From: Candidatus Binatia bacterium
Lineage (GTDB): Bacteria; Desulfobacterota; Binatia; UBA9968
Length of the DNA stretch: 59,070 bases
Reading direction: 5' to 3'
Assembly: GCA_036407055.1 (NCBI GenBank)
Contig: DASWZY010000128.1
Location: forward strand, 1-59,070
Shown: in pieces, positions 1 through 59,070 of the stretch
Numbering within the stretch: the first letter of the stretch is position 1
Layout of the letters: each line of letters opens with the position of its first letter
Translations under genes and position numbers: made by a program
The notes under the pieces: model-generated
The model's input: only the letters and a program-made list of their open reading frames with translations
What the model was told of the DNA's origin: nothing
Databases searched by the model: none

Positions 1-687
1 TTGATCGAGCGCCGGCGCACGGGACAAAACACCGTCCTGATCATCGACGAGGCGCAGAACCTCGACCCGCCGGCGCTGGAGCAGGTCCGTCTGCTCTCGA
101 ATTTCGAAACCCCGACGGAGAAACTGCTGCAGATATTCCTCGCGGGGCAGCCCGAGCTCCAGTCCAAGCTGGATCTGCCGGAGCTCAGACAGCTGAAGCA
201 GCGCATCTCGCTCCGCTGCGTGATTCGTCCGCTCACCGCGGAAGAGACGCGCGATTACATCAACCATCGCCTGCGCATCGCCGGCGGGCGCCGCATCGAC
301 ATCTTCAGCGATGCCGCGCTCCAGCGCATCACGCGCTACGCCGGCGGCATCCCGCGGCTCGTCAATATCGTCTGCGATCACGCGCTGCTCTTCGGCTACG
401 CGGAGCAAAAGCGGCGCGTCGATCAGGACACAATCGACCAGGTGGTCGCTTATATCGAGCAAGGCGCGCGGCCTCAGCAGGCCCGGAAAAATCGTTTCAG
501 CGGCGGCTGGTCGCTCGTCAAAGCGCCGTTTCACTGGATTTCCGGAGCGCTCGCGACCTTGCTGCTGCTGGCATTCATGTTTTTAGCTCTGAAACTAAAC
601 GCGACGGAAGATTTTTCGCTGCACGTTGAGAACTATATCGTCGAAGTCCTACGCTCGGTTTTCAGCATGTTTGCGATGATTACGTGA
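1..687 (+). CDS. ExeA/GspA(MshM)-like AAA+ ATPase of the EPS/PEP-CTERM-locus type; 5' end cut by the window edge
   Basis: Frame is open from base 1 to TGA 685-687. Strings IIDEAQNL, LLQIFLAGQPEL, LRQLKQRISLRC and TRDYINHRL are typical of the ExeA family. One C-terminal hydrophobic helix, ALATLLLLAFMFLAL. Confidence 0.8.
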   Translation: MIERRRTGQNTVLIIDEAQNLDPPALEQVRLLSNFETPTEKLLQIFLAGQPELQSKLDLPELRQLKQRISLRCVIRPLTAEETRDYINHRLRIAGGRRIDIFSDAALQRITRYAGGIPRLVNIVCDHALLFGYAEQKRRVDQDTIDQVVAYIEQGARPQQARKNRFSGGWSLVKAPFHWISGALATLLLLAFMFLALKLNATEDFSLHVENYIVEVLRSVFSMFAMIT

Positions 688-722
688 CCGGGGATGGGCT
701 CGAAAGCGAGGTGACGAGGAAC

Positions 723-1694
723 ATGAGCAAGTTTTTCGAAGCGCTGGAGCAGGCGGAGCAGGAGCGGCTGCGGGAGGAACGTGTGGAGCACGACAAGAAC
801 GGCGAGGCCCGGCGGCCCGACGAGAATCCCCCGCCCTTTGCGAAGAGCTTGGGTCAAGACGCCGTAGAGCCGCAACCGGTTCACGCGCCGGTCGCACCGG
901 CGAGAAGAAAAATGCAGCGAGAGACGCACGCCGGAGCACTGGAAGATCATTTGGTGACTCTCCTGAGTCCGGCGGCCGCCGACGCCGAGCAGTATAAAAC
1001 CCTTTGCTGCGCCGTCGAAGAAGCGCACGGTAGCGGCAATCTGAAAGTCGTCGCGGTCACGAGTCCCGGCGCCGGCGAGGGAAAGACATTGACCTCGATC
1101 AACATGGCTGCGACTCTGGCGCAAACGCCGGAAAACCGCGTTCTTCTCATCGACGCGGATCTTCGCGAGCCTTCGATCGCGAGTCACTTCGGCCTCGACA
1201 ACTTCGACGGACCGGGGTTCATCGACGCCATTCAAGATGCATCCCTCACGCTGAAAGACGTCGAGCGGACCATGCCGACTTACAATCTTACAGTCGTCAC
1301 CGCGGGTCAGGCGCTCGAATCTCCGTATGAAGCCCTGAAGTCGCGCCGCGCCGAATCGTTCATCGAGGAGGCCCGGGAGCGTTATGACTACATCGTGGTG
1401 GACACGCCGCCCGTCATTCCGGTTCCCGACTGCCGGGTGATCGCACGATGGGTCGAAGGCTTTCTCGTCATCGTCGCCGCGCACAGGACTCCCAAAAAAC
1501 TTCTCGAAGAAACGTTGAACGCGCTGGAAGCGAATAAAGTGCTCGGGCTCGTCTTTAATCGCGACGACTTCCCGCTCGCGAACTACTACGGATACAGCTA
1601 CGCATATGGCAGTTACGGACAGCAAAGCCGCAGGCGATTGAATAATCGTTTGGTAAGGAAAATGGCTCCATCGAGAGTATCGACCGGATCGTAA
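723..1694 (+). CDS. Cytoplasmic BY-kinase (CpsD/CapB/EpsG-type tyrosine autokinase)
   Basis: Walker A SPGAGEGKT, Walker A' LLIDADLREP, Walker B YDYIVVDTPP, C-terminal Tyr cluster NYYGYSYAYGSYG. Start placed at ATG 723 (MSKFFEALEQAE, GAGGTGA upstream) rather than the track's GTG 684. Confidence 0.85.
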   Translation: MSKFFEALEQAEQERLREERVEHDKNGEARRPDENPPPFAKSLGQDAVEPQPVHAPVAPARRKMQRETHAGALEDHLVTLLSPAAADAEQYKTLCCAVEEAHGSGNLKVVAVTSPGAGEGKTLTSINMAATLAQTPENRVLLIDADLREPSIASHFGLDNFDGPGFIDAIQDASLTLKDVERTMPTYNLTVVTAGQALESPYEALKSRRAESFIEEARERYDYIVVDTPPVIPVPDCRVIARWVEGFLVIVAAHRTPKKLLEETLNALEANKVLGLVFNRDDFPLANYYGYSYAYGSYGQQSRRRLNNRLVRKMAPSRVSTGS

Positions 1695-1706
1695 GGAACA
1701 CATCCC

Positions 1707-3179
1707 ATGTCCGCTACGCTGCTCTTCATCGAAGGAAGCTCGATTTTCGGCGCGGTCTACATGGTCCTTGCGGGATGGATGCATCTCTTATTCAGAGATT
1801 GGAGCCTCATGCACGTGGCGAGCCAGCAGGCATTCGGATTCTCGATCTGCTGCTCGTTCGCTTTTTATTATAACGGCCTTTACAACCTCAGAAACGTCCG
1901 CAACCTGGCCGAGACGTCTCCGCGTCTGATCCGTTCGATCCCTCTGGCGCTCCTGCTGCTCGCGCTGCTCTACACGGTATTTCCCGCCAGCAAGATCACC
2001 CCGGGACTTCTGATCTTGAGCGCCTGCGTCGTGGCCGGGGTGCTGCTCGCATCGCGCGCCCTCTTATACAAGATACTCCGGCATCGCCCGTTTTCTTATC
2101 GCGTCCTCATTTTGGGAACCGGACCGCTGGCGCAAAAACTGATCCGGCAAATGGAGCTGCAGCCGGCCTGCCGCTATTACATCGCGGGCATTGTCGACGA
2201 TTCGGCGACTTCCACGCTGTTCGAAGACGAATCACTTCGAGGCGTGCTCGAGCGCCTCGGCTACCCGTACATGGGCCCTCTGCGCCATCTACGGAAAATC
2301 ATCGATATTTCACGGGCCGATCGCATTATCGTTGCGCAGCCGGAAGGCCTGGAGCATTGCCCAGTCCGGCATATTCTCCTGGAATACCGCCCCCGCGGCA
2401 TCGTCATTGAAGACGGTGTCGAAGTTTACGAGCGCATGACCGGCAAAGTCGCCATCGAATGGCTGAAGCCCGAGACGCTGCTTTTCTCCAAAGATTTTCG
2501 CCGTTCCCGTTTCGACGAGGGGCTTGCCCGCCTCGCGAGCTTTATCGCTTCGGTTCCGGGCCTGATCGTTCTTGCGCCCTTTTTCCTCATTGTCGCGCTC
2601 GTTATCAAGTTCGATTCTCGCGGGCCGATACTCTTCATCCAGGAGCGCATCGGAAGAAACGGCAAGCCTTTCAATCTCCTGAAGTTCCGCACGATGCACC
2701 CGGCGGAGGAAACCACATCCGAGTGGGCGAGCGACAACGTCGATCGCATCACGCGCGCGGGAAAATGGCTGAGAAAATTCCGTCTCGACGAGTTGCCGCA
2801 GTTGTGGAACGTATTGAAGGGGGAGATGAATCTCGTCGGCCCGCGGCCGCACCCCGCGTCCAACTTCGCGCTTTTCGTCCTCGTCTCGCGGAACGCTCCG
2901 GAATGCGGGCAGCCCATCCCCTTTTACGCGCTGCGCTCGATGGTCCGTCCGGGAATTACCGGCTGGGCACAGATTCGCTACCGCTACGCCAACGGTCTCG
3001 ACGAGGAGATCGAGAAGATGCGCTACGATCTCTACTACATCAAGCACATGTCGTTCTATTTCGACGTGCGCATTCTTTTCCAGACGATTAAAGTCGTTTT
3101 GTTCGGTCAGGAGTCGCGCGACCTGCCCGCGGAAGGATTGACTGCCGAGCCCGGCGAAGAGCTGGGAAGCGCCGCGTAG
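1707..3179 (+). CDS. Initiating polyprenyl-phosphate glycosyl-1-phosphate transferase (WbaP/EpsB-type bacterial sugar transferase)
   Basis: N-terminal TM helices plus a C-terminal sugar-transferase domain: PILFIQERIGRNGKPFNLLKFRTM, DELPQLWNVLKGEMNLVGPRP, GITGWAQI. Confidence 0.9.
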   Translation: MSATLLFIEGSSIFGAVYMVLAGWMHLLFRDWSLMHVASQQAFGFSICCSFAFYYNGLYNLRNVRNLAETSPRLIRSIPLALLLLALLYTVFPASKITPGLLILSACVVAGVLLASRALLYKILRHRPFSYRVLILGTGPLAQKLIRQMELQPACRYYIAGIVDDSATSTLFEDESLRGVLERLGYPYMGPLRHLRKIIDISRADRIIVAQPEGLEHCPVRHILLEYRPRGIVIEDGVEVYERMTGKVAIEWLKPETLLFSKDFRRSRFDEGLARLASFIASVPGLIVLAPFFLIVALVIKFDSRGPILFIQERIGRNGKPFNLLKFRTMHPAEETTSEWASDNVDRITRAGKWLRKFRLDELPQLWNVLKGEMNLVGPRPHPASNFALFVLVSRNAPECGQPIPFYALRSMVRPGITGWAQIRYRYANGLDEEIEKMRYDLYYIKHMSFYFDVRILFQTIKVVLFGQESRDLPAEGLTAEPGEELGSAA

Positions 3180-3190
3180 ACGGAGGAACC

Positions 3191-4186
3191 ATGAAAACCA
3201 GCGCTTTGCAATTTCTGGTCTGTCCCCCGTGTCAAATCGAGCTCAAACTCGAAGAGAAAAGTCGCACAGCCGCGGAGGTCATGGAGGGGCGGCTTCAATG
3301 CCCCAAGTGCGGCGCTGCGTATCCCATCATCCGAGGCGTACCCAGGTTCGTCGAAGACGGCTCGTATGCAGCCAGCTTCGGCGATGAATGGAACTGGTTC
3401 AGTACAGTCCAGATGGATTCTCTAAACGGTACGCGCCAATCGGAGGAGACTCTGGACGCGACGACCGGCTGGACTGCGCAGGATTATAAAGGAAGCCTGA
3501 CCCTCGACGTGGGCGTCGGTTGCGGTCGCTTCGCCGAGATCGTCGCGAACAAAGGCGGCGAAATTGTCGGCATAGACCTAACGTCGGCTGTTGACGCCGC
3601 CTTCAAGAATATCGGCGCGCGCGAGCGCGTACACATCATCCAGGCGAATCTCTTTTCGATGCCTTTTCGGAAGGAGAGCTTCGATCTCGTCTATTCGATC
3701 GGAGTGCTGCATCACACTCCCGATACCAAAGCGGCTTTCGACCGCACTGCCGAGATGGTCAAGCCCGGCGGGGGCTTAGCCGTCTATCTTTACGACCGCT
3801 ACGGCTTCGCCTACCATTTCTCCGACATGATTCGCGTCGTCACGACGCGTCTGCCACTGAAAGCGGTTTATTATCTGAGCACGATTTCCATTCCCATCTA
3901 CTACTTGTATCGAATCCGCAAGCTCGGCAGTGTGTTCTACACTTTTTTTCCCATCTCCATGCACCGCGATTGGCGCTGGCGGTGGTGCGAAACCTTCGAC
4001 TGGTATACGCCGAAGTACCAATGGAAATTGTTTTACCCGCAAGTGCATCGCTGGTTTCGCGAACATCGCTTTCATAAGATCATTATGTCCGATGAGCCTA
4101 TCCGGATGTCGGGGAGAAGGTCTGTTCAACTTCGCCAGCATCCCGAGGCTGAGTCTCTAGAACGCGTCCAGCAGCTCGCGAGTTGA
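3191..4186 (+). CDS. Class I SAM-dependent methyltransferase with an N-terminal Trm112-like zinc ribbon
   Basis: CPPC...CPKCG four-Cys ribbon followed by YPIIRGVPRFV. SAM motif I LDVGVGCGRF. LKPGGGLAVY. Confidence 0.8.
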   Translation: MKTSALQFLVCPPCQIELKLEEKSRTAAEVMEGRLQCPKCGAAYPIIRGVPRFVEDGSYAASFGDEWNWFSTVQMDSLNGTRQSEETLDATTGWTAQDYKGSLTLDVGVGCGRFAEIVANKGGEIVGIDLTSAVDAAFKNIGARERVHIIQANLFSMPFRKESFDLVYSIGVLHHTPDTKAAFDRTAEMVKPGGGLAVYLYDRYGFAYHFSDMIRVVTTRLPLKAVYYLSTISIPIYYLYRIRKLGSVFYTFFPISMHRDWRWRWCETFDWYTPKYQWKLFYPQVHRWFREHRFHKIIMSDEPIRMSGRRSVQLRQHPEAESLERVQQLAS

Positions 4187-4250
4187 ACTTTTCTTTCGGT
4201 CGGCAGCGTCCTTCTCACCGTCGCTGATGGTCCTCTGAACATCACTGGTA

Positions 4251-5573
4251 ATGGCTCCAAGTTCATCTCTGGAATGGTGGCGCCCAGTCGCCTTTAACGC
4301 GGCCGCCTCGACTCCCGAAGGGGCAGCGCACCGTCGTTCGAGCGGCGCTCTGCCCTTCTCGGTTCTCATGACGTTTACTTTCTTAATGCTCCTGGCGCCT
4401 CAAAGCTTTTTTCCCGTGCTGCAAACTTTTCGCCTTCCTTTAATCGTCGCCATTCTAGCGACGGCTACTTACATCTGCGATCGCATCATACATAATGCGC
4501 CGCTCAGTTACGGTACTCGTGAAATTTGGCTGATTGTGCTCCTGACTGCATGGGCGGCGCTCACGGCCCCGCTCTCGTATTCCCCCCAAGATAGCTGGAG
4601 TTTTTTGCTGAACACCTACAGCAGGACTCTCGTTGTCTTCTGGTTGGTAAGCAATGTCATCAACTCGAGCGAAAGACTGTATCGGACTTTTTGGGCGCTG
4701 ACGCTGATGGCAGTACCGCTTGCCGGCACGGCAATTCAACATTTTCTTTCAGGCGTTTACATGCAGACCGGCGGCGACCGAATCTTCGGCTATGACGCGC
4801 CGCTCACCGGCAATCCCAACGATCTCGCGCTGATGCTCAATCTCATTCTGCCCCTGACCATCGCGCTATTGCTGACCCACCGAAGCCTCTCGGTGCGCCT
4901 CCTTTTGCTCACGGCGATCTTCTTATCGGCCGCGGGCGTGATCGTGACCTTCTCACGGACGGGGTTCCTGACATTAGTGACGCTGCTGCCGCTTTACCTT
5001 TGGAAATTGCGCAGCCGCCGGGGCCAGCGGTGGGTTTGGGCCCTGGTTCTGTTGATTTTATCATGCATTCCAATTGTGGGACCGGCCTACATCGACCGGC
5101 TATCGACGATTACCAATATAGAAGCCGACAAGTCGGGCTCGGCACAGGAGCGTTGGGCGGACATGAGCGCGGCAGCGGCCTTCACAATCGATCATCCACT
5201 CTTCGGCGCGGGTATCGGCCAGAACCACCTCGCCCTTCTGGAAGAGCGCGGTCCGGAGGGCGGAATCGTTCACAACGTCTACCTGGAATATTCATCAGAG
5301 CTCGGATTGATCGGACTTGCGATCTTCCTGCTGTTCTATTTCGCCAGCCTAAAGTCCGCCGCGTCGGTGCAGCGGCGCGCCGCCGACGATGGAGACACCG
5401 AGATGTTTTACATGGGGGAGGCGATCCAGGTCAGCCTGATCGCGTTCGGCGTCGCCGCGATGTTCCACCCCGTGGCCTATAGTATGTACCTCTTCTACTT
5501 CGCCGGCCTCGCGGTGGCGGCTAAACACGTCCTCGCGATACGACAGGACATGGCATGGAAACGAACAAAATAA
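4251..5573 (+). CDS. O-antigen ligase/polymerase-like (Wzy_C-type) polytopic membrane protein
   Basis: About 10-12 hydrophobic helices. Central FSRTGFLTL segment and a large loop (IEADKSGSAQERW...HPLFGAGIGQ), as in the O-antigen ligase family. The true start may be an internal Met (e.g. MTFTFLMLL). Confidence 0.7.
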   Translation: MAPSSSLEWWRPVAFNAAASTPEGAAHRRSSGALPFSVLMTFTFLMLLAPQSFFPVLQTFRLPLIVAILATATYICDRIIHNAPLSYGTREIWLIVLLTAWAALTAPLSYSPQDSWSFLLNTYSRTLVVFWLVSNVINSSERLYRTFWALTLMAVPLAGTAIQHFLSGVYMQTGGDRIFGYDAPLTGNPNDLALMLNLILPLTIALLLTHRSLSVRLLLLTAIFLSAAGVIVTFSRTGFLTLVTLLPLYLWKLRSRRGQRWVWALVLLILSCIPIVGPAYIDRLSTITNIEADKSGSAQERWADMSAAAAFTIDHPLFGAGIGQNHLALLEERGPEGGIVHNVYLEYSSELGLIGLAIFLLFYFASLKSAASVQRRAADDGDTEMFYMGEAIQVSLIAFGVAAMFHPVAYSMYLFYFAGLAVAAKHVLAIRQDMAWKRTK

Positions 5574-6790
5574 AAGTTTTGAAGTTTCTGACGAGCTTCG
5601 ATATCGGCGGCACCGAGCGCCACGTCGTGAATTTGCTGCGCGGTCTCGACCGTACGAAGTTCGACGTCTCGATGGCGTGTCTTCGCAAACAGGGGCCGTT
5701 TTTGAAAGACGTCGAGCGCCTGAACATTCCGGTCGAAGAGTACAGTCTCGGGAGCTTTCGCAGCCGCAAGGCGATCCAGGAGCAGATCCGCTGCGCCCGT
5801 TGGATTCGAGCCAACGGCGTTCACATCGTGCACACGTACGGCTTTTACTCCAATGTTTTCGGCATTCCGGCCGCCAAGCTGGGGGGCGCGTCGTACGTGA
5901 TCGGCTCGGTCCGGGACACCCTCGAATTCCCGCGCGTCCAAAGCGCGGTTCATAAGTTCGTCTGCCGGTTTGCCAACGCCATCTTCGTCAACGCGGACGT
6001 CATCCGCGGCCGGCTCATCGCCGGGGGATACAACGGCGCGAAGATCAACGTCGTGAAAAACGGGGTCGATCTGTCCCCCTTCGCGCAGAAAAACGAGAGC
6101 GGCAAGCTGCGCCAGGAGTTCGGCCTTTATCCGACGGCTCCGCTGATCGTCGTCCTCTCGCGGCTCAGCAGCGTCAAAGGCATCGATTACTTTATCGAGG
6201 CCGCGGCAATCGTCGCCAAACGTTTCGAGGAGGCGCGGTTTTTAATCGTCGGCGACTTTAAAGACGACCCGGCCTACAAAGCGACGCTCAAGCGTCAGGC
6301 GATCCGCCTCGGCCTCGGCCGCCGCGTCGTCTTCGCCGGCTTCCGACTCGACGTGCGGGAAATTCTCTCGGAGGCGACAATGTCCGTGCTGCCGTGCCAT
6401 TCCGGCGAGGGCCTTTCGAACGCGATTCTCGAAGCCATGGCCACAGGCCTGCCCGTCATTGCCACGACGGTGGGCGGCAATCCCGAACTCGTCGCCGACG
6501 GAAAGACCGGCCTGCTGGTGCCGCCGCGCGACCCGGGCGCGCTGGCGAACGCGATGTCGCTCCTGCTCGCGGATCCGCAAAAAGCGCGCGCGTTCGGCGC
6601 CGCCGGGAAGCAGCGCGTCATGACGGAATTTTCGCTCGAGCGCATGGTGCGCCAGACCGAAAATTTATATCTCCGCGCGCTAAACCGCGACGTCGAACTG
6701 CCCGACAACGATCGTGAAATATGTCGCGAAGCGACGGTCCAAGACGGCGGCCGCAGGTATCGCAATATGGATTGGCCGCCCGCGCGATAA
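5555..6790 (+). CDS. GT4 (GT-B fold) glycosyltransferase, 'stp2'-like
   Basis: N-terminus KVLKFLTSFDIGGTERHV. C-terminal E-x7-E region EAMATGLPVIATTVGGNPELVADGKTGLLV. Overlaps the upstream gene by 19 nt. Confidence 0.85.
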   Translation: METNKIKVLKFLTSFDIGGTERHVVNLLRGLDRTKFDVSMACLRKQGPFLKDVERLNIPVEEYSLGSFRSRKAIQEQIRCARWIRANGVHIVHTYGFYSNVFGIPAAKLGGASYVIGSVRDTLEFPRVQSAVHKFVCRFANAIFVNADVIRGRLIAGGYNGAKINVVKNGVDLSPFAQKNESGKLRQEFGLYPTAPLIVVLSRLSSVKGIDYFIEAAAIVAKRFEEARFLIVGDFKDDPAYKATLKRQAIRLGLGRRVVFAGFRLDVREILSEATMSVLPCHSGEGLSNAILEAMATGLPVIATTVGGNPELVADGKTGLLVPPRDPGALANAMSLLLADPQKARAFGAAGKQRVMTEFSLERMVRQTENLYLRALNRDVELPDNDREICREATVQDGGRRYRNMDWPPAR

Positions 6791-6806
6791 TCCGATGGGA
6801 GTCACC

Positions 6807-7862
6807 ATGAACCATGCAGGCGCCGATAACGTCAATGGCCTGAGCGGTCTCGCCGGCAAGCGGGCGGCGCGCGACGAGGTGGAAATCTTCTCGACCTGCC
6901 CCGAATCGAGCCGCGTCGCGCCGGAGATTTACCGGCAGCAGTTGATCGAGGTGGCACGCTGGAGCGACGCGGCAGGCTGCCGCGGCATTCTCGTCTATTC
7001 GGACAACTCGCTGCTCGATCCATGGCTGCTCTCGCAGATCATCATCGAAAACACGAACGTGCTCTGCCCGCTGGTCGCGGTGCAGCCGATCTACATGCAC
7101 CCGTTTACGGTCGCGAAGATGGTCGCGACCTTCGCGCAGCTCTATCGCCGGCGCATTTATCTCAACATGATCGCCGGCGGCTTCAAAAATGACCTTGCCG
7201 CCTTGAATGATTCGACGCCGCACGACGAGCGCTACGACCGGCTGGTGGAATACACGCTGATCATCAAGCGCTTGCTTTTGGGTGAGACGGTCACGTTCGA
7301 AGGCAAGTTCTACCGGGTCGACAAACTGAAGCTTTCACCGCCCCTGCCGCCGGATTTGTTTCCGGGCATCTTTATCTCCGGCTCGTCGGAGGCGGGCATG
7401 GCCGCCGCGCGGGCGATCGGCTGCACCGCAATCAAATATCCGCGGCCGACGCATGAAGAGGAATCGGTTTTGGCCTGCGGCATCGATTGCGGCATTCGCG
7501 TAGGTGTGATCGCGCGCGCGCGCGAAGATGACGCTTGGGCGTTCGCCTACGGTGAGTTTCCCGAAGATCGCAAGGGCCAGCTCACACGGCAGCTGGCGGC
7601 CAAGGTCTCCGATTCTTTATGGCACCGGCAGCTCGCCGAGCTGGAAAAAGTCTCCGACCGGACTGCGTATTGGCTCGTGCCATTTCAAAACTATAAGACG
7701 ATGTGCCCATATCTCGTCGGAAGCTACGACACCGTCGCCGCGGAGATCGCGCGCTATCTCGCGTCGGGCTACACGACCTTCATCCTCGATATTCCCCGCG
7801 GTGCCCAAGAGCTCAGCCACAGCCGCATCGCGTTCGACCGCGCACTCCGGCCGCTCGCATGA
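6807..7862 (+). CDS. LLM-class (luciferase-like) flavin-dependent oxidoreductase
   Basis: Long match to the LLM fold: ILVYSDNSLLDPWLLSQ, LVAVQPIYMHPFTVAKMVATF, LNMIAGGFKNDLAALND, YDRLVEYTLIIKRLL. Start at ATG 6807 (GGGAG upstream) or ATG 6795. The track's start at 6714 lies inside the previous gene. Confidence 0.75.
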   Translation: MNHAGADNVNGLSGLAGKRAARDEVEIFSTCPESSRVAPEIYRQQLIEVARWSDAAGCRGILVYSDNSLLDPWLLSQIIIENTNVLCPLVAVQPIYMHPFTVAKMVATFAQLYRRRIYLNMIAGGFKNDLAALNDSTPHDERYDRLVEYTLIIKRLLLGETVTFEGKFYRVDKLKLSPPLPPDLFPGIFISGSSEAGMAAARAIGCTAIKYPRPTHEEESVLACGIDCGIRVGVIARAREDDAWAFAYGEFPEDRKGQLTRQLAAKVSDSLWHRQLAELEKVSDRTAYWLVPFQNYKTMCPYLVGSYDTVAAEIARYLASGYTTFILDIPRGAQELSHSRIAFDRALRPLA

Positions 7863-9466
7863 TTCGCTTGCTGCACAACTGGTTGACGCTTAACGCCGAG
7901 CGCGCACCGGGGAGCATCGCCGTCGTCATGGAGACTCAAGCGATTACGTACGGCGAGGCCGAACGCCTATCTAACCAGCTCGCGCGCGGCCTGAAAGACG
8001 CGGGCTGCCGACGCGGCGACCGGGTATGCCTGCTCGCGCCGAAATCCATCGACGCGATCGTCGCAATTCTCGGCATCATCAAGGCCGACTGCACCTTTGT
8101 CCCGCTCGATCCTCAATGCCCGGCGGCGCGTCATCGCAAGATCATCGAGAACTGCGAATCCCGCTGCATTCTCGCGGCGGGAAATACCGCGACGCTGCTC
8201 GACGAAATCTTCGCCGCCGGCGCCTTCGATTTTCCTTTTTCGGCCGGCGCGCTCGGCGGCGCGCGCATCGACGGTCCGCACTGCCGCGCGGCATTCTCGG
8301 CGTCGGATTTCTCGACCTATTCCGGCGCGCCGCTCGAATATCGAAACGACACCGTCGATCCGGCGCACATCCTGTTCACTTCCGGCTCGACGGGGACTCC
8401 CAAGGGCGTCGTGATCACGCACGCGAACGTCATCGCGTTTGTCGACTGGGGCAAGGAATACTTTCACATTCGTCCCGGCGGGCGGAACTCGTGCCACTCG
8501 CCGCTTCATTTCGATCTCTCCACGTTTGACATTTACGGAACACTCGCAGCGGGCGCCGAGCTGCATCTGGTGCCGGCAGAAGCGAATCTATTGCCGCACA
8601 AGCTGGCGGACTTCATCCGCCGGTCGGAGCTCACGCAATGGTTTTCCGTTCCCTCGATCCTGAACTACATGGCGAAATTCGACGCCGTGAAAGACGAAGA
8701 CTTTCCGGAGCTGCGCGAGCTGCTCTGGTGCGGCGAGGTCTTCCCTACCCCGGCGCTGATCTACTGGATGCGGCGGCTGCCCCACGTTCGCTTTACCAAT
8801 CTGTACGGCCCGACGGAGACAACAATCGCGAGCAGCTACTACACGCTGCCGGCATGTCCGGCCGAGGAAAGAAGCTCGATACCGATCGGCACCGCGTGTC
8901 CCGGCGAGTCGCTGATGGTCTTGGATGAAAAGCTCGAGCCCGTTCCGGCGGGCGAAATCGGAAGTCTTTATATCGGCGGCGCGGGCCTGAGCCCGGGATA
9001 TTGGCGCGACGAGGAGAAAACGCATGGGGCTTTTGTGCGCCAGCCCTGCGGCGACGATCGCTCCGAGCGCGTCTATAAGACCGGCGATCTCGCCTCCCTC
9101 GGCCAAGACGGTCTCGTTTATTATGTCGGCCGCTCGGATTTCCAGATCAAGAGCCGCGGGTATCGCATCGAGCTCGGCGAGATCGAGTCGGCGCTCCATT
9201 CGTTGCCGGACCTGCAGGAGTGCGCGGTCGTCGCCGTGACTCTCGGCGGATTCGAAGGCGCGCGCGTCTGCTGCGCATACGTTCCGCTCGCCGGGGAGTG
9301 CGCCGGCCCGCTCACGCTGCGTAAAGAGCTGAGCCGCCTGCTTCCTTCGTACATGCTGCCGACTCACTGGCTCGAATTCGACTCGCTGCCGAAAAACGCC
9401 AACGGCAAGATCGATCGGCGGAAACTCGTGGAGGAATTCAAGAACCATGAAGCCCCTGCCGCGTGA
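7859..9466 (+). CDS. Adenylate-forming enzyme (amino-acid adenylation domain / DltA-like carrier-protein ligase)
   Basis: Core motifs LFTSGSTGTPKGV, NLYGPTETT, YKTGDL, GRSDFQIKSRGYRIELGEIE, PKNANGKIDR. ATG 7859 forms an ATGA overlap with the LLM stop. Confidence 0.85.
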   Translation: MIRLLHNWLTLNAERAPGSIAVVMETQAITYGEAERLSNQLARGLKDAGCRRGDRVCLLAPKSIDAIVAILGIIKADCTFVPLDPQCPAARHRKIIENCESRCILAAGNTATLLDEIFAAGAFDFPFSAGALGGARIDGPHCRAAFSASDFSTYSGAPLEYRNDTVDPAHILFTSGSTGTPKGVVITHANVIAFVDWGKEYFHIRPGGRNSCHSPLHFDLSTFDIYGTLAAGAELHLVPAEANLLPHKLADFIRRSELTQWFSVPSILNYMAKFDAVKDEDFPELRELLWCGEVFPTPALIYWMRRLPHVRFTNLYGPTETTIASSYYTLPACPAEERSSIPIGTACPGESLMVLDEKLEPVPAGEIGSLYIGGAGLSPGYWRDEEKTHGAFVRQPCGDDRSERVYKTGDLASLGQDGLVYYVGRSDFQIKSRGYRIELGEIESALHSLPDLQECAVVAVTLGGFEGARVCCAYVPLAGECAGPLTLRKELSRLLPSYMLPTHWLEFDSLPKNANGKIDRRKLVEEFKNHEAPAA

Positions 9467-9761
9467 CGGTGAAGCGAACGCGTCCATTGCCCTTGCTGCG
9501 CCGCTGTGCGACCGAATCGCCGTCTTGTTTTCCGACAAGCTCCATATCGAAGTGCCTTCGCTGGAGACGGACCTGATGGAAAGCGGCATACTCGACTCTC
9601 TCACGCTCGTCGAGCTGCTGTTTCACATCGAGCAGGAGCTGGGGTTTAAGATTTCGCTGGAAGTGGTCGATCTCGATCACTTTCGCTCGATCGCACGCAT
9701 CGCCGATTTTCTCATGTCTCGTAACGGCTCCCATCGGAACGGCGGCGACAAGACAATCTGA
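9447..9761 (+). CDS. Acyl/peptidyl carrier protein
   Basis: 104 aa. Phosphopantetheine-attachment motif GILDSLTLVELL. Overlaps the adenylation gene by 20 nt. Confidence 0.8.
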   Translation: MKPLPRDGEANASIALAAPLCDRIAVLFSDKLHIEVPSLETDLMESGILDSLTLVELLFHIEQELGFKISLEVVDLDHFRSIARIADFLMSRNGSHRNGGDKTI

Positions 9762-9765
9762 AGAA

Positions 9766-10956
9766 ATGGGTATTGTCAGGACATTCGTCGAGGAAGACAT
9801 CCCGCGAGTCGCCGAGCTGCATCGGAAAGTCTTTCAGACCGGCGATGCTCCGTCCCTCGATCTTCAACGCGCCTATCGATCTTACTTGACGCGTATTTTT
9901 CTGCGCCATCCGTGGCGCGACCAAAGCGGCATCACCTCGCTCGTGTTCGAGGAGAATTCCGGCGAGATCGCCGGCTTTCTCGGCGTCGTGCCGCGGCCCA
10001 TGTCGTTCAACGGAAGGCCCGTCCGCGCGGCCGTCAGCTCCCAGTTTATCGTCGACCCCGCCCGGCGCTCCACGCTCGCGGCGGTCAAACTGCTCCAAGC
10101 ATTCATCAGCGGCCCGCAGGATCTCTCGATCGCGGATGAGGCGAACGATGCGTCGCGAAAGCTTCTCGAATCGCTCGGCGGCAGCACGGCTCTCCTCTAC
10201 AGCCTCTACTGGTTCCGCATCTTGCAGCCGGCGCGCTTTCTGCTTTCGCGCGCCGGCGCCGGTATGCCGCGGAGCGTCGCACGCGTGCTGCTGCCGGCTT
10301 GCCGACTTATCGACGCCGTGACCGTCCGGCTCCCGCGCAGTCCCCTGCGCCGGTCGGAGCCTTCCGTCACGGGCGTCGATCTCGGCACTGCGCATCTGCT
10401 TGAGTGTCTCTCCCGCGTGCCGCGACGCTGCGCGCTGCGGCCGGAGTACACCGAGCGCTCGCTCGACTGGCTTTTGAGCGTGATCGCGCGCAATCACGAG
10501 TGGGGAGACCTGCGCAAGGTTGCAGTACGCAATGACCGCGGGGAGATCGCCGGCTGGTACATCTACATCGTGGCGCCGAACGGCCTCGGCGAGGTTTTGC
10601 AGATCGGCGCGGATGAGAGGACGATCAAGCTGGTTCTCGACCATCTCTTCGATCACGCGGCGCGCCACGGCGCGTCGGCGCTCTCCGGCCGATTCGAGCC
10701 GAGCTTCGTACAGCAATTCCACGAGAAGTATTCGATGTTCCACCATCGCGGGCATTGGCTGCTGGTTCATTCGAACGACCCCGAGCTGGCGCAGACAATC
10801 CACCGCGGAGACGCCTTTTTGACGCGCTTAGAGGGCGAATGGAGCATGCGGTTCCGGCTTATGGCGCAATGGCCGACACCCCGGCACCGTAAAATTCGCA
10901 TCTCTTACCGCGAGGTCCCGCCGGTTCCACTCGACGTGGCGCGGTCGGCCTCGTAA
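9766..10956 (+). CDS. GNAT-superfamily N-acyltransferase of about 400 aa (Eis-like length)
   Basis: N-terminus IVRTFVEEDIPRVAELHRKVF and GEIAGFLGVVPRP resemble a GNAT core. The C-terminal two thirds are unassigned. Confidence 0.55.
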   Translation: MGIVRTFVEEDIPRVAELHRKVFQTGDAPSLDLQRAYRSYLTRIFLRHPWRDQSGITSLVFEENSGEIAGFLGVVPRPMSFNGRPVRAAVSSQFIVDPARRSTLAAVKLLQAFISGPQDLSIADEANDASRKLLESLGGSTALLYSLYWFRILQPARFLLSRAGAGMPRSVARVLLPACRLIDAVTVRLPRSPLRRSEPSVTGVDLGTAHLLECLSRVPRRCALRPEYTERSLDWLLSVIARNHEWGDLRKVAVRNDRGEIAGWYIYIVAPNGLGEVLQIGADERTIKLVLDHLFDHAARHGASALSGRFEPSFVQQFHEKYSMFHHRGHWLLVHSNDPELAQTIHRGDAFLTRLEGEWSMRFRLMAQWPTPRHRKIRISYREVPPVPLDVARSAS

Positions 10957-10974
10957 CTGAGCCCAGGAGCAAGG

Positions 10975-12741
10975 ATGAATATTATCGGCATCAGCGGCTT
11001 GGAAAACTCCATGGCGTTTAAGCGCCGGCAGTGGCCCGGCCTTGAGGAGCGCGAGTACCGCATGTCGCAGGGATACGACGCCGCCGCGGCGCTGATCGTC
11101 GACGGAGCGCTGGTCGCCGCGGCGGCCGAGGAGCGCTTCAATCGCAAAAAACACAGCGGCGATTTTCCGCGCCAGGCGATCGAATATTGTCTCGCCGAGG
11201 CCGGTATCGAGCTCGACGAAGTCGACGAAATCGCCCATGCGTTCGATTACACGCCTTTCGCCGCGGCGTACTCGGTCGATCCCGTCGGTGCGGCATGTTA
11301 TCGCGAAGTCTATTCCAAAGAAGCGCTGTTAAAATCGGTCGAGCGCCACCTCACAGGCTTTCCGCTCGCGCGCGTGCAGTCGGTCAACCATCACCTGTCG
11401 CACGCGGCAAGCGCGTATTTCACCTCGGGCTGGGAGGAATGTCTCGTCGTCGTGATCGACGGCATGGGGGAAGCGCACAGCGCCTCCGTTTATCGCGCCG
11501 CCGCGGACCGCATGGAGCGCATCCACCAGATTTCCGCCGCCAACTCGATCGGCATTCTATACTCGCTGATCACGTTTCATCTCGGCTTCGATTTCAACGC
11601 GGACGAATACAAGATCATGGGGCTCGCCCCTTATGGAGACCCGGAGAGGTTCCGCTCGTTTTTCGAGCAAACCGTGCTGTTGGGCGAAGACGGCTCGATT
11701 CTTATTCCCATCTTGAAGCTAAACCGGACCCGCGACGAGCGCGAGAACCATCTGCGCACGCGCGAATACCTCGAACGCGAGCTGGTCGCCGCCCGCGATC
11801 CCGAAGCCGAGATCACGGACGCGCATCGAGACGTTGCCGCCGCGCTTCAAGCGTGTCTCGATCGCACCATGCTTCACTTGTGCGGCTATTTCGGGAGAAA
11901 GATGGGTCTCAAGCGCCTCGCGCTCGCCGGCGGCGTGGCCCTCAACTGCACGGCGAACGGCCGGCTACTCTCCTCCGGGCTGTTCGACGATATTTACGTT
12001 CAGCCGGCCGCCGGCGACGACGGCGCGGCGCTCGGCGCCGCGCTTTATCGCGCGTCTGTCAATGGAAAAGTATCCAACGAACGGATCGCGACGCCGTTTT
12101 ACGGACCCGCGCACGGCGCGGCTGACATCGACGAGGCGCTCGCGCGCTTCACCGACCGCATCGAGGCGGTTCGCTTCGCGAGCCTGGACGAAACTTGCCG
12201 GGAAGCCGCGCGGCTGATCGCCGACGGCGGGGTCATCGCGTGGTACCGCGGGCGGATGGAGTTCGGGCCGCGCGCGCTGGGGCACCGTAGCATTCTCGCC
12301 GATCCCGGGCACCCGGAGATGCGCGACCGCATCAACGCGATGGTGAAAATGCGCGAAGCGTTTCGGCCGTTCGCGCCCGCTGTGACCCTCGAACAGGTCC
12401 ACCATTGGTTCGAAGTCGCGCCCATGACCGAGCTGCCCTACATGATCATGACCGTCGACGTGCGCCGGCGCTACCGGCCGGAATTGCCGGCGATCACGCA
12501 TGTGAACGGCTCGGCGCGCGTGCAAACCGTGTCGCGCACGGATAATGCGGATTTTCATTCGCTCCTCACCGCCGTCGGACTGACCACCGGGCGCGAGATG
12601 GTCCTGAACACGAGCTTTAACGTCAAAGGGCAGCCGATCGTCAATTCGCCCGCCGAAGCGCTCGAAACTTTCCTTGGCACAGGAATAGATTTTCTCTTCC
12701 TGGACAACACGCTCGTGCGGCGCCGTCGGGAACCGGCATAA
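10975..12741 (+). CDS. NodU/CmcH-family carbamoyltransferase
   Basis: MNIIGISG...YDAAAALIVDGALVAAAAEERFNRKKH, VNHHLSHAASAYF, LALAGGVALNC, GPRALGHRSILADP, NTSFNVKGQPIV. Confidence 0.9.
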   Translation: MNIIGISGLENSMAFKRRQWPGLEEREYRMSQGYDAAAALIVDGALVAAAAEERFNRKKHSGDFPRQAIEYCLAEAGIELDEVDEIAHAFDYTPFAAAYSVDPVGAACYREVYSKEALLKSVERHLTGFPLARVQSVNHHLSHAASAYFTSGWEECLVVVIDGMGEAHSASVYRAAADRMERIHQISAANSIGILYSLITFHLGFDFNADEYKIMGLAPYGDPERFRSFFEQTVLLGEDGSILIPILKLNRTRDERENHLRTREYLERELVAARDPEAEITDAHRDVAAALQACLDRTMLHLCGYFGRKMGLKRLALAGGVALNCTANGRLLSSGLFDDIYVQPAAGDDGAALGAALYRASVNGKVSNERIATPFYGPAHGAADIDEALARFTDRIEAVRFASLDETCREAARLIADGGVIAWYRGRMEFGPRALGHRSILADPGHPEMRDRINAMVKMREAFRPFAPAVTLEQVHHWFEVAPMTELPYMIMTVDVRRRYRPELPAITHVNGSARVQTVSRTDNADFHSLLTAVGLTTGREMVLNTSFNVKGQPIVNSPAEALETFLGTGIDFLFLDNTLVRRRREPA

Positions 12742-12743
12742 GC

Positions 12744-13925
12744 ATGAATCTTCCATCGATCCAAAAAGTCGACACGACGGAAGCGTTCGAGAATCTCAAA
12801 TCCACATGGCGAGAGCTTCTCGAATCCAGCTCTGCGAATTGCTTTTTCCTGACGTGGGAATGGCTTTTCACTTGGTGGACCCATCTCGCCGGAGAACGGA
12901 AACTCTTTATCCTGACCGTTCGGTCGGGAGACGAGACGATCGGCATCGCACCCCTGGTTGAGCGGCCGGTGCGATTCGGCGGTTCGCTGCGCTCGCTGGA
13001 ATTTCTAGCTTCAGGGGCGATCGGCTCCGATTATCTCGACCTGATTGTTCGACGCGGATACGAAGTCGAAGCTGTCGAAAGCATCGCCGGCTATCTTGCG
13101 GAGCGAAAACTGATGCTCGCGTTGAGCCAACTCGGAAGCTCTGCTTTAGCGTGGCGGCTGGTGCGGAGGCTCGAGAAGCGAAGCGGGTATCGTCCATTCC
13201 CGTTGACAACCGATGTATGCCCATACATCGATTTGGCCGGCCATACTTGGACTTCGTACTTGAGCACTCTCGGTTCTTCTCACCGAGCGAATCTTCTCAG
13301 AAGGTGCAAGCAGGTAGACCGCGAATTCCAAATGCGGTTCACGCGCGCGCGTAGCGAAGAAATGCGGAGCGAGTTCCTTGCGATCCTTGTCGAGCTGCAT
13401 CGAAAGCGTTGGAGCGGGAAAGGTGCCTCGGAAGCATTCTCGACTCCGGACATGATCGCATTCCATCAGGAGCTTTCCCGGCTCGCCCTCGCGCGGGGCT
13501 GGCTCAGGCTGTTTGTGCTTTGGCTGGACGACCGTCCGGCTGCGGCGCTTTACGGCTTTTGCCGGAACGACCGGTTTTACTTTTTCCAATCGGGGCTCGA
13601 TCCGGGGTACTCCCGCTACAGCGTCGGCCTCGTGACCATGGGCTTAGCGATCAAAAGCGCTCTCGAAGAGGGCGCGGAAGAATACGATCTGTTGCACGGC
13701 GACGAAAGCTATAAGTTTCTCTGGGCGCGGCGCAAGCGGAGCATTCATAAGCTTCAACTCTATCCTCCCGGCGTGGCGGGCCTGGTGCAAGGAAATCTTT
13801 CGCATGCGGGACACCTCGCACGAAAAGTCGGTTGGACGATTCTCCCGAAGGCTATGGCCGAGAGAATCGCGACGGCAAGGCGGAGGGCTCAGTTGAAAGG
13901 ACATTATGCTACGCAATCTCGTTAA
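12744..13925 (+). CDS. FemAB/CelD-like GNAT acyltransferase (copy 1)
   Basis: W..LL..S...CFFLTWEW N-terminus, HRANLLRRCK, and C-terminal YDLLHGDESYKFLWA typical of CelD/BioF2-like acetyltransferases. Confidence 0.75.
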   Translation: MNLPSIQKVDTTEAFENLKSTWRELLESSSANCFFLTWEWLFTWWTHLAGERKLFILTVRSGDETIGIAPLVERPVRFGGSLRSLEFLASGAIGSDYLDLIVRRGYEVEAVESIAGYLAERKLMLALSQLGSSALAWRLVRRLEKRSGYRPFPLTTDVCPYIDLAGHTWTSYLSTLGSSHRANLLRRCKQVDREFQMRFTRARSEEMRSEFLAILVELHRKRWSGKGASEAFSTPDMIAFHQELSRLALARGWLRLFVLWLDDRPAAALYGFCRNDRFYFFQSGLDPGYSRYSVGLVTMGLAIKSALEEGAEEYDLLHGDESYKFLWARRKRSIHKLQLYPPGVAGLVQGNLSHAGHLARKVGWTILPKAMAERIATARRRAQLKGHYATQSR

Positions 13926-15003
13926 AACCGGCGCCGCGTCAGCGCTCCACTGGAGCGGTGTCACACGGTGGATCGGAAACGATGCGCCTCTCGTCCTGAG
14001 TTACCACAGAGTGGTGGAGGATTCTTCGAAACACGTAGGCGATTCCATTCCACCGATGCTCGTCACTATGGAGATGCTGGAGCGGCAGCTCGACTGGCTT
14101 GGAGGTCGCTACACTTTCGTCTCTCTCGATGAGCTGGCGGCGGCGATTGAAGAGGGCAGGAAAACTGCGCCGCGAATCGCCGCCGTCACATTCGACGACG
14201 GCTACGCCGACGTCTACCATCATGCGCTGCCGCTGCTGAAGCGCAAAGGAATCCCAGCGGCCGTCTTCGTCGTCAGCGACCTGATCGGAACCCAAAGGAT
14301 GCAATATCACGACCAGCTTTATCTGCTGCTCGTCCGTGCGTTCGCGTCGAAATCGCCGCGCGGGGTCATCTCACATCTTCGTAAATCGGGGATACGTCCT
14401 CCGGAGCCCGACAGCTTGAGCAACGGCGGCATCGACTACTCGAAGATTGTGAACTCTCTTTTGGCGCTGCTGCCGCGCGCCGAAATCGAGCGCTTCATCG
14501 CCATCCTCGAAGAGGAAACGCACTTCGTTCCCGCGCCGCTGGAGACGCATCGCTCCCTCACCTGGGAGATGCTCGACGAGATGCATCGCGCGGGCGTGGT
14601 TATCGGATCCCACACTCGGACGCATGCGGTGCTGCCGAACGAAAGCCCGGAAAAAGTGCTCGAAGAGATCGAGGGCTCGCGCATCGAGCTGGAGCGACGG
14701 TTGAAGATTAGCGTGCGCCACTTTGCCTATCCCGACGGAAGATTCAACCAATCGACGGTCAATGCCGTCGCCGCTTCGGGATACAGGTACGCTTACACGA
14801 CCGGCCGAATCCGCCAGTCGAGTTATCCCCTGTTCACCATTCCGCGGCGTGTCTTGTGGGAAAATTCATGCACCGATCCCATCGGCCGCTTTTCGCCGGC
14901 ACTGCTGGATTGTCTCATCCATGGCATTTTCGATCGCGGCACGCCGTCTGCCAGAGAGCACGCGGCGGAGAGGTTTTCCCGGCCTTATGAACTCAACTTT
15001 TAA
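13906..15003 (+). CDS. Polysaccharide deacetylase (NodB/CE4)
   Basis: AAVTFDDGYADVY (TFDDG motif), GSHTRTHAVL (H-x-x-x-H), HFAYPDGRF. Confidence 0.85.
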   Translation: MLRNLVKTGAASALHWSGVTRWIGNDAPLVLSYHRVVEDSSKHVGDSIPPMLVTMEMLERQLDWLGGRYTFVSLDELAAAIEEGRKTAPRIAAVTFDDGYADVYHHALPLLKRKGIPAAVFVVSDLIGTQRMQYHDQLYLLLVRAFASKSPRGVISHLRKSGIRPPEPDSLSNGGIDYSKIVNSLLALLPRAEIERFIAILEEETHFVPAPLETHRSLTWEMLDEMHRAGVVIGSHTRTHAVLPNESPEKVLEEIEGSRIELERRLKISVRHFAYPDGRFNQSTVNAVAASGYRYAYTTGRIRQSSYPLFTIPRRVLWENSCTDPIGRFSPALLDCLIHGIFDRGTPSAREHAAERFSRPYELNF

Positions 15004-16480
15004 GCCTGCGCTTCTGCTGATGGGCGGAAGGATGGTGGCTTTTGCCGCGACATTCTTCATTCCAGTCGTCCTGGTGCGAGTTTTCGACCAGACCGAATTC
15101 GGCACCTACAAGCAGCTATTCCTCGTTTACGCGACTCTCTTCGGCATCTTGCAATTCGGCATGGCGGAGAGCCTTTACTACTTCCTACCCCTTGGCCACC
15201 GGAAAGGCGGACGCTACACCGCGAATGCGTTGGTCTCTTTGGCCGGCGCCGGCATCGTAGGTCTCGCGCTTGTCGTATGGAAGGCGCCGCTCATCGCCAG
15301 CTGGCTCGGCAACGGCGCGCTGGCCGCGTACCTGCCGGCTTTGGGAGTGTATGTTCTGTTGAGCGTCCTCTCGGTCACGCTCGAGATCATCATGACTTCG
15401 CGCCAGCAGTTTTTTACAACGGCCGCAAGCTACGCGATCTCCGAAATCGTTCGCGCCGCCGCTTTCATCGTACCGGTACTGCTGACACGCCAGCTCGAAT
15501 GGCTGCTGGTAGGGGTGATCGCATTTGCGGCCGCCCGCCTGGCTGCGACGGTGATTTACGTGTTCCACGAATTCGGCCGAGACGTTTTTCCCCACGCCGC
15601 AGCGTTGAGAGAACAACTTGTTTATGCGCTGCCGTTCTTCGGATCCAGCCTCCTGGCGGACTGGGCGTCGCAGTTTCATCAATATGCCGTTTCGCACTAC
15701 TTCGACACGGCGACGTTTGCGATTTATGCGGTCGGCTGCATGAATATTCCACTCGTCGAGCTGGTTCACAGCCCCGTCGGCAATGTCATGATGGTCAGGA
15801 TGGCCGAATACGTGAAAGACCGCGACGACGACGCCGTGCTCGCGATCTGGAACGACACGACGAGGAAGCTCGCGCTGGTTTTCTTCCCCATGCTCGGATT
15901 CCTCCTGGTCAGCGCCCGTGAAGTGATCGTGTTTCTTTTCACCAGCAATTACCTCGCCAGCGTCCCGATATTCATGATCTGGTCGATCAGCGTCCTGCTG
16001 CCGGTGCTGCAGACCGACGCCGTACTGCGCGTCTATGCCGAAACCCGATTTTTGCTCTACGCCTCCGCCTTTAAACTCGCGGCAAGCGTCGTCTTCATTC
16101 TCGCTTTCATACGACTGTTCGATGTGTGGGGCGCGGCTCTCATCACGCTGATCGTATCGTTTGCAACCAAATTTATCTGCGTCGCGCGATTTAAGCACAT
16201 CGCTAAGGTCACGCTTCCGGAGCTTCTGCCGTGGAAAAGCCTGGCGGCGAACGCCGGCGTGACTGCGGCGGCGTACGCGGTGACACTTTTGATCAAATCG
16301 CAACTGCAGGCCCGCACGCTTGTGATTCTCATGGTCACGGGGACCGTGTTCGGTGTCACGTATGCCATTCTGGCGCTATTGGCGGGAGTTATATCCAGCG
16401 ACGAACGGCAGGCGCTCGTCGACTCGTTGCAGCGCATCCCGGTGCGCCTGGCAAAAGTCGGCGCACTGCTGAAAGATTAG
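14987..16480 (+). CDS. MOP/Wzx-type polysaccharide flippase
   Basis: About 12-14 TM helices across roughly 497 aa. N-terminus MNSTFKPALLLMGGRMVAFAATFFIPVVLVRVF is typical of polysaccharide-biosynthesis (Wzx) proteins. Start set to ATG 14987, because the 14723-14986 part of the ORF lies inside the deacetylase gene. Confidence 0.75.
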   Translation: MNSTFKPALLLMGGRMVAFAATFFIPVVLVRVFDQTEFGTYKQLFLVYATLFGILQFGMAESLYYFLPLGHRKGGRYTANALVSLAGAGIVGLALVVWKAPLIASWLGNGALAAYLPALGVYVLLSVLSVTLEIIMTSRQQFFTTAASYAISEIVRAAAFIVPVLLTRQLEWLLVGVIAFAAARLAATVIYVFHEFGRDVFPHAAALREQLVYALPFFGSSLLADWASQFHQYAVSHYFDTATFAIYAVGCMNIPLVELVHSPVGNVMMVRMAEYVKDRDDDAVLAIWNDTTRKLALVFFPMLGFLLVSAREVIVFLFTSNYLASVPIFMIWSISVLLPVLQTDAVLRVYAETRFLLYASAFKLAASVVFILAFIRLFDVWGAALITLIVSFATKFICVARFKHIAKVTLPELLPWKSLAANAGVTAAAYAVTLLIKSQLQARTLVILMVTGTVFGVTYAILALLAGVISSDERQALVDSLQRIPVRLAKVGALLKD

Positions 16481-16494
16481 ACCGAGACACCTCC

Positions 16495-18402
16495 ATGTGC
16501 GGCATTGCGGGAATTTTCAGCTTCGGCGACGCGCCGGTCGAGGAAACGGAGCTTCGGCGTATGTGCGCCGCGATCGTCCACCGCGGCCCCGACGACGACG
16601 GCTTTTACTTCGGAGCGCGCGTCGGCTTGGGCATGCGGCGGCTGAGCATCATCGATCTTGCCACCGGACATCAACCGGTGCGCAACGAAGACGGCTCGGT
16701 GTGGGTTGTCTTTAACGGGGAGATCTACAATTTCAGAGACCTCCGCCTCGATCTCCAAAGGCGCGGGCACGCCTTTTACACCTCGACGGACACCGAAGTC
16801 ATCGCGCACCTGTATGAGGAATACGGCGAGCACTGTGTCGAGCCGATGCGCGGCATGTTCACCTTCGCGATCTGGGATGCCCGCCGCGAGACTTTGCTAT
16901 TAGGCCGCGACCGCCTGGGCGTGAAGCCGCTGTACTACGCCGAGACCGGCGGCCGGCTGGTTTTTGCATCGGAGCTGAAATCGATACTGGAACTGCCCGA
17001 TATCGAGCGGCGGCTCAGCGCGCGCGCATTGAGCGCGCTTTTGACGTCGCAGTGTACGCCATCCGACCAAAGCATCGTCGAAGATGTGAAGAAGCTGGAG
17101 CCGGGGCACGTCTTGATTGCTGCGCCGCACCGCAAGCCCGTCGTCCGACACTACTGGGACGTGCGCTTCGAGCCCGAAACCGGCCGGAGCGAAGCCTACT
17201 TCGTCGAAAAACTGCGCGAGCTTTTAACCGAATCGGTGCGTTTGCGGCTCGTCAGCGACGTCCCGCTGGGTGCGTTCTTGAGCGGCGGCATCGATTCGAG
17301 CTCGGTCGTCGCGACGATGGCGAAACTCGTCGCGTCACCGGTCAAGACATTTTCCATCGGCTTCAAGGAAAATCGCTACAACGAGCTCGATCACGCGCGC
17401 GCCGTCAGCAAACAATTCGGCACCGAACATCACGAGTTAATTCTCGAGCCCGACGCTCTATCGGTCCTCGACAGTATCATCTGGCATCTCGACGAGCCCC
17501 TGGGGGACGCCTCGTGTATTCCGACGTACATGGTGTCGAAGCTCGCGTCGCAGCACGTCAAGGTCGCGCTCTCGGGCGACGGCGGGGACGAGATCTTCGC
17601 CGGCTACAGCCACTATATCGACGAGGCGGGCGAGCGAAGAATCCATGTGCCTACACCGTTGCGAAAAGTGCTCCGGGGCGCCGCCAAATTGATGCCGATA
17701 GGCATGACGGGGAGAAACTACGTCTATCACTACTCGCTCGACGGCACCGAGCGCTACCTCGATTGGCTTACGCTTTTTCCGCAGGACGATAAAAAGTCGC
17801 TGTTTCAGCCGGAGATCCTCGAGATGATCGGCGCTTTCGTTCCGCTGGAATGGGAGCGCGAAGCGCTCCGCCGCGCCGGCAACGACTGGCTTTCCGGCGC
17901 TCAGTATCTCGATATTCACCGATACTTGCCGCTCGACATCCTCGTGAAGGTCGATCGGATGAGCATGGCGCATTCTATCGAGGCGCGCGAGCCGCTGCTC
18001 GATCATAAACTCGTCGAATTCGCCGCGACGATTCCGGCCGAGCTGAGGCTCAGGGGCGGAACGACGAAGTACATCTTCAAGCAGGCGATGCGCGGCATTC
18101 TGCCCGACGCGATCATCGACCGGCCGAAGCAGGGGTTCGGCGTGCCGCTCGAGCACTGGTTTCGCGGCCGTCTCTCGAGCTTCGTCCGCGATCTCCTGCT
18201 GTCGCGGCGCAGCCGCGAGCGCGGCATCTTCAACCCCGCGCATATCGAGAAGCTTTTGAGAATCCACGAAAGCGGCCGCCGCCGCGATACGGAGCTTTGG
18301 CTGCTGATTTCCATCGAGCTGTGGTGCCGGACCTTTCTTGACGTTTCCGCCGCCTCCACGGCAGCGACAAGAATGAGAGAGCCCATTCGAATAACCGCCT
18401 GA
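16495..18402 (+). CDS. Asparagine-synthase-like glutamine amidotransferase (copy 1)
   Basis: Ntn Cys start MCGIAG. PP-loop FLSGGIDSSSVVA. Long AsnB-type C-terminus. The ORF upstream of 16495 overlaps the flippase. Confidence 0.9.
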   Translation: MCGIAGIFSFGDAPVEETELRRMCAAIVHRGPDDDGFYFGARVGLGMRRLSIIDLATGHQPVRNEDGSVWVVFNGEIYNFRDLRLDLQRRGHAFYTSTDTEVIAHLYEEYGEHCVEPMRGMFTFAIWDARRETLLLGRDRLGVKPLYYAETGGRLVFASELKSILELPDIERRLSARALSALLTSQCTPSDQSIVEDVKKLEPGHVLIAAPHRKPVVRHYWDVRFEPETGRSEAYFVEKLRELLTESVRLRLVSDVPLGAFLSGGIDSSSVVATMAKLVASPVKTFSIGFKENRYNELDHARAVSKQFGTEHHELILEPDALSVLDSIIWHLDEPLGDASCIPTYMVSKLASQHVKVALSGDGGDEIFAGYSHYIDEAGERRIHVPTPLRKVLRGAAKLMPIGMTGRNYVYHYSLDGTERYLDWLTLFPQDDKKSLFQPEILEMIGAFVPLEWEREALRRAGNDWLSGAQYLDIHRYLPLDILVKVDRMSMAHSIEAREPLLDHKLVEFAATIPAELRLRGGTTKYIFKQAMRGILPDAIIDRPKQGFGVPLEHWFRGRLSSFVRDLLLSRRSRERGIFNPAHIEKLLRIHESGRRRDTELWLLISIELWCRTFLDVSAASTAATRMREPIRITA

Positions 18403-18440
18403 CAAATTGTCACAAGGCTGATGAGTTCCGGAGGTAGCCT

Positions 18441-19346
18441 ATGTATACCGTCGAACACTTGGCCAATATTCGATTGTACGAGCTCGAGCGAGTTTCCCCC
18501 TATGTACGCAAAGGCTCGAAAGTTCTTGAAATCGGCGCCGGCATGGGCTTGCAGGCCAAACAATTGAGCGAACTGGGCGTCCGCGTCACGGCGATCGACG
18601 TTCCCTCCAGCTTTTACAAACCCGACCAAATATGGCCCGTCATCGAATACGATGGCGTCCATATTCCGTTCCCCGATGATTATTTCGACGTGGTCTTCAG
18701 TTCGAATGTTCTGGAACACATTCCCCACGTTCTGTCATTTCAAGCCGAATTGCAGCGCGTGCTGAAGCCCGACGGTATCGCGATCCATATTTTGCCGTCG
18801 GCGTGTTGGCGGATTGCCAGCACCATCGCTCATTACGCATGGGTTGTAGACGGCGCGTTCAAGCACTTCTTAAAGCGCAGATCGACTTTCGAAATCGAAG
18901 AAGCCGGTAATCCACGCAGCGAGCCTGCGAACAACAAACCGCGCCTAATCAGGACTCTCATCGCGCCCGAAAGACATGGAGAGTTCGGCAACACGATCAC
19001 GGAAATGTATTATTTCAGCAAATTTCGCTGGAACCGTTTATTCAATGCAACAGGATGGACGATCGAAGAGCATTCTTCGAATCGATTGTTTTATACCGGC
19101 TATTGTATCTTGGGTTTGAAGCTGTCGATCCGCGCGCGCCGCCTTTTGAGCTATGTCTTCGGCAGCGCGTGTCATGTGTTTATATTGAGAAAAGCTCCGG
19201 CGCCGGCGTTTGCCGCGGAGCGCGTCGCCGACTCAGGCGCAGACCGCCGCACCGTGGCGGCCCTTATCAAGGCCGTTGTCCCCTTATACTGCTTCGCGTC
19301 TCAGCTTTGCGACTTCTCGATACTTTCTGACTTCCAGATATTATGA
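18441..19346 (+). CDS. Class I SAM-dependent methyltransferase
   Basis: Motif I KVLEIGAGMGLQA, FDVVFSSNVLEHIP, LKPDGIAIHILP. GGAGGT Shine-Dalgarno (SD) sequence upstream. Visibly more AT-rich than its neighbours. Confidence 0.8.
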   Translation: MYTVEHLANIRLYELERVSPYVRKGSKVLEIGAGMGLQAKQLSELGVRVTAIDVPSSFYKPDQIWPVIEYDGVHIPFPDDYFDVVFSSNVLEHIPHVLSFQAELQRVLKPDGIAIHILPSACWRIASTIAHYAWVVDGAFKHFLKRRSTFEIEEAGNPRSEPANNKPRLIRTLIAPERHGEFGNTITEMYYFSKFRWNRLFNATGWTIEEHSSNRLFYTGYCILGLKLSIRARRLLSYVFGSACHVFILRKAPAPAFAAERVADSGADRRTVAALIKAVVPLYCFASQLCDFSILSDFQIL

Positions 19347-20761
19347 TCAGCCGCGTTCACCGGCGGTGGCTGCTGATACTTGTCGCCGCATTATCCCTGC
19401 CGGTTCTCGGCCGTGCAGATTCTTTTCCCGGCGGCTTTATCGAAAAGGCGGACACCAAAGTCGTCCGCCCGCGCTTGACGGCATCGCAGATAGCGTCCTT
19501 TGTCCCCTCCAATCGCGGCAAATTTCGCTTTCCCCCGCCGTATAACACGGAGGCGATCCGCATCACGACGGCGGCCGACTGCGGCGGCAAAGATTGCGTC
19601 GCGCACGTCGGCTATTCGTACTGGATGAACATCAACAATCACGTCGGCAGCGATACGATGCTGATTTTTCTTGGCCTGGACCGCCGTTACGGCGGCACCG
19701 GGCCGACTCTTTTCAGCTACAACAAACTTACCGACGAAGTAAAGAATCTCGGCCCGCTCTTCGACGGCGGGAGCCGTCTCAGCTGGCGCGGCGGGCTTGA
19801 CTGGTATTTCAGCGCGCGCCAGCCGACCAAGCTATACGTGAACGACGAAGACGCGCGCCTGTACCGCTACGATGTCCGAACCAAGTCACTCGAGACCGTC
19901 TTCGACGCAGCTCCGCGATTTGGAAGGGACAAAGATATAACGCAACCGCACTCCAGCAACGACGACCGGGTTCACTCCGCGACGCTCCGCTGTAAAAGAT
20001 CCGGCTGCACCGACGGAACGCATACGGCTGTCGGCGATGAGGACATGCTCGGTTGTCTTGTGTACAACGAAGGCAAGCACGAATTTTCCAATTATCCACG
20101 GAAACAAAAGTTCGACGAATGCCAGATCGACGCCAGCGGCCGCTGGCTAATCATTCTGGAAAAAGTTCAGGCGGCGGAGCCCGACAGCATCGATAACGTG
20201 ATCATCGATCTCGAGACGGGAAAGCAGCGGACGATTTTATCCAACCAGAACAAAGTCTCCGGCGCCGCTCACGGAGCCATAAGCCATCTCGATCTCGGTT
20301 ACGGTTACATGATCGGAGCCGACAACAGTTACCGCCTGGGTAACGCGAAAGTTCTTTATAAATTCGCTGAGGATCCGCTGCAGGGAAAGCTGGTTTACTA
20401 CAATGGCGATTGGAACGCGCCCGCACCGAACCATATCAGCAACCGCAACAGCGGGTCTGACGTCCCACCGGAGCAGCAATACGCGTGCGGGAGCGGCGCA
20501 AGCAAGAACAACGGCCCGCGGGCGAACGAGATCGTTTGTTTCACTCTGAACGGTTCGTTGGATGTGCTCGTTGTCGCGCCGGTGATGACCGATTTGAACG
20601 TTTCGTCGCGATGCGACGACTACTGCTTGCAGCCAAAAGGGAATCTGGACGTGACCGGCCGTTACTTCATTTGGACGACCAATACGGGCGGCCAAAGACT
20701 CGATGCGTTCATGGTGAAAGTTCCCGGACAGCTTCTCTCTTCTCACAGAGCGTCCCGCTGA
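19343..20761 (+). CDS. Secreted protein of unknown function; paralogue of the N-terminal ~440 aa of the 36392-38944 protein
   Basis: Signal peptide MISRVHRRWLLILVAALSLPVLGRA. Shares long strings with the 850-aa protein: FPGGFIEK, VGYSYW, NNHVGSDTM, NLGPLFDG, QPTKLYVN, DECQID.SGRWL, LDVLVVAPVMTD, PKGNLD.TG.YFIWT. ATGA overlap with the upstream gene. Confidence 0.7.
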   Translation: MISRVHRRWLLILVAALSLPVLGRADSFPGGFIEKADTKVVRPRLTASQIASFVPSNRGKFRFPPPYNTEAIRITTAADCGGKDCVAHVGYSYWMNINNHVGSDTMLIFLGLDRRYGGTGPTLFSYNKLTDEVKNLGPLFDGGSRLSWRGGLDWYFSARQPTKLYVNDEDARLYRYDVRTKSLETVFDAAPRFGRDKDITQPHSSNDDRVHSATLRCKRSGCTDGTHTAVGDEDMLGCLVYNEGKHEFSNYPRKQKFDECQIDASGRWLIILEKVQAAEPDSIDNVIIDLETGKQRTILSNQNKVSGAAHGAISHLDLGYGYMIGADNSYRLGNAKVLYKFAEDPLQGKLVYYNGDWNAPAPNHISNRNSGSDVPPEQQYACGSGASKNNGPRANEIVCFTLNGSLDVLVVAPVMTDLNVSSRCDDYCLQPKGNLDVTGRYFIWTTNTGGQRLDAFMVKVPGQLLSSHRASR

Positions 20762-20788
20762 TTTACACCGATTTGCAATCTTCACGCG

Positions 20789-21901
20789 ATGAATTCACCG
20801 GCCTTGGCTCTTAAAAGCGGCCTCGCTGTGAGGCCGCACGCGCGCGTCAAAGTCGCGCTTGTCGCCGGCAGTCTCGATATCGTCGGCGGCCAGGAGGTGC
20901 AGGCGAGCGTACTACGCGAGCGCTTCCGGCAGCAAGGACACGGAGTCGATTTTGTTCCCATCAACCCGCGTTTTCCGCGCGCCGCCGGATGGCTCCGGCG
21001 CGTGCCGTATCTGAGAACGGTCTTGAACGAGGCGCTTTATATCCCCACGCTCGCCCGGCTCCGGCGAGCGGACGTCGTGCACGTCTTCTCCGCTTCGTAC
21101 TGGTCTTTTCTTCTCGCCCCTGCACCGGCGCTACTCACCGCGAAGGTCTTCGGCAAGCGTGTGGTCTTGAACTATCACAGCGGCGAGGCGGCCGATCATC
21201 TTAGCCGCTGGGGCATCCTCGTCCATCCGTTTCTGAAGCTCGCCGATGAGATCGTCGTGCCATCGGAATACTTGAAGGAAATCTTTGCCCGCCATGGCTA
21301 TCGCGTGCGCGTCATACGAAACGTCGTCGACACTTCGAACTTTCGCTTTCGCGAGCGCAGGCCCCTGCGGCCGCGGCTGCTGTCGACGCGCAATCTCGAG
21401 CCGATTTACCGCGTCGACAACACTCTGCGCGCCTTTGCGCTTTTACGCTCGCGCAATCCCGAAGCCACTTTGACCATCGCCGGCAGCGGCAGCGAAGAGC
21501 AGCGGCTCCGCCGACAAGCGGCGCCGTTCGCCGGCTCCGTCCGATTCGCCGGACGCGTCGAGCCGGCTTCGATGCCGCGCATTTACGACGAAGCCGATAT
21601 TTTCGTGAATTCATCGGTAGTGGACAACCAGCCGCTGTCGGTCCTGGAGGCATTTGCGGCCGGCCTCCCCGTCGTATCCACGCCAACGGGCGAGCTCGCC
21701 ACAATGGTGCGCGAGGGTGACACGGGTTCGATCGTCCCGGCGAAAAATCCAGAAGCAATGGCCGCAGCCATAGCGCGCCTGCTTGCCGAAGCCGACGGCA
21801 CGCTCGCAATGGCGCGCCGCGCGCGCGCCGAAGTCGAGAAATACACGTGGCCGGCTGTTCACCGGAAATGGCTCGCCGCGTATTCGGGTGTCGCAGCATG
21901 A
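20789..21901 (+). CDS. GT4 (GT-B) glycosyltransferase
   Basis: GGQEVQASVL N-terminal region and EAFAAGLPVVSTPTGELATMVREGDTGSIV (E-x7-E). Confidence 0.85.
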   Translation: MNSPALALKSGLAVRPHARVKVALVAGSLDIVGGQEVQASVLRERFRQQGHGVDFVPINPRFPRAAGWLRRVPYLRTVLNEALYIPTLARLRRADVVHVFSASYWSFLLAPAPALLTAKVFGKRVVLNYHSGEAADHLSRWGILVHPFLKLADEIVVPSEYLKEIFARHGYRVRVIRNVVDTSNFRFRERRPLRPRLLSTRNLEPIYRVDNTLRAFALLRSRNPEATLTIAGSGSEEQRLRRQAAPFAGSVRFAGRVEPASMPRIYDEADIFVNSSVVDNQPLSVLEAFAAGLPVVSTPTGELATMVREGDTGSIVPAKNPEAMAAAIARLLAEADGTLAMARRARAEVEKYTWPAVHRKWLAAYSGVAA

Positions 21902-24093
21902 AATTGCATCGGCTGAAGAGCATGGGGCTCGGGGAAATCGCCTACCGCAGTCGACAAGAAGCGAACAAGATATTCGAGCGCGTCGGCGGTATTGGCAACG
22001 GCCGCGCCGCCGGACATCTCTTGAAGAAATCCCTCGCCCAAGACACGCTGCGAGAATTGCGCGGCGGTTCAAACGGCGACTTCCACGCGCTCGCGCGCGC
22101 TCTCCGCGAGCGTTTTCAGACTTCCGGCGCGAAGCGGTTTTTCGCCGGAGCCACCGATTCGCGATCGGTGCCATTGCTGCGGCAACACGCGCCGGAGGCG
22201 TGCGCTACGATCATTGCGGCGGCTGACAACGTGCTGGCAGGCCGTTTCAGGCTCCTGGGATACGACGATCTTTATTTCGGCGATCCCGTCCACTGGCGGC
22301 TCGACCCGATCTCCGGCCGCAGAAGCCCGCTTACGCATTGGAGCCGCATCGACCACCTCGATTTCGCCGCAGTCGGTGACCACAAGGTCGTGTGGGAATT
22401 GAACCGCCAACAATGGATGATCGTTCTCGGCCAGGCTTGCCGGCTTACGGGCGACGAAAAGTATGCGCGCGGTTTCGCCGGCTATCTGGGTCAGTGGCTG
22501 AGGGCGAACCCCGCGGGTTTCGGCATCAATTGGGCGAGCAGCCTCGAAGCGGCGCTGCGTATAATTTCCTGGACATGGGCGCTCTACTTATTGCGCGACT
22601 CCGCGACGCTCTCCCCCGAGCTCTACGTCCGCTTGCTGGAATGCATCTCACTGCACGCAACGCACGTGGAAAAATATTTGTCGTACTACTTCGCTCCGAA
22701 TACGCATCTTACCGGCGAGGCGCTCGGCTTGTTCTACGCCGGCGTTGTATTTCCCGAGCTTCAATCGGCGCGCCGCTGGCGCGATCTCGGCGCACGCATC
22801 TTGATTGATCAAAGCGAGCGGCAGATCCTGGCCGATGGCGTCTACTTCGAGCAGTCCACTTGCTATCAACGCTATACCGCGGAGATCTATCTTCATTTTC
22901 TTCTTCTTGCGCGCCGCAGCGGAATTTGCGTGCCTGCGGTCGTCGAAGAACGCCTCCGGCGCCTTCTCGACGTCCTCCTCGTATTCCAGCGGCCGGACGG
23001 CTGTCTGCCCGACATCGGCGACGCGGACGGCGGCTGGCTACTGCCTTTCACGTCGCGGGCTCCCAGCGATTGCCGCGGCGTCCTCGCCGTCGCAGCGCGG
23101 CTCTTCGACTGCGCCGATTACGCCTGGGCCGCGAGCGATCCGGTCCCTGAAAGCATCTGGCTTCTCGGCGCGGTACGGCACCGCTCCGCGATAACGCCTG
23201 CTTCACCTCCGATCACCCGCGAGACAATGGCTTATGCGTGCGGCGGCTATGTCGTGATGCGCAGCGACTGGGCCCGCACTGCGCACCAGATGATCTTCGA
23301 CGTCGGCCCGCTGAGCTCGCCCAAGAGCGGCCACGGGCACGCCGATCTCCTGAGTGTGCAGTGCTCGGCTTTCGGCGAGCCCTTCCTCCTCGACGCGGGG
23401 ACCTACTGCTATACATCCGAGCCCGAATGGCGGGATTTCTTTCGCGGCACGGCGGCGCATAATACGGCGACGGTCGACGGTGAAAACCAAGCCCGCACTG
23501 CGGGGCCGTTTGGCTGGGATCATCATCCGCGCGCCCGCCTGCGCCGCTGCGTCTCGACCGCGGAGTACGTATTGGCCGACGCGGACCATGACGCCTACGC
23601 ATGGCTCGCCGATCCGGTGATCCACCGTCGCCGCGTCGTGTTCGTGAAAGACCGCTACTGGTTCGTCGTCGACGACTTCCTGGGCACCGCGAAACACCGG
23701 ATCGACGTGCGGTTTCAATTCGCGCCAATGAGTGTGACCATGGAAGCCGAGAACTGGATACGCGCACGGGGCAAGTCCAGCCACGGCCTGCTCCTTCGAA
23801 CCTTCGCTAGCAGCCCGATCGAGGTCGCCGTTGCCGAAGGAAGCACGGCGCCGATTCAGGGCTGGATCTCCCCCGATTATGGCCGGCGCACCCCAGCGCC
23901 GGTCGTAAGTTGCTCCGCAGAAACGTCTCTGCCGCTAAGAATCATGACCATCCTTCTGCCATGCGAGGACGCCGCGGCGCCGCTTCCGTCGGTGACTCCC
24001 ATTCACGAGAAGCCGGCAGGCATCATGGGTGCGCGATTTGCCGATGAAGACAGCACGGTGATTATCGACGACGACGCGGTCCGCCTGAAATAA
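21898..24093 (+). CDS. Heparinase II/III-like (alginate-lyase superfamily) protein; no signal peptide visible
   Basis: DHKVVWELNRQQWMIVLGQACRLTGDEKYA, INWASSLEAALRIISW, GVYFEQSTCYQRY, HGHADLLS...GTYCY...HNT. ATG 21898 forms an ATGA overlap with the GT4 stop. Confidence 0.75.
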   Translation: MKLHRLKSMGLGEIAYRSRQEANKIFERVGGIGNGRAAGHLLKKSLAQDTLRELRGGSNGDFHALARALRERFQTSGAKRFFAGATDSRSVPLLRQHAPEACATIIAAADNVLAGRFRLLGYDDLYFGDPVHWRLDPISGRRSPLTHWSRIDHLDFAAVGDHKVVWELNRQQWMIVLGQACRLTGDEKYARGFAGYLGQWLRANPAGFGINWASSLEAALRIISWTWALYLLRDSATLSPELYVRLLECISLHATHVEKYLSYYFAPNTHLTGEALGLFYAGVVFPELQSARRWRDLGARILIDQSERQILADGVYFEQSTCYQRYTAEIYLHFLLLARRSGICVPAVVEERLRRLLDVLLVFQRPDGCLPDIGDADGGWLLPFTSRAPSDCRGVLAVAARLFDCADYAWAASDPVPESIWLLGAVRHRSAITPASPPITRETMAYACGGYVVMRSDWARTAHQMIFDVGPLSSPKSGHGHADLLSVQCSAFGEPFLLDAGTYCYTSEPEWRDFFRGTAAHNTATVDGENQARTAGPFGWDHHPRARLRRCVSTAEYVLADADHDAYAWLADPVIHRRRVVFVKDRYWFVVDDFLGTAKHRIDVRFQFAPMSVTMEAENWIRARGKSSHGLLLRTFASSPIEVAVAEGSTAPIQGWISPDYGRRTPAPVVSCSAETSLPLRIMTILLPCEDAAAPLPSVTPIHEKPAGIMGARFADEDSTVIIDDDAVRLK

Positions 24094-24134
24094 CGATCAC
24101 GCACCGACCCGATTCGCCATAAATTTCGAATCAA

Positions 24135-25175
24135 ATGTCCAGAGGTAAAGCGATGCAAGTTGAAAAACTCCGTCAAGAACCGCCGCGCGGAACAGCGAAG
24201 CCGCCGCTTCAAGGAGCTTCCCGAAACGCGTCATCGACGCCGCATGAAGCATCTGTCACGGTACTGATTCCTTGCTACAACGAAGATTTGACGATCGGAA
24301 AAGTCGTGCGGGACTTTCAGGCCGAGCTGCCCAACGCGACCATTTGTGTCTTCGATAACAATTCTACCGATCGGACCATCGAAGAGGCCGCTCAGGCGGG
24401 CGCAAGCGTCGTGCGTGAAAAACGCCAGGGCAAGGGATATGTGGTCCAGGCGATGTTCCATCGGCTGGACTCGGACGTTTATCTGATGGTCGACGGCGAC
24501 GGCACTTATCCCGCCTCTGCCGTTCATGCATTAATGCGCCCGATTCTCAATGACGAGGCCGACATGGTCGTGGGATCCAGACTCCACAGTGAATCCGAAA
24601 GCCGCTTTCGGCTGGCAAATAAATTCGGCAACGGATTGTTTCTATGGATCTTAAACCGGCTGTTCCACGTTCGCTTGACCGATATTCTTTCCGGCTACCG
24701 CGCCTTCAACCGTCGCTTTGTCAAAGATATCCCGGTATTTTCCCGCGGTTTTGAGATCGAAACGGAGCTTACCATTAAAGCCCTGCAACGCGGGTACCGC
24801 GTTGTCGAAGTGCCTGTCGACCTCCGCGCGCGACCCGACGGAAGTTTTTCGAAGATACGCATTCTGCACGACGGCTTTCTGATTCTCAATACGATTCTGG
24901 CACTGTTCCGCGACTATAAGCCGCTTACGTTCTTCGGCTTTACAGGAATCGCCTTCGTTATCGCGGGATTGATCCCCGGCGCCATCGTTGTTTCGGAGTA
25001 TTTGAGAACGGGACTGGTTTTGCGAATGCCGTCCGCGTTGCTCGCCGTTGGACTCGTCATCACCGGCGTGCTGCTGCTGGTCGTCGGGTTGACGATTCAT
25101 ACGATTGTGCGGCGCTTTCAGGAACTGGATTACAAACTGCAATCGGTCGCGAACGAGCTCAGAGCCCGCCGCTAG
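24135..25175 (+). CDS. Membrane-anchored GT2 glycosyltransferase with the architecture of polyprenyl-phosphate sugar synthases (GtrB/DPM1-like)
   Basis: VTVLIPCYNED, VFDNNSTDRT, MVDGDGTYP, plus two C-terminal TM helices (LTFFGFTGIAFVIAGLIPGAIVV; LLAVGLVITGVLLLVVGL). Alternative start at ATG 24153. Confidence 0.75.
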   Translation: MSRGKAMQVEKLRQEPPRGTAKPPLQGASRNASSTPHEASVTVLIPCYNEDLTIGKVVRDFQAELPNATICVFDNNSTDRTIEEAAQAGASVVREKRQGKGYVVQAMFHRLDSDVYLMVDGDGTYPASAVHALMRPILNDEADMVVGSRLHSESESRFRLANKFGNGLFLWILNRLFHVRLTDILSGYRAFNRRFVKDIPVFSRGFEIETELTIKALQRGYRVVEVPVDLRARPDGSFSKIRILHDGFLILNTILALFRDYKPLTFFGFTGIAFVIAGLIPGAIVVSEYLRTGLVLRMPSALLAVGLVITGVLLLVVGLTIHTIVRRFQELDYKLQSVANELRARR

Positions 25176-25202
25176 CGCGGCTCAAGACATCGGAGATCGT
25201 CA

Positions 25203-25919
25203 ATGAACGAAGAAAACATAACGGTGTCGGATCTCGAAATCATGGCGCAAGCGCACAACTACCGCAGTTGGATGTTTCGGCAGATAGCTCCCTTCATCGG
25301 CCGGCGGATTTTAGAAATCGGCGCGGGCATCGGCAATTTTACGAACCTCATGCTCGACCGCGATCTGGTGGTCGCCGCCGACGTCTACCCGCCGTGTGTG
25401 GAATATCTGGAAAAACGTTTTGCCGACAAACCCCACGTGCTGCCGAGGCGGTTGGATGTCGCCGATCCGGCGACGACCGCTTTGGGAAAGTACGATTTAG
25501 ACACGGTCGTTTGTCTGAACGTGCTGGAGCACGTCGAAGACGACATCGGCGCGCTTTCGCATATGTTCGCCGTGCTGCGCAGCGGCGGCAGTCTCGTATT
25601 GCTCGTGCCGGCTTTTGAATTTTTATTCGGGACAGTCGACTCGTCGTTGGGTCACCACCGGCGCTACACCAAACCGCCGCTGGTGCAAAAAATGCGACAG
25701 AGCGGCTTTGCCATCGAGAAGGTCTTCTATATGAACCTCATCGGCATAGCCGGCTGGTTCCTCAACAATCGCGTGTTCAAGAGAACGGAAGAGTCTCCGA
25801 AACAGATCGCGCTCTTCGACCGACTGATCGCTCCTGTAGCGGAACGTGCCGAAAAGTTATTCCAGCCGCCGATCGGCCTTTCCTTGATAGCCGTCGGCCG
25901 CAAAACTACTGTTTCATAA
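25203..25919 (+). CDS. Class I SAM-dependent methyltransferase
   Basis: RILEIGAGIGNFT (motif I), VVCLNVLEHVEDD, LRSGGSLVLLVP. Confidence 0.85.
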   Translation: MNEENITVSDLEIMAQAHNYRSWMFRQIAPFIGRRILEIGAGIGNFTNLMLDRDLVVAADVYPPCVEYLEKRFADKPHVLPRRLDVADPATTALGKYDLDTVVCLNVLEHVEDDIGALSHMFAVLRSGGSLVLLVPAFEFLFGTVDSSLGHHRRYTKPPLVQKMRQSGFAIEKVFYMNLIGIAGWFLNNRVFKRTEESPKQIALFDRLIAPVAERAEKLFQPPIGLSLIAVGRKTTVS

Positions 25920-25933
25920 AACGGAAGCTCAGC

Positions 25934-27643
25934 ATGGAGCATCAAAATGCCGATCGCCTGGCGGCGCCCGTCGGGCGAGATATCTCCGTAGACGAGCCCG
26001 GCGTGAGAGGACGCACGGCGTGGCTGCGCAGCTACGGTTTGTTGATCGCTTTATACGCCGTGATAACCGCGGCGACCGGTGCGGCTTTCATGGGCGATAC
26101 CATCGGCTATGCCGACAGCATCCTGGAATCGAAATTCTTCGAGTTCGGGCATCTGCTCTGGTTCTTTATTGGCTGGCTCGCTTCTATGGCTCTCGCGCCC
26201 TTTACCGGCCTCGAGCCGCGCCTGAACATCATTTTCGCGCTCGTCGCGGTTAATTGGGCGGCCGGATTGCTGAGCGTGGTTCTCTTATACAGCCTAGCCC
26301 GGAACATTGCGGAACGGGAATGGCCGGCGATTTGCGCTACGATCGGGTTCATTTTCTCCCAAGCGTTTCTTGACCTCGCGCACAGTGGATGCGCGTATAT
26401 CCCCGGCCTGTCGCTTCTCCTGCTCGGTCTTTGGCTGCTGTTTCGCGCCGAAGAGCAGCCCCGGCACGCTACGCGATACGCGATTCTGACCGGCGCGGCT
26501 TTTGCGACCACCGTCGCCTTATGGTTCCCTTACGTAACGGCCGTTCCCGGCGCTCTTCTGGCGACGCTCCTGTTGTTCGGATTTAACCGCCCAAGGCTTT
26601 CTTTCATCATTCGGACCGCAGTCGCATGCGGCTGCATCGCCCTGATTATCTACGGAACAGCTGCGCTGCTTCAGGGCATCTACACGCTGGGCGGCTTCAT
26701 GGACTGGGTCCATTCGTCATCCCACGGCATTACCGACAAGGGCAACTTGCCGCGATTGCTTTTCGGTATTCCGCGCTCGTTTACGTTCACGGGCCGCGAC
26801 GGCTCGATGTTCAAACGATTCTTGTATCACGATCCTTACAATCCGGTTTCCCTTTTCGACTTGTTCCAGGGAACGCTGGCGAAACTGCTTCTCTTCTACT
26901 TCCTAGCAGTCGCCACCGCCGTCGTCCTGGTACGATCCGATCGAGGACGTCGCCTGCTCGCTTTCCTTGTGCTCAGCACAGCCCCCCTGCTCGCACTGGC
27001 TCTGCTGTGGGAGGCAGGAGCGATCGAAAGATACTTGCCTCTCTACCCCGCGCTGTTCATTTCGTTGTCGTATGCTTTGAGTCGACGCACGAGATTTTTT
27101 CTCTACGAGATATTGGTCGGAGTCTGGATCGCCATGAACATCATAGTGAACACCAGCGCGCTGGCCAACTCGACGCTGGCAGCGCGCCAGCAGCGAGTGG
27201 CTGGTCGGGTGGAGCCATTGCAGCCGCTATTGAAGCCGCACAGCGTAATCGCGACTTTGAGTCAGCTCGACGAGCTGTGGGCGTTTCCCTGGGACTTTCC
27301 GTTTCATCCCATCAATCAAAAACAATCGCTACCAACGTATCATGTTCAGGAGCCCGGCACGACACAGATTCCCGTGTGGAGGCAGAACTTCGCCGCTAAG
27401 GCACGAGCCGTGTGGAGCGCCGGCGGCGACGTCTGGGTATCGAAGAGGCTGCTTGCCCCAAAACCGAAAGCCGAGTGGAACTGGGTCGAAGGAGACGACA
27501 GCCGAATTACCTGGCGCGATATCTACGATTACTTTTCAGAGTTCGAGTACGGTCAAGCTCTAGGCGGCGAAGACGGTTTCGTACTTCTCCGACAGTCGGC
27601 GAACAATGAGACATTACTCGCCCGATCTGACTCGGGCGCATGA
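25934..27643 (+). CDS. Polytopic membrane protein of unassigned family (GT-C-like topology), tandem copy A
   Basis: About 12 hydrophobic helices followed by a soluble tail of about 170 aa. Acidic MGDT..YAD just after TM1. Clear paralogue of 27731-29461. Confidence 0.6.
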   Translation: MEHQNADRLAAPVGRDISVDEPGVRGRTAWLRSYGLLIALYAVITAATGAAFMGDTIGYADSILESKFFEFGHLLWFFIGWLASMALAPFTGLEPRLNIIFALVAVNWAAGLLSVVLLYSLARNIAEREWPAICATIGFIFSQAFLDLAHSGCAYIPGLSLLLLGLWLLFRAEEQPRHATRYAILTGAAFATTVALWFPYVTAVPGALLATLLLFGFNRPRLSFIIRTAVACGCIALIIYGTAALLQGIYTLGGFMDWVHSSSHGITDKGNLPRLLFGIPRSFTFTGRDGSMFKRFLYHDPYNPVSLFDLFQGTLAKLLLFYFLAVATAVVLVRSDRGRRLLAFLVLSTAPLLALALLWEAGAIERYLPLYPALFISLSYALSRRTRFFLYEILVGVWIAMNIIVNTSALANSTLAARQQRVAGRVEPLQPLLKPHSVIATLSQLDELWAFPWDFPFHPINQKQSLPTYHVQEPGTTQIPVWRQNFAAKARAVWSAGGDVWVSKRLLAPKPKAEWNWVEGDDSRITWRDIYDYFSEFEYGQALGGEDGFVLLRQSANNETLLARSDSGA

Positions 27644-27730
27644 CGGCTCCCCAAGCGCTCCGAACGAGAAGGACGTCCGATTCGCGACATTCGCGTCCGT
27701 CGCTCGCTAGCTGAGCAGAAAGTTACGACG

Positions 27731-29461
27731 ATGACTAACCCGATGAGAGACTCCACGCAAGTCATTGCTGCCGCACGCCGTCGCCCTTTTAAAATCGCGG
27801 CCGTCGGCCCTATCGTCGCCTGGCTCCGCAGCTACGGAAGAATTGCTGCGCTCTATATTGCCGCGACATTCTTCACCGGCGCCATCTCCATGGGCGATAC
27901 CGACCATTACGCCGAATTCATCAGGACTTCCCAGGTGTGGGATTTCGGCCACCTGTTGTGGATTGTGCTCGCGTGGAGCGTATCGAGAACGCTGCAGCCG
28001 TTCACCAGTTTTACGCCGCTCAACAATGCGATTTTCACGATGATGACACTTAGCTGGCTGGCGGGACTGCTGAGCGTGCTTTTGCTCTACGACAGCACGC
28101 GCCGAATCGCCAAACAGAGCTGGGTGCCTGAATTCGTGGCCATCGGTTTGATCTTCAGCCACGCTTTTCTCAATTACGCGCAAACCGGGTGTTCGTATGT
28201 CCCAGGCCTGTCGATGGCGCTGCTGGGTCTTTGGCTTCTTATTCGAGAAGAGGACATAGCCGAGCACTCGAGAGCGAGCGGCATCGGCGCAGGCTTTGCG
28301 TTCGCCGCGGCAGTAGGCTTTTGGGTGCCTTACATCTTCGCCATGCCGGGTCTAACGGTCTCTACGATGATTCTCTTCGGCGTAAGCCGCTGGCGGTTGT
28401 TCCAGTTCGCCCGCGTAGTGTTGTCTTTCGGGATATTTTGCTTAACCCTGTACGGCGGCGCCTGCATGCTTCATGGAATCTACGATCTTGAAGGATTCAG
28501 ACAATGGGCGATCGCCCCCGGAATGATGACCCAGATCAGCGGCTTTAATCGGATGGTTTTTGGCTTCGCGAGGTCCTTCTTCAACATGGCAACGGATGGC
28601 GTGCTTTATAAACGGTATCTGCTTCACGACCCCTACAATCCGGTTTCTTTTCTCGAATTGCTCCGCCTCAGCCTGGGGAAGCTTCTTTTCTTCTACGCGG
28701 CGTTCGGCGTTTGGATTTTCGCGCTATTCACCTCTCGCGCCGGCAGGCGATTCACGGAGCTTTTCATCGCTTGCGCCGTTCCCGTCATGCTCTTCGCGTA
28801 CAGCTGGCAGGGGGGCGATACGGAACGGTACTTTCCGCTGTATCCAGCGATCTTCTTAATGCTGACCTATGCTGTGTCGGAAGGACGGCTGATCGTCTGG
28901 AGTCGTGTTCTCGCGGCTATATGGGTGTTCGGCATGATGTATACCAACGGCGCCGCGTTGTCGAATACGAAAATACGCGCCGTCCACGACCGGTCGATCG
29001 CCAGGATCAAAGACCTCCAGCCTTTGTGGAAACCGCACAGTCGAATCGCGACCGTGTTGATCCAAGACGATGTATTCCGTTTTGCATCCGACTATCCATT
29101 CGATCCCTTAAGCACGACGGGCATGTTGGCGTACGACTCCGAGCTCCGACTTCCCGCGGCGATCGACATCATCGATCGAGGCAGCGCCGACACACCGAAA
29201 TGGCGGGAAAAGTTCGCGCAGCTGACGCTCCAGGCCTGGTCTGTCGAAGGCGATCTGTGGGTAAGCAAGCGCGTTTTTAACGACCGTCCGCCGCGTGCCG
29301 AAACGCACTGGGTCGAAGGAGACGATCCACGCGTCACGTGGCGCGACGTCTACGAATACTTTTTGCAATTCGACTACGGCCGAGCCGTAGGCGGAAATGA
29401 CGGCTTCGTTCTTCTCGCCAGGTCTCCGAAAAACAAGCGTTTGCTCGACGGCCTCGACTAA
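27731..29461 (+). CDS. Polytopic membrane protein of unassigned family (GT-C-like topology), tandem copy B
   Basis: Same architecture as copy A. Shared strings: AWLRSYG, FGHLLW, HDPYNPVS, ERY.PLYPA.F, W.SKR, WVEGDD.R.TWRD.Y.YF..F.YG.A.GG.DGFVLL. Confidence 0.6.
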   Translation: MTNPMRDSTQVIAAARRRPFKIAAVGPIVAWLRSYGRIAALYIAATFFTGAISMGDTDHYAEFIRTSQVWDFGHLLWIVLAWSVSRTLQPFTSFTPLNNAIFTMMTLSWLAGLLSVLLLYDSTRRIAKQSWVPEFVAIGLIFSHAFLNYAQTGCSYVPGLSMALLGLWLLIREEDIAEHSRASGIGAGFAFAAAVGFWVPYIFAMPGLTVSTMILFGVSRWRLFQFARVVLSFGIFCLTLYGGACMLHGIYDLEGFRQWAIAPGMMTQISGFNRMVFGFARSFFNMATDGVLYKRYLLHDPYNPVSFLELLRLSLGKLLFFYAAFGVWIFALFTSRAGRRFTELFIACAVPVMLFAYSWQGGDTERYFPLYPAIFLMLTYAVSEGRLIVWSRVLAAIWVFGMMYTNGAALSNTKIRAVHDRSIARIKDLQPLWKPHSRIATVLIQDDVFRFASDYPFDPLSTTGMLAYDSELRLPAAIDIIDRGSADTPKWREKFAQLTLQAWSVEGDLWVSKRVFNDRPPRAETHWVEGDDPRVTWRDVYEYFLQFDYGRAVGGNDGFVLLARSPKNKRLLDGLD

Positions 29462-29523
29462 GTCCGGAAGTCTTAAATCCGGAAACTCGCCAGTCGTACT
29501 CTCCGCGTCTGTAAGGAGCGCTC

Positions 29524-31431
29524 ATGTGCGGCATCGCCGGTAGCCTTAATTTGAATCCGTCTTTGCGCGTCGACGAGGCGCGAATCAAACGCATGCGCGA
29601 CGTTTTGCGCCACCGCGGTCCCGATGGCGCCGGTTTGTGGATCGACGGATCGGTCGGCCTCGGCCATCGCCGGCTCTCGATCGTAGACCTCGCCGGCGGC
29701 CGCCAGCCGATGGCGAACGAGGACGAGTCGGTGTGGATCACCTACAACGGTGAAATTTACAACCACGCTGCGCTGCGCCCGGTTCTCGAAGCGGCCGGAC
29801 ACATCTACCGCACGCGGAGCGATACCGAGACGATTCTCCATCTCTATGAAGAAGAAGGCGAGCGCTGCCTGGAAAAGCTTCAGGGGATGTTCGCTTTCGC
29901 GATCTGGGACAAAAGGCAGAGCCGGCTGCTGCTCGCACGCGACCGGCTCGGCATCAAGCCGCTGTATTACGCGATTACCGATACGGAAATCGTTTTCGCG
30001 TCGGAGATCAAGGCGATCCTCGCCTCGGGCGCGCTTCGCCCGGAATTCAACGAAGCCGTGCTGCCGGAATTTCTGGCGAATCGATTCGTCGCGGGCGACG
30101 AAACTTTCTTCCGCGGCATCCACAAGCTCATGCCCGGGCGGATACTTTCATGGTCAGCGGCGACCGGTGTCCAGCTGCGGCGCTATTGGAAATTGCCGGC
30201 AGCGGACGAGCGGAGCGACATTTCTCTTGAAGAAGCGGCAAACGATGTGCGCGAGCGGCTTTCGGCTGTGGTTCGAAGCCATCTCATGAGCGATGTGCCG
30301 CTGGGGCTTTTTCTTTCCGGCGGGCTCGATTCGAGCGCGATCGCAGCGCTCATGGCGCCGATGGTCCGCGAGCCGATCCGGTCTTTCTCGGTCGGCTTCG
30401 CCGAAGCCGAAGCGAACGAGCTCGGGTACGCGCGTCTGGTCGCGCGCGCCGTCGGCGCCGAACATCGCGAGATCGTGCTCCGTCCGGATGAATTTTTCTC
30501 GGCCCTGCCGAATCTCATCTGGCACGAGGACGAGCCGATCGCGCATCCGTCTAGCGTGCCGCTCCACTTTGTCTCGCGCCTGGCGCGGCAGCATGTGAAA
30601 GTCGTGCTCACAGGCGAAGGCTCCGACGAGCTGTTTCTCGGTTATCCGTGGTACCGCGCCACGGTTTGGAACGAGCGCCTCGGGCGAATGTATTTTCCCT
30701 TCATGCCCGAGAAGCTCCGCTTGCGGGCCAAAGCTATGGCGCGGCGATTGCCGCGGCGTCTCAGGCGGTATACCGAACGGAGCTTTCTCGCCCTCGATCC
30801 CGGCCCGCGCGGCCTTTTCTACGAGAATTTCGCAGTCTTTTCCGACCGCCAGCGCGCCGTCATCCTCGCGGACCGCGAGCTCGCCGGAAGCGATCCTTAC
30901 ATCGAGTGTCTCCGCCGCTACGACGAAGGCGAGGGCGACACGCTGGCGCGCATGAGCGCGGCCGACTTACAGACCTATCTCGTCGAGCTGTTGATGAAAC
31001 AGGATCAGATGAGCATGGCGGCCTCGATCGAGAGCCGCGTGCCGTTCCTCGATCATGCATTGGTCGAGCATGTCGTGCGGCTGCCGAGTCGTTTGAAGGT
31101 GCGCGGCCTGACGACCAAAGCGGTTCTCCGCGAAGCCGTCAAGGATATTGTCCCGAAGGAGATCCTCACGCGCGGCAAGATGGGCTTTCCTGTCCCCATG
31201 GGAAAATGGCTTCGCGGCGCGTTCGCGCCGCTCGTCGACGAGTTCGTCCTGAGCCCGCGCGCGCGCGAGCGCGGGATTTTCAATCGCGCGGCCGTCGAGC
31301 GCCTAGCGGAGGAGCATCGGACCGGCGCACGTCCGCACGGCGACCGGCTGTGGCTATTGATCAATCTCGAAATGTGGCAGCGGATTTTCCTCGACGGCGA
31401 AGACCGCAGCGTCGTTCTTCGCGCGGCATGA
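29524..31431 (+). CDS. Asparagine-synthase-like glutamine amidotransferase (copy 2)
   Basis: MCGIAG start, PP-loop FLSGGLDSSAIAA. Alignable along its full length with copy 1. Confidence 0.9.
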   Translation: MCGIAGSLNLNPSLRVDEARIKRMRDVLRHRGPDGAGLWIDGSVGLGHRRLSIVDLAGGRQPMANEDESVWITYNGEIYNHAALRPVLEAAGHIYRTRSDTETILHLYEEEGERCLEKLQGMFAFAIWDKRQSRLLLARDRLGIKPLYYAITDTEIVFASEIKAILASGALRPEFNEAVLPEFLANRFVAGDETFFRGIHKLMPGRILSWSAATGVQLRRYWKLPAADERSDISLEEAANDVRERLSAVVRSHLMSDVPLGLFLSGGLDSSAIAALMAPMVREPIRSFSVGFAEAEANELGYARLVARAVGAEHREIVLRPDEFFSALPNLIWHEDEPIAHPSSVPLHFVSRLARQHVKVVLTGEGSDELFLGYPWYRATVWNERLGRMYFPFMPEKLRLRAKAMARRLPRRLRRYTERSFLALDPGPRGLFYENFAVFSDRQRAVILADRELAGSDPYIECLRRYDEGEGDTLARMSAADLQTYLVELLMKQDQMSMAASIESRVPFLDHALVEHVVRLPSRLKVRGLTTKAVLREAVKDIVPKEILTRGKMGFPVPMGKWLRGAFAPLVDEFVLSPRARERGIFNRAAVERLAEEHRTGARPHGDRLWLLINLEMWQRIFLDGEDRSVVLRAA

Positions 31432-32636
31432 CCATGCGCGTACTGTGGCTCAATGTCGGCGGTCTGTGGCCGCTCAACACCGGCGGCAGGCAGCGGAGTT
31501 TTCATATCATCTCCGAGCTGTCGCTCCGCCATCGCCTGACGGTCCTCACCACCGAAGGCGCCGGCGACGATCACGCGGCGCTGGCCGCGCAGCTGCCACG
31601 GTGCGACGTAATCTCCGTGCCTTACGCGCTGCCCAAGCGCGGCAGCGCGGCGTTCGGGCTGGCACTGTTGCGCTCATGGGTCTCGGAGCTGCCGGTGACG
31701 CTCTGGAAGTGGCGCATTCCGGCGCTGCAGAGAGAAGCCGGGCGGATGCTAACGCCTGAGCGCATCGACCTTTGCGTCGTCGATTTTCTCTACGCCGCGC
31801 CCAACCTGCCGCGCGACGTCGCGGTTCCGACCGTGTTGTTCGAGCACAACGCCGAATACCTTATCTGGAAACGATTGTACGAAGCCGAGCAGCGCCCCTT
31901 CCGGCGCGCATTGTTGGAGATCGAGTGGAAAAAACTCCGGCGCGCCGAAGCCGCGGCTTGCGCGAAAGCGGCGATGACGCTCGCGGTATCGGAAAACGAC
32001 CGGGCCGCGCTGCTCGAAGCTGCGCCTCGCGCGCGCGTGCGCGCGATTCCGACGGGCGTCGATACCTCATATTTTCACCCGAACGGCACGCGCCACTCCG
32101 CCGCTAAGCTCGTCTTCAGCGGATCGATGGATTGGTATCCGAACGAGGAAGCGATGCTCTATTTCATCGACTCGGTGCTGCCGCTGATCCGCCGTGCGAT
32201 TCCCGAAGCGTCGCTGACGGTGGTCGGGCGCAATCCGAGCGCGCGGCTCCGCGCCGCGGCGAACGGCGCGGTCCACGTAACCGGCACGGTCGAGGACGTG
32301 CGGCCTTACATCGACGAGGCGGCCGTTTACGTCGTGCCGCTCCGCATCGGCGGCGGCACGCGCATCAAGATATTCGAAGCGCTGGCGATGGGAAAAGCTG
32401 TGGTATCGACGCGGATCGGCGCCGAAGGACTGCCGTTGAGCCCGGGCGAGCATTTCGTCGAGGCCGAGGGGCCCGAGGAATTCGCCCGCGCCGTGGTCGA
32501 GCTCATTCGCCGACCGGAGCGGCGCCGTGCCATCGAGCAAGCAGGACGGAAACTGGTCGAAGAGCGCTACTCGTGGAATCGGGCGGCGCGAGAATTTGAA
32601 CTACACTGCGAGGAGGTCATCAACGATGCGGGTTAG
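31428..32636 (+). CDS. GT4 (GT-B) glycosyltransferase, 'stp1'-like
   Basis: MTMRVLWLNVGGLWPLNTGGRQRSFHIISELS N-terminus. FEALAMGKAVVSTRIGAEGL. ATGA overlap with the AsnB-2 stop. The track's 30648 start lies inside AsnB-2. Confidence 0.85.
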   Translation: MTMRVLWLNVGGLWPLNTGGRQRSFHIISELSLRHRLTVLTTEGAGDDHAALAAQLPRCDVISVPYALPKRGSAAFGLALLRSWVSELPVTLWKWRIPALQREAGRMLTPERIDLCVVDFLYAAPNLPRDVAVPTVLFEHNAEYLIWKRLYEAEQRPFRRALLEIEWKKLRRAEAAACAKAAMTLAVSENDRAALLEAAPRARVRAIPTGVDTSYFHPNGTRHSAAKLVFSGSMDWYPNEEAMLYFIDSVLPLIRRAIPEASLTVVGRNPSARLRAAANGAVHVTGTVEDVRPYIDEAAVYVVPLRIGGGTRIKIFEALAMGKAVVSTRIGAEGLPLSPGEHFVEAEGPEEFARAVVELIRRPERRRAIEQAGRKLVEERYSWNRAAREFELHCEEVINDAG

Positions 32637-33939
32637 CGTATTTGGGCTGGGTTATGTGGGATGCGTCACGGCCGCGTGCCTGGCGAAGGCCGGCCACCAG
32701 GTTATCGGCGTCGATATCACTCCGGAAAAAGTCGTGATGCTGAACGACGCGGTGCCGCCGGTCGTGGAGCCGGGCCTCGGAGAGGTCCTGGCGGAAGTCG
32801 TATGGGATAAACGTCTGCGCGCCATTTCCTCCACGGAAAACGCCGTGAAGGAGACCGAGCTCGCGCTCGTCTGCGTCGGAACGCCGAGCCGCTCCAACGG
32901 GCGGCTGGACATCAATGCCGTCGAGCGCGTCGCGCACGAGATCGGCGCGGCGCTCGCTGCGCGCTCCGATCCGTTCACCGTCGTGCTGCGGAGCACCGTG
33001 CTCCCCGGCACGACAGAGCAGACTTTTATTCCCGCGCTGCTGAGCGGCGCCGGACGAGGACTCGATTCCTCGCTGCGCGTTGCCGTGAACCCGGAATTCA
33101 TGCGCGAAGGAAGCGCGCTCAAGGATTTCGCCCATCCGCCGTTCACTCTCGCCGGCACGGGCGACGAGGAGACGGTCGAGCAGCTGCGCGACCTTTATGC
33201 CAGCCTTGAGTCGCCATTTGTTCCGACCACGATCCGAACCGCCGAGATGCTGAAATACGTTTCCAACACGTTTCACGCGCTCAAGATCGCCTTCGCGAAC
33301 GAGATTGGCGACGTCTGCGCCGCCTTCGGCGTCGACCCGCAGGAGCTCATGCGTATTTTTATGATGGATCGCAAGCTCAACATCTCGGAAATGTATCTCC
33401 GTCCGGGCTTTGCCTTCGGCGGCTCCTGCCTGCCGAAAGATTTGCGCGCGCTCATCTACGCGGCGCGGTCGGCGGATGTCGCCGTGCCGCTGCTGTCCTC
33501 GATTCTTCCGTCCAACGACGGCCAGATCCGCGAGCAGGTCGACGCCATCTTGAAAACGCGGAAGCGTAAGGTCGGCATCGTCGGCCTTTCCTTCAAGCCT
33601 GCAACCGACGATCTGCGCGAAAGTCCCATGGTGACTCTGGCGGAGGCGTTGATCGGAAAAGGCTGCGATGTCCGCATCCTCGACCGAAATGTCTCGCTCG
33701 CCCGGTTGATGGGCGCGAACCGGCGCTACATTGAGGAGGAAATACCGCACATCTCCTCGCTCATGTGCGAAAACGTCGAAGACCTGCTGGCGCACGCCGA
33801 GGTCATCGTTATCGGCAACGCCGACGCGGAGGCGGCGGCGACGCTGGATGCCGCGACGCCGGGGCACCTCGTCATCGACCTTACACGCGGCATGGTGCGC
33901 AAGAAGAAGCTCGAGCGGCGATTCGAAACGGCCGCGTAA
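32626..33939 (+). CDS. Nucleotide-sugar 6-dehydrogenase, closest by eye to GDP-mannose 6-dehydrogenase (AlgD-like)
   Basis: MRVSVFGLGYVGCVTAACLAKAGHQVIGVD, VCVGTPS, NPEFMREGSALKDF, RPGFAFGGSCLPKDLRAL, LSFKPATDDLRESP. As I recall it, these align almost residue for residue with P. aeruginosa AlgD. GAGGAGG SD upstream of ATG 32626. Confidence 0.8.
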   Translation: MRVSVFGLGYVGCVTAACLAKAGHQVIGVDITPEKVVMLNDAVPPVVEPGLGEVLAEVVWDKRLRAISSTENAVKETELALVCVGTPSRSNGRLDINAVERVAHEIGAALAARSDPFTVVLRSTVLPGTTEQTFIPALLSGAGRGLDSSLRVAVNPEFMREGSALKDFAHPPFTLAGTGDEETVEQLRDLYASLESPFVPTTIRTAEMLKYVSNTFHALKIAFANEIGDVCAAFGVDPQELMRIFMMDRKLNISEMYLRPGFAFGGSCLPKDLRALIYAARSADVAVPLLSSILPSNDGQIREQVDAILKTRKRKVGIVGLSFKPATDDLRESPMVTLAEALIGKGCDVRILDRNVSLARLMGANRRYIEEEIPHISSLMCENVEDLLAHAEVIVIGNADAEAAATLDAATPGHLVIDLTRGMVRKKKLERRFETAA

Positions 33940-33967
33940 GAATATTTTCAAGGAGGATGAACGAGCC

Positions 33968-35161
33968 TTGTTGAATATCAATGTCCAACAGTATTGCGGT
34001 GAAAAGGCTCTGCGCGTCACGGCGCTCCAACTCCGCACCGCCGGACTTTTGTCCACGGCGTTCCCGGGCATGGATCCTGAATTTCTCGCCGAAGGCTTTG
34101 AAGGGCAGAACCCGGGTGCAATGGTTGCCTGCCGCGAGAGCGTGCCCTTGGCGTACATGACCTATGCGGTGCGGTTAAAGCATTTCCGTGCGGCGATCGG
34201 GCCATTATCATTCGGGCACTTGCCCGTAAAACAGCTCAGGATCTTCGGCGTTATCGGCTCTCCGCCCGAAAGCGTCATCGACGAGTTCTTGCGGCAGCTC
34301 CTGGTTCAAAAGGAATGGGACGTCGCAGAAATGGTCGAATTAGCGCCCCATGATCCTCTTGCGGTGCGTCTAGCTTCCTTACGTCTGCCACGCGGCTTTC
34401 GGATCATCCGTAAAGAGGTGCCCACGGTTCAGGTAAAACTCGACGACACATTCGAAGATTACCTACACAACCGCTTTCATAAGAAGGCCCGGTACAATCT
34501 CAAGCGCGAGGTTCGGCTGCTCGAAGAAGCTGCGCCCGGACAAGTCCAGATGAAGATCTACCGCTCTCCGGAAGACGCGGCGCCCTTCCTCCGGGACGCG
34601 GAAAACATCGCCCGCAGGAGCTATCAATGGAAAATGGGGATGACTACCGTGCATATGACGCCGGAAAATGTGCAACGAATGTCGTACATCGCGCGCGGCG
34701 GGAAGCTGCGCAGCTACATCTTATATATTCGTGGCGTCCCGGCCGCTTACTGCTATGCGTCGATTCGCCACGGCGAATTGGCTTACCAAACCGTCGGGTA
34801 CGACCCACAATTCGCCAAGCTCAATCCAGGCAAGGTGCTTCTGTTTAAAATTTTGGAAGATCTTCACAAGAACCGGGTTGTGGGTGCGCTCGATTTCGGC
34901 CGGGGCATAACCGACTACAAGCTTCTATTCGCAAACGCCGAGCGACCGTTGATCGATCTTAGTCTCTTTCCGCAGAACTCCTATTCCCAATTTCTTTGGC
35001 TGCTGGCGACCGCTACGGACGAAGGATACCGCCGATTGCGCCCGATCGTTCGTCAGTGGATGCCTTGGATTAAGCGGAAAGTCCAGAAAACGCTCGGCCT
35101 GCTGCTCCCCGGCCTAGTCGAGGAGCATGAAATCCTTCTTAACTTGACGGCACTGAATTAA
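33968..35161 (+). CDS. FemAB/CelD-like GNAT acyltransferase (copy 2)
   Basis: KKARYNLKREVRLLEEA, NPGKVLLFKILEDL, ALDFGRGITDYKLLFAN. Start is uncertain: TTG 33968 lies 11 nt after AAGGAGG. The first in-frame ATGs are further downstream. Confidence 0.65.
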   Translation: MLNINVQQYCGEKALRVTALQLRTAGLLSTAFPGMDPEFLAEGFEGQNPGAMVACRESVPLAYMTYAVRLKHFRAAIGPLSFGHLPVKQLRIFGVIGSPPESVIDEFLRQLLVQKEWDVAEMVELAPHDPLAVRLASLRLPRGFRIIRKEVPTVQVKLDDTFEDYLHNRFHKKARYNLKREVRLLEEAAPGQVQMKIYRSPEDAAPFLRDAENIARRSYQWKMGMTTVHMTPENVQRMSYIARGGKLRSYILYIRGVPAAYCYASIRHGELAYQTVGYDPQFAKLNPGKVLLFKILEDLHKNRVVGALDFGRGITDYKLLFANAERPLIDLSLFPQNSYSQFLWLLATATDEGYRRLRPIVRQWMPWIKRKVQKTLGLLLPGLVEEHEILLNLTALN

Positions 35162-35196
35162 AACTATGGCGACATGGGATTGCCGCCCGAGATTTT

Positions 35197-36411
35197 ATGG
35201 CAATAGACATCGTACAGATTTTTGATTGTTTAACGCTGCTGTCCTTCGGACTGATATTCTACACTTATGCAGGATATCCCGGACTTCTGTGGATGTTGAG
35301 TAAGCTGGCGGGTAAACCCGAGCAGTCTTCGAGCGCACCACCGCAGTGGCCGGCGGTTAGCATCCTCATTTCCGCATACAACGAAGAACGCGCGATCCGC
35401 GCACGCATCGAGAATCTCTTGCAGCTCGACTACCCGAAGGACCGAATCGAGATTCTCGTCGGCTCGGACGGTTGCACCGACCGCACCGCTGCGATCGTTG
35501 CGTCTTATCCCGGCATTCGCCTGCTCGACTTCGCTCAGAGACGCGGCAAGGCCAGCGTCCTCAACGATCTCGTAGCGGCGGCGCGTAACGAGATCGTGGT
35601 TTTGACGGATGCCAACACGTACTTTCGCGCCGACGCGGTGCGGGAACTCGTGCAGGCACTTTGGCGCTATCCTTTCGGATCGGTCGTCGTCGGCCGACTC
35701 GAGCTCAGGTCGTCGGCCGATAAAGGAAACCTCGACGGCGCCTATTGGCGGTATGAGACGTGGATCAAGACGCTCGAGTCGCGGTTCGGCAGCCTGTTGG
35801 GCGCGAACGGCGCCATCTACGCATTCCGCCGCGACCGTTACAGACGCGTTCCGGCAGAGGCGATCGTCGACGATTTCCTCATTCCCATGCTTATGCGGCG
35901 CGATTGCGGCGATCGGACTTTCTTCGTCCCCGCGGCGCGCGCATGGGAGGAGTCGCCCGAGGAGGTCAAGCACGAGTTTCGCCGCCGGGTCAGGATCGGC
36001 GCCGGCGATTTCCAAGCCTTGAAATGGACATGGTCTCTGCTGTTGCCGACGTATGGGATGACCGCGCTGATCTATTTCTCTCACAAGGTGCTGCGCTGGC
36101 TGGGACCGTGGTTCCTGTTGGCGGGATTGATCGGCACGGTAACGCTGCTCGACGAGCCGCTGTTTCAGTTTTTGCTCGTGGGACAGGTTATTTTTTATGC
36201 CCTGGCCGTCGCGGGCACGACTCTCAGGCCTTTGCCGGCCATCGGCGGTTTGGCCGTGGCGGCGCGCTATTTCGTGATCCTTAACGCGGGGCTATTTCTT
36301 GGTCTCGTGCGGCTGAGCCTTGGCGCGGCGCGGCCGACATGGGCGACCGCGCCGCGCAAGACCCTGGACATGGAGGGCCGACGCTTACACGCTAAGGCGT
36401 CCGTGAAATGA
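35197..36411 (+). CDS. Integral-membrane GT2 glycosyltransferase (synthase-like, TM helices at both ends)
   Basis: VSILISAYNEE, LVGSDGCTDRT, VLTDANTYF, FRRRVRIGAG (QxxRW-like position), N-terminal and C-terminal TM helices. Confidence 0.8.
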   Translation: MAIDIVQIFDCLTLLSFGLIFYTYAGYPGLLWMLSKLAGKPEQSSSAPPQWPAVSILISAYNEERAIRARIENLLQLDYPKDRIEILVGSDGCTDRTAAIVASYPGIRLLDFAQRRGKASVLNDLVAAARNEIVVLTDANTYFRADAVRELVQALWRYPFGSVVVGRLELRSSADKGNLDGAYWRYETWIKTLESRFGSLLGANGAIYAFRRDRYRRVPAEAIVDDFLIPMLMRRDCGDRTFFVPAARAWEESPEEVKHEFRRRVRIGAGDFQALKWTWSLLLPTYGMTALIYFSHKVLRWLGPWFLLAGLIGTVTLLDEPLFQFLLVGQVIFYALAVAGTTLRPLPAIGGLAVAARYFVILNAGLFLGLVRLSLGAARPTWATAPRKTLDMEGRRLHAKASVK

Positions 36412-38944
36412 CCGCATTCGCGATCGTCGACCCGGCGCTCCATAGCGCGGTATCCATGTAGAGCGGGTACTTGGGAGTCTTCGCGCTCGTGTAGAACACG
36501 ACGCCGTTCTTATAATATTTAACAATCTTATTTTCGACCGCGATGCGAAACACGTCGCCCGTGGAGTAGGACGTCGAACCGCGATATACACCGCTCTCGT
36601 AGACTTCCACGTAATGGCCACCGCTGCTGGAGAGGGCATCCCAAAGTGAGATAGCGTACGCCATGTTATCCCGGCTCGTCCCTGCGGTCGACGACGCGAG
36701 GCCGACGCTTCGCTGTGTCGTCATTTCCGATGCTGTGAATTGAACGTAGCCGTTGCCCGAGGAGAGGCTCTGCGCTGAAAGCGCTCCGGAGTTGGCGCAA
36801 CCGCCGCAGTTTTCCTGAAGCGAATTGCCGCTCACCGTCACGTTCACCGGATTTACCCAGGTAACATTCTGAGCCGAAAATGTCGCCGTTGATTTCACAC
36901 GCGAGCCCATCACCGTTACAGTCACAGACGCCGACGTGCTCTTGTTGCCGCGTTTGTCGCGAGCGATAGCCGTGAGTGTATGCGTCCCGTTTGTTGCCGT
37001 GCCGGTGTTCCAGTTCACTGTGTAGGGTGCAAAGTTGTCTTCAGAGCCAAGATTCTGGCCGTCGAGCTGGAATTGGACGCCTGCGATGCCGTCGCTATCC
37101 GACGCGGTGGCGGTCACCTTGATTTTCCCCTTCACGGATAATCCGCTACTCGGAGTAATAATCGCAACGGTCGGAGCGCTGCCGCCGCTGGGGCCCGTGG
37201 GACCAGTCGGGCCCGTCGAAGATCCTGTTGTGGTTAATGTAAAATCTGCCGACGTCGAGAGACTGCCGGCCGAGTCCTTAGACTTTACACGGTAGTGATA
37301 CGTCGTATTCGCCGAAAGACCTGCGAGGCTCTGCCCATGCGACGTAACCATTGTGCCGTTGACGGAACTAGCACTTCCATAGGAGGCGGTCGTACCGTAT
37401 TCCACCTGGGAATCGCTGGCCTTGTCGGTGTTCCAGCTGATGGTCGCGCCGGAAGACGAGATTACCGGAGCCGACACTGAGCTGATGACCGGGGGTGTAT
37501 CGGCAGGAGGCGGAGGCGGCGGTGGAGGCGGAGGATTGGGGTTCGTGGGCGCAACGCCGGTCAAAACCTGCGATGGAATTTTTGCGATAAAAGCATCCAT
37601 CCTGTTGGTGCCCGCGTTACCCGTCCAGATAAAATACTGTCCGGTGATATCCAGATTGCCTTTTGGCAGTCTGCAATAATCGTCGCAGCCGCTGATCATA
37701 CCGATATTTACGTCCGTCATGACGGGCGCGACTACCAAGACGTCGAGCGATCCATCGAGACGGAAGCAAATAACCTCGTTGGCTTCCTGGCCGTTCTCGG
37801 CCGGCCGGGCGCCGCTGCCGCAGACGTACTGCTGTTCGAGCGGCAGATCGCGTCGCGCGTTCGCGAAACTAACATGCTGCGGTCCCCACGTGTTCCAAGA
37901 GGCGGTGTAATACACTACCTGGCCGCCCGAGATGGGGTTGCCGCCGAATTGCCAGGAACGGAATGCCCCGGGATGAGAATTCGCGTTGTCGGCGGCAATC
38001 ATCGTGCCGTACCCGCTGTCGGAGTGTCCGCCGGCGCCGTCGCGGTCGAGCAATACGGTCTCGACTCCATTCGATAGATCGATAATTCGGTTATCGAGGT
38101 CGGAATTGGGATCGATGCCGGTTTTTTCTTTGATTAAGAGCCAGCGACCGCTTTTGTCAATCTGACATTCGTCATAGTTCAAGCCTTTCTGTGGGAAGTA
38201 GAAGAACGTGTTCGTCGATTGACGGTACGCGAAGCAGCCAAGGTCGGCGTCGTTAGACTTGTCTCTCAATGTAGCGGAATGGACGTTGTCGTCGGCGCTC
38301 GAGTGGAATTGAGTGACGTAGCGATTGCTGCCGAAAATGTCAGGCCGCGATGCGACGTCGAACACCAGTTCGAACGTGTGGCTCACCACATCATAACGGA
38401 ACAATGTCGAATCCTGCCAATAATTGACGTAAAGCTTCGTCGGCTGAGTATCGCTGAAGTACCATCCGTTTCCGTTCGCCCAACTCCATTTGCTGGCGCC
38501 ATCAAAAAGCGGACCGAGATTCGTGACCACGTCGGTTTTTTTGTTATAGCTCAGAAGCGAAGGACCGGCGCCGCCGCGGTTTCTATCCATCACGAGGAAA
38601 ATATACATGGTGTCGCTGCCTACGTGGTTGTTCGTGTTGCGCCAATACGAATACCCTACGTAATCGATGCAATCGTTTCCGCCGCAATCGGACGGAATCG
38701 TCAGCCGCACGCCTTTCGTGTTGTAAGGACTGGGAAAATTAAACGGCCCTCGTGTCGCCGGAAGAAAGCTATTTATTTGGGAAAGGGTCAAACCTGCCGG
38801 TCTGTTTGTCGGAAGAATCGGGCTTTTCTCTATAAATCCGCCGGGAAATTGGGCGGTTGCCGGATCAACGGCGATCGTTAACGTTGCTATCAATAGCAGA
38901 ATGAATGCAGCCAGCATCGCCGGCCGCGGGTCTCTTAACCTCAT
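36392..38944 (-). CDS. 850-aa secreted multidomain protein: unknown ~440-aa module + poly-Pro linker + FN3-like + Ig-like + C-terminal jelly-roll/lectin-like domain
   Basis: Signal peptide MRLRDPRPAMLAAFILLLIATLTIAVDPATA. N-terminal module is paralogous to 19343-20761. Ten consecutive Pro codons at 37505-37534. FN3-like ISWNTDKASDSQVEYGTT...TTYHYRVKSKD. Ig-like VQFQLDGQNLG...PYTVNWNT...GTHTLTAIARDKRGN. 3' end overlaps the convergent GT2 by 20 nt. Confidence 0.8.
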   Translation of the reverse strand: MRLRDPRPAMLAAFILLLIATLTIAVDPATAQFPGGFIEKSPILPTNRPAGLTLSQINSFLPATRGPFNFPSPYNTKGVRLTIPSDCGGNDCIDYVGYSYWRNTNNHVGSDTMYIFLVMDRNRGGAGPSLLSYNKKTDVVTNLGPLFDGASKWSWANGNGWYFSDTQPTKLYVNYWQDSTLFRYDVVSHTFELVFDVASRPDIFGSNRYVTQFHSSADDNVHSATLRDKSNDADLGCFAYRQSTNTFFYFPQKGLNYDECQIDKSGRWLLIKEKTGIDPNSDLDNRIIDLSNGVETVLLDRDGAGGHSDSGYGTMIAADNANSHPGAFRSWQFGGNPISGGQVVYYTASWNTWGPQHVSFANARRDLPLEQQYVCGSGARPAENGQEANEVICFRLDGSLDVLVVAPVMTDVNIGMISGCDDYCRLPKGNLDITGQYFIWTGNAGTNRMDAFIAKIPSQVLTGVAPTNPNPPPPPPPPPPADTPPVISSVSAPVISSSGATISWNTDKASDSQVEYGTTASYGSASSVNGTMVTSHGQSLAGLSANTTYHYRVKSKDSAGSLSTSADFTLTTTGSSTGPTGPTGPSGGSAPTVAIITPSSGLSVKGKIKVTATASDSDGIAGVQFQLDGQNLGSEDNFAPYTVNWNTGTATNGTHTLTAIARDKRGNKSTSASVTVTVMGSRVKSTATFSAQNVTWVNPVNVTVSGNSLQENCGGCANSGALSAQSLSSGNGYVQFTASEMTTQRSVGLASSTAGTSRDNMAYAISLWDALSSSGGHYVEVYESGVYRGSTSYSTGDVFRIAVENKIVKYYKNGVVFYTSAKTPKYPLYMDTALWSAGSTIANAVISRTP

Positions 38945-39017
38945 TACTCTGGGTCTCCTCGCTGAATGAAATGAGCCCGTAGGCTTTGAGGCTAAGAGTG
39001 CCCTTACCTGCGTCGAT

Positions 39018-41363
39018 GTGATACATATTTGTATGAGGGAATCGCCTCAGGAAAAGAGGAAAATGGCCGTCCGGAGGCACAGTTTCGAAGAAATTTTCAG
39101 GGCACAAGATCCCTTTATAAGTCAAGGATTTAGGCTATTCGTCCGGGAGATCTCCGGAACGCGGGAAGTCGCCGCGCTCCGCGAGTTCTTTATCCGCTTT
39201 AACGGCGAGCTTTACCGCGCTTCTTGGATCGACAAAACCGCGAAGATTCCGTGGGCGGCGGACATGCTTACGGCGCTTGTCAGCGCGAACTCCGCGTTGA
39301 CCACCGGGGTCCTCCGGGAGCTGCTCGACGAGATGAAGCTTCACTACCAGGACCCCATCACAGACGTGATTTTCGAGACCGCGCCCCGATCGCGGGTGCT
39401 GCTTTCTTTGGTCGGAGATATCGTCCAAGGCGAGAGCCAGCTGATACAGCTCAGGATTCGGGCGCTCGAAGCGCTCTTTACACGCCTCGCGCTCGGCCGA
39501 CGCGCTTTCCGACCTGCCGCACCGGTTGACGAGACGCTTCGCTCCCTCAACGATATTCTCGCCGAAGTGAACCGCGACACGGCGACCGCAGTTGCCAAAA
39601 ATCATGACAGGCTCGCAAAAGAGCTCCAGTCGGTTAGCCGAATGCTTCCTGCCTTAACGCGAAATCCGCCGGCGGACGCCGCCGGTGCAGCCGAAAACCG
39701 CGGCCAGTCGAGCTACCGCGAAATTGTCGATTTACTGGAAACTGTTCTGCAGCAGCCTTCCGGTTCGATGACCGCAGACTATCTCGCGACATTGCTGCGT
39801 ATTCTGCGGCTCACAACCCAGCTTCCCGAATGGCGTCCCCCGTCAGCAGGCACCGACCGGAGCCGGGTTAAGGCGGCGAACGGAAGCCGCCGCGAGGCGC
39901 GTCTGACATCGGCCGAGCAAGCCGGCGCGGAAGCGCTCGACGACGATTCGAACCTGGTTGTGGCGCTTATGATCGATCGCGCGGTCGCGACCGTGCTGGA
40001 GGTCGCTGCGGCGCCGTGGAGCGCGCAGGGAGAACGGCGTAGCAAGGTGCGCGCCGCCGATGAGACGCTTCTAAATCCTTCCGATCCGCCGCTTCTCGAA
40101 TCTGTCCTGCTTGACAACAAGAGTCGCACGAAGACGCGCCACACGGCCGCCTCCCTGCTGTCCCTGCTGAGCTATGCCCTGCCGGCCGTGCAGCCTTCAC
40201 CGCGCGCGGGCTTTTTCACGCAGCTTTTTTTGATGCCGTATCGCGCGGGCGGAATTCATTACCGGCTCCGGGACGACGAAGACCTCGCGATTGTCGATGC
40301 CGAAGAGAAGCTCGATTACTTGTTCGAAGCGCTGGACGAGGAATCCGATTACGTGCGCTGGAACGCGGCGACGCTTTGCTATCAGTGCGCGCGCGAGCAC
40401 CCCGAATGGTTCAAGTCGAAACACTATATCAAGCTCATGTCGCTGCTCTCGGACGAGCATTACGGTATTCGCCTCGACATGATGCGCACAATCCGCACGC
40501 TGGCGGCGTTTCGCAACCAGGAAATATTCACGGTCATACACGACATCTCCGGAAAGCTCGCGGAGAAAGTCTACCGGGTAAAGGACAAAGAGCGCGCACG
40601 CGTCGATCTCGAGACGGCGCTCGGGGTCAGTCTGGCGACGCTGCTCGAGCGCGTGGAGGAATTGCAGGGCGAGGTGCTTCGTCTCGAGACCCGCCGCGAG
40701 CAGCTATTGAGCTATCTCGAGAAGCAGGCTTTCCGCATCGGCGAGGAAATCCATCATGAGGTCTTGAACACGCTCTGCAGCTATCTTGCGACGGCAATCG
40801 ACGAGCGCGATTTCGCGGACGCGGAGGCGCGGCTCGGCGACGTGGTCACCGAGCTGAGACGCATCATGAACCATCTTTACCCGAAGGATCTCGAAGCCGA
40901 GGGTTTCATAGCCACGATCCGCAAGCGGCTGGACGATGTGCGGATGCAGATGCGCCGCCGCGTGCCTGAATTCGCCGTCGACTTCGATTGCCCGCCCGAC
41001 GTGACGGACGAGGCGATCGCCGCAAGCTTGCGCGATAAGTCTCACCTCGTGCTGCTTTACCGGATCGTCTCGGAAGCGCTCATCAATGCGCGAAAGCATT
41101 CGCACGGAACGCAGATCGTCGTGCGCCTTCGCCGGCCGCGCTTCGGCGTCATCGAAATCTCGGTGAGCGACAACGGCCGCGGCGGCGGCGGCCCCTTCGA
41201 GCAGAGCTTCGGCATCGATCTTATGCAGCGGCGGGCCGAAGATATCGGCGCGGATATCGATTATCGAAAAACTTCCGCCGCCGGCGGCACGACCGTGCTT
41301 ATCCGTCTCGCCCAATCTTCGGGGGAATTAGGCAAGGGCCCGGAGCTTGCGGGCATCGTCTAA
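39018..41363 (+). CDS. Soluble sensor histidine kinase (HisKA_3 + HATPase_c) with a long helical/HEAT-like N-terminal region
   Basis: No TM helix visible. H-box region FRIGEEIHHEVLNTL. ATPase motifs EALINARKHS, ISVSDNGRG, GIDLMQRRAEDIGADI, GGTTVLIRL. HEAT-like DYVRWNAATLCYQCAREHPEW...IRLDMMRTIRTLA. Start is ambiguous (GTG 39018, ATG 39033 or ATG 39063). Confidence 0.75.
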   Translation: MIHICMRESPQEKRKMAVRRHSFEEIFRAQDPFISQGFRLFVREISGTREVAALREFFIRFNGELYRASWIDKTAKIPWAADMLTALVSANSALTTGVLRELLDEMKLHYQDPITDVIFETAPRSRVLLSLVGDIVQGESQLIQLRIRALEALFTRLALGRRAFRPAAPVDETLRSLNDILAEVNRDTATAVAKNHDRLAKELQSVSRMLPALTRNPPADAAGAAENRGQSSYREIVDLLETVLQQPSGSMTADYLATLLRILRLTTQLPEWRPPSAGTDRSRVKAANGSRREARLTSAEQAGAEALDDDSNLVVALMIDRAVATVLEVAAAPWSAQGERRSKVRAADETLLNPSDPPLLESVLLDNKSRTKTRHTAASLLSLLSYALPAVQPSPRAGFFTQLFLMPYRAGGIHYRLRDDEDLAIVDAEEKLDYLFEALDEESDYVRWNAATLCYQCAREHPEWFKSKHYIKLMSLLSDEHYGIRLDMMRTIRTLAAFRNQEIFTVIHDISGKLAEKVYRVKDKERARVDLETALGVSLATLLERVEELQGEVLRLETRREQLLSYLEKQAFRIGEEIHHEVLNTLCSYLATAIDERDFADAEARLGDVVTELRRIMNHLYPKDLEAEGFIATIRKRLDDVRMQMRRRVPEFAVDFDCPPDVTDEAIAASLRDKSHLVLLYRIVSEALINARKHSHGTQIVVRLRRPRFGVIEISVSDNGRGGGGPFEQSFGIDLMQRRAEDIGADIDYRKTSAAGGTTVLIRLAQSSGELGKGPELAGIV

Positions 41364-42261
41364 TTCATCGGCAAATCCCGTGGCAAGCAAAGCACGGCAA
41401 AAACCTCAGAACGGCCATAAGCCGGCCCTCAGGATTCTCATCGCCGACGACTCTCCGGATTCCATCGATCAAATGAGCTCGTGGATTCGGGAGCGGTGGC
41501 CAGATACGGAGATCTATCGCGCGCAGACTCCGGACGAAGCGGTATCGATCGCCGACGATCAAGACGTGGAGAACATCGTGCTCGACCTCGATTTCGTGGT
41601 CCAGCGCGTCTCGGGAGTGGAGATCGCCCGCCGAATCCTACAGGCGAGAGCCGATAACGAAGAAAGCCGCACGCGCATCCTCTTTCGCACCGTCCATGCC
41701 GGCGATCCCAGCTACCTGCATCAGATCGACAAGCTCATCAACGGCGAAAAGAACAAACCCGCCGTGTGGGGATTCGTAGACAAAGGAGCGATGCCCAAAC
41801 GGCTCGTGCAAAACGCCGTCGAGCAGGTTTTCATTTACGAGCTTTCCTTCACGGAAGTCTTCAGCCAGAACTTGAAGGATTCTCCTTCCCGGGAGCTGAG
41901 CGACATCGAGTTCACCGTCTTGCTTTACAGCTGCCTCGGCGTCACCAACGACGGCATCGCGTGGCTGGTGGGCGCATCGCGGCAGAGCGTCGAGCGCGTC
42001 TTGACCGGTCTTTACCAGAAGATGAAAATTCCCACGCGGCGCGACGCGCCGCAGGGCGTCACCGCGCTGCTCGAAAGCCGCGGCCGGCTATACTACGAGG
42101 CGTTGACCCGCGGGCTCATCAATCCGCATTTGATGCGCGAGCAGGACGAAGCGCTACGCCAGCGCGTTAAAAAAGACTCGCCTCAACGCGGCCGGCTTTA
42201 TGTCGACAAGGAATGGCTGGAGCCGTTGCCGACGACAGAAGCTCGCGAATCGCAAAGGTAG
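41347..42261 (+). CDS. Response regulator: receiver domain + degenerate LuxR/GerE-type HTH, with long linker and tail
   Basis: LRILIADDSPD, IVLDLDF (putative phospho-Asp), GFVDKG. HTH-like LSDIEFTVLLYSCLGVTNDGIAWLVGASRQSVERVLTGLYQKMKI. Overlaps the kinase gene by 17 nt. Confidence 0.7.
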   Translation: MRASSNSSANPVASKARQKPQNGHKPALRILIADDSPDSIDQMSSWIRERWPDTEIYRAQTPDEAVSIADDQDVENIVLDLDFVVQRVSGVEIARRILQARADNEESRTRILFRTVHAGDPSYLHQIDKLINGEKNKPAVWGFVDKGAMPKRLVQNAVEQVFIYELSFTEVFSQNLKDSPSRELSDIEFTVLLYSCLGVTNDGIAWLVGASRQSVERVLTGLYQKMKIPTRRDAPQGVTALLESRGRLYYEALTRGLINPHLMREQDEALRQRVKKDSPQRGRLYVDKEWLEPLPTTEARESQR

Positions 42262-42264
42262 CTT

Positions 42265-43827
42265 ATGCCGAAAAGATCCATCGCGGCGCGCGGTGTTCCA
42301 AACTCGTTCGAGCAGGTGCTGGCGGACTGGGCGGCCGCCGCCAAAACGGTCGCGCCGGTCGAGCTGTGGTGCTTCCTCATCCTGGGCGTCGTAATCTTTC
42401 TCGTCTATTTGCCCGGCATCGCGATACCCTATTACGGCGACGATGTGGGCTGGTTCGACGCAGTATCGAATCCGTGGCGGCATTTTGTTCAGGTAAACGC
42501 CGATGGATGGTACCGGCCATTGCAAGCCGGCATCTACACGGTGGTCCAGAAACACTTCGGACTCAGCACGGTGCCGGTCCACCTCGCCATGCTTTTGATC
42601 CACGCGCTTCTGTGCGTTCTCGTCATCCAGGCGACGACGGACTTGGGTTACGGCGGCGTCTCCGCCCTGCTCGCCGGCGTCCTTATGGCCCTATCGCAAG
42701 CGAACGCTTTCGCCCTATTGAGTAACGACACGTTGTCGCAAGTCGCCGGGACATTTTTCGGCTGCCTTGCCCTCTGGGCGTTGGCGCGCCCGCATCTGCG
42801 CCGACGTTCGGCGGAGGGCAGCGCGGGGATGTACCCGATAAGCATCGGCGCATTTGCCGTCGCGCTGCTCTTCAAGGAAACGACATCGTCGTTTCTCCCC
42901 CTCCTCCTCTGCGTTGTCGCGCTGATAAATTACCGCGAACCGCACTGGCGCGGATTCATAACGCGATCGTTGGCGATGTCTCTGCCGTTTGTTGTCGTTT
43001 TTCTGGGCTATCTCGGCATACGCACGCTGGTCGGCGCCAACAGCCCGTCGTTTGGAACCGGCGGGTATCAGTTTCACATCGGCAGCAACGTCATTTTGAA
43101 TGTCCTCATGGATTTTGCCGCGCTCGTGCTTCCGGTCTCCAGCGTCACCGTCTACGAAGCGCTCGTCGCCCGGAGCACGGCGACGCTCGCGCTTATTGGC
43201 GGCGCAGCGGCCTTCTTCGTCGTGGTCATCGCTTACGGACTTTGGCTGAAACGCCGCGATTGGCGGCCGGCGATTGTCGTTCTCATGATGCTGGGGTCCG
43301 TCTTTCCCATGGTTATCATGAATCATGTAAGCGAACTGTACGTCTACAACACGACACCCTTCTTCTCCATTCTAGCGGGAATCGGGCTCGGCGCGGTCCT
43401 GGAATCCGAGCCGCTGCGCCGCTACGTTGCGGCCGCTCTCAGCGCCTGCATTCTCCTCCTTTTAGCCGGCCAGGTGACCGCGATCCGCGACAAAGCTCTG
43501 CTCATGCAGGAGAACGGCGAGCGAGCGGCGCGGCTTGTGGCTGCGATCGGGGATTACATCCGGCAAGTCCCTCCGCATGGAGCGCTGCTTCTCGTTAACC
43601 CGCCGAAAGCCGAGCTCGAATACGCGGTCTATCTGATGCCCGGCTTCAAAGTCTTGGAGTTCGAAGAATCCTACATGAAGAAAATCTACGGCCGGGAAGA
43701 TATCGACCTCAGCATCGTCGACGAAGCCGATCTTAAATCTCGTCCGGCTATTCGCGACACAGTTATGTTAGGGCTTCAAGGCGATACGCTTACGCCGCTC
43801 GCGACATCGCCGAAAAAGGCGCGCTGA
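42265..43827 (+). CDS. GT-C-like (ArnT/PMT-type topology) polytopic membrane glycosyltransferase candidate
   Basis: More than 10 TM helices. Acidic YYGDDVGWFD loop right after TM1. Soluble tail of about 120 aa. Followed by a GtrB/ArnC-like GT2. Confidence 0.6.
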   Translation: MPKRSIAARGVPNSFEQVLADWAAAAKTVAPVELWCFLILGVVIFLVYLPGIAIPYYGDDVGWFDAVSNPWRHFVQVNADGWYRPLQAGIYTVVQKHFGLSTVPVHLAMLLIHALLCVLVIQATTDLGYGGVSALLAGVLMALSQANAFALLSNDTLSQVAGTFFGCLALWALARPHLRRRSAEGSAGMYPISIGAFAVALLFKETTSSFLPLLLCVVALINYREPHWRGFITRSLAMSLPFVVVFLGYLGIRTLVGANSPSFGTGGYQFHIGSNVILNVLMDFAALVLPVSSVTVYEALVARSTATLALIGGAAAFFVVVIAYGLWLKRRDWRPAIVVLMMLGSVFPMVIMNHVSELYVYNTTPFFSILAGIGLGAVLESEPLRRYVAAALSACILLLLAGQVTAIRDKALLMQENGERAARLVAAIGDYIRQVPPHGALLLVNPPKAELEYAVYLMPGFKVLEFEESYMKKIYGREDIDLSIVDEADLKSRPAIRDTVMLGLQGDTLTPLATSPKKAR

Positions 43828-43843
43828 ACCCGCGGAATGCTGG

Positions 43844-44935
43844 GTGGCAACCGGCAACCCCGACGTGATACATTCGGTAGCACAGAAGCGCGATACCAAC
43901 GCATTCGAATTTAAATCTATGGCTGTAGATACCCCCAGCGCCGGCGCCGAATCGTCCACGCGCCGATCACTTTCCGTCGTAGTACCGGCCTATAACGAGC
44001 AGGAGGTGCTGCCCGAATTTCACCGTCGCCTTACGGCCGTGCTCGCCGGATTGCCGATGGAAGCCGAAGTCATCTACATCAACGACGGCAGCAGCGACGC
44101 GACGCTCGAAGTCGTTCGCGAGCTGCGCGAGCGGGATCCCCGCATCGCGTTGATCGACCTCAGCCGCAATTTCGGCAAGGAGATCGCCGTCACGGCGGGC
44201 TTGGACCACAGCAAGGGAGACGCTGTGATCCTGATCGACGCCGACCTGCAGGACCCGCCTGAGTTGATTCCACGATTGCTCGAAGAGTGGAAGAGCGGCT
44301 ACGACGTGGTTTACGCAACCCGCATGTCGCGCGAGGGCGAGAGCAAGCTGAAAAAGGGGACGGCCTACGCTTTTTATCGGGTCATCAATCAGATAACCCG
44401 CGTCAAGATTCCTCAGGACACCGGAGACTTCCGATTACTCAGCCGGCGGGCCGTCGACTCGCTGCTGAAGCTGCGCGAGCAGCACCGCTTCATGAAAGGT
44501 CTGTTTAGCTGGATCGGATATCCGCAAAAGGGCATTCCGTATCGACGTGATCCGCGCCATGCGGGCGAAACCAAGTGGAACTACTGGCGCCTGTGGAATT
44601 TCGCTCTCGAGGGCGTCACTTCGTTTACGATCGGTCCGCTGAAGATGGCCACTTACTTGGGACTTGCAACGGCGATCGCGGCGTTTGTTTACGCGGGCGT
44701 CGTGATCGCTAAGACGCTGCTTCATGGCGACCCCGTTGCCGGTTATCCCTCGTTAATGGTCGTCATTCTCTTCCTCGGCGGTGTTCAGCTGATCACCGTC
44801 GGCATCATGGGCGAATACATCGGCCGAATGTTCGACGAAAGCAAACAACGGCCGCTGTACTTCGTGAACACCTATGAGCCGGCGGCGCTGCGCGAGCGCT
44901 CCGCCGCATCTCCCGCCAAGGCCGACGCCGCTTAG
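43844..44935 (+). CDS. GtrB/ArnC-like polyprenyl-phosphate glycosyltransferase (GT2)
   Basis: LSVVVPAYNEQEVL, YINDGSSDAT, LIDLSRNFGKE, LIDADLQDPPELI, two C-terminal TM helices ending GIMGEYIGRMF. Start at GTG 43844 or ATG 43919. Confidence 0.85.
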   Translation: MATGNPDVIHSVAQKRDTNAFEFKSMAVDTPSAGAESSTRRSLSVVVPAYNEQEVLPEFHRRLTAVLAGLPMEAEVIYINDGSSDATLEVVRELRERDPRIALIDLSRNFGKEIAVTAGLDHSKGDAVILIDADLQDPPELIPRLLEEWKSGYDVVYATRMSREGESKLKKGTAYAFYRVINQITRVKIPQDTGDFRLLSRRAVDSLLKLREQHRFMKGLFSWIGYPQKGIPYRRDPRHAGETKWNYWRLWNFALEGVTSFTIGPLKMATYLGLATAIAAFVYAGVVIAKTLLHGDPVAGYPSLMVVILFLGGVQLITVGIMGEYIGRMFDESKQRPLYFVNTYEPAALRERSAASPAKADAA

Positions 44936-45098
44936 CGGCGCTCGGCTCATTTCTGTCTATCGCCGTCCGGGATATCGACCGGAAGTCGGCGTCTTCCCTG
45001 AATTCCCGAGCGAATAGCTCCGCTCTCTATCTTCGAATCGAGCCGAGAGATGCGGACTCGCAGTCGCTGCGGCTCCGTGCGTCTTCTCTATGCCGCGA

Positions 45099-46370
45099 TC
45101 ACGGCATGCGATGTTCGCCGGTGATCAGGCGCGCCGCGCGATACTTGCGAAAATAAGCCCAACCCCATTGGATGAGCACGAGGAGCTTGTTTTCGAATTC
45201 GATGAGATTAGCGATGTGCACGAAAAGCCACGCGAGCCAAGCGAAAAAGCCGGCGAGATGAAATCTTTTTAGTCTCGCCACTGCCGTTCCGCGTCCGACT
45301 ATCGCCATGTCGCCGCGGTCGTGATAATGGAACGGTTCGCTCGATTTTCCCTCGAGACGTTCGGCGATTACCTTGGCGACGTACTCCCCCTCCTGTATCG
45401 CCACCTGCGCGACGCCCGGGAGCGGCGAGCCGGTCTGATGCGAGTAGCTGGCAAGATCGCCGATGACGAAGATCTCCGGATGAGACGGCAGCGTCATGTC
45501 GGGCTCGACCAGCACGCGGCCCGCGCGATCCAGCTTCGCGCCGGTCGCGTCCGCCAGAATTTTTCCCAAAAACGACGCTTTGACGCCGGCCGCCCACAGC
45601 GTGGTGCGGCACGGGATTTCTTCATTCCGCTGTCCTTCTTGAACCACGACGCAATCGCGCCGTATGTCCGTGACCGTGACCCGGGTACGAACCGTCACGC
45701 CTTCCTTGATGAGAAACGACGCCGCCTTCGCGGAGAGGTCGGGGGGATACGTGGGCAATATCCGGTCGGCCGCTTCGAGCAGCTGTATCTTGGCGGATGC
45801 GGGATCGATCGCGCGAAAATCGTTCGTCAGAATATCCCGCGTGATTTCCGCCAGCGCGCCGGCGAGCTCGACGCCCGTCGGACCGCCGCCGACGATGACG
45901 AAGTTCAGAAGCGACTTTCTTGTGTCGGCGTCGGGTTCCTTTTCCGCAGCCTCGAAGGCGAGGAAAATCCGCCGGCGCATCTCCGTCGCGTCCTCGATCG
46001 TCTTAAGCCCGGGCGCGAGCGCTTCCCACTGATCGTGGCCGAAATAGTGATGGCGCGAGCCTGTCGCCACGACAAGCGTATCGTAAGGCACGCTGCCATC
46101 GCTTAGAATCACCTGCCGGGCGCCCACATCGATGTCGATCGCCTGGCCGAGGAGCACGCGCGCATTTTGCTGCCGCTTCAGTACGGAGCGCAGGGTAGAC
46201 GCAATGTTGGCGGGCGACAGCCAGCCGGTCGCCACCTGATAGAGCAGCGGCTGAAAAAGATGAAAATTTCGCTGGTCGAGGAGCGTCACCTCCACAGGCG
46301 CGTTCTTCAAGGACTGCGCGGCGTAAAGGCCGCCGAAGCCTCCCCCAATGATAACGACGCGATGAGCCAT
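45099..46370 (-). CDS. ndh: Type II NADH dehydrogenase (NDH-2)
   Basis: VVIIGGGFGGLYAAQSL and VIVGGGPTGVELAGAL dinucleotide folds, IFVIGDLA, C-terminal amphipathic/hydrophobic tail. Confidence 0.85.
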   Translation of the reverse strand: MAHRVVIIGGGFGGLYAAQSLKNAPVEVTLLDQRNFHLFQPLLYQVATGWLSPANIASTLRSVLKRQQNARVLLGQAIDIDVGARQVILSDGSVPYDTLVVATGSRHHYFGHDQWEALAPGLKTIEDATEMRRRIFLAFEAAEKEPDADTRKSLLNFVIVGGGPTGVELAGALAEITRDILTNDFRAIDPASAKIQLLEAADRILPTYPPDLSAKAASFLIKEGVTVRTRVTVTDIRRDCVVVQEGQRNEEIPCRTTLWAAGVKASFLGKILADATGAKLDRAGRVLVEPDMTLPSHPEIFVIGDLASYSHQTGSPLPGVAQVAIQEGEYVAKVIAERLEGKSSEPFHYHDRGDMAIVGRGTAVARLKRFHLAGFFAWLAWLFVHIANLIEFENKLLVLIQWGWAYFRKYRAARLITGEHRMP

Positions 46371-46386
46371 GAGCGCTGGAAAGTAT

Positions 46387-47187
46387 CTATTTCTTCTCGC
46401 CGATCGCCGCCGTCCAGAGATCGGTCTCGATGCGGGTCATATTGCCTTCCGGCTCGAGGCGGGCATCGAGGTAACCCCATTGCTGGATGTCGATGAGAAA
46501 TTGCTCCCGCGAAAGAAGCGTTCCCCGACATATCCGTGTTTCGGGCGGCGGTGAAGCAGTCTCTTCTTTCAGCGCGTCCGCCAATCGCTCCACGACGCGC
46601 GCCGGAATGTCCGCGCGATGCGACGGATAAATAAAACCGAACAGCAAAACGTAGCCGTAGAGCACACGCCAATGGGGGCCGAACCGGCGCAGGAGCCGGT
46701 CCCAGTCGAGCTGTTTCGCGCGCGCGCGCAGTAGATGAGCGATATCGGCGCCGTCGTAGCGCTCGCGCTCCATCACGTACGATTTGGACCAAATCGTCTC
46801 CTCGACAGGACAAAGCTTCACGCGGTAGCCGAGTATTTCCCCGTCCACGCCGTAACGAAACCATTCGTCGTCGACCCGTGCCGTGCCGTTGCCCGAGCTG
46901 AAGATCAGGTCGGCGAAATATTCTCCGCAATAGGCTTTGCCGAGCCAGTGCGGAAAGGTCAGCTCCGTATGACAGCCGATGCCCGCAAGGGCGTCGAGCG
47001 CCCGCTTGCAGTCCTGCGGATGAATGAAGACATCGAGATCTTTCGTGTCGCGCCAAATCCCGGTGTAGCACTCGAGCGCATAAGCGCCGCCGATCAAAAA
47101 CGGTACGCCGCTTTCGGTCAGCTTGGTCAACACGCGGACGTAGAACTCTTTTCCCGCATTCCGGACTTCGTCACCGTCGCCGTTCAC
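46387..47187 (-). CDS. Uncharacterised nucleotidyltransferase-like protein
   Basis: PFLIGGAYALECYTGIWRDTKDLDVFI resembles the GG...D.D signature of the minimal nucleotidyltransferase fold. ATGA overlap with the upstream phosphoesterase. Confidence 0.5.
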   Translation of the reverse strand: MNGDGDEVRNAGKEFYVRVLTKLTESGVPFLIGGAYALECYTGIWRDTKDLDVFIHPQDCKRALDALAGIGCHTELTFPHWLGKAYCGEYFADLIFSSGNGTARVDDEWFRYGVDGEILGYRVKLCPVEETIWSKSYVMERERYDGADIAHLLRARAKQLDWDRLLRRFGPHWRVLYGYVLLFGFIYPSHRADIPARVVERLADALKEETASPPPETRICRGTLLSREQFLIDIQQWGYLDARLEPEGNMTRIETDLWTAAIGEKK

Positions 47188-47972
47188 GTCCGCACCTCAC
47201 GGCTCATTCCATTGCCCTCGTCCGCCCGCGCCTCGGCGGGAATCTCGACGAGGCGGAAAACCGGCTGATTGGGGAAGTGTTGCCTGAGGACCTTGATCGC
47301 CACGTTGTAGACGGGCACTCCGGTCTGCGTCCGTCCCTCCGGGCGGCCGTGATGCGCATGACCATGAAATACAGCGGTCACGCCGTAGCGATTCAGCGGC
47401 TCTTCGAGACGGCTCGATCCGAGAAACGGATAGATCTGGCTCGGCTCCCCTTCGACAGTGGCGGGGATGGGAGAATAGTGCAGCAGCGCGATGCGGTGCT
47501 GCGTGCGCAGCTTGGCGAGCGCGGACTCGAGCTTCAACGCCTCGTCGATCGATTCCTGAACGAACTTCTTGATCGCCGGCTCTCCCCAGGGCTGAAGCGA
47601 GTGCTGGCCGAACCCGCCAGCGAAGCCCTTGACGCCGGCGAAGCCGATGCCGTGCACCTCGCAGGCATTGCCGTCGAGAATATTAACGCCCGCGCCCGCT
47701 AGAATCTTCTGCACCTCGTCCTGTTTGCCGGATTCCAACTCGTGGTTGCCCAGCACCGCCAGCATCGGAACTTTCACCACGGATAATTCTTTGGCGAGAA
47801 CCTCCGTCTCCTCCGGCAAGCCATAATCGACGAGGTCGCCGCAGAGAAGGAGGATATCGGCATTGTCGGCGATCTGCTCGAATATCGGCTGCAGTTGTCC
47901 GTGCGATGTCTTCGTATAATGGAGATCGCCCATCGCCGCTAGGCGCACCGAATTCTGCTGCTTGGTTTTCAT
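47184..47972 (-). CDS. Calcineurin-like metallophosphoesterase
   Basis: MGDLHY, LLCGDLVDYG, LGNHE, FHGHAHHG. Start at ATG 47972 (ATGA overlap with the CBS stop). The track's extension to 48242 lies inside the upstream gene. Confidence 0.85.
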   Translation of the reverse strand: MKTKQQNSVRLAAMGDLHYTKTSHGQLQPIFEQIADNADILLLCGDLVDYGLPEETEVLAKELSVVKVPMLAVLGNHELESGKQDEVQKILAGAGVNILDGNACEVHGIGFAGVKGFAGGFGQHSLQPWGEPAIKKFVQESIDEALKLESALAKLRTQHRIALLHYSPIPATVEGEPSQIYPFLGSSRLEEPLNRYGVTAVFHGHAHHGRPEGRTQTGVPVYNVAIKVLRQHFPNQPVFRLVEIPAEARADEGNGMSREVRT

Positions 47973-48676
47973 GTCGAAATCCCCTTTCGCGCGTCGTCGC
48001 GCGCGGATGCGGCGGCTCCGTCGTTGAGAGATCCGATCAGCTTTCCGTCGGGCGTCGTTACGAGCAGCGAGCGCATTTTCTTGCGCTCGAGCATTTTCAC
48101 CGCGTCTTCCACGGGCATACTCGGCCGGACCGTCGTCGGCCCCGGCTCCATAACCAGCTCGACCGCGATCGACGGATGGGCGTGGAGCGAGACGCGCGTA
48201 CAAAGGCCCAAGAGGACGCCGGCGTCGTTGACTACGGGACAAATATCCATGCCGCGGTCGTAAGCTGCGTCACGCGCGGCGCCGATCGGATCTTCCGGCC
48301 GGCAACGCGGCACATCCCGCTCGATCACGTCGCTCACGAGCGGCGGCAGCTCGCGGCCGCGAACGATCGGCAGGTCGAAGGCCATCCATTCGGCTTTTCC
48401 GCCTTCGTAAGCGAAAACGTGCATATATCCCATATACTCGAGCCGCGCCGCGGCCCTCCGGCTCAGATCTCACTGCGAGTCGTAGCAGTAAACGACCGTA
48501 AGTCGATCCTTGGCAAGGGCGTTCGCGGAGAATGGATAGAGGTCGGTAAGCGGCAAACTGATCGCTTCCGGCAAATGCGCTCGGTCGTATTCCTTTCGCG
48601 GCAGCACTTCCACGAGAACAGCGCCGTTCGCCGTCAATCCGTGCAACTCTTCGAGTCCGATTACCTGCATTGCCAC
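47969..48676 (-). CDS. Rhodanese + tandem-CBS protein interrupted by one in-frame TGA (48470-48472): candidate selenoprotein, alternatively a pseudogene
   Basis: ORFs 48470-48676 and 47969-48433 are in the same frame. Joined translation: ...RLTVVYCYDSQ[TGA]DLSRRAAARLEYMGYMHVFAYEGGKAEWMAFDLP..., i.e. one continuous rhodanese domain followed by two CBS motifs. selC is present in the window. Confidence 0.6.
48440..48464 (-). promoter_or_regulatory. GC-rich hairpin starting 5-6 nt downstream of the in-frame UGA (possible bacterial SECIS)
   Basis: mRNA after UGA: GAUCU-GAGCCG-GAGGGCCGCGGCG-CGGCUC-GAG. GAGCCG and CGGCUC are perfect complements. An alternative stem, GGGCCG/CGGCUC, has a CGGCG loop. 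Confidence 0.35.
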
Positions 48677-48677
48677 C

Positions 48678-50423
48678 TCAGATAAGCTCTCGCACTTTGT
48701 CGGACAGCACCGTCCATGCGATCTTCGACCTGTCGGGCTCCCCGCGCGCGAGCGATCTCGCGAATTTGGTCGCCTGCTCGAGCGTCACCTTGGCGGGCAT
48801 AGGCGGCTCGTAGGGATCTACCACCGCCTGGACGATGACCGGACCGGGAGCGGCAAGCGCCTCGTCGAGCACGCGGCCGCACTCGGCCGGATCTTCGATC
48901 GTGAAGCCCGCGCCGCCGCACGCGCGCGCAAACGCCGCAAAATCGATCGGCTGCAGATCGCAGCCGTATTCGGGGTTGCCGAGGAAAACCATCTGCTCCC
49001 ATTTGATCTGCCCCAGGGCGTTGTTTTTAACGATCACGACTTTAATCGGCAGGCGGTATTTTACCGCCGTCGCGAATTCCGCCATCAGCATCGAAAATCC
49101 GCCGTCGCCGACGAACGCGACGCACTGCCTTTCAGGATAGGCGATCTGCGCCGCGATCGTGTACGGGAGCGCATTCGCCATCGACGCGAGCGTTCCCGAG
49201 ACCGAGAACTTCTGGCCGCGCCGCACGGGTATCAACCGCGCAAACCAGGTCGTAATCGTGCCCGAGTCGCACGAGACGATCGCTTCCGGAGCGAGGCGTT
49301 TGCCAAGCTCCCACGCGACGACTTCCGGCTTCATCGGCTTGTCGGGACGCGTTCCCTGGGTTTCCATCAGCTTCCACCACTGGCGCATACCTTCCTGCGC
49401 TTTTTCCAGGAAGCTGCGGTCGCGCTTCCGCTCCAGCAGCGGTAAAAGCCGCTTCAATGTGGCGCGGCTGTCGCCGACGAGACCGACCTCGACCGGATAC
49501 CGGAGTCCGATGCGCGTCGGATCCATATCGATTTGAACGCCGCGCGCCTGTCCCGGCTTGGGCAGGAATTCCATGTAAGGAAACGAGCTGCCGACGATGA
49601 AAAGCGTATCGCAGTCCTCCATCGCCTCCTGCGACGGCCTCGTACCCAGAAGACCGATTGAGCCGATCGTGTAAGGACTGTCGTCGGGAACCGCCGCCTT
49701 GCCGAGCAGCGCCTTGACGATCGGCGCGGCCAATTTCTCCGCAGCCGCCTCCAGCTCCGCGCCTGCGCCGAGCGCGCCTTGGCCGGCGAGGATCGCGACT
49801 TTCTTTCCTTCGTTGAGTTCCGCGGCGGCGTTCCTCAAGGCGGTTTCCGGCGGCAGCTCGACGACCGACGCGGGGGCGTGCGAAACATGCCCCGGGACAT
49901 TGCGCTTCGAATGCTCCTCGATCTCCTGCTCCTGGAAATCGATAGGGAAGTTGATGTGCGCAACGCCGCGGCGGCCGAGCGCGGTGCGGCAGGCGATATT
50001 CGCGATTTCCTCGACGTGCGACGGTCCCATGACCCGCGCATTATAAAGCGCGACGTCCATGTAAACCTTGTCCAAATCGACGTCTTGCTGCGCATGCGTA
50101 TCGATAAGGTCGTGATAGTGGTGTCCGGTGATCGCAAGCACGGGTTGGCCGTCGAGCTTCGCATCGTAAAGACCGTTCAGGAGATGAATGCCGCCCGGCC
50201 CGGAGGTCGCGAGGCTAACGCCGAGCTTCCCGGTATATTTCGCGTAGCCGCACGCCATGAACGCGGCGGACTCTTCGTGCCGCACTTGCACGAAGCGGAT
50301 GTTTTCCCGTTGCTTGCGCAGCGCTTCCATGATGCCGTTGATGCCGTCGCCGGGAAGGCCGAACACGACGCTGACGCCCCATTCGCAGAGCGTCTCAACG
50401 AGCACGTCGGCCGCGGTTACCAT
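48678..50423 (-). CDS. Thiamine-pyrophosphate enzyme of the pyruvate oxidase / PoxB / acetolactate-synthase family
   Basis: FGLPGDGINGIMEAL, VRHEESAAFMACGYAK, TSGPGGIHLLNGLYDA. TPP motif GDGGFSMLMAEFATAVKYRLPIKVVIVKNNALG. Confidence 0.8.
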   Translation of the reverse strand: MVTAADVLVETLCEWGVSVVFGLPGDGINGIMEALRKQRENIRFVQVRHEESAAFMACGYAKYTGKLGVSLATSGPGGIHLLNGLYDAKLDGQPVLAITGHHYHDLIDTHAQQDVDLDKVYMDVALYNARVMGPSHVEEIANIACRTALGRRGVAHINFPIDFQEQEIEEHSKRNVPGHVSHAPASVVELPPETALRNAAAELNEGKKVAILAGQGALGAGAELEAAAEKLAAPIVKALLGKAAVPDDSPYTIGSIGLLGTRPSQEAMEDCDTLFIVGSSFPYMEFLPKPGQARGVQIDMDPTRIGLRYPVEVGLVGDSRATLKRLLPLLERKRDRSFLEKAQEGMRQWWKLMETQGTRPDKPMKPEVVAWELGKRLAPEAIVSCDSGTITTWFARLIPVRRGQKFSVSGTLASMANALPYTIAAQIAYPERQCVAFVGDGGFSMLMAEFATAVKYRLPIKVVIVKNNALGQIKWEQMVFLGNPEYGCDLQPIDFAAFARACGGAGFTIEDPAECGRVLDEALAAPGPVIVQAVVDPYEPPMPAKVTLEQATKFARSLARGEPDRSKIAWTVLSDKVRELI

Positions 50424-50521
50424 GAGTGCACTTCCCCGCCGAAATCTCCGGCGCGCAACACGCGATTCACGAGGCCATTCAGAGGAGCAGCATCATCCAT
50501 GCGGTGAGCCTCGCGGCACCT

Positions 50522-51400
50522 TCAGCTCGCTTTGCGCCGTCTCGGAGTCTCCTCCTTCCGCCCCGCCTGCTCGACGCTGCGTTTCAACAGATCCATGATG
50601 TCGATCACCTTCGCCCGCCGCTTAGGCGCTTGCGGCCGCGCTTCGTCGATGACCTTCGTCTTGCCTTCCTGCACCTTGCGGTCGATTAATCCCAGCAGGT
50701 CTTCTCTGTAGTCGTCGCGGTACTTTTCCGGTTGCCACTTGTCGGCCATCGCCTCGATTAAACGCTCCCCCATTTTGAGCTCTTTGTCCCCGATCGCGAC
50801 ATCGCCCGGAAGGTCGAGCTCCGACGCGTCGCGCAGCTCGTGCGCGAACCGCAGAAGCTCGAGAACGAGAGCCGACTTTTGCGGGAAGACGGCGGCGAGA
50901 TGCTGTCGCGACCGAATGACGACTTTGGCGATGCCGACGGTTTTTGTCCTGCGCATTACTTCGCGAAGCAGCGCGTAGCTTTTGCCGGCATTTTTCGCGG
51001 GCGCCAAATAATACGGCTTATCGTAGTAGACAGGCGCGATATCGCTCTCGTCGACGAAGTCGGTGATCTCGATCGTTTGCGTCGCCTCGCTGTTCGCCCG
51101 CTCGAAGTCGGCGTCCGTCATCGGCACGTATTCGCCTTTCTCGTATTCGTAACCTTTGACAATGTCGTCCCAAGGCACTTCCTTGCCGGTCTCTTGATTG
51201 ACGCGACGATAATGGACGGGCGCGAGATTTCTGCGATCGAGCAGCTTAAAGCTGAGGTCGTTGGAAGTTTCCGCACCGTGGAGAGTGACGGGAATGTTCA
51301 CCAGGCCGAAGCTCAAGCTGCCGCGCCATATCGCTCGGGAGCCCGTCGATCTCCGTGACGACGCTTTCCGTCGCCTCGCGCGTCTTCCATTGCGTGCCAT
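50522..51400 (-). CDS. ku: Ku (NHEJ DNA-end-binding protein)
   Basis: RAIWRGSLSFGLVNIPVTL, YYLAP, and a basic C-terminal tail. ATG 51400 lies 2 nt after the upstream stop. Unusual Arg-rich 21-aa N-terminal extension MARNGRRARRRKASSRRSTGS. Confidence 0.9.
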   Translation of the reverse strand: MARNGRRARRRKASSRRSTGSRAIWRGSLSFGLVNIPVTLHGAETSNDLSFKLLDRRNLAPVHYRRVNQETGKEVPWDDIVKGYEYEKGEYVPMTDADFERANSEATQTIEITDFVDESDIAPVYYDKPYYLAPAKNAGKSYALLREVMRRTKTVGIAKVVIRSRQHLAAVFPQKSALVLELLRFAHELRDASELDLPGDVAIGDKELKMGERLIEAMADKWQPEKYRDDYREDLLGLIDRKVQEGKTKVIDEARPQAPKRRAKVIDIMDLLKRSVEQAGRKEETPRRRKAS

Positions 51401-51402
51401 AG

Positions 51403-52011
51403 TCAATGCCCGCGAGCCAATGGCGAAAAGTCGGCCGTTAACCGTTCGGAACGGCGGCGGCGCTCCGGCGCCTTGCCTGGCTCATCGTTATCGTAAATAC
51501 GGATGCCGTCGAGACGCTCGAGCCGCTTCAATGGCGCGATCAGATGGCGCGACAGCGCCTCCTGAATTTCGCTTCCCGGCAGGCTCGATTCGCAGAGATG
51601 ATCGATCTCGCCGGAGACCAGCTCGATTCGCTCGACGGCGCAGACTTTTTTATTGCCGTTGCCGTTACCGCGCTCCCGCAGGTAGCTGTAAATCACCTCG
51701 AGCGGATAGCGTGCGCCGACAACCTCGACGAACGCCGGGTCCTCCACCTCGATGCGAGCGAGACAAAGACGGCGGTCGACTGGGACCATGTCATGCGCGT
51801 CGGCGAGGCCGGCCGGAGACCTGCCACCGGGCGCTTCGCGCGCCGCATGCCTAACGGCATCGGCGGCGCAAGCGAGCTCGTGCCATGCATAAACATGGTC
51901 GTAAACATCCTCTAAGGTGGAAAGCACTTCGATGACGTCGCGCACCTCGCTGCAGCGATGATGCGGCAGCGCTATGCGAATCGACATATGGGTATCGTCT
52001 TGATGATTCAT
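51403..52011 (-). CDS. Hypothetical protein (202 aa), no recognisable family
   Basis: GGGGTGA SD 5 nt upstream of ATG 52011. Stop lies 2 nt before the Ku ATG. Contains a GNGNGN stretch and a basic tail. Confidence 0.5.
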   Translation of the reverse strand: MNHQDDTHMSIRIALPHHRCSEVRDVIEVLSTLEDVYDHVYAWHELACAADAVRHAAREAPGGRSPAGLADAHDMVPVDRRLCLARIEVEDPAFVEVVGARYPLEVIYSYLRERGNGNGNKKVCAVERIELVSGEIDHLCESSLPGSEIQEALSRHLIAPLKRLERLDGIRIYDNDEPGKAPERRRRSERLTADFSPLARGH

Positions 52012-52023
52012 GCTTCACCCCGC

Positions 52024-52569
52024 CTATACGCGCGCCGCTTTTTCCACGCTTTGCCGCCGGCGCGCCGCTTTGGGCTTTCGCGGAGACGCGCGGTTGCCGT
52101 TCCGCTGCTCCAGCTCGGCTTTCCGCTCGGCCATCGTCGCGCCGAGCGCTCGTCCGTCGATTTTATCCTTGGCTTCCGGAAATACCTCGGACTCTTCCTC
52201 TTCCATATGATGCTTTACGCTCTCCGCCAGCACCGTAAATTTCGCGTCGTAGCGCTCGTCGGAAGGCTTCATCTTTTGCAGCTCGCCGATCAAAAGCTCC
52301 ATAACGTGGTGCTCTTCTTCGGCCTCGTCCACTTTGTCTTCCTCGACTGCCCCACGAATCGCCGGGTAAAAGATTTCTTCCTCGACTGTGGCATGGACTA
52401 TCAGCTCGCGAATCGTCGTCGTGACGATGCGCTTTTTAGTGCGGCCGTCTTCGGCGTCTTCAAATTCCTTGAAAAGCGCCTTGACCTTTTTGTGATCCTG
52501 CTCCAACAGCGCGACGGCATCCGGCTCGCCGCCTCCGAAATATTGCGCAATCCGCTCCAACAAGCTCAT
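52024..52569 (-). CDS. Hemerythrin (HHE cation-binding) domain protein
   Basis: LLEQDHKKVKALF, HATVEEEIFYP, EEEHHVMELL, VKHHMEEEE. Start at ATG 52569 after GGGGAGGA. Confidence 0.85.
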   Translation of the reverse strand: MSLLERIAQYFGGGEPDAVALLEQDHKKVKALFKEFEDAEDGRTKKRIVTTTIRELIVHATVEEEIFYPAIRGAVEEDKVDEAEEEHHVMELLIGELQKMKPSDERYDAKFTVLAESVKHHMEEEESEVFPEAKDKIDGRALGATMAERKAELEQRNGNRASPRKPKAARRRQSVEKAARV

Positions 52570-52654
52570 TTCCTCCCCTTTCATCCTCCACATTTAGATG
52601 TAGCATTTTTATCCACCCGTCATAGACTCCAGGACACAGGCTGGATCCACGCCG

Positions 52655-53152
52655 TCAAACAGCGCGTCGCGCTCGGCCTCCCGGTATCGCCCGCAGCTCG
52701 GGGGCGTTGCGCCGCTGGGGCGCCGGCGGCACGGCGCCGACGCCCTGCACATAAACCAGCTCTCCGCCCAGCCAGCCGCCTAGCCCGATCAACGCCAACG
52801 CGAAGATCGACAAGGTAACCGGCAGGAATCCATGCTGCATGTTGAAAGCGCGTAAAGAAAAATCGACTGCGAAAATAGCCGTCGCCGCGAGGTTGACGAA
52901 CATATGGTAACGCGCAACGCGGCGGATTCGGCTTTCTTTGAGAAAAAAGAAGTCGATCAGGCCGGGGAGCGAAGCGATAAGCGCGCCTGCGATTCCCCCG
53001 CCCATCGTATATAAGGCTATCGTTTTCCAGACATCACCGCCGCCTGCAGCGGAGAAAAGATCGGCCACCAAAGAGAATATCCATAACCCCATAGGCACAA
53101 CGACGAGCATGGGGTGGATGGGATGTTTGCCAATACTGGCTGGAGTGGTCAT
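52655..53152 (-). CDS. DUF2231-family membrane protein
   Basis: GKHPIHPMLVVVPMGLWIFSLVADL N-terminus, four TM helices. Confidence 0.75.
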   Translation of the reverse strand: MTTPASIGKHPIHPMLVVVPMGLWIFSLVADLFSAAGGGDVWKTIALYTMGGGIAGALIASLPGLIDFFFLKESRIRRVARYHMFVNLAATAIFAVDFSLRAFNMQHGFLPVTLSIFALALIGLGGWLGGELVYVQGVGAVPPAPQRRNAPELRAIPGGRARRAV

Positions 53153-53198
53153 AACGATACTCTCCTCTCAATCCCAGGCGGCGGATTTAGCTGTACGC

Positions 53199-53351
53199 TT
53201 AAATACGTCCGGCCAAGGCTAAAATAATGACGATCAGTAAAATCAGGCCGAGACCGCCGCTCGGAAAATAACCCCAGCCGGCGCTGTACGGCCACGTAGG
53301 TAAAGCGCCAAGCAGCAACAGAATAAGGACAATTACCAAGATCGTTCCCAT
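53199..53351 (-). CDS. DUF3309-family small membrane protein (50 aa; absent from the ORF track)
   Basis: My own translation: MGTILVIVLILLLLGALPTWPYSAGWGYFPSGGLGLILLIVIILALAGRI*. AAGGAGG SD 6 nt upstream. The LPTWPYS.GWGY.PSGGLG core is the family signature as I recall it. Confidence 0.8.
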   Translation of the reverse strand: MGTILVIVLILLLLGALPTWPYSAGWGYFPSGGLGLILLIVIILALAGRI

Positions 53352-53572
53352 GGTCCACCTCCTTTAATCCTAACGCGATGGCGAAACGCGTTGCTTTCCA
53401 CCTTAACGTTACCCGATCTGATGGTTCACCCCAGGGAAGTATTTCCCGGCGGAAAGTAAATTTTACTGTCCGAGTCACCTCCTTCTAGCCGGCCTTGCGG
53501 CCGACTGCCGCGTGTTTATTCGGAAACTCGCGGCGATATCTCAATGAGAGAATACGAGCAAGCGTTATGCCA

Positions 53573-55558
53573 TCACCGATGGCGACCGGCGAGTTTGCGG
53601 ATGGCGCCGCGAATCGAGCGGCGTGAAGTGAAAAAGTTTGCCCACGGGTCCTTGCGCAGACCCTTGAGGCGCTTACCTACGTTGAGAAGTGTGAAGTCAC
53701 CGGAACCGCCGACGTCGTCGAGATCTTCCCAGCGGAGCGGCATCGATACCGGCGCACCCGGCCGCGCGCGGGTAGAATAAGCCGCGACGGCCGTCGCGCT
53801 GCGGCCATTGCGCAGGTAATCGATAAAGATTTTTCCCGCGCGTTTCGCCTTGGACATGTTCGTTAGGTACCTGTCGGGGGCCTCGCGCGCGACGCTCTCC
53901 GCTACCATCTTGGTAAATTCTTTGGCGTCGTCCCATTGAACCTCAGGGACAATGGGAACAACGACATGCAATCCTTTGCCGCCTGTAGTTTTGACGAATA
54001 CCTCGAGCTCCAATGCCGCGAGGCGGCGCCGCAAAAGCCGCGCCGCCTCCACCACTTGTTTCCACGGCAAACCGGCGTCCGGGTCGAGGTCGAAGATGAG
54101 TTGATCCGGCATCTCCACCCGCTCGGCGCGCGAGCCCCACGTATGTATTTCGAGCACGCCCATTTGTACCAGCGAGATGAGACCCGAAAGCGAATCGATC
54201 ATGACGTACCGGCCCGAGCCTCTGCGCTCCTTTACGTTGATGCGCTTGAATGATTCCGGAAGATTGTCCTCGATGTGTTTTTGATAGAAGCACTTCAGGT
54301 AACCTTCCGGACAGCGCACCATCGTGAGTGGGCGCGACGTAACGTGCGGCAAAATCCACTCGGCTATCTCTTCGTAGTAGCGAGCGACGTCCAGTTTTGT
54401 GATGCCTATTTCCGGGTAAAGAACACGCTCGGGATTGCTGAGCGTAATACCGGCAATGGTTACGTTACGGGAGTTTTGCCCGGCTTTCGTCGGCGGCTGC
54501 TCCGGCAGCTCGCGGGCTATCTTTTGCGGCGATTTGTCTTCACGCAGCCCTTTGAAAGACGGATGGCGCAACATACTGTCGCGGGTCCAGCCGGTGAATT
54601 CGATTTCCGCCGCATGGCGGGGCCGCACCCAGTGAACGCCTTCGCGCCGTGGAAGCCGCGGCGGATTGATGAACGGCGGACTGGACGTTTCGATCTTCTC
54701 CAATCGTGCGCGAAGATCCTCCAAAGAGCGGCGGTTGAACCCCGTGCCAACCTTGCCGGCATAAACCAATTCGCTTCGTTCGTTGTTCACGCCGAGAAGC
54801 AGCGCGCCTAAGCCCGTGCGCGAGCCGGAAGGCTCGGTAAAACCGCCGATCACGAACTCCTGACTCGCATGGCATTTGATCTTGAACCAATCGCGCGCGC
54901 GGCCGGCGCGGTAGACCGAATCCTTGCGTTTGGCGATGATGCCTTCGAGGCCGCTTTGACAAGCTCGCCGATGGAATTCCTTCCCGTTGCCGGTCACGTG
55001 GTCGCTGAAACGAATCGCAGCTGCTTTGCCCCGACGGTCTTCGAGCAGCGGCGCCAGAAGCGTTTTGCGCTCGACCAGCGGCATCACCCTCAAATCATAA
55101 CCGTTGCAGAAAAGAAGATCGAAAACGTAATAGACGAGCCGATGGGTCTCTTTTTGGCCGAGCGCTTCCTGCAGAGATTGAAAATTACTCGACCCGTCCG
55201 ACTCCAGAACGACGATCTCGCCGTCGAGAAACGCTTCCTTCAATGGAAGACGCGCGGCGGACGCCGCCAAGTCGCCGAACCGTTCGGTCCAGTCGTTTCC
55301 TTCGCGCGTAAAGAACCGCGCACGGCCGTCTTCGATCCTGCACAGCGCGCGATAGCCGTCGAATTTGATTTCGTAGAGCCACTCTTCGCCCTCGGGAACG
55401 ACATCGATCAGCGTTGTGAGCTCGGGCTCGACAAATGCGGGCAGCTTCGCGGCGCCAGCGACCGGATGAGGCTTGGTTGCCGAGCTTGCCGATTCTTTAC
55501 GTTTTGATGTTCGCTCGCCTGGCTTGCGCAGTTTTCGCGCCACGCTTCCACCCATCAT
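53573..55558 (-). CDS. ligD: DNA ligase D, two-domain form (ATP-dependent ligase + primase-polymerase; no phosphoesterase domain seen)
   Basis: Ligase motif I LYEIKFDGYRAL. Polymerase-domain strings GITLSNPERVLYPE, RPLTMVRCPEG, LIFDLDP, VKTTGGKGLHVVVP, IFIDYLRN. Confidence 0.9.
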   Translation of the reverse strand: MMGGSVARKLRKPGERTSKRKESASSATKPHPVAGAAKLPAFVEPELTTLIDVVPEGEEWLYEIKFDGYRALCRIEDGRARFFTREGNDWTERFGDLAASAARLPLKEAFLDGEIVVLESDGSSNFQSLQEALGQKETHRLVYYVFDLLFCNGYDLRVMPLVERKTLLAPLLEDRRGKAAAIRFSDHVTGNGKEFHRRACQSGLEGIIAKRKDSVYRAGRARDWFKIKCHASQEFVIGGFTEPSGSRTGLGALLLGVNNERSELVYAGKVGTGFNRRSLEDLRARLEKIETSSPPFINPPRLPRREGVHWVRPRHAAEIEFTGWTRDSMLRHPSFKGLREDKSPQKIARELPEQPPTKAGQNSRNVTIAGITLSNPERVLYPEIGITKLDVARYYEEIAEWILPHVTSRPLTMVRCPEGYLKCFYQKHIEDNLPESFKRINVKERRGSGRYVMIDSLSGLISLVQMGVLEIHTWGSRAERVEMPDQLIFDLDPDAGLPWKQVVEAARLLRRRLAALELEVFVKTTGGKGLHVVVPIVPEVQWDDAKEFTKMVAESVAREAPDRYLTNMSKAKRAGKIFIDYLRNGRSATAVAAYSTRARPGAPVSMPLRWEDLDDVGGSGDFTLLNVGKRLKGLRKDPWANFFTSRRSIRGAIRKLAGRHR

Positions 55559-55619
55559 CCACCAATCGTCGGTAATCCATCGACCGTTGCAGGGTTAACG
55601 CCTCGCAACTTCACGGCAA

Positions 55620-55886
55620 TTACTTGCCGCCGTGTTTCGTCGGCGCCGAGCGGTCCTTCGGCTCCGCGCCTAACGCCCGCAGCGCGTTCAGCACGACATC
55701 TAGCGTAACCGACTGCGGCCCGCGCATGCTCTCCTCTTCGGCAACCTGTAGCTCGCGAACATCGTATTCCCATCTTTGCAGGATTTGAATTTTCTGGCTG
55801 CGCGACAACTCTCTACTATGCAACACGTCGGCGGGGTTATTAAAGACCAGCGCGGGATCGAGCAGCGCCTTGTCAAAATCGATCAT
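55620..55886 (-). CDS. Small conserved hypothetical protein (88 aa)
   Basis: GAGGTG SD before ATG 55886. The longer track ORF (to 55991) has no SD. Confidence 0.5.
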   Translation of the reverse strand: MIDFDKALLDPALVFNNPADVLHSRELSRSQKIQILQRWEYDVRELQVAEEESMRGPQSVTLDVVLNALRALGAEPKDRSAPTKHGGK

Positions 55887-56094
55887 CTTTTCACCTCGAT
55901 GGCTTTTGCAAACACTATTTGTGAAACACTCTTTATATTTATACGATTTAAGATACCATTCGCGGCCTTGAAATATCAGTCGGATCGCCATTGTTTACGT
56001 GCCCCAGGGAAAGACCCCAATTGAAGCCGTGCGCGAGCGGCCTATCTTGTAATCGAGGTTAGGCGCGAAATTACCCCGGAAAGGAGGATCAGCC

Positions 56095-56265
56095 ATGCTG
56101 AACTGGGCGATAACCTTTTTGATTATCGGCCTGATTGCCGGCGTACTCGGATTATCGGGCGTCGCCGGCGCCGCCACGGAGATCGCTTGGATATTGTTCG
56201 TTGTCTTCATGGTGTTGTTTTTGGTAAGCCTCATCATGGGACGGCGCACGCCTCCAGTCGCATAA
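56095..56265 (+). CDS. DUF1328/UPF0391-family small membrane protein (56 aa; absent from the ORF track)
   Basis: My own translation: [66 protein letters not shown] upstream. Confidence 0.8.
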
Positions 56266-56502
56266 GAATCCGGCGGCGTGAGGAGGGTTGCTCAACGGTG
56301 CTGAGGTCAAGTTACCGGCGCGCTGCGGAAATCGAATACGTCAACGCCGCCGATCAACTTTGAGGGATGCTTCTGCCTGAGCGAACTCGCATGTCCGCTA
56401 CACAGGTGGAAAGCGAAGAGCCCAAGCGAAAACCAGGATAAGGCCGGATAAAGATTAGTGTTCGAAAATTTTTCGCGCGATGCATTCGAGGTCGCGCGAG
56501 AT

Positions 56503-56546
56503 AAAAAAAACGGGCGATGGCCGTCGGCCTCCCGCCCGTTTTTTTT
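56503..56546. terminator. Bidirectional rho-independent terminator
   Basis: A8-CGGGCG-ATGGCCGTCGGCCTC-CGCCCG-T8. Lies 15 nt beyond the stop of the minus-strand Ser-rich gene. The A/T runs are symmetric. Confidence 0.75.
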
Positions 56547-56560
56547 AACCGACACTTCGT

Positions 56561-57367
56561 TTACTGATTGGCGCTTGACCCGCTCGATGAAGACCCGCCG
56601 CTCTTCGAGCTGCGTCCTGAGGCGCCTGAGCTGCCCGATGAGCCCATGCCGGTGCTCGATGAGCCGCTCGAAGAACCGCTCAAGCCTGATGAGCTGCCGG
56701 AAGAACTCGAGCCGGAGGAGCCGAGGCCGGAGCTGGAACCGGATCCCGAGCTGCCGAGGCCGCTCGAATCCGACGATCCGCTGCTCCGCGAGCTTTTGGA
56801 TGAAGAGCTTTTGCCGGAGCTGGAAGAAGAGCCGCTGCCGCTTACGCCGAGCTTCTCTTTGGTTTGATTGTCGAGCGTGCCGGACGCGCTGAGCCCCTGC
56901 TGCTGCTGAAAAGCCCGCAACGCTTCTTTCGTCTTGGGGCCCATGACTCCATCGACGGGGCCTGGGTCTTGTCCCTGATCCTTCAGCGCCTGCTGCACCT
57001 TCTTCACTTCCTCGCTGCCTTTCGCCGCTCCGGTGGAGTGGGAAGACGACATGCCCGAAGACGTATCGGAGGAGGAGGACATACCCGATGAGCTGCCGGA
57101 TGACGACATGCCGGTATCGCCAGACTGGCTGGTAGACGTTCCCGACTTACTGGCGGAGCTGCGGCTGGTGCCGGCCGCTCCGCTCGTCCCGCTTTGATCA
57201 GCGCTCGACCCGTAAGTTCCACTCTGGCTCTTGCTGGAGCCGGGGCTAGTCGCCGAGCTGCCGCTGGATTTGTCGGACGAGCCGGTCTGCGCCCAAACCG
57301 GCGCGGCCCCTATCACGAGCGCTCCCATCAGCACAGCGGCCGATGAGAGCCACTTAGAATACAACAT
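56561..57367 (-). CDS. Secreted Ser/Gly-rich low-complexity protein with a central peptidoglycan-binding (PG_binding_1-like) domain
   Basis: Signal peptide MLYSKWLSSAAVLMGALVIGAAPVWA after AAGGAGGA. Central VKKVQQALKDQGQDPGPVDGVMGPKTKEALRAFQQQQGL. Both flanks are almost pure S/G/T. Confidence 0.75.
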   Translation of the reverse strand: MLYSKWLSSAAVLMGALVIGAAPVWAQTGSSDKSSGSSATSPGSSKSQSGTYGSSADQSGTSGAAGTSRSSASKSGTSTSQSGDTGMSSSGSSSGMSSSSDTSSGMSSSHSTGAAKGSEEVKKVQQALKDQGQDPGPVDGVMGPKTKEALRAFQQQQGLSASGTLDNQTKEKLGVSGSGSSSSSGKSSSSKSSRSSGSSDSSGLGSSGSGSSSGLGSSGSSSSGSSSGLSGSSSGSSSTGMGSSGSSGASGRSSKSGGSSSSGSSANQ

Positions 57368-57538
57368 ACTGCTTCCTCCTTTCAGGAGTTGTCTATGCGC
57401 CTGCTCGCACTTTCCGTCAAAATTTTTGCGCGCCAACGGAGGCGAGAAAACCGCCGCGCCTATTTAAAATCCTGCGGACGGGCCGGTGCCTTGTCAATTA
57501 AGGGAGATACTTGAGAAGGATGAAGATGCGCCGCCGGC

Positions 57539-58531
57539 TTACAAATTACCTGCGGCTTTTAAATAAAGCGGTGTGCGGGTAGGGTGGAGGATAACCGCGG
57601 GCGGCGCGCCGGGCGTCGGCGTCGGCGAGAAGAACGTCTCCAGTACGTTCTCGGTCGATAGAATTCCGGCGCTGCCCGCGCCCTGGTTAACCACGACACC
57701 GAGAACGTTTCCTGCAGCATCGATCACGGGGCCGCCGCTCATGAAATTGGCGATGGGGATGCCCCATCTCGTTCCGGCGGAAATACCGTAGGCCTGCCGA
57801 ATCTCCGGGTTGTCGTAGATGTCGCGGTTCCACGCGAGATAGGCGCGGCGTTTTTCTTCAACCAGATTCAAAAATCCCTGGGTCAGGGCGAAATCCGGAC
57901 CTGCGGCATAACCGGCGACAAAGACCTTTTTCGGCGGCAGAAGCGGCTTGAATTCGGGAAGCGATTTCCCGTCGGTCTCGCTCCGAACAGGTTTGGTAAA
58001 ATCATTTAGCGGCCAATAAGCAAACTGCGCGGCGGTCGTTGCCTTTAGGCGGGCAATGACGAAGTCCTTCAGTCCGACTGTCTCTTCGAGCGTTTGGACG
58101 TCGCCTTTGATGGAATCCGCGAGCCGGAGATACGAAACGATTTCGATCTCGTATTCTTGGCCGTTGTTCTCGGCGCGATACTCGATCTTGGGGTGCTCCT
58201 TCGAGCAATCGAGGGCCACTGAAAAACCCGCGCTCGCTTGATTGTTCCCGAGGCAATATTTCATAACGTGATAGGCGGTGACGAACAAGCCGTCGGGCGA
58301 GATGAGAAATCCCGAGCCTATCGACGAGCGCGCACCGTGCGCAGTGGGATCGCGGCTTTGCACGAGAATCTTTATGCTTCGCGCGCGCGCATCTTCCCAG
58401 CTAAAGTCGGCGCCTTCGGCGAGAAACTCCTTCGCGTCGGTGAGGGAACTGCCTAAGGCTTGAAGAGGATTGACAAGGAGAAGAGCTAGCGCACCTGCCG
58501 AAACGATCTTTGGCAGCGAGTGAAATCTCAT
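57539..58531 (-). CDS. Secreted trypsin-like (S1-family) serine protease
   Basis: Signal peptide. GSGFLISPDGLFVTAYHV (His), DFVIARL (Asp), FMSGGPVIDAAGNVLGVV (Ser). Confidence 0.7.
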   Translation of the reverse strand: MRFHSLPKIVSAGALALLLVNPLQALGSSLTDAKEFLAEGADFSWEDARARSIKILVQSRDPTAHGARSSIGSGFLISPDGLFVTAYHVMKYCLGNNQASAGFSVALDCSKEHPKIEYRAENNGQEYEIEIVSYLRLADSIKGDVQTLEETVGLKDFVIARLKATTAAQFAYWPLNDFTKPVRSETDGKSLPEFKPLLPPKKVFVAGYAAGPDFALTQGFLNLVEEKRRAYLAWNRDIYDNPEIRQAYGISAGTRWGIPIANFMSGGPVIDAAGNVLGVVVNQGAGSAGILSTENVLETFFSPTPTPGAPPAVILHPTRTPLYLKAAGNL

Positions 58532-58657
58532 CCGGTGAATACCTTATTTACATCACCGGCAACAAAAGCGCCAGAAAAAAATCGCGGGCGAAAAAACTTG
58601 CGGGAATAGGAAAGCTTGGCGCGTTACACGAAAGGTGTTAGGTTGCGAGGTTCAGCG

Positions 58658-58752
58658 GGAGAAGGAAGCTGCCCGGTGGTGGCGCTGGTCTTCAAAACCA
58701 GTCTGGGTATCGTAAGGTGCCCGGAGGGTTCGACTCCCTCCCTTCTCCGCCA
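58658..58752 (+). tRNA. selC: tRNA-Sec (anticodon UCA)
   Basis: 95 nt. 8-bp acceptor stem GGAGAAGG/CCTTCTCC. 6-bp D stem GCTGCC/GGTGGC with a 4-nt loop. Anticodon stem CTGGT/ACCAG with loop CU-UCA-AA. 7-bp variable arm GGGTATC/GGTGCCC with a GTAA loop. 5-bp T stem GAGGG/CCCTC with loop TTCGACT. Discriminator G and encoded CCA. Confidence 0.93.
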
Positions 58753-58775
58753 ATGAACTTTTTAACGGGTGAACT

Positions 58776-59069
58776 TCAGCGAACGGGCTTGTCGTCCGCG
58801 GGAATTTTTTTATCGGCTGCGGACATATTCTCGCCGGCGGTGGAGAGCTTATCTACGGTAGCGGGGTTTTGGTCCTGGTTTTCTGCGTGGGCGGCATTAA
58901 ACAGCTTAAAGCCACCCCAGCCGAACTCCCCGATCGCCTCCCCCGTGCGCGCATCGTAGAGGTCGATCAACATGTACTTATCGGGGTGCCCTGCCAGGTA
59001 GTGCGAAAATACCTCGACAAACTGCTCCTGATGCTCGAAATCCGCCTTCGTGAACCCTTCCCCTACGTA
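58776..59069 (-). CDS. Hypothetical protein, 5' end beyond the window
   Basis: Frame is open from the window edge (…YVGEGFTKADFEHQEQFVEVFSHYLAGHPDKYMLIDLYDARTGE…) to TGA 58776-58778. No family recognised. Confidence 0.4.
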   Translation of the reverse strand, partial: YVGEGFTKADFEHQEQFVEVFSHYLAGHPDKYMLIDLYDARTGEAIGEFGWGGFKLFNAAHAENQDQNPATVDKLSTAGENMSAADKKIPADDKPVR

Positions 59070-59070
59070 G

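Follow-up and report, generated by a model that had tools for sequence, protein, structure and literature searches.

Several exopolysaccharide (EPS) systems have a dedicated glycanase, and AlgL, PslG, the hydrolase domain of PelA, BcsZ, and ExoK/ExsH belong to this group. Non-catalytic modules together with a ConA-like domain are the usual build of secreted carbohydrate-active enzymes. Bap1 and RbmC, matrix proteins of Vibrio cholerae encoded beside the vps genes, are secreted and combine a β-propeller with a lectin-type β-sandwich, and their propellers are eight-bladed, repeat-rich, and calcium-binding. The PL22 oligogalacturonate lyases are reportedly cytoplasmic, and in YeOGL (3PE7) the Mn2+ site is presumably formed by H287, Q350, H353, and H355, with H242 as the base and R217 as a further catalytic residue; the residue types at these six positions were confirmed on the true 3PE7 sequence. 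In the β-propeller lyases of PL24, PL25, and PL42, catalysis relies on His/Tyr/Arg chemistry and needs no catalytic metal (e.g. PMC8377490 and PMC6168547).

A predicted β-propeller module is found twice in the window, which is the whole analysed stretch of 59,070 nucleotides from a Candidatus Binatia bacterium. The features of the two copies are as follows.

19343..20761, forward strand: short copy, 472 aa (NCBI HEY1266898.1, 'hypothetical protein'), a leader and the β-propeller module alone
19343-19417, forward strand: predicted signal peptide of the short copy, residues 1-25, with the boundary between GRA and DS after residue 25
36392-38944, reverse strand: long copy, open reading frame of 850 aa
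37559..38944, reverse strand: N-terminal part of the long copy, predicted signal peptide (residues 1-31) and β-propeller (residues ~32-462)
37229..37495, reverse strand: FN3 / purple-acid-phosphatase-N type β-sandwich of the long copy (~residues 484-572; Pfam)
36968..37174, reverse strand: Big_7 bacterial Ig domain of the long copy (residues 591-659; Pfam PF17957, 2.3e-19)
36395..36907, reverse strand: C-terminal ConA-like β-sandwich of the long copy (residues 680-850, ~165 aa)

Both open reading frames are present where an earlier sequence-only reading of the window had placed them. That reading had aligned the short protein by eye with the N-terminal part of the 850-aa protein, and pairwise BLASTP gives 245/469 identities (52%), 65% positives, and an E-value of 3e-160, a similarity well beyond chance that spans residues 9-466 in the short copy and 14-462 in the long one. 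The shared strings it had picked out are all visible in this alignment, namely FPGGFIEK, VGYSYW.N.NNHVGSDTM.IFL, NLGPLFDG, QPTKLYVN, HSS.DD.VHSATLR, DECQID.SGRWL, LDVLVVAPVMTD, and DDYC..PKGNLD.TG.YFIWT. The short copy sits within the biosynthetic operon, and the ATGA overlap of its start with the stop of the upstream methyltransferase (18441-19346), also pointed out earlier, lies in the sequence at 19343-19346. In the long copy, a poly-proline linker precedes the FN3-type domain, which matches PF16656 (4.8e-7, residues 496-572) and, weakly, PF00041.

Both proteins begin with a basic-hydrophobic-AXA type leader according to sequence reading and a hydropathy scan, that of the long copy passing from ATA to QF after residue 31. 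Among the locus proteins scanned for leaders and transmembrane segments, only the two propeller proteins look soluble and secreted. Cysteines C80, C85, C238, C260, C382, and C399, which would make three pairs, are conserved at 92-97% or more across 217 diverse family members. The earlier claim of conserved cysteines thus holds family-wide for these six, whereas the DDYC pair is common to the window copies and is not family-wide. The leaders and the three cysteine pairs support the suggested secretion, and both products are probably Sec-exported. Recent local duplication of the copies was ruled out because they belong to separate sub-clades and the pair recurs in a second Binatia MAG. On this sequence grouping, each copy stands for an old sub-lineage of its own, the short one for a form inside the operon and the long one for a convergent form.

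The module belongs to a large family without annotation and to no named family, as had been surmised. There are 1,625 matches to it in 90% clusters, and the number of 50%-identity clusters is 1,103 at E<=1e-3, 874 at E<=1e-10, and 412 at E<=1e-30. Widespread in uncultured bacteria of soils and waters, it occurs at 229 places in GTDB species genomes, and 78 loci were retrieved, all from MAGs, with Binatia, Nitrospira, Acidobacteriota, Rokubacteria, Gammaproteobacteria, and Verrucomicrobia among the hosts. Members are named in databases only as 'hypothetical', 'LamG domain-containing', or 'Ig-like domain-containing'. Searches of Pfam and NCBIfam with the single sequence, and of Pfam with 39 aligned members, gave sub-threshold noise only, and the DUF5122, CTHRC1, and Kelch matches within it were dismissed as such. 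A PDB sequence search with the short protein and the family profile as queries returned no match at E<=10, and tblastn found no module match in 50,697 phage and 72,556 plasmid records. A literature search gave nothing relevant on a described β-propeller lyase family that matches or on such a type of operon. Despite its size of more than 1,000 clusters at the 50% level and its unusual conservation, with about 50% identity from phylum to phylum, the family carries no annotation.

Conservation is concentrated in 84 positions that are kept in at least 90% of the 217 members, and the short copy and the long copy each retain 83 of these. Identity of 48-61% is maintained across phyla. Among the conserved residues are H315 (98%), H211, H364, E259, D317, D436, K432, R452, and Y427; H211, H315, and H364 are conserved at 95-98%, and H100 and H203 at 88-90%.

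An AlphaFold2 model of the short copy (pLDDT 90.3, pTM 0.89) is all-β and, on our own reading of its strand list, has about seven four-stranded blades. The propeller-like fold proposed from sequence agrees with this model, and every listed Foldseek match is a β-propeller. Ranks 1-3 in the PDB are PL22 oligogalacturonate lyases (E 1.0-1.4e-12; TM 0.57-0.58 by query and 0.69-0.71 by target), followed by DPP-IV (1e-9), TolB (1e-8), and WD40 proteins (1e-7), with S9 peptidase propellers also next-best. PL22 leads the next match by no more than about three orders of magnitude in E-value, at a query-normalised TM of 0.58, and β-propellers are promiscuous in structure searches. Polar residues are conserved on the A-strand of every blade. 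Internal blade repeats were absent in a self-alignment of the family profile, where the best off-diagonal match had P 0.053 and a probability of 1%. Lyase was the first-named of the candidate activities in the sequence-only reading (lyase, hydrolase, epimerase, or lectin), which coincides with the best structural neighbour, PL22.

The module is PL22-like in fold and is not a PL22 member. That it is a very divergent true member, a Mn2+-dependent lyase with a histidine base acting on oligo-uronates, is highly improbable, even though the three best PDB matches are PL22 structures and, in the family, four or five histidines are highly conserved and glutamines are conserved too. None of 39 members matches PF14583, PF26549, or PD40 even at E<=10. 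When 217 family sequences were compared by hhalign in global and local modes with 122 PL22 sequences (the two PDB sequences 3PE7 and 3C5M plus 120 proteins), the best match reached a probability of 6% (P 0.006) and was out of register; the PL22 profile is shallow, its listed homologues being all at least 67% identical with Neff about 2, and a profile of greater depth could perform better. In the best local match, the two profiles were offset by four blades. A weak local match that speaks for membership puts Q201-P-H203 on H353-P-H355 of YeOGL. In contrast, by a 1:1 blade order the strand that would correspond to the Q350/H353/H355 site is the inner strand of blade 7, P-K-G-N-L-D, without a histidine. 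With the best match out of register, any counterpart of a PL22 catalytic residue in the module would be hypothetical. Moreover, PL22 sequences are 385-400 aa long and begin MAKG... with no leader, as against the predicted signal peptide and conserved disulfides of the module. Membership by sequence was rejected on the missing Pfam match and the hhalign result.

The genes around the two copies in the window include the following.

35197..36411, forward strand: synthase-like membrane GT2 that converges on the long copy and shares 20 bp with its 3' end
32527..33939, forward strand: nucleotide-sugar 6-dehydrogenase, UDP-glucose dehydrogenase-like, conserved neighbour
29524..31431, forward strand: AsnB-type glutamine amidotransferase, conserved neighbour, with a second copy at 16231-18402
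21847..24093, forward strand: heparinase II/III-like (PL12-like) protein, conserved neighbour, predicted cytoplasmic
39018..42261, forward strand: histidine kinase and response regulator, divergent from the long copy

The GT2 has transmembrane segments, matches PDB 6yv7 at 4.5e-17, and matches PgaC/IcaA, NodC, and BcsA in Pfam/NCBIfam below the cut-off in every case. Genes like it are the most conserved neighbours of the family and lie convergently downstream in 39/58 loci, where a nucleotide-sugar dehydrogenase, an AsnB amidotransferase, and a PL12-like protein usually come next. The PL12-like protein showed neither a signal peptide nor a transmembrane segment in the sequence scan. Among 41 two-flank loci, the GT2 is found in 29, the dehydrogenase in 23, AsnB in 22, and the heparinase-like gene in 17. 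An association of homologues with polysaccharide loci, on which the earlier hypothesis depended, is borne out by at least one of these four markers in 33/41 loci, and eight loci have none of them within 10 kb. The annotated neighbourhoods agree with these counts, and the linkage to GT2 and dehydrogenase holds across at least six phyla. By genomic linkage, the family accompanies one specific EPS gene set as a conserved accessory. The nucleotide-sugar dehydrogenase implies a uronic acid in the polymer, and the set as a whole (GT2, dehydrogenase, GT4s, AsnB, and PL12-like) should make a uronic-acid-containing, possibly amidated product. Most family genes are convergent to the operon and not inside it, and co-transcription is not general. 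GH47 with MFS, considered as an alternative conserved context, was seen in one Thermoanaerobaculia contig and does not recur, and another non-EPS locus that was inspected held nothing informative.

Several of these observations bear on a role unrelated to glycan cutting, for instance as a TolB-like periplasmic scaffold for export, as a domain that senses ligands or accompanies a peptidase, or as an enzyme for non-carbohydrate substituents of the polymer (acyl, carbamoyl, or methyl groups). This is distinctly unlikely. It would suit the next-best structural matches (TolB, DPP-IV, and S9 peptidase propellers), the eight loci without EPS markers, and the many tailoring enzymes of the locus, which comprise a carbamoyltransferase, GNATs, methyltransferases, an AMP-ligase, and a deacetylase. 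Two-component regulators flanking the family gene would also suit it; among the closest long-form relatives, a histidine kinase homologue is the immediate upstream neighbour, on the opposite strand, at loci L011, L018, and L029, and lies farther away on the upstream side at L050. It is at odds with the linkage to GT2 and dehydrogenase across phyla and with the carbohydrate-binding type of the accessory domains, and the sixteen unusual architectures scanned contain neither a peptidase nor another second catalytic domain.

The fusion partners are all non-catalytic and include LamG, Big_7/Ig, FN3, SLH, and the ConA-like domain, with dockerin, DUF11, and TSP3 added by precomputed Pfam assignments. 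The ConA-like C-terminal domain is present in 59/269 family proteins in 1-3 copies each. In the long copy this segment has no Pfam match, LamG included, while its model (pLDDT 90.1) is a β-sandwich jelly-roll that Foldseek relates to GH16 lichenases/glucanases (4e-7), the L-type lectin Emp47p, galectins, SPRY, and PL7. Because the fold is ConA-like and LamG of Pfam does not match, the domain is a new sequence family within the concanavalin-A-like lectin/glucanase superfamily. Judged by the modelled fold, it is likely a carbohydrate-binding module.

Such partners raise the alternative of a non-catalytic matrix protein or lectin, whose propeller would bind EPS while its Ig, FN3, and ConA-like modules would attach it to the cell surface or to further matrix components, as in Bap1 and RbmC. 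The protein is predicted to be secreted and is encoded beside EPS genes, its long forms bear adhesin-type Big_7, FN3, DUF11, SLH, and LamG/ConA-like domains, and tandem arrays of 2-3 family genes, which are common for adhesins, occur in 9/78 loci. The residues proposed as catalytic are, moreover, candidates by conservation. On the contrary, multivalent lectin propellers usually show the internal repeats that the module lacks (self-comparison P>=0.05), and many members, the whole Nitrospira group included, are bare propellers with C-terminal tails of 0-6 residues and no tethering module. Conservation also runs very high and is asymmetric, falling on His, Asp, Glu, Lys, and Arg residues of the inner strands, and neither a lectin nor a Bap1-type propeller is among the 50 best PDB matches. 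A lectin role is less probable than an enzymatic one but is a strong competitor to it.

The favoured reading, with a probability of roughly 45%, is that the module is an extracytoplasmic enzyme that processes the uronic-acid exopolysaccharide, preferably as a lyase. The 84 conserved positions, the polar A-strand residues, the lack of blade repeats, and the 48-61% identity across phyla look enzyme-like and would favour it. The analysis establishes paralogy, family size, fold, the absence from named families, and genomic linkage; export, the location of the active site, and glycan cleavage are inferred, and the lyase chemistry is speculative. The propeller would cleave or trim the polymer outside the cell, so as to release it, control its chain length, clear misdirected material, or permit dispersal. 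Substrate may bind at the mouth of the central channel, where the innermost strands of the seven blades would present the near-invariant polar residues N98, Y155/S157, Q201/S204, E259, H315/D317, H364, and K432/D436, a placement that is a reading of strand order and not measured geometry. These could be surrounded by the conserved aromatic and basic residues Y67, Y91, W94, Y165, Y427, W444, R42, R73, K128, and R452. β-Elimination at a uronic acid would be the favoured chemistry, with a His/Tyr base-acid pair and Arg/Lys or a metal neutralising the charge, and hydrolysis would be the alternative. The short copy would be made together with the biosynthetic operon and the long copy would be separately transcribed beside the two-component system, its FN3, Big_7, and ConA-like modules possibly holding the protein on the polymer or cell surface. 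Against the enzyme reading, amidation of the uronic acid by AsnB, if real, would hinder classical β-elimination; the marker-free loci and the convergent position of most genes count against it as well. The present evidence narrows the choice among lyase, hydrolase, epimerase, and lectin and does not settle it.

A further-reaching and tentative proposal would make the module the founder of a new carbohydrate-active enzyme family, namely secreted seven-bladed β-propeller lyases or hydrolases whose scaffold arose by convergence on that of PL22 or by very ancient divergence from it. It would be the dedicated depolymerase of an undescribed uronic-acid EPS system (possibly glycosaminoglycan-like or uronamide), centred on a minimal synthase-like GT2, a nucleotide-sugar dehydrogenase, and a cytoplasmic PL12-like protein and horizontally shared among uncultured Nitrospira, Acidobacteriota, Binatia, Rokubacteria, Verrucomicrobia, and marine Gammaproteobacteria.

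The family marks a recurrent EPS gene set in bacteria that are important in the environment but mostly uncultured, including nitrite-oxidising Nitrospira, soil Acidobacteriota, Binatia, and Rokubacteria. Should the module prove to be an enzyme, a new family of lyases or hydrolases would be defined, and with it a specific tool to dissect or disperse the biofilm matrix of these organisms, which is relevant to nitrification in wastewater, to groundwater, and to soils. Whether or not a function is assigned, the propeller and its ConA-like companion merit family models, which would bring thousands of 'hypothetical proteins' into polysaccharide biology.

Compared with the known systems, the module shares with PL22 (YeOGL 3PE7 and VPA0088 3C5M) the single-domain seven-bladed β-propeller as best structural match, the conserved inner-strand histidines, and, presumably, uronic-acid glycan substrates. 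In contrast to PL22, no sequence relationship is detectable (11-12% identity in structural alignment), and the module has ~60-80 more residues, with insertions and an additional segment at the N-terminus. The Q-x-x-H-x-H metal motif has no in-register counterpart, the module is apparently exported, and its genes lie in biosynthetic EPS loci, whereas PL22 is found in pectin catabolic loci. With Bap1 and RbmC it shares a secreted propeller joined to a lectin-type β-sandwich and encoded beside EPS genes, and it differs from them in its repeat-free propeller. PL11, PL24, PL25, PL42, and GH145 likewise use a β-propeller scaffold for uronic-acid glycans, although none is among the 50 best PDB matches and no PDB chain matches in sequence; the metal-free chemistry of PL24, PL25, and PL42 would fit H315, Y427, R452, and K432 of the module better than the PL22 metal site. 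The dedicated EPS glycanases such as AlgL are (α/α) toroids, TIM barrels, GH8, or GH16, and cleavage by the module is only proposed. By analogy with them, however, the module would be a Sec-exported protein encoded in or beside the operon of its presumed polymer, with the short copy translationally coupled to it.

The module shared by the two window proteins represents an unannotated, widespread and strongly conserved family of secreted β-propellers linked with one particular gene set for a uronic-acid exopolysaccharide. Both open reading frames are confirmed, together with the long-copy features below.

19343-20761, plus strand: short copy, 472 aa
36392-38944, minus strand: long copy, 850 aa
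Long-copy residues 496-572, minus-strand gene: FN3/Pur_ac_phosph_N in the C-terminal extension (Pfam)
Long-copy residues 591-659, minus-strand gene: Big_7 in the C-terminal extension (Pfam)
36395-36907, minus strand: long-copy residues 680-850 (last 171), recurrent domain of ~160 aa without a Pfam model

The likeness that the sequence-only reading saw by eye is real, and its interpretation was correct as far as it went. Over 469 columns the copies are 52% identical and 65% similar (E 3e-160), the short-copy product pairing with long-copy residues 14-462, and all the quoted common motifs and cysteines are found. The short-copy gene overlaps the upstream methyltransferase gene (18441-19346) by 4 bp, ATGA, as described. 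Sequence reading and a hydropathy scan give both proteins a basic-hydrophobic N-terminal leader with a small-x-small end (GRA-DS and ATA-QF, the hyphen marking the end of the leader). The short-copy protein is HEY1266898.1, a 'hypothetical protein' from an NCBI MAG contig of 'Candidatus Binatia bacterium'. The failure to place the module in a named family also holds: Pfam and NCBIfam give only noise-level matches on it, Pfam domains of the long copy lie solely in the C-terminal extension, 39 aligned members scanned at E<=10 have no consistent family match, and neither the single protein nor the family profile matches any PDB chain by sequence.

Among 5.8 billion proteins, a word-indexed search found 1,625 matches; the best 120 all have at least 50% identity. 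An exhaustive profile search of 1.84 billion representatives at 50% identity found 1,103 clusters at E<=1e-3 and 412 at E<=1e-30. The module has 229 confirmed places in GTDB species genomes; the 78 listed loci are MAG-derived throughout and 48-61% identical to the window protein. The carriers comprise Binatia, Rokubacteria/NC10, many Nitrospira, Verrucomicrobiia, Acidobacteriota (Vicinamibacterales, Thermoanaerobaculia, Polarisedimenticolia), Gammaproteobacteria (Pseudohongiellaceae, Porticoccaceae, Lysobacterales) and others. No relatives were found in phage or plasmid records. Among 217 full-length modules, 30 positions are conserved at >=97% and 54 more at 90-97%. These include H315 (98%) and, at >=90%, H211, H364, E259, D263, D317, D436, E396 and D454, the basic K128, K432, R42, R73, R175 and R452, many Tyr and Trp, and six Cys. 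Each window copy keeps 83 of the 84 conserved positions, so neither is degenerate.

A single large exopolysaccharide locus of the Wzx/Wzy type takes up window positions 1 to ~45,000. Its products are a tyrosine-kinase ATPase, a priming phosphotransferase, a Wzy-like protein, a flippase, several GT4 and GT2 enzymes, three methyltransferases, a carbamoyltransferase, GNAT/FemAB-like acyltransferases, an AMP-ligase, a deacetylase, two AsnB-type amidotransferases, a nucleotide-sugar dehydrogenase and a heparinase II/III-like protein. The matches of several genes to XrtA/PEP-CTERM-associated models all fall below cut-off. Upstream in the operon of the short copy (6714-12741, plus strand) lie a luciferase-like oxidoreductase, the AMP-ligase, a GNAT and the carbamoyltransferase; with an acyl carrier protein gene in the syntenic locus L001, they point to acylated or carbamoylated decorations of the polymer. 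Three polytopic membrane proteins (520-576 aa, 5-8 predicted TM segments) have no Pfam or NCBIfam match.

25934-27643, plus strand: polytopic membrane protein
27731-29461, plus strand: polytopic membrane protein
42265-43827, plus strand: polytopic membrane protein

The first two are probably paralogues, because their genes are adjacent and the products have similar N-terminal motifs. An unannotated protein of ~530-555 aa also lies between the dehydrogenase and GT2 in three family loci (L002, L007, L087), and the unannotated membrane proteins are possible polymerases or GT-C-like enzymes. Genes past 45 kb are housekeeping; Ku and LigD (ligase plus primase-polymerase; 50522-55558, minus strand) are an ordinary bacterial non-homologous end-joining pair unrelated to the finding.

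The window's proteins were searched against the 78 loci. Among 58 loci with at least 5 kb downstream, 39 have a GT2 (35197-36411) homologue on that side and on the opposite strand, a convergent adjacency conserved across phyla; in the window, the long-copy and GT2 genes overlap tail-to-tail by 20 bp (36392-36411). In loci with both flanks, GT2 occurs in 29/41, the dehydrogenase in 23/41, AsnB in 22/41 and the heparinase-like protein in 17/41. At least one of these four occurs in 33/41 and none in 8/41, mainly Thermoanaerobaculia and Pseudohongiella. On independent contigs, precomputed annotation gives the gene series GT2, (unknown ~550 aa), dehydrogenase, GT4, heparinase-like, AsnB, which converges on the module gene; the long copy thus has the common arrangement. 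Only a Binatia/Verrucomicrobia/Proteobacteria subgroup has the in-operon arrangement of the short copy (flippase, AsnB, [methyltransferase], module, GT4, heparinase-like). Several phyla have two-component regulators next to the convergent-type module gene, either directly upstream or divergent from it. The window has a 781-aa kinase, its long N-terminal region without a Pfam match, plus a receiver protein (39018-42261, plus strand), and a response-regulator pair, one of GerE type and one of OmpR type, occurs elsewhere (L002/L003, 7673-9112; L087, 3076-4780), which suggests that the secreted protein is regulated separately.

In a neighbour-joining tree, the long copy groups with L029, and the short copy with L024, L039 and L008, which are Binatia forms of the in-operon type. 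One other Binatia MAG holds both L029 and L039, and both arrangements also occur on one Verrucomicrobiia contig, so the pair is old and has been maintained. In 9 of 78 loci the module genes stand in tandem arrays of two (L044, L050, L061, L063, L070, L075) or three (L040/L087, L059, L081), most of them for bare propellers; these loci are from Nitrospiraceae, Natronospirales, Gammaproteobacteria, Vicinamibacterales and Verrucomicrobiia.

The propeller fold guessed earlier is confirmed by structure prediction. The AlphaFold2 model built from the 39-sequence alignment is all-β (pLDDT 90.3, pTM 0.89), and its strand list reads as about seven four-stranded blades. The top Foldseek ranks in the PDB are two PL22 oligogalacturonate lyase structures, 3C5M (chains A and B) and 3PE7 (E 1.0-1.4e-12; TM 0.58 by query, 0.71 by target; 11-12% identity), followed by DPP-IV (1e-9), TolB (1e-8) and WD40 proteins (1e-7). 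In BFVD, a viral predicted-structure library, the unnamed 1,172-aa A0A8E5NQ64 is the best match (E 4.7e-17, TMq 0.61, 14% identity), closer in structure than any PDB entry; a search of the phage collection found no sequence relative.

Given the co-conserved dehydrogenase, the polymer should contain a uronic acid, and a dedicated exported glycanase is typical of known exopolysaccharide systems. The PL12-like (heparinase III-like) protein (21847-24093, plus strand) is conserved within the biosynthetic operon and, having neither leader nor TM segment, is predicted cytoplasmic. Of the proteins scanned in the locus, only the propellers are then evidently both soluble and secreted. The PL12-like protein, with its lyase fold, might serve synthesis as an epimerase or editing enzyme. 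Polar residues conserved at >=90% lie on the innermost strand of every blade, the family profile has no internal blade repeats, and the many conserved His, Tyr, Arg, Lys and aromatic residues would fit a single central site for an anionic glycan. Accessory domains of family members are LamG, Big_7, FN3, SLH and Big_13, to which precomputed Pfam adds dockerin, DUF11, TSP3 and Calx-β; no second catalytic domain was found in the members scanned. The recurrent C-terminal domain, with the conserved motifs W..CDGC..EVRE..Y..GD..NG, occurs in 59 of 269 family proteins, in 1-3 copies each. The model of this domain (pLDDT 90.1), a concanavalin-A-like β-sandwich, is similar to GH16 glucanases, L-type lectins, galectins and PL7; the domain would most simply be a carbohydrate-binding module. 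Because of the uronic acid, the lone secreted candidates, the conserved polar strands and the repeat-free blades, we favour the propeller as a glycan-processing enzyme (probability roughly 0.45), which would cleave the polymer outside the cytoplasm. β-Elimination would be the likelier chemistry, a lyase specifically taking the larger part of this probability. A non-catalytic matrix lectin or adhesin is less likely, and a role unconnected with glycans is less likely again.

For comparison with PL22, the true 3PE7 and 3C5M sequences were recovered. The PL22 active site, which we take to be R217, H242, H287, Q350, H353 and H355, has these residue types in 3PE7. By simple blade order, the strand of the PL22 Q-x-x-H-x-H metal motif corresponds to P-K-G-N-L-D in the module family. 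Alignment of 217 family with 122 PL22 sequences by hhalign gives at most 6% probability (P 0.006), its best local alignment placing module blades 1-3 on PL22 blades 5-7. PL22 enzymes have no leader, whereas the module has a leader and three conserved Cys pairs. Membership of PL22 was rejected, since the module departs from two defining features of that family, sequence membership and absence of a leader. The module is thus PL22-like in fold and closest to PL22 in structure, not a member of it, and the module's own family could credibly be a new carbohydrate-active one.

Follow-up and report, generated by a model that had tools for sequence, protein, structure and literature searches.

ArnT, the lipid A 4-amino-4-deoxy-L-arabinose transferase (GT83; PDB 5EZM/5F15), is a GT-C enzyme with 13 transmembrane (TM) helices and an inward-facing N-terminus, in which the Tyr of the RYA motif has been shown to be essential and periplasmic (PMC5377068). 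Its donor, an Und-P-linked sugar, is made by its partner in the arnBCADTEF operon, arnC, a GT2 carrying C-terminal TM helices. PMT paralogue pairs typically act together, as in the Pmt1-Pmt2 heterodimer (PDB 6P25), and the genes for the mycobacterial EmbC/EmbA/EmbB and AftA/AftB proteins are diverged copies in tandem whose products differ in acceptor specificity. In bacterial polysaccharide loci, the combination of a polyprenyl-phosphate-sugar synthase, a flippase and a GT-C enzyme constitutes an established route for periplasmic post-polymerisation glycosylation; the three-component system formed by Citrobacter ORF15/ORF14/ORF12 is the founder of GT136, and such systems can also include auxiliary enzymes acting on the lipid-linked donor (PMC11127046).

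Here we describe two tandem genes, copies A and B, in the window, the whole 59,070-nt stretch of contig DASWZY010000128.1 analysed (assembly GCA_036407055.1, Candidatus Binatia bacterium; Binatia; UBA9968; Table 1). Like ArnT, their products are predicted to adopt a GT-C fold with the N-terminus inside and to end in a periplasmic domain, and a GT2 with C-terminal TM helices lies beside them. They differ from ArnT in lacking a direct sequence match to it, in having around 11 predicted TM helices instead of 13, in the absence of ArnE/F-type flippase genes nearby and in their context, an exopolysaccharide (EPS) operon rather than lipid A modification. With GtrA/GtrB/Gtr* systems they share a Wzx/Wzy polysaccharide locus in which the gene for a polyprenyl-phosphate-sugar synthase is paired with one for a GT-C enzyme and, judging from the genes, they would also share side-chain addition in the periplasm after polymerisation. 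In contrast to those systems, no flippase component is linked to the locus, the GT-C proteins belong to another sequence family and are encoded by two tandem genes, and the auxiliary enzyme is a methyltransferase and not an epimerase. The Emb and Aft enzymes are likewise GT-C proteins using a polyprenyl-monophosphate sugar, and AftA and AftB appear among the fold matches of copy A; however, they are much larger, contain carbohydrate-binding modules and use decaprenyl-P-arabinofuranose made by a different pathway, and no sequence similarity between them and A or B was detected.

The tandem gene pair and its sequence family

A previous sequence-only reading of this DNA had described two adjacent paralogous genes for proteins of about 570 aa with the same layout, and this was borne out by the open reading frames and by BLASTP, in which 544 aligned aa of the two copies are 43% identical (E 2e-142), well outside what chance would give, with the identity evenly distributed by region (0.32-0.49). 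All six conserved islands quoted at that time occur in both proteins. The shared motifs lie at A29/B30 (AWLRSYG), A53/B54 (MGDT), A71/B72 (FGHLLW), residue 299 of both (HDPYNPVS), residue 365 of both (ERY[LF]PLYPA[LI]F), A517/B527 (WVEGDD) and A547/B557 (DGFVLL). Every family-invariant residue is kept in the two copies; copy B is itself a member of the family alignment A1 and therefore carries every invariant column. A and B fall in separate clades, each with its own orthologues in other genomes, copy B grouping with P0018 and L005_9743. They would be old paralogues, probably differing in acceptor site or linkage, and may be non-redundant, as had been proposed.

Searches with A and B against Pfam and NCBIfam gave no hit at E<=1, non-glycosyltransferase families included, and the family is consequently unassigned, as had been suspected. 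It comprises around 990 clusters at 50% identity, with all members coming from metagenome-assembled genomes of uncultured Binatia, Acidobacteriota and similar groups. Two of 41 sampled relatives (P0103 and P0092) reach the gathering scores of Pfam PMT or PMT_2, whereas A, B and the other 39 do not match these models. A and B represent a real and new sequence family without annotation inside a well-known kind of system, that of a polyprenyl-phosphate-sugar synthase acting with a GT-C enzyme, and the annotation is useful in itself.

Table 1. Features of the gene pair and its surroundings (positions in the window).
Feature	Position	Strand	Basis and remarks
Copy A, predicted GT-C-fold membrane glycosyltransferase	25934..27643	+	569 aa; ORF, AlphaFold2, Foldseek, hhalign
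Copy A MGDTIGYAD, residues 53-61, first periplasmic loop	26090..26116	+	Predicted catalytic/donor-binding motif
Copy A long periplasmic loop, residues 247-306	26672..26851	+	W258, SSHG, FGxxRSF, K294, R295, H299-D300-P
Copy A E365-R366-Y367, short periplasmic loop	27026..27034	+	Conservation, alignment
Copy A predicted C-terminal periplasmic alpha/beta domain, residues 411-569	27164..27640	+	WVEGDD, DGFVLL motifs
Copy B, paralogue of A, same architecture	27731..29461	+	576 aa; ORF, BLASTP
Copy B MGDTDHYAE, residues 54-62, first periplasmic loop	27890..27916	+	Motif search; aligned with copy A
GT4	20789-21901	+	Pfam; upstream part of conserved block
Heparinase II/III-like protein	21847-24093	+	Pfam; upstream part of conserved block
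GT2, two C-terminal TM helices, candidate polyprenyl-phosphate-sugar synthase (donor maker)	24135..25175	+	Pfam, NCBIfam, translation
Class I SAM-dependent methyltransferase	25203..25919	+	Lacks TM helices and a signal peptide; candidate donor-sugar or product modifier
AsnB-type amidotransferase	29524-31431	+	Pfam; downstream part of conserved block
GT4	about 31428-32636	+	Pfam; downstream part of conserved block
UDP-glucose/GDP-mannose dehydrogenase (UGDH)	32527-33939	+	Pfam; downstream part of conserved block

Fold, topology and conserved residues

The AlphaFold2 model of copy A (pLDDT 89.7, pTM 0.89) was compared with PDB structures using Foldseek, and the best 27 matches all have a GT-C fold, 24 of them being GT-C enzymes and three (ranks 19, 23 and 24) chains of a GT-C-like GPI-transamidase subunit. 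The enzymes are AglB (9e-7), DPY19, STT3, ArnT (E 1.7e-5, TMt 0.48), ALG12/9, PglB, AftA/B, Pmt1/2/4 and ALG6/3, at modest TM-scores of 0.4-0.48, while matches outside the GT-C fold, transporters included, have a probability of 0.2 or below. PDB sequence searches, also with the family profile, gave no match. Profile alignment with hhalign joins the family to a profile of PMT_2/GT39-type proteins with E. coli ArnT among them (93%, E 3.4e-7, 401 columns), and against ArnT alone it gives P 0.35, no direct hit; PMT_2 or 'glycosyltransferase family 39' (PF13231, PF02366) is the only family with a statistically supported sequence link. These results support the GT-C blueprint put forward earlier, and the alignments support the view that A and B are remote relatives of the ArnT/PMT group (GT83/GT39, Pfam PMT_2). 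In contrast to PMT_2 and Pmt proteins, the family has motifs of its own (FGHLLW, KRFLxHDPxNPVS, ERYLPLYP and WVEGDD).

Regarding topology, hydropathy, charge bias and homology together best support 11 TM helices with the N-terminus inside, and not the 12 or so counted before. The difference lies in helix 71-91, which is weakly hydrophobic (mean KD 0.91 versus 1.2-1.8 in most other helices), has R/P in the family consensus and, if counted as a TM helix, would leave all K/R-rich loops on the periplasmic side. A net positive charge (+0.8 to +2.7) is found at the N-terminus and in loops 120-130, 215-221, 333-340 and 383-390, whereas loop 1 carries -2.9, loops 150-155 and 196-199 carry 0 and loop 358-365 carries -1.73. 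Charge statistics thus favour a periplasmic location for the acidic loop 1, the HDP loop, the ERY motif and the C-domain, whose length is about 159 aa instead of the 170 first estimated. Homology to the experimentally mapped loop 1 of ArnT agrees with the proposed periplasmic position of the GDT loop and the C-domain, and neither line of evidence places this loop or the C-domain in the cytoplasm.

The residues invariant among 41 homologues include D55, Y59, F71, G72, H73, K294, D300, R366, Y367 and W517. D55 and Y59 are present in 41/41 sequences and, in the hhalign alignment, D55..Y59-A60 falls on the D-E-x-x-Y that is invariant among the PMT_2-type proteins and whose residues are D31, E32 and Y35 in E. 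coli ArnT (D-E-x-R-Y-A), the D-x3-Y-A spacing being equal to that of ArnT D31-E-T-R-Y35-A36. The motifs had not been recognised as those of ArnT or PMT, yet some kinship exists in the loop-1 counterpart just described and in the two relatives that pass the PMT/PMT_2 thresholds. Differences from ArnT exist as well: where the DE motif has Glu, A and B have Thr, and the lysine of the ArnT YFEKP motif has no conserved counterpart in either. In the long loop, which in the 11-TM topology sits between TM7 and TM8 and forms three short helices in the model, W258, K294 and D300 are invariant and conservation is at least 90% at R281, S282, F283 and R295; it is predicted to provide phosphate and acceptor contacts. 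E365-R366-Y367 aligns with G-P-R-Y-Y of PMT_2-type proteins in a loop without K/R, R366 and Y367 being invariant and E365 at least 90% conserved. The C-domain was modelled with a pLDDT of 88.7 and contains the invariant residues W482, P511, W517, W527, G548, F549 and N558; compared with PDB folds it yielded no significant match (best E 0.18) and no recognisable carbohydrate-binding fold.

Gene neighbourhood and a proposed role in exopolysaccharide decoration

The pair belongs to an EPS locus of the Wzx/Wzy type, which also encodes an initiating phosphotransferase, Wzy, Wzx, GT4s, UGDH and AsnB amidotransferases. The GT2 and the methyltransferase upstream of copy A are as first described. The former matches Pfam Glycos_transf_2 (4.2e-18), and its best NCBIfam matches are all polyprenyl- or dolichyl-phosphate sugar transferases (AglJ, Dol-P-hexose transferase, PpgS and ArnC), with AglJ TIGR04182 at 2.6e-73 and 246.9 bits, under the 325 cut-off. 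The latter matches Pfam Methyltransf_12/23/11/25 (1e-11 to 2e-9) and, weakly, NCBIfam models such as the oligosaccharide methyltransferase MftM (1.7e-6). An AglJ/GtrB-like GT2 adjoins the family gene in the window and in 13 of the 21 assessable GTDB loci (species genomes), the other eight being without it, and in nine GTDB loci the adjoining gene is an orthologue of the GT2 itself (>400 bits). L009, L011, L015 and L020 have a methyltransferase orthologue (~290-311 bits) paired with the GT2, and in L016, whose contig stops before any GT2, one adjoins the family gene. The order GT4, heparinase-like, AsnB, GT2, family gene, UGDH recurs in L004, L005, L007, L009, L012, L013, L015, L017 and L020-L022, and most related loci have UGDH directly 3' of the family gene. 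Neither the operon nor 24 of 27 related loci contain a small flippase gene, GtrA-like or other, so that of the gtrB/gtrC-type module suggested earlier the GT2 beside a GT-C gene stands and the flippase component of gtrABC is absent. Two secreted paralogues that belong to no known family and share 52% identity (19343-20761 and 36392-38944(-)) flank the cluster, as do homologues of both in L005; in L002, a gene for a PEP-CTERM protein is found close to the family gene.

It appears fairly probable that A and B are GT-C glycosyltransferases that transfer a lipid-linked sugar supplied by the adjacent GT2 onto the Wzx/Wzy-built EPS at the periplasmic face. In this scheme, the GT2 would use a nucleotide sugar to place a hexose-type sugar on polyprenyl phosphate at the cytoplasmic face, the neighbouring methyltransferase may modify this sugar, and a flippase would then bring the lipid-linked sugar to the periplasmic side. 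Each GT-C protein would then add the sugar to the uronic-acid-containing exopolysaccharide or to its lipid-linked repeat unit, with D55 and Y59 playing the role that they have in ArnT/PMT, K294/R295 and R366/Y367 holding the polyprenyl phosphate and the C-terminal domain contributing to acceptor recognition. The analysis itself shows the fold, the distant kinship, the conservation in the loops, a topology drawn from charge and the neighbouring genes, whereas we infer the periplasmic decoration of the polymer, as well as the donor, the acceptor, what the methyltransferase does and how A and B share the work.

Alternative donors, acceptors and functions

The affinity to PMT_2/GT39-type proteins, the nearest recognisable relatives, together with the tandem diverged paralogy of the pair, would also fit PMT-like protein O-glycosyltransferases that move a polyprenyl-phosphate sugar to secreted or surface proteins. 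The two flanking secreted proteins, conserved in L005, could be such acceptors, and A and B may form a heterodimer in the manner of Pmt1-Pmt2. The downstream block 29524..33939 has its best NCBIfam matches, all under cut-off, in XrtA/PEP-CTERM-associated families, in line with the PEP-CTERM gene of L002. A role in protein O-glycosylation is nevertheless unlikely, since in Acidobacteriota loci it is the polysaccharide genes (GT4, UGDH, AsnB and heparinase-like) and not the secreted proteins that are conserved beside the family gene. Furthermore, most related loci have a single copy, so that an obligate heterodimer is not family-wide, and A and B lack MIR or any other PMT-type luminal domain, their C-domain having no solved structural counterpart.

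An oligosaccharyltransferase or ligase, passing the finished EPS unit en bloc from a polyprenyl-diphosphate-linked oligo- or polysaccharide donor to a protein or lipid anchor, is suggested by the best Foldseek matches, AglB and STT3, with PglB present too, and by a locus that builds a lipid-linked repeat unit (initiating phosphotransferase, Wzx, Wzy). It is quite improbable, however, because the WWD[YWFN]G motif occurs in 0/41 members and the short periplasmic loop 150-155, the position of the second metal-binding acidic motif in PglB, has no acidic residue. The profile homology is to PMT_2/ArnT, users of monophosphate donors, the recurrent neighbour is a GT2 of the polyprenyl-monophosphate-sugar type, and a Wzy_C/O-antigen-ligase-like gene already exists at 4251-5573. 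That A and B are no glycosyltransferases but a GT-C-like scaffold, a transporter or a polymerase, keeping the fold without the chemistry, has its precedent in the GPI-transamidase subunit and would accord with the absence of any family model match and of conserved equivalents of the ArnT Glu and Lys; it is highly improbable given that the loop-1 Asp and Tyr are invariant in the canonical position across a divergence to roughly 40% identity, that basic residues are conserved in periplasmic loops, that linkage to a lipid-sugar-synthase-type GT2 is repeated and that transporter folds score so low. The window also contains a second GtrB/PgfS-like GT2 (43844-44935), a possible alternative source of donor.

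The paralogous pair and its family

Two plus-strand open reading frames separated by 87 nt, those of copy A and copy B, lie where the sequence-only reading had placed its tandem pair of membrane paralogs, and all six motif islands quoted there are found in both copies at equivalent positions. The two proteins are 43% identical over 544 residues (BLASTP, E 2e-142), and this identity is spread evenly along their length (0.32-0.49 across all regions). In the deposited record, copy A (VGH16_06575, 517 aa) begins at M53 of 'MGDT' and so loses the first transmembrane (TM) helix. Since this helix is conserved in homologs and is modeled at pLDDT >90, the 569-aa frame is the better gene model. Tandem pairs were also seen in four related loci (L005, L007, L010 and L016). 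In a neighbor-joining tree computed without support values, A and B fall into different clades, each with separate orthologs elsewhere, and the L007 pair is split over distant clades. A recent tandem duplication was therefore rejected, and the pairs are regarded as old paralogs.

At the level of sequence families, the pair belongs to an unannotated group. Neither copy has a Pfam-A or NCBIfam match at E<=1, and a search of all PDB sequences returned nothing meaningful for copy A (phmmer) or for the 41-sequence family profile (hmmsearch). A word-indexed search retrieved 205 relatives, nearly all of about 570 aa and either unnamed or called 'hypothetical protein', and a profile search covering 1.84 billion cluster representatives (clusters at 50% identity) yielded 991 clusters at E<=1e-3, of which 482 reach E<=1e-30, almost all of them full length. 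Every source that names the family calls it 'hypothetical protein', the exceptions being isolated automatic labels (two members). Literature searches combining GT-C with exosortase, or GT-C with Acidobacteria and exopolysaccharide, found no work on it. The window itself is a 59,070-bp contig from a metagenome-assembled genome of Candidatus Binatia. When GTDB was scanned with one genome for each species, the family turned up at 25 loci, all from metagenome-assembled genomes of Binatia, Pyrinomonadaceae and other Acidobacteriota, Terriglobia and Bryobacterales, together with a few from bins labeled Clostridia, Proteobacteria or Planctomycetia. Residues invariant in the 41-sequence alignment include D55, Y59, F71-G72-H73, G152, Y155, W197, W258, K294, D300, R366 and Y367 in the membrane part and W482, P511, W517, W527, G548, F549 and N558 in the tail (numbering of copy A). 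New GT-C families are still being founded, GT136 in 2024 being an example (PMC11127046). The present group would probably found its own Pfam family and perhaps its own CAZy family, which makes it a candidate new GT-C family at the CAZy level.

Fold, remote homology and predicted topology

The AlphaFold2 model of copy A built from the 41-sequence alignment (mean pLDDT 89.7, pTM 0.89) has a membrane domain resembling those of solved GT-C enzymes (7-13 TM helices). Its 27 best PDB matches in Foldseek all have the GT-C fold (E 9e-7 to 0.12, probability at least 0.98): 24 are GT-C glycosyltransferases and the other three are chains of a GPI-transamidase subunit. They include AglB (E 9e-7), the C-mannosyltransferase DPY19, yeast and human STT3, ArnT (E 1.7e-5, TM-score 0.48 normalized to ArnT), ALG12, ALG9, PglB, AftB, AftA, Pmt1/Pmt2/Pmt4, ALG6 and ALG3. 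The TM-scores are modest (0.4-0.48) and the list of matches is uniform; beyond these 27 the matches are transporters with a probability of at most 0.2.

Remote homology was also detected at the sequence level. Two of the 41 members pass Pfam gathering thresholds, P0103 for PMT_2 (PF13231; 34.2 vs 26.1 bits) and P0092 for PMT (PF02366; 25.8 vs 22.7), both of which A and B fail to reach. When the family profile was compared by hhalign with a profile of 35 PMT_2-type proteins, gathered with an acidobacterial query, plus E. coli ArnT, family positions 39-494 aligned on positions 50-488 over 401 columns (probability 93.0%, E 3.4e-7). Significance was reached solely in this profile-against-profile comparison, the family profile against single sequences being not significant for E. 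coli ArnT (P 0.35) or an acidobacterial PMT_2 protein (P 0.16). The family is a remote but detectable relative of the ArnT/PMT_2 group (GT83, GT39). Against the PDB, phmmer found no match for P0103; a weak match of the P0092 C-terminal domain to a streptococcal sialoglycan adhesin (E 0.014) was taken as chance because the predicted domain is alpha/beta.

D55, invariant in 41/41 members, follows helix 24-47 by 8 residues and lies, on the predicted topology, in the first extracytoplasmic loop. The stretch F-M-G-D55-T-x-x-Y59-A aligns on a D-E-x-x-Y motif that is invariant in the PMT_2 set and reads D31-E32-T-R-Y35-A36 in E. coli ArnT, and E-R366-Y367 aligns on G-P-R-Y-Y of PMT_2 proteins. The ArnT enzymes of Burkholderia and Salmonella carry in their first periplasmic loop two essential residues, the tyrosine of RYA and the lysine of YFEKP (PMC5377068). 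The family retains the Asp and the Tyr-Ala at ArnT spacing (D55, Y59-A60), whereas Thr replaces the Glu of D-E and the YFEKP lysine has no conserved equivalent in A and B: W-R-P-L-G-W, the consensus of the family, falls opposite the K-Y-P-P-G-W region, and in place of R-P copy A has FF and copy B has IV. The earlier remark that these strings are not recognizable from ArnT or PMT enzymes is therefore only partly right.

The model and family hydropathy place helices at 24-47, at 56-64 and 71-91 within the first loop, with ten further hydrophobic helices up to residue 410, after which the model shows an alpha/beta domain. Helix 71-91 has little hydrophobicity (mean 0.91), and the consensus of the family has R/P within it; taken as interfacial, it leaves a predicted topology of 11 TM helices and a cytoplasmic N-terminus. 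Cytoplasmic segments then carry net positive charge (N-terminus +1.6, 120-130 +2.1, 215-221 +1.4, 333-340 +2.7, 383-390 +0.8) and periplasmic ones do not (loop 1 -2.9, 150-155 and 196-199 0, 358-365 -1.7). A 12-TM topology inverts these charges and violates the positive-inside rule at every loop; it was rejected, and the count of about 12 helices first proposed gives way to the 11 favored by the K/R bias. On this bias, loop 1 (MGDT...FGH), loop 247-306, ERY and the C-domain are predicted to be periplasmic, in agreement with the homology to the mapped ArnT loop. The C-domain (159 aa, residues 411-569), into which the profile alignment extends by about 80 residues, is modeled alone at pLDDT 88.7 (AlphaFold2) and has no significant fold match in the PDB (Foldseek, best E 0.18). 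Acceptor recognition is the natural guess for its role.

Genetic context

The first 36.4 kb of the window are a single-strand, gene-dense exopolysaccharide (EPS) locus of the Wzx/Wzy type. It encodes a tyrosine-kinase-like ATPase, an initiating phosphotransferase, Wzy-like and Wzx proteins, several GT4 proteins, two AsnB-type amidotransferases, a UDP-glucose dehydrogenase (UGDH), FemAB-like acyltransferases, a deacetylase, a carbamoyltransferase and a DltA-like adenylating enzyme with a carrier protein. In NCBIfam, its genes best match XrtA/PEP-CTERM-associated families, in every case below the cut-off.

Coordinates of the features discussed (window positions unless a related locus or residues are named)
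Feature	Position	Strand	Description
DltA-like enzyme	7703-9466	+	amino-acid adenylation
Carrier protein	9447-9761	+	104 aa, carrier-protein-like 'GILDSL' motif
Wzx	14723-16480		only MOP-type gene of the locus
Secreted protein	19343-20761	+	472 aa, no family match
Block, upstream part	20789-24093		GT4, heparinase II/III-like
GT2	24135-25175		346 aa, two C-terminal TM helices
Methyltransferase	25203-25919		class I SAM type
Copy A	25934-27643	+	569 aa
Codons 1-52 of copy A	25934-26089	+	outside deposited gene model
Loop of copy A	residues 247-306		long, predicted periplasmic; SSHG, FGxxRSF, KRFLxHDPxNPVS
Copy B	27731-29461	+	576 aa
Block, downstream part	29524-33939		from AsnB-type amidotransferase to UDP-glucose dehydrogenase
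Big_7 protein	36392-38944	-	849 aa, Big_7 and purple-acid-phosphatase-N domains
Histidine kinase, response regulator	39018-42261		directly upstream of second candidate pair
Second candidate GT-C	42265-43827	+	520 aa, polytopic, 'YYGDD' right after first TM helix
Second candidate donor synthase	43844-44935	+	GtrB/PgfS/ArnC-like GT2, two C-terminal TM helices
Ku	50522-51406	-	
Small candidate membrane protein	52655-53152	-	165 aa, among end-joining genes, far from EPS operon
LigD	53573-55558	-	multidomain, ligase and primase-polymerase
595-aa protein	L002/L003 5156-6943		no Pfam/NCBIfam match

The GT2 and the methyltransferase reported directly upstream of copy A were both found there. The best matches of the GT2 are all polyprenyl- or dolichyl-phosphate sugar transferases (AglJ at 2.6e-73, Dol-P-hexose transferase, PpgS and ArnC). 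The synteny with such a synthase proposed from the window alone is borne out elsewhere: among 21 GTDB loci with enough flanking sequence, an AglJ/GtrB-like GT2 adjoins the family gene in 13, in ten of them as a protein with two C-terminal TM helices at most 1 kb away and in three as a soluble protein of about 270 aa (the two scanned best match AglJ, ArnC, PgfS and PpgS), and eight have no adjoining AglJ-like GT2. This association, in the window and in the 13 loci, suggests indirectly that the family may use a lipid-phosphate-linked sugar donor on the extracytoplasmic side. Four loci have the methyltransferase together with the GT2, and in a fifth, cut short by the contig end, it stands next to the family gene.

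The linkage of a GtrB-like synthase gene to a GT-C gene resembles a Gtr-type three-component system, from which the family differs in that a linked flippase gene (GtrA-like, SMR-like or MATE) was not found. A crude ORF screen by size and hydropathy gave no small multi-TM GtrA-like candidate in the operon, and for 24 of the 27 related loci an equally crude hydropathy screen gave none in the vicinity of the family gene. By the same kind of crude screen, the small candidate membrane protein of the table is the sole window ORF of 80-260 aa with at least three predicted TM helices; the gap at 9466-9766 in the operon holds the carrier-protein ORF.

When the window proteins served as queries against the ORFs of these 27 loci, one gene order kept recurring: GT4 - heparinase II/III-like - AsnB - (GT4) - GT2 - (methyltransferase) - family gene(s) - UGDH. 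This block, a biosynthetic operon that includes the heparinase-like protein, was observed in Binatia and Acidobacteriota (the window and L004-L022) and points to a polymer with amidated uronic acids. Elsewhere in the locus, the DltA-like enzyme and its carrier protein lie beside a luciferase-like oxygenase, GNAT/FemAB-like proteins and a carbamoyltransferase, which together suggest that the polymer is decorated with aminoacyl and carbamoyl groups. The N-terminal half of the 849-aa Big_7 protein is 52% identical to the secreted 472-aa protein, and L005 has homologs of both on either side of its equivalent cluster.

Proposed function and alternative readings

The fold and the remote homology, together with the conserved residues of the loops, the topology prediction and the synteny, support the GT-C identity first put forward for A and B. 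The best-supported reading, which is also the original one, is that both are GT-C glycosyltransferases acting on a polyprenyl-phosphate sugar. The neighboring GT2 would make this sugar, the methyltransferase might methylate it, and A and B, which may differ in function, would use it on the periplasmic side to decorate either the exopolysaccharide or the lipid-linked repeat unit of this polymer. The scheme is one already known from three-component systems of periplasmic glycosylation (PMC11127046).

Among the alternative readings, protein O-glycosylation in the manner of PMT enzymes is unlikely. We would give little credence to a more specific proposal, in which A and B would pair as a bacterial equivalent of the Pmt1-Pmt2 heterodimer and O-glycosylate proteins in the periplasm of uncultured Binatia and Acidobacteriota. 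They would transfer a methylated hexose, from a lipid-linked donor made by the GT2 and the methyltransferase, to locus-encoded secreted (or PEP-CTERM-type) proteins without a dedicated flippase. Transfer from diphosphate donors, as by oligosaccharyltransferases or ligases, is improbable: the WWDYG-type motif that oligosaccharyltransferases (STT3/PglB/AglB, GT66) carry in the C-terminal domain (regex WW[DE][YWFN]G) occurs in 0/41 members, the type of the adjoining GT2 speaks against it, and a second acidic motif is missing. In PglB this DxD/ExD-type metal-binding motif lies in a further extracytoplasmic loop, and the short, predicted periplasmic loops 150-155 and 196-199 of the family contain no D/E in any member. 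That A and B are GT-C-like proteins devoid of catalysis is very improbable.

Glycosylation by GT-C enzymes from a polyprenyl-phosphate sugar would, at the level of biology, be another instance of a familiar system; the view of how such systems work is unchanged, and a specialist would not be surprised. The link between the GT-C family and an AglJ-like synthase nevertheless supplies a usable annotation for EPS loci of abundant uncultured soil phyla (Binatia, Acidobacteriota), together with residues for mutagenesis (D55, Y59, H73, K294, R295, D300, R366 and Y367).

Outside the EPS locus, the window holds a second candidate pair of GT-C protein and donor synthase. The 520-aa protein has no Pfam/NCBIfam match, and its comparison with the family profile is not significant (hhalign, E 0.018); its GT2 partner matches PgfS at 307 bits. 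In the related loci L002/L003, the 595-aa protein of the table, not detectably related to the family, lies between a GT2(GT2_TM_C)-methyltransferase pair and the next GT2 with its family gene, at a locus that also carries two PMT/PMT_2-type genes and one PEP-CTERM protein gene. Ku and LigD form a bacterial non-homologous end-joining pair unrelated to the GT-C finding.

Follow-up and report, generated by a model that had tools for sequence, protein, structure and literature searches.

A predicted exported propeller and jelly-roll protein with two deeply diverged alleles at the end of an EPS locus in an uncultured Binatia bacterium

Results

Organisation of the locus

The window analysed here is a stretch of 59,070 nt from Candidatus Binatia bacterium (assembly GCA_036407055.1, contig DASWZY010000128.1). 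It carries a plus-strand EPS operon, which ends against a convergent gene for an 850-aa protein, and a two-component system on the other side of that gene. The features were as follows.

19343..20761, plus strand: stand-alone 472-aa paralogue of the propeller inside the operon, without binding tail
25203..25919, plus strand: methyltransferase (MT3), co-varying with allele type A
25934..27643, plus strand: GT-C-like membrane protein (unk569), co-varying with allele type A
35197..36411, plus strand: GT2 glycosyltransferase, last gene of the EPS operon and convergent partner
36323..36357, no strand: GC hairpin inside the GT2 3′ end, stem about 15 bp (z -2.9)
36392..36411, no strand: convergent overlap of the stop-proximal ends of the 850-aa and GT2 genes, 20 nt
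36392..38944, minus strand: whole gene, 850-aa ORF, type-A allele of a variable slot (1,240 homologues; allele typing)
36395..36892, minus strand: ConA-like beta-sandwich (jelly-roll) of an unannotated, widespread repeat family (AF2 and Foldseek)
36968..37174, minus strand: bacterial Ig-like domain Big_7, aa 591-659 (E 2.3e-19)
37190..37216, minus strand: (TGP)3 linker (sequence reading)
37229..37459, minus strand: FN3-like domain, Pfam Pur_ac_phosph_N, aa 496-572 (E 4.8e-7)
37505..37534, minus strand: linker of ten consecutive Pro codons (sequence reading)
37535..38851, minus strand: beta-propeller module of an unannotated family (AF2, Foldseek, invariant columns)
38852..38944, minus strand: Sec-type signal peptide, MRLRDPRPAMLAAFILLLIATLTIAVDPATA, then QF (by eye)
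38945..39062, no strand: divergent control region common to the kinase and 850-aa genes (six-locus alignment)
39063..42261, plus strand: histidine kinase and response regulator, divergent neighbours in all loci of the genus examined

The 850-aa start was favoured over the 841-aa call in the database because a Shine-Dalgarno sequence, GAGGAG, lies 10 nt 5′ of the ATG at 38944 and the homologues begin MKLRD... The initial annotation had described this gene as the only one on the minus strand before 39 kb, overlapping the GT2 gene, divergent from the histidine kinase gene, carrying a ten-proline run and a (TGP)n linker, and having a paralogue in the operon, and each of these points was borne out. 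Other long minus-strand ORFs overlap plus-strand genes with family matches, such as the tyrosine kinase at 684-1694, and the paralogue is 52% identical over residues 14-462. The 20-nt overlap was found again in L002, L003, L012 and the Rokubacteria locus L021, and was absent from L004 (6-nt gap) and L020 (1-nt gap). The GC hairpin begins about 35 nt beyond the stop of the 850-aa gene and is not followed by a U tract.

The histidine kinase gene probably starts at the ATG at 39063, which leaves a divergent spacer of 118 nt. This spacer (118-121 nt) was strongly conserved in six loci, with the conserved blocks TGAGG-N6-CCTCA, the palindrome ATGTATCACAT, GGGCACTCT and the SD GAGGAG. The 850-aa gene appears to be monocistronic, with a control region of its own, which points to the separate regulation proposed earlier. 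Promoter and terminator consensus scans gave results at chance level, and an Rfam search of the gene and its spacers found nothing.

Five genomes of the genus and one Rokubacteria MAG have the gene in the same convergent slot. By this synteny, the gene is an old part of the EPS locus and has stood at the end of the cluster since before the divergence of the two bacterial phyla. The locus also holds an NDP-sugar 6-dehydrogenase, a heparinase II/III-like protein and XrtA/PEP-CTERM-type EPS genes, together with two AsnB-like amidotransferases. Next to the 850-aa gene there were no genes for transporting or catabolizing breakdown products.

Export and domain architecture

The protein is predicted to be exported via Sec, and its homologues share the same N-terminus in the signal-peptide region. 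It carries ten Cys residues (five Cys pairs), and reading the sequence after the signal peptide found no lipobox Cys. A search for PEP-CTERM, LPXTG, lipobox or other anchors found none; the protein ends in ...STIANAVISRTP, without a PEP motif, TM segment or basic tail. The signal peptide and Cys pairs thus come without an anchor motif, and the suggestion that the protein is surface-displayed found no support.

The domain order that had been read by eye, an FN3-like domain, an Ig-like domain and a C-terminal jelly-roll or lectin, was recovered, the last as a fold of the final 166 aa. Pur_ac_phosph_N matched marginally (30.7 bits against a gathering cut-off of 30) and recurs in the homologues. 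Big_7 matched over the full profile length (70.2 bits against 24.1), and PDB sequence matches to this region were 3pdd, 3pe9 and 9kvu. For the C-terminal domain, a LamG/CBM-type named family did not come back.

The propeller module

The propeller was modelled by AF2 with high confidence (pLDDT 90.6, pTM 0.89), and the model superposes on 3PE7 and 3C5M, the best Foldseek matches (E 7.1e-12 and 1.3e-11; TM 0.59 on query length and 0.72 on target length, over 427-432 aligned columns). These two structures, YeOGL and Vibrio VPA0088, are oligogalacturonate lyases of family PL22. Generic propellers matched at about 1e-7, roughly four orders of magnitude more weakly. Sequence searches gave no such link. 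None of 48 family members matched Pfam at E<=10, and PDB sequences searched with a propeller profile gave no match. The PL22 profile, PF14583, did not match the whole protein at E<=1, found only a chance match elsewhere in the same genome (E 0.555) and had no match among 151 genomes from the phylum.

Across the 48 sequences 69 columns were invariant, many of them His, Asp, Glu, Gln or Arg. They include H107, H222, H307, H357, D185, D196, D218, D219, E259, D263, D309, Q212, Q372 and Arg65/80/448. The Cys pairs 87-92, 237-260 and 375-393 were also invariant, and Cys 420 and 424 are present in the 850-aa protein as well. In PL22, three His and a Gln reportedly form the Mn2+ site, alongside an Arg and a His that acts as the base. 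Position 360 is His in 41/47 aligned homologues, Phe in the 850-aa protein and Asn in the paralogue. Catalysis by the propeller is suggested on the basis of its fold and its conserved residues.

The family comprises >1,600 clusters at 90% identity and keeps about 50% identity across several phylum-level groups. Elsewhere its members are fused to dockerin, LamG, DUF11 and CBM-type tails.

PL22 enzymes act on short oligomers in the cytoplasm. The 850-aa protein is like them in its beta-propeller fold, PL22 being the best structural match by a wide margin (E 7e-12), and perhaps also in its substrate, since a uronic-acid polymer is suspected here too. It differs in several respects. Similarity to PL22 is undetectable in Pfam and PDB profile searches, the propeller is about 80 residues longer, and it is fused to FN3, Ig and jelly-roll domains. 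The protein is predicted to be exported and disulfide-bonded, unlike the cytoplasmic PL22 enzymes, and its gene lies in a biosynthetic rather than a catabolic locus. As a lyase, the propeller would represent a new exported family that is related to PL22 in fold.

The C-terminal jelly-roll

The C-terminal domain was modelled as a beta-sandwich of 15 strands (pLDDT 92.5). Its Foldseek matches were GH16 lichenases, SPRY domains, galectins, L-type lectins (Emp46/47) and CBM66, with probability 1.0 and TM 0.4-0.64. It shares the beta-sandwich of this ConA-like lectin/glucanase fold, but with TM values no higher than these it matches no Pfam family of the superfamily and forms a large family of its own. 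Among six representative domains, five had no Pfam match at E<=10, including the domain of the 850-aa protein itself, and the sixth, a homologous fragment, had only a chance-level match to PA-IIL (E 0.084). NCBIfam gave no match, and membership of a named ConA-superfamily family (LamG/Laminin_G_3, GH16, SPRY, CBM) was not found.

The family has at least 3,668 representative clusters at 50% identity, with up to 25 tandem copies per protein, in proteins of 6,000 residues, and is marked by the motifs GNGY.EFTA, GD.FRI and KNG..FYTS. In other proteins the domain occurs with GH18, parallel beta-helix, CBM6, PKD and Calx-beta domains. Since these partners (GH18, CBM6, beta-helix, PKD) are typical of a carbohydrate-binding module and point to carbohydrate binding, the jelly-roll is probably such a module. 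Two large unannotated domain families, the propeller and the jelly-roll, thereby gain a testable role.

Two allele classes

The history of the 850-aa gene is uncoupled from that of its flanks, which is new here. Compared with the closest relative, L002, the flanking proteins of the window were 93-100% identical and the 850-aa protein 59%. The boundaries are sharp: DNA identity fell from 0.94 to 0.55 at one end of the gene and returned to 0.96 at the other. By their flanks, the relatives rank L002, G161 and G153 in decreasing closeness to the window, while their 850-aa proteins were 59%, 62% and 83% identical to the window copy. The sequences compared are all metagenome assemblies, and the bin of the window is itself mixed (6.35% contamination, including a second-strain contig). 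Two allele classes, A and B, were spread over two flank lineages, each of which holds both. The operon paralogue, by comparison, evolves in step with its neighbours (84% identity, the neighbours being at 67-89%).

Between L012 and G153 the middle was 94% identical and the N- and C-terminal modules 55-57%. Propeller and jelly-roll thus switch together, and the middle can follow the flanks. A first tree suggested that the type-B propeller derived from a different clade. The claim of separate origins for the two types was dropped, because AU tests were compatible with one origin for every propeller in the slot (p 0.20 and 0.32).

MT3 and the unk569 GT-C protein, encoded about 10 kb upstream, co-occurred with type A. 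Close orthologues (88% for MT3, 82% for unk569) were found only in the type-A genome G153, and both were absent or <=47% identical in G161, L003, L022, G159, G160 and G154, a comparison of two type-A genomes with three to six others that are related to each other. Allele type therefore appears to track the polymer-decorating genes of the strain itself.

Base composition

The initial annotation had called the gene visibly more AT-rich than its surroundings and had taken this as a sign of separate acquisition. GC was 0.561 against 0.598 +/- 0.030 in the 36 other genes (z about -1.2), and GC3 was 0.664 against 0.724 +/- 0.045 (z about -1.3). In GC, four operon genes fall below the 850-aa gene and FemAB2 (0.564) is about equal. 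The synonymous-codon distance, 0.101, ranked 28th of 37. GC, GC3 and codon usage are all inside the spread of the neighbours and do not exceed chance, so that the gene lacks the composition outside the host range that marks a recent genomic island. The 38-39 kb bin was the lowest in GC in the window. The low GC of the gene is mostly due to GC1 (0.508), that is, to a composition rich in Ser, Thr, Gly and Asn. With normal composition and the same convergent slot in relatives and the Rokubacteria MAG, separate acquisition is not supported by these data.

The earlier intuition nevertheless came unexpectedly near, as deeply diverged alleles exchanged within the genus have given the gene a history apart from that of its neighbours. 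Composition tests overlook the exchange of genes among close relatives, which is a lesson for annotation.

Discussion

We suggest, with moderate confidence, that the 850-aa protein is a Sec-exported enzyme that acts on the polysaccharide of its own locus, and that it has a binding module to match and alleles of a serotype-like kind. The propeller would be the catalytic part, most likely a metal-dependent lyase and otherwise a hydrolase, acting on a polymer that contains uronic acid. The jelly-roll would bind the same polymer that the propeller processes, with the poly-Pro, FN3-like and Big_7 segments serving as spacers. The gene would be transcribed alone, from the divergent control region that it shares with the two-component system, and the two deeply diverged alleles would move between strains by recombination within the genus. 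Specificity appears to be matched to the polymer variant, because propeller and jelly-roll switch jointly and in step with the polymer-decorating genes. The AsnB-like amidotransferases count against a lyase, since they could convert uronates to amides, which would bar lyase attack. Also against this reading are the absence of a match to any characterised enzyme in the Pfam and PDB sequence searches, the cytoplasmic location and short substrates of PL22 enzymes, and the change of His360 to Phe.

The propeller and jelly-roll might instead be lectins only, in a non-catalytic matrix protein or adhesin that cross-links or anchors EPS or binds other surfaces, its alleles matching the polymer variant or allowing escape from phages or predators. 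We consider this unlikely, even though adhesins typically have FN3/Ig spacers and lectin-type folds, jelly-roll arrays of up to 25 copies occur in giant proteins beside PKD and Calx-beta, the propeller matches no catalytic family, and His360, kept in most homologues, is lost here. Conservation at about 50% identity over several phylum-level groups, and the abundance of His, Asp, Glu, Gln and Arg among the 69 invariant columns, suit an active site better than the surface of a lectin, and the nearest fold is an enzyme, PL22. Moreover, the paralogue without a binding tail sits inside the biosynthetic operon, and the 850-aa protein has no cell-surface anchor. The place of the gene at the end of the same type of EPS operon in two phyla, with a second copy inside the operon, argues also against a depolymerase directed at the polysaccharides of other organisms, for nutrient scavenging or for attacking the matrices of competitors. 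Foraging enzymes are usually secreted, multi-domain and equipped with binding modules, the same propeller carries dockerin, LamG, DUF11 and CBM-type tails elsewhere, and the allele dimorphism could arise from frequency-dependent competition. However, allele type follows the strain's own decoration genes and genes for the uptake or catabolism of products do not adjoin, which makes this explanation improbable.

Least probable by far is a foreign, recently acquired, compositionally distinct and surface-displayed addition to the locus, as first annotated. A GC slightly under the window mean, with the lowest bin at 38-39 kb, and a history that differs from the flanks would fit it, but it is already contradicted by composition (z about -1.2 to -1.3, codon usage 28th of 37) and by a slot that is syntenic over the genus and in the Rokubacteria MAG. 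Both allele classes circulate inside the genus, a single origin is not rejected, and the anchor motif is absent.

An enzyme acting on its own EPS would have parallels in AlgL (alginate), PslG (Psl), PelA (Pel) and BcsZ (cellulose), polymer-trimming enzymes inside EPS operons. As in those systems, an exported and putatively polysaccharide-active protein is encoded and conserved with the biosynthetic genes. The 850-aa protein differs from them in fold and family, and two copies are present, one in the operon and the other convergent and multi-domain. The convergent copy has a control region of its own, and its alleles are deeply dimorphic.

The locus might further hold a two-state specificity cassette, in which the catalytic propeller and the binding jelly-roll of the secreted enzyme pass jointly from strain to strain in an uncultured soil lineage, in step with the methyltransferase/GT-C decoration module. 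This is a tentative proposal, and we lean towards doubting it. If true, it would amount to a serotype-like system that keeps polymer and processing enzyme matched; the propeller would be the founding member of a new family of polysaccharide lyases, and the jelly-roll that of a new and very widespread family of carbohydrate-binding domains. The two versions of the protein, on near-identical backgrounds and each linked to different polymer-decorating genes, constitute a natural experiment, and from this pairing the polymer that each version cuts or binds can be predicted. The allele pattern also shows serotype exchange of a capsule-like kind at work in uncultured soil bacteria, probably of class Binatia.

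Serotype-type variation is known from capsule and O-antigen loci and from phage tailspikes, between which receptor-binding or depolymerase modules are swapped. The slot resembles these systems in that deeply diverged alleles are exchanged by recombination at conserved flanks, and in that the specificity modules switch, linker parts stay constant and sugar-modifying genes co-vary. The variable unit, however, is a secreted bacterial enzyme or lectin and not a polymerase, flippase or phage protein. A tblastn search with the propeller found no match in 50,697 phage records, and a search of BFVD returned one strong match, an unnamed viral protein.

Gene model and genomic setting

The best reading of the gene at 36392-38944, from its sequence and predicted structure, is that it is old, is controlled separately and encodes an exported enzyme for processing exopolysaccharide that carries a matched binding module. 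The gene adjoins a plus-strand operon (0.7-36.4 kb) that constitutes an XrtA/PEP-CTERM-type Wzx/Wzy exopolysaccharide (EPS) locus. Besides a tyrosine kinase, a priming transferase, a flippase and a polymerase, the operon encodes several GT4/GT2 transferases, two AsnB-like amidotransferases, a carbamoyltransferase, FemAB-like acyltransferases, a deacetylase and a heparinase II/III-like protein. Given this gene content, including an NDP-sugar 6-dehydrogenase nearest to UDP-glucose dehydrogenases, the polymer likely contains uronic acid. The features considered were as follows.

19343-20761 (+), stand-alone 472-aa propeller gene in the EPS operon, the paralogue
35197-36411 (+), GT2 gene, last of the operon
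36323-36357, GC-rich inverted repeat with a stem of ~15 bp, within the GT2 3′ end, starting ~35 nt past the target stop
36392-38944 (-), target gene, convergent with GT2
39063-42261 (+), kinase and regulator genes, divergent from the target

The minus-strand ORF is real and encodes 850 aa. This start has stronger support than the 841-aa call of the database, since a GAGGAG Shine-Dalgarno sequence lies 10 nt 5′ of the ATG at 38944 and the target orthologues start with MKLRDPRPA. As the initial annotation had stated, it is the only real minus-strand gene before 39 kb, because the other long minus-strand ORFs overlie plus-strand genes with clear family matches. The poly-Pro linker (ten Pro codons, 37505-37534) and a (TGP)n linker, here (TGP)3 at 37190-37216, were also confirmed. 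The proposed paralogue shares 52% identity over residues 14-462, and the two are the only copies in the genome.

The target and GT2 were said to overlap by 20 nt at their 3′ ends, and they do so (target stop TAG at 36392-36394, GT2 end at 36411). A mis-called stop could have produced such an overlap. However, it recurred in three loci of the genus (L002, L003 and L012), where both C-termini are conserved, and in the Rokubacteria metagenome-assembled genome (MAG) L021 (10381-10400), which belongs to another phylum and has different overlapping sequences. It is thus real and recurrent. The overlap was absent from loci L004 and L020, in both of which the GT2 protein is shorter. The inverted repeat had a folding z-score of -2.9 and no U tract, and a terminator consensus scan produced no site that stood out. 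The repeat is a candidate stabiliser or terminator of transcripts from both directions.

Domain structure

The propeller module belongs to a very large family, with 1,625 clusters recovered using the paralogue as query. Members stand alone or are fused to FN3, Big_7, LamG, DUF11, dockerin or Calx-beta tails, and the MAGs that carry them are labelled as Binatia, Rokubacteria, Nitrospirae, Acidobacteria, Gammaproteobacteria and others. Propeller identity holds at about 50% across these groups; 69 columns, in which His, Asp, Glu, Gln and Arg are frequent, do not vary, and neither do three Cys pairs. No family member tested had a convincing Pfam match, and the family profile had zero matches among PDB sequences. 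AlphaFold2, given 48 sequences, predicted a beta-propeller (pLDDT 90.6). The best two Foldseek matches of this model were the PL22 oligogalacturonate lyases 3PE7 and 3C5M (E about 1e-11, TM 0.72 by target length), followed by generic propellers at about 1e-7. Residue 360 is His in 41 of the 47 aligned homologues, Phe in the target and Asn in the paralogue. By far the best viral match to the model was a 1172-aa unnamed protein in BFVD (A0A8E5NQ64; E 1.5e-15, TMq 0.62); phage records contained no sequence match to the propeller.

In the middle of the protein Pfam detected an FN3-like domain, Pur_ac_phosph_N (aa 496-572, E 4.8e-7, just over the cut-off), and a Big_7 domain (aa 591-659, E 2.3e-19). 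It was blank for aa 1-470 and aa 685-850, and NCBIfam added nothing to the Pfam matches. The last 166 aa were modelled as a 15-strand beta-sandwich (pLDDT 92.5) that resembled GH16 lichenases, SPRY domains, galectins, L-type lectins, CBM66 and the GH32 levanase beta-sandwich in Foldseek matches (TM 0.4-0.64). The predicted structure agrees with the earlier guess of a jelly-roll or lectin, as a ConA-like lectin/glucanase fold, and the domain order first proposed is supported by Pfam for the FN3-like and Big_7 domains and by fold for the lectin-type end.

In sequence the C-terminal domain forms a family of its own, with 3,668 representative clusters, 569 of them below 1e-30, in an exhaustive search. 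At E<=10 Pfam was blank for the jelly-roll of the window and four of five homologous fragments, and the fifth had a PA-IIL match at chance level (E 0.084). Giant proteins of 5,400-6,500 aa carry 19-25 tandem copies (for example P0287, 5433 aa, and P0288, 6469 aa), and the domains found together with this one include GH18, parallel beta-helix, CBM6, CHB_HEX_C, PKD, Calx-beta and Kelch/PQQ propellers. Three shorter homologues (P0227, P0231 and P0235) are labelled Bacteroidia or Puia. The domain would most likely act as a carbohydrate-binding module.

The N-terminus has a Sec-type signal peptide that, judged by eye, ends in ATA followed by QF. No lipobox was seen after it, no C-terminal sorting signal was found, and the ten Cys of the protein are arranged as five nearby pairs. 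On this combination the protein is predicted to be exported. Surface display, which had also been proposed, finds no anchoring feature in its favour.

Probable exchange of alleles between conserved flanks

Every sequence compared came from a metagenome assembly. In all genus loci fetched (L002, L003, L004/G160, L012, L016, L020/G159, G153 and G161) the gene in the position of the target, termed the slot, is convergent. It lies downstream of AsnB-GT4-dehydrogenase-FemAB-GT2 and is divergent from kinase-regulator-GT-C-GT2. In the Rokubacteria MAG the gene order is the same and closes with a slot gene convergent with GT2, without the kinase, and no stand-alone propeller copy was found in its genome. 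In L020 the slot holds a tandem pair of multi-domain copies of 815 and 1094 aa (5347-11285, equivalent to 45963-51874 of contig C186 in G159). L020 is labelled Verrucomicrobiae, probably wrongly, as its genome was placed in the genus of the window and the locus is syntenic with those of Binatia MAGs.

Compared with L002, the regulator, kinase and downstream GT-C of the window were 100%, 99.6% and 99.4% identical, and on the operon side GT2, dehydrogenase, GT4 and AsnB were 94.8%, 95.6%, 93.5% and 92.8% identical, whereas the target protein was only 59% identical. DNA identity in 200-nt windows was 0.84-0.96 over 28.7-36.3 kb, 0.48-0.80 inside the target and 0.90-1.00 from 38.95 kb on (1.00 from about 39.95 kb), with breaks coinciding with the target gene ends. 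Among species representatives of the genus, G161 was 92% identical to the window in the kinase and 62% in the target, and G153 82% and 83%. The DNA profile had a trough at the target only against G161 and L002. The paralogue remained in step with its neighbours (84% versus 67-89%).

Slot genes fell into two classes, A (window, G153/P0002, P0003 and P0004) and B (L002/L003, G161, L012 and P0015). Both occur in each of the two flank lineages of the all-against-all table, {window, L002, G161} and {L012, G153}. Within A the propeller is 89% and the jelly-roll 80% identical, and within B 76-95% and 80-93%; between classes both are 53-57%. The FN3-Big_7 middle is independent of class (74-78% in most pairs), and between L012 and G153 it is 94% identical, like the flanks, with the two ends at 55-57%. 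Thus the substrate-facing propeller and jelly-roll switch jointly and the spacer does not. The two outer modules would then be exchangeable alleles matched to the polymer variant.

In the maximum-likelihood tree type A, with the G160 type, adjoined the stand-alone clade and type B lay elsewhere. Separate origins of the A and B propellers were considered and dropped, as AU tests did not reject one clade for all the slot propellers (p 0.20 and 0.32). Since these tests allow one clade, the claim made here is that old alleles have been exchanged inside the genus, with neither a direction of transfer nor separate origins asserted.

Assembly error could also create such breaks, and the bin of the window has a completeness of 89.6% and a contamination of 6.35%. 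One of its contigs (C145, locus L017, 3547 bp), from a second strain, has 91% DNA identity in the kinase-regulator region and stops ~90 nt into the kinase 5′ end, beside the variable gene. This suggests that a related strain was co-binned and that the assembly broke by the variable gene. It seems unlikely that chimeric joins would recur at both target ends in independent assemblies (JGI, NCBI, ENA).

The initial annotation had described the gene as visibly more AT-rich than its surroundings and as separately acquired. Its GC is 0.561 versus 0.598 +/- 0.030 in the 36 other genes, and its GC3 0.664 versus 0.724 +/- 0.045. GC is lower still in four genes of the operon and much the same in a fifth, and ranked by synonymous-codon distance from the remainder of the window the target is 28th of 37. 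The main source of its low GC is the first codon position (0.508), owing to a Ser/Gly/Thr/Asn-rich protein. Composition is therefore indistinguishable from that of the neighbours. With composition within their spread and the slot syntenic across the genus and in Rokubacteria, separate acquisition is not supported. The other observations and the domain reading of that annotation stood, and acquisition and surface display found no support.

Co-variation with decoration genes

Within the genus the EPS operon varies in its decoration block (24135-29461), which in the window consists of a methyltransferase and two GT-C genes. The only genome with close orthologues of the methyltransferase (25203-25919) and a GT-C-like gene (25934-27643) was G153, the other type-A genome (88% and 82%). 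The type-B genomes of the first lineage (G161 and L003) lack the methyltransferase, with GT-C 44-45% identical, and L022 (type B, second lineage) has an MBOAT and a 340-aa gene, with GT-C 41-43% identical. The methyltransferase was also absent from G159, G160 and G154. In L022 and L020 the MBOAT and roughly 340-aa gene adjoin AsnB. Allele type thus co-varies with the decoration genes, as expected if the target protein recognises the decorated polymer; with few, related genomes this is suggestive only. This co-variation, the allele dimorphism and the C-terminal family are new here.

Divergent control region

The kinase probably starts at ATG 39063 (MAVRRHSF...) and not at GTG 39018, since the former gives a consistent spacer, 118-121 nt, between target and kinase in all six loci. 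The spacer (38945-39062) exceeds many of the proteins in conservation and matches no Rfam family. Its conserved elements are TGAGG-N6-CCTCA, in which the arms are kept and the inner spacer varies, the palindrome ATGTATCACAT, GGGCACTCT and a Shine-Dalgarno sequence. TGAGG-N6-CCTCA and ATGTATCACAT are candidate operators for the adjacent response regulator. At the level of sequence the conserved divergent spacer favours the separate regulation of the target originally suggested, which is perhaps shared with the two-component system.

Follow-up and report, generated by a model that had tools for sequence, protein, structure and literature searches.

The window, i.e., the whole 59,070-nt stretch of Candidatus Binatia DNA analyzed here, carries on its minus strand an open frame (48676..47969) whose sole internal stop is a TGA at 48472..48470, between two listed open reading frames. 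The original prediction had read these frames (48470-48676 and 47969-48433) as one gene parted by the TGA only, and their common frame was confirmed. When the halves were joined with a Cys put at the stop, Pfam detected a rhodanese domain (PF00581, 47 bits; cut-off 22.2) and two stretches of CBS (PF00571, 55.9 bits; cut-off 24), the domain content foreseen for read-through, while the rhodanese domain was incomplete in either half alone. The TGA also lies where it had been placed, five residues past the cysteine of a YC motif (C62 and U67). The true start is most probably the ATG at 48670, 7 nt past the stop of the preceding gene, rather than the GTG at 48676: the N-terminal fragments of relatives start with MQ[VLI]IG and have been called at lengths of 66–67 aa. 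With this conserved start the protein is therefore 233 aa long, with Cys62 and Sec67, and not 235 aa as initially given. The complete gene (47969..48670, minus strand) thus comprises 233 codons and a terminal TGA in a single frame, with the candidate Sec-coding UGA as its codon 67 (48470..48472, minus strand). For this gene of the contig, GenBank holds a 66-aa “rhodanese-like domain-containing protein” from Candidatus Binatia (P0314); the 154-aa CBS open reading frame of the window had no match on look-up in the assembly index.

The neighboring genes lie on the same strand. Upstream is a thiamine pyrophosphate (TPP) enzyme of the pyruvate oxidase/dehydrogenase type (48678..50423, minus strand), which is syntenic in relatives; downstream is a metallophosphoesterase (47184..47972, minus strand), which shares an ATGA start/stop overlap with the rhodanese-CBS gene (47972..47969). 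Translational coupling had been proposed on both sides: the ATGA overlap stands, but the TPP stop lies 7 nt before the ATG and not 1 nt. These genes are followed by a nucleotidyltransferase (46387..47187, minus strand), whose start shares 4 nt with the phosphoesterase stop and whose best match is DUF2204 (PF09970, 23.8 bits; cut-off 20.3), with PF14907 (NTP_transf_5) at 29.4 bits, under its cut-off of 31.2, and by an NDH-2-like flavoprotein of the FAD/NAD(P) disulfide-oxidoreductase family (45099..46370, minus strand). In Binatia, a tight same-strand string is conserved, which runs from Ku through a BON-domain/unnamed protein, the TPP enzyme, and the rhodanese(Sec)-CBS gene to the metallophosphoesterase, the nucleotidyltransferase (DUF2204), and the NDH-2-like flavoprotein. 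Distant members of the family are found elsewhere, e.g., following genes for an ArsR-type regulator and for CDF/ZIP metal transporters or adjoining MerB, and the link to a “respiratory operon” is therefore lineage-specific: the respiratory-type operon of the original prediction is only the neighborhood of one lineage.

Cysteine, UGA, and a conserved hairpin at codon 67

We evaluated the residue encoded at the TGA by aligning the joined translation with its homologues, a check that the original prediction had proposed. In a first alignment, a Cys was aligned with the TGA in 16/17 full-length homologues. When 1.84 billion representatives were searched with a profile, 396 clusters were obtained at E ≤ 1e-30; of 77 full-length proteins that were not identical to one another, 70 had a Cys aligned with the Sec, and 68 had the first Cys of the loop. 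Trp occupied the Sec-aligned position in two full-length homologues. Single-Cys variants were also found, with the second (Sec-aligned) Cys kept alone in 7/77 Cys-form homologues and the first alone in 5/77, so that pairing of the two loop residues need not be obligatory, and the second position can stand alone. The loop consensus of the family, Y-C-x-D-x-x-C-D-[LM]-S-x-R-A-A, shows that the motif named in the original prediction (“YC....C..S..AA”) is real; Y61, D64, D68, S70, and R72 are invariant in alignment A4.

At the nucleotide level, codon 67 was TGA in each of 10 distinct close relatives (58–83% identity) and in two distant ones (~35–40%), all from independent assemblies. The ten close sequences, from Binatia metagenome-assembled genomes plus one genome labelled Proteobacteria and one labelled Verrucomicrobiia, share the context YCYD[SF]Q-TGA-D[LM]SRRAAARL. 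The two distant forms, from the Actinomycetota assembly GCA_030155605.1 and a JGI metagenome contig, read YCWDDL-TGA-DMSPRAAWQL and YCWDSL-TGA-DMSPRAACRL. The genomes with the TGA form include GCA_021324155.1. Cys thus alternates with a putative Sec at the codon-67 position across homologues.

A candidate bacterial SECIS core hairpin, GGGCCGC-GGC-GCGGCUC (48440..48456, minus strand), lies 20 nt after the UGA, spans +17 to +33 from the U of the UGA, and is common to all ten close sequences. It has a 7-bp stem and a 3-nt loop starting with GG, at −10.7 kcal/mol. We compared it by hand with the published bSECIS model, in place of a bSECISearch run: the model specifies a loop of 3–9 nt, a stem of 4–16 bp, a G in the first two loop positions, and a distance of 16–37 nt from the UGA (PMC13188914), and an energy limit of −7.5 kcal/mol or lower was applied. 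The hairpin sits at the right distance and fits all four published constraints quoted there (PMC13188914). The earlier claim of a GC-rich hairpin after the UGA was thus correct as to the existence of a conserved hairpin, but not as to its pairing, which is the inner GGGCCGC/GCGGCUC and not GAGCCG/CGGCUC. The 5′ arm of that outer pairing varies among relatives, and the pairing fails in one of them (L009).

Because the stem falls in conserved codons (A73, A74, A75, R76, and L77), we tested synonymous sites. Each of these five residues is written with one codon in all 10 sequences (5/5), compared to 1/47 elsewhere (Fisher p=2.3e-6), the comparison set being the 47 other invariant columns with 4–6-fold degeneracy. 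Three Cys-form genes provide a control: 2–4 of the 7 hairpin pairs are mismatched in them. Where the peptide is unchanged, as in the two of them that also encode RAAARL, the mismatches arise from alternative synonymous codons. Conversely, in distant Sec forms the hairpin stays in register despite a changed peptide: one sequence (L027) replaces a C-G pair by U-A, a compensatory change, and has the loop GUG, and another (L029) replaces G-U by A-U and has the loop CGUGC. Across the 12 sequences, G-U to A-U occurred twice, and 98.8% of hairpin cells were paired, vs 31–51% when the partner was slid by 1–3 columns. Since the hairpin is so conserved, classical covariation is thin, with one compensatory pair and 44/500 shuffles reaching the observed score. 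The 81-nt fold of the window sequence alone was no better than shuffles (z = −0.32), and the significance of the hairpin comes from comparison with relatives rather than from this fold; likewise, an Rfam scan of 48380..48520 at a permissive threshold returned no SECIS family, only two chance matches. It is the freeze at the nucleotide level, together with the Cys-form control, that argues for a functional hairpin.

As originally predicted, a selC gene lies ~10 kb from the rhodanese-CBS gene: a tRNA-Sec with anticodon UCA was identified at 58658..58752 (plus strand) by both ARAGORN and Rfam (RF01852, 74.8 bits). In three relatives (L024, L025, and L026), selC is located beside the same trypsin-like peptidase. 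The 19.4-kb contig of L024 carries selC and the peptidase, then LigD, DUF2231, Ku, the TPP gene, and a complete TGA-interrupted gene, and in L025 selC and the TGA gene share one contig, which stops just past the TGA. Among the large open reading frames of the 59,070-nt window that were scanned with Pfam, an exopolysaccharide cluster, Ku/LigD, peptidases, and a two-component system were recognized, and none was selA, selB, or selD.

These data bear on whether the UGA could be read through without selenium, i.e., by near-cognate insertion of Trp or Cys stimulated by the downstream hairpin. Hairpins can have such an effect, the two homologues with Trp at this position would be compatible with it, and selC is the only part of the Sec machinery seen in the window; yet selC is conserved on the same contig, the hairpin geometry fits a SelB-type model, and alternation between Cys and UGA is the standard signature of a selenoprotein. 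We consequently give selenium-free read-through a slim chance, and regard Sec decoding as the preferred reading.

Selection before and after the TGA

The 18 database clusters closest to the gene (60–95% identity) are all C-terminal fragments of 133–165 aa, and full-length proteins are first seen in the same search only at 33–45% identity. The DNA of the relatives accounts for this, as their genes carry the TGA at codon 67. We evaluated selection separately along the frame, in four segments: the part upstream of the TGA, the 12 codons between it and the following ATG, the remainder of the rhodanese domain, and the CBS pair. In each of them, dN/dS relative to the window gene (Nei-Gojobori) was 0.13–0.57, indicating that the frame is translated as a single unit and kept by selection. 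Synonymous divergence was minimal in codons 68–79 (pS 0.21–0.43 vs mostly 0.35–0.74 elsewhere).

If the TGA were a true stop at codon 67, the locus would be a split gene or a decaying pseudogene, yielding a rhodanese fragment of 66 aa and a CBS protein initiated on its own. This is how gene callers and GenBank annotate the locus, i.e., as two pieces, and in the window an ATG does sit 12 codons 3′ of the TGA. However, such a stop would cut the rhodanese domain inside its active-site loop, and the 12 codons before that ATG are themselves under in-frame purifying selection, the dN/dS values in every segment excluding pseudogene decay. Nor is the restart conserved, since callers choose M80, M96, or the D-[ML]-S codon depending on the relative, and in 12 lineages the stop at codon 67 is always TGA, never TAA or TAG. 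The chance of a true stop is thus slimmer still than that of selenium-free read-through.

Two further explanations are refuted outright: a sequencing or assembly error at a TGC or TGT codon has nothing in its favor except that TGA is one base from a Cys codon, and is excluded because 12 distinct sequences, obtained from different samples with different assemblers, share the identical TGA, while a genome-wide reassignment of UGA to a sense codon is excluded because TGA, the commonest ordinary stop in the window, ends 12/27 Pfam-supported genes, including the rhodanese-CBS gene itself and the upstream TPP gene. A scan of the window for further TGA-split pairs of open reading frames recovered, in addition to the rhodanese-CBS gene, only the noise expected of GC-rich sequence.

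Overall, the conserved TGA, the dN/dS values, the Cys homologues, the frozen hairpin, and selC support the original reading of the TGA as Sec rather than decay. On this comparative evidence, selenocysteine is almost certainly what the in-frame TGA encodes in the rhodanese-CBS protein, and 48670..47969 (minus strand) is very probably one gene for a 233-residue selenoprotein.

Predicted loop structure and chemistry

An AlphaFold2 model of the protein had a mean pLDDT of 92.1 and a pTM of 0.83. In this model, the active-site loop C62-Y-D-S-Q-U67-D68 (48467..48487, minus strand) lies between strand 58-61 and helix 69-79 (DSSP). C62 directly follows the central strand and thus occupies the canonical rhodanese position, with Sec67 two residues ahead of the N-terminus of the helix. 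Both the PF00581 score above its cut-off and the alpha/beta fold, in which a Cys immediately follows the central strand, identify the N-terminal part as a rhodanese. The C-terminal half (~residues 106-233; 47972..48355, minus strand) was assigned to a CBS pair, or Bateman module, from the two PF00571 stretches and from Foldseek, for which the top matches to this half were ST2348, CBSX2, and AcuB (target-normalised TM-score up to ~0.8, E ~1e-9). Several of the matched CBS-pair structures were solved with AMP, ADP, or ATP bound. Foldseek matches were dominated by the CBS half and added nothing on the rhodanese loop.

Sec generally replaces the reactive Cys in selenoproteins. Given this rule, and since the second loop position can stand alone, Sec67 would be the reactive nucleophile; C62 would serve as a resolving or auxiliary thiol, and the CBS pair as a nucleotide-responsive regulator. 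The location of the Sec five residues past the canonical catalytic Cys, in an acidic loop, hints at a non-classical chemistry, unlike that of classical thiosulfate sulfurtransferases. The candidates are an intraloop selenenylsulfide switch, a nucleotide-gated perselenide/persulfide carrier, and a soft-metal/metalloid site.

In the mechanism that we propose, SelB, carrying as Sec-tRNA(Sec) the tRNA that selC encodes 10 kb away, would bind the mRNA hairpin downstream of the UGA, a step modelled on established bacterial Sec decoding, and selenocysteine would be delivered at UGA codon 67, averting termination. Sec67 would then accept or transfer a sulfur or selenium atom, or cycle via a C62-U67 selenenylsulfide, and the CBS pair would couple the activity of the loop to an adenosine-nucleotide ligand. 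In Binatia, the protein would be co-expressed with the pyruvate-oxidase-type TPP enzyme, the phosphoesterase, the nucleotidyltransferase, and the NDH-2-like flavoprotein.

Family extent and known rhodanese-type selenoproteins

We next considered how far the Sec form extends. Among the best 148 clusters (50% identity), 65 consist of open reading frames of 150–170 aa that begin “MS[PA]RAA...”, two codons past the Sec position, and a TGA precedes in 12/12 distinct sequences whose DNA was read. The Sec form therefore looks widespread: about 65 of these best 148 clusters look like Sec forms called as shortened “CBS domain” proteins, and the Sec forms of the family may roughly equal its Cys forms in frequency. 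They would span at least Binatia and Actinomycetota, where they are systematically deposited as a 66–68 aa “rhodanese” plus a “CBS domain protein”, so that the family, itself apparently widespread, appears in public records as two shortened genes. None of the retrieved homologues was deposited with a U. With dozens of homologue clusters apparently cut alike, the whole family would be hidden from domain-based analyses. Tentatively, and at slightly less than even chances, the gene may be a member of a large uncatalogued selenoprotein family, rhodanese-CBS with a Y-C-x-D-x-x-U-D-[LM]-S loop. The natural Cys, Sec, and single-Cys variants of this family provide a ready system for locating the nucleophile in C-x4-C rhodaneses.

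A 2026 catalogue distinguishes five rhodanese-type selenoprotein forms: form 1 with UxxS (G. sulfurreducens WP_010941598.1), forms 2 and 4 with UxxG, form 3 with CxU (NF041203, “LYCAU”), and form 5, TsoB (NF045694), a rhodanese/DsbD fusion with UxxxxU, i.e., U-x4-U (PMC13188914). Like these forms, the protein described here has a rhodanese homology domain with a Sec in or beside the active-site loop. It resembles form 3 in keeping the “YC” cysteine with the Sec downstream of it, but has C-x4-U instead of C-x-U and scores 29.2 bits against NF041203, far from the cut-off of 115, which places it outside this form. With TsoB it shares the four-residue spacing (C-x4-U vs U-x4-U); however, it has one Sec and no DsbD part, and at 19.4 bits against an NF045694 cut-off of 805 it falls outside this form as well. 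At the level of a short pattern, the local U-D-L-S fits the “UxxS” of form 1. Unlike the catalogued forms, it carries a C-terminal CBS pair and a C-x4-U in an Asp-rich loop, Y-C-x-D-x-x-U-D. The term “CBS” is absent from the whole text of the catalogue (PMC13188914), and our literature search found no rhodanese-CBS selenoprotein. The gene would thus add to Binatia and Actinomycetota a selenoprotein whose architecture, a rhodanese plus CBS pair with C-x4-U, is absent from the 2026 catalogue.

Outside selenoproteins, the nearest counterparts are the Cys-form rhodanese-CBS proteins (P0019-P0034, P0166 onwards), full-length homologues at 30–42% identity with the same architecture and loop, which are annotated as [quoted passage not shown], none with a characterised function. 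They differ from the window gene in having Cys for Sec, mismatched hairpin pairs (2–4/7 in the three genes whose DNA was read), and other gene neighborhoods. By sequence, BH2092 of Bacillus halodurans (PDB 3NHV/3O3W) is among the closest solved relatives and is the one of them that shares the motif: its C-x4-C spacing (YCWGPAC) aligns without gaps across the loop, but it is a single-domain rhodanese that lacks a CBS pair, a Sec, and any Asp in the loop. Its PDB entries carry no functional name (“BH2092 protein”). The C-terminal half superposes on the Bateman modules of Arabidopsis CBSX1/2, AcuB, and ST2348 in Foldseek, whereas these stand-alone CBS-pair proteins lack a rhodanese domain. Overall, codon 67 of the rhodanese-CBS gene has solid comparative support as a conserved Sec codon, and the gene falls within the known rhodanese-type selenoproteins as a variant of them, while its biochemical role is one that we infer.

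Public annotation and loop cysteines of the rhodanese-CBS gene

In the contig's public record, the sole annotation of the rhodanese-CBS gene (48670..47969, minus strand; in-frame TGA at 48472..48470, read as Sec67) is its N-terminal piece (48473..48670, minus strand). This record, P0314, from the same 59,070-nt Candidatus Binatia MAG contig, is a 66-aa "rhodanese-like domain-containing protein" that ends at the TGA and is 100% identical. The downstream halves in relatives were deposited as "CBS domain-containing protein".

Among the 77 Cys-form homologues compared, seven kept only the Sec-aligned Cys (P0034, P0186, P0202, P0210, P0226, P0251, and P0252) and five only the canonical "YC" Cys (P0021, P0188, P0191, P0194, and P0269), and two had neither. 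Each of the two loop cysteines can be absent in Cys-form homologues.

Genes surrounding the operon and selC

A non-homologous end-joining pair, Ku (50522..51406, minus strand) and a LigD ligase/primase-polymerase fusion (53573..55558, minus strand), lies between the rhodanese-CBS operon and the tRNA-Sec gene selC, and the gene order selC-peptidase-...-LigD-DUF2231-Ku-TPP-rhodanese is kept in two related loci (L024 and L025). A 202-aa ORF (51403..52011, minus strand), given as lying between Ku and the TPP gene, had no Pfam or NCBIfam matches; of the genes at the equivalent position in relatives, that of L001 carries a BON domain and that of L004 is without a match.

Elsewhere in the window, a long exopolysaccharide-type cluster (684..36411, plus strand) includes a sugar transferase, a Wzy-like ligase, and several glycosyltransferases, along with a carbamoyltransferase, an asparagine synthase-like protein, GNAT-like acetyltransferases, an AMP-binding enzyme, and a luciferase-like monooxygenase.

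Possible functional associations

Within the operon, the best NCBIfam matches of the NDH-2-like flavoprotein (45099..46370, minus strand) are TIGR03169 "Nterm_to_SelD" (100 bits, cut-off 310) and NF049943, a selenoprotein-subtype SQR model (42 bits, cut-off 525). Since both scores fall far below cut-off, a connection to selenium or sulfide is no more than faintly suggested.

In distant family members (L029; contig of P0025), an ArsR-type (HTH_5) regulator directly precedes the rhodanese-CBS gene, which is adjoined by CDF and ZIP metal transporters in L029 (307..3879, Sec form) and by the alkylmercury lyase MerB on the P0025 contig (Cys form). These neighbors hint that, in other lineages, the family is tied to stress involving metals, metalloids, or persulfides.
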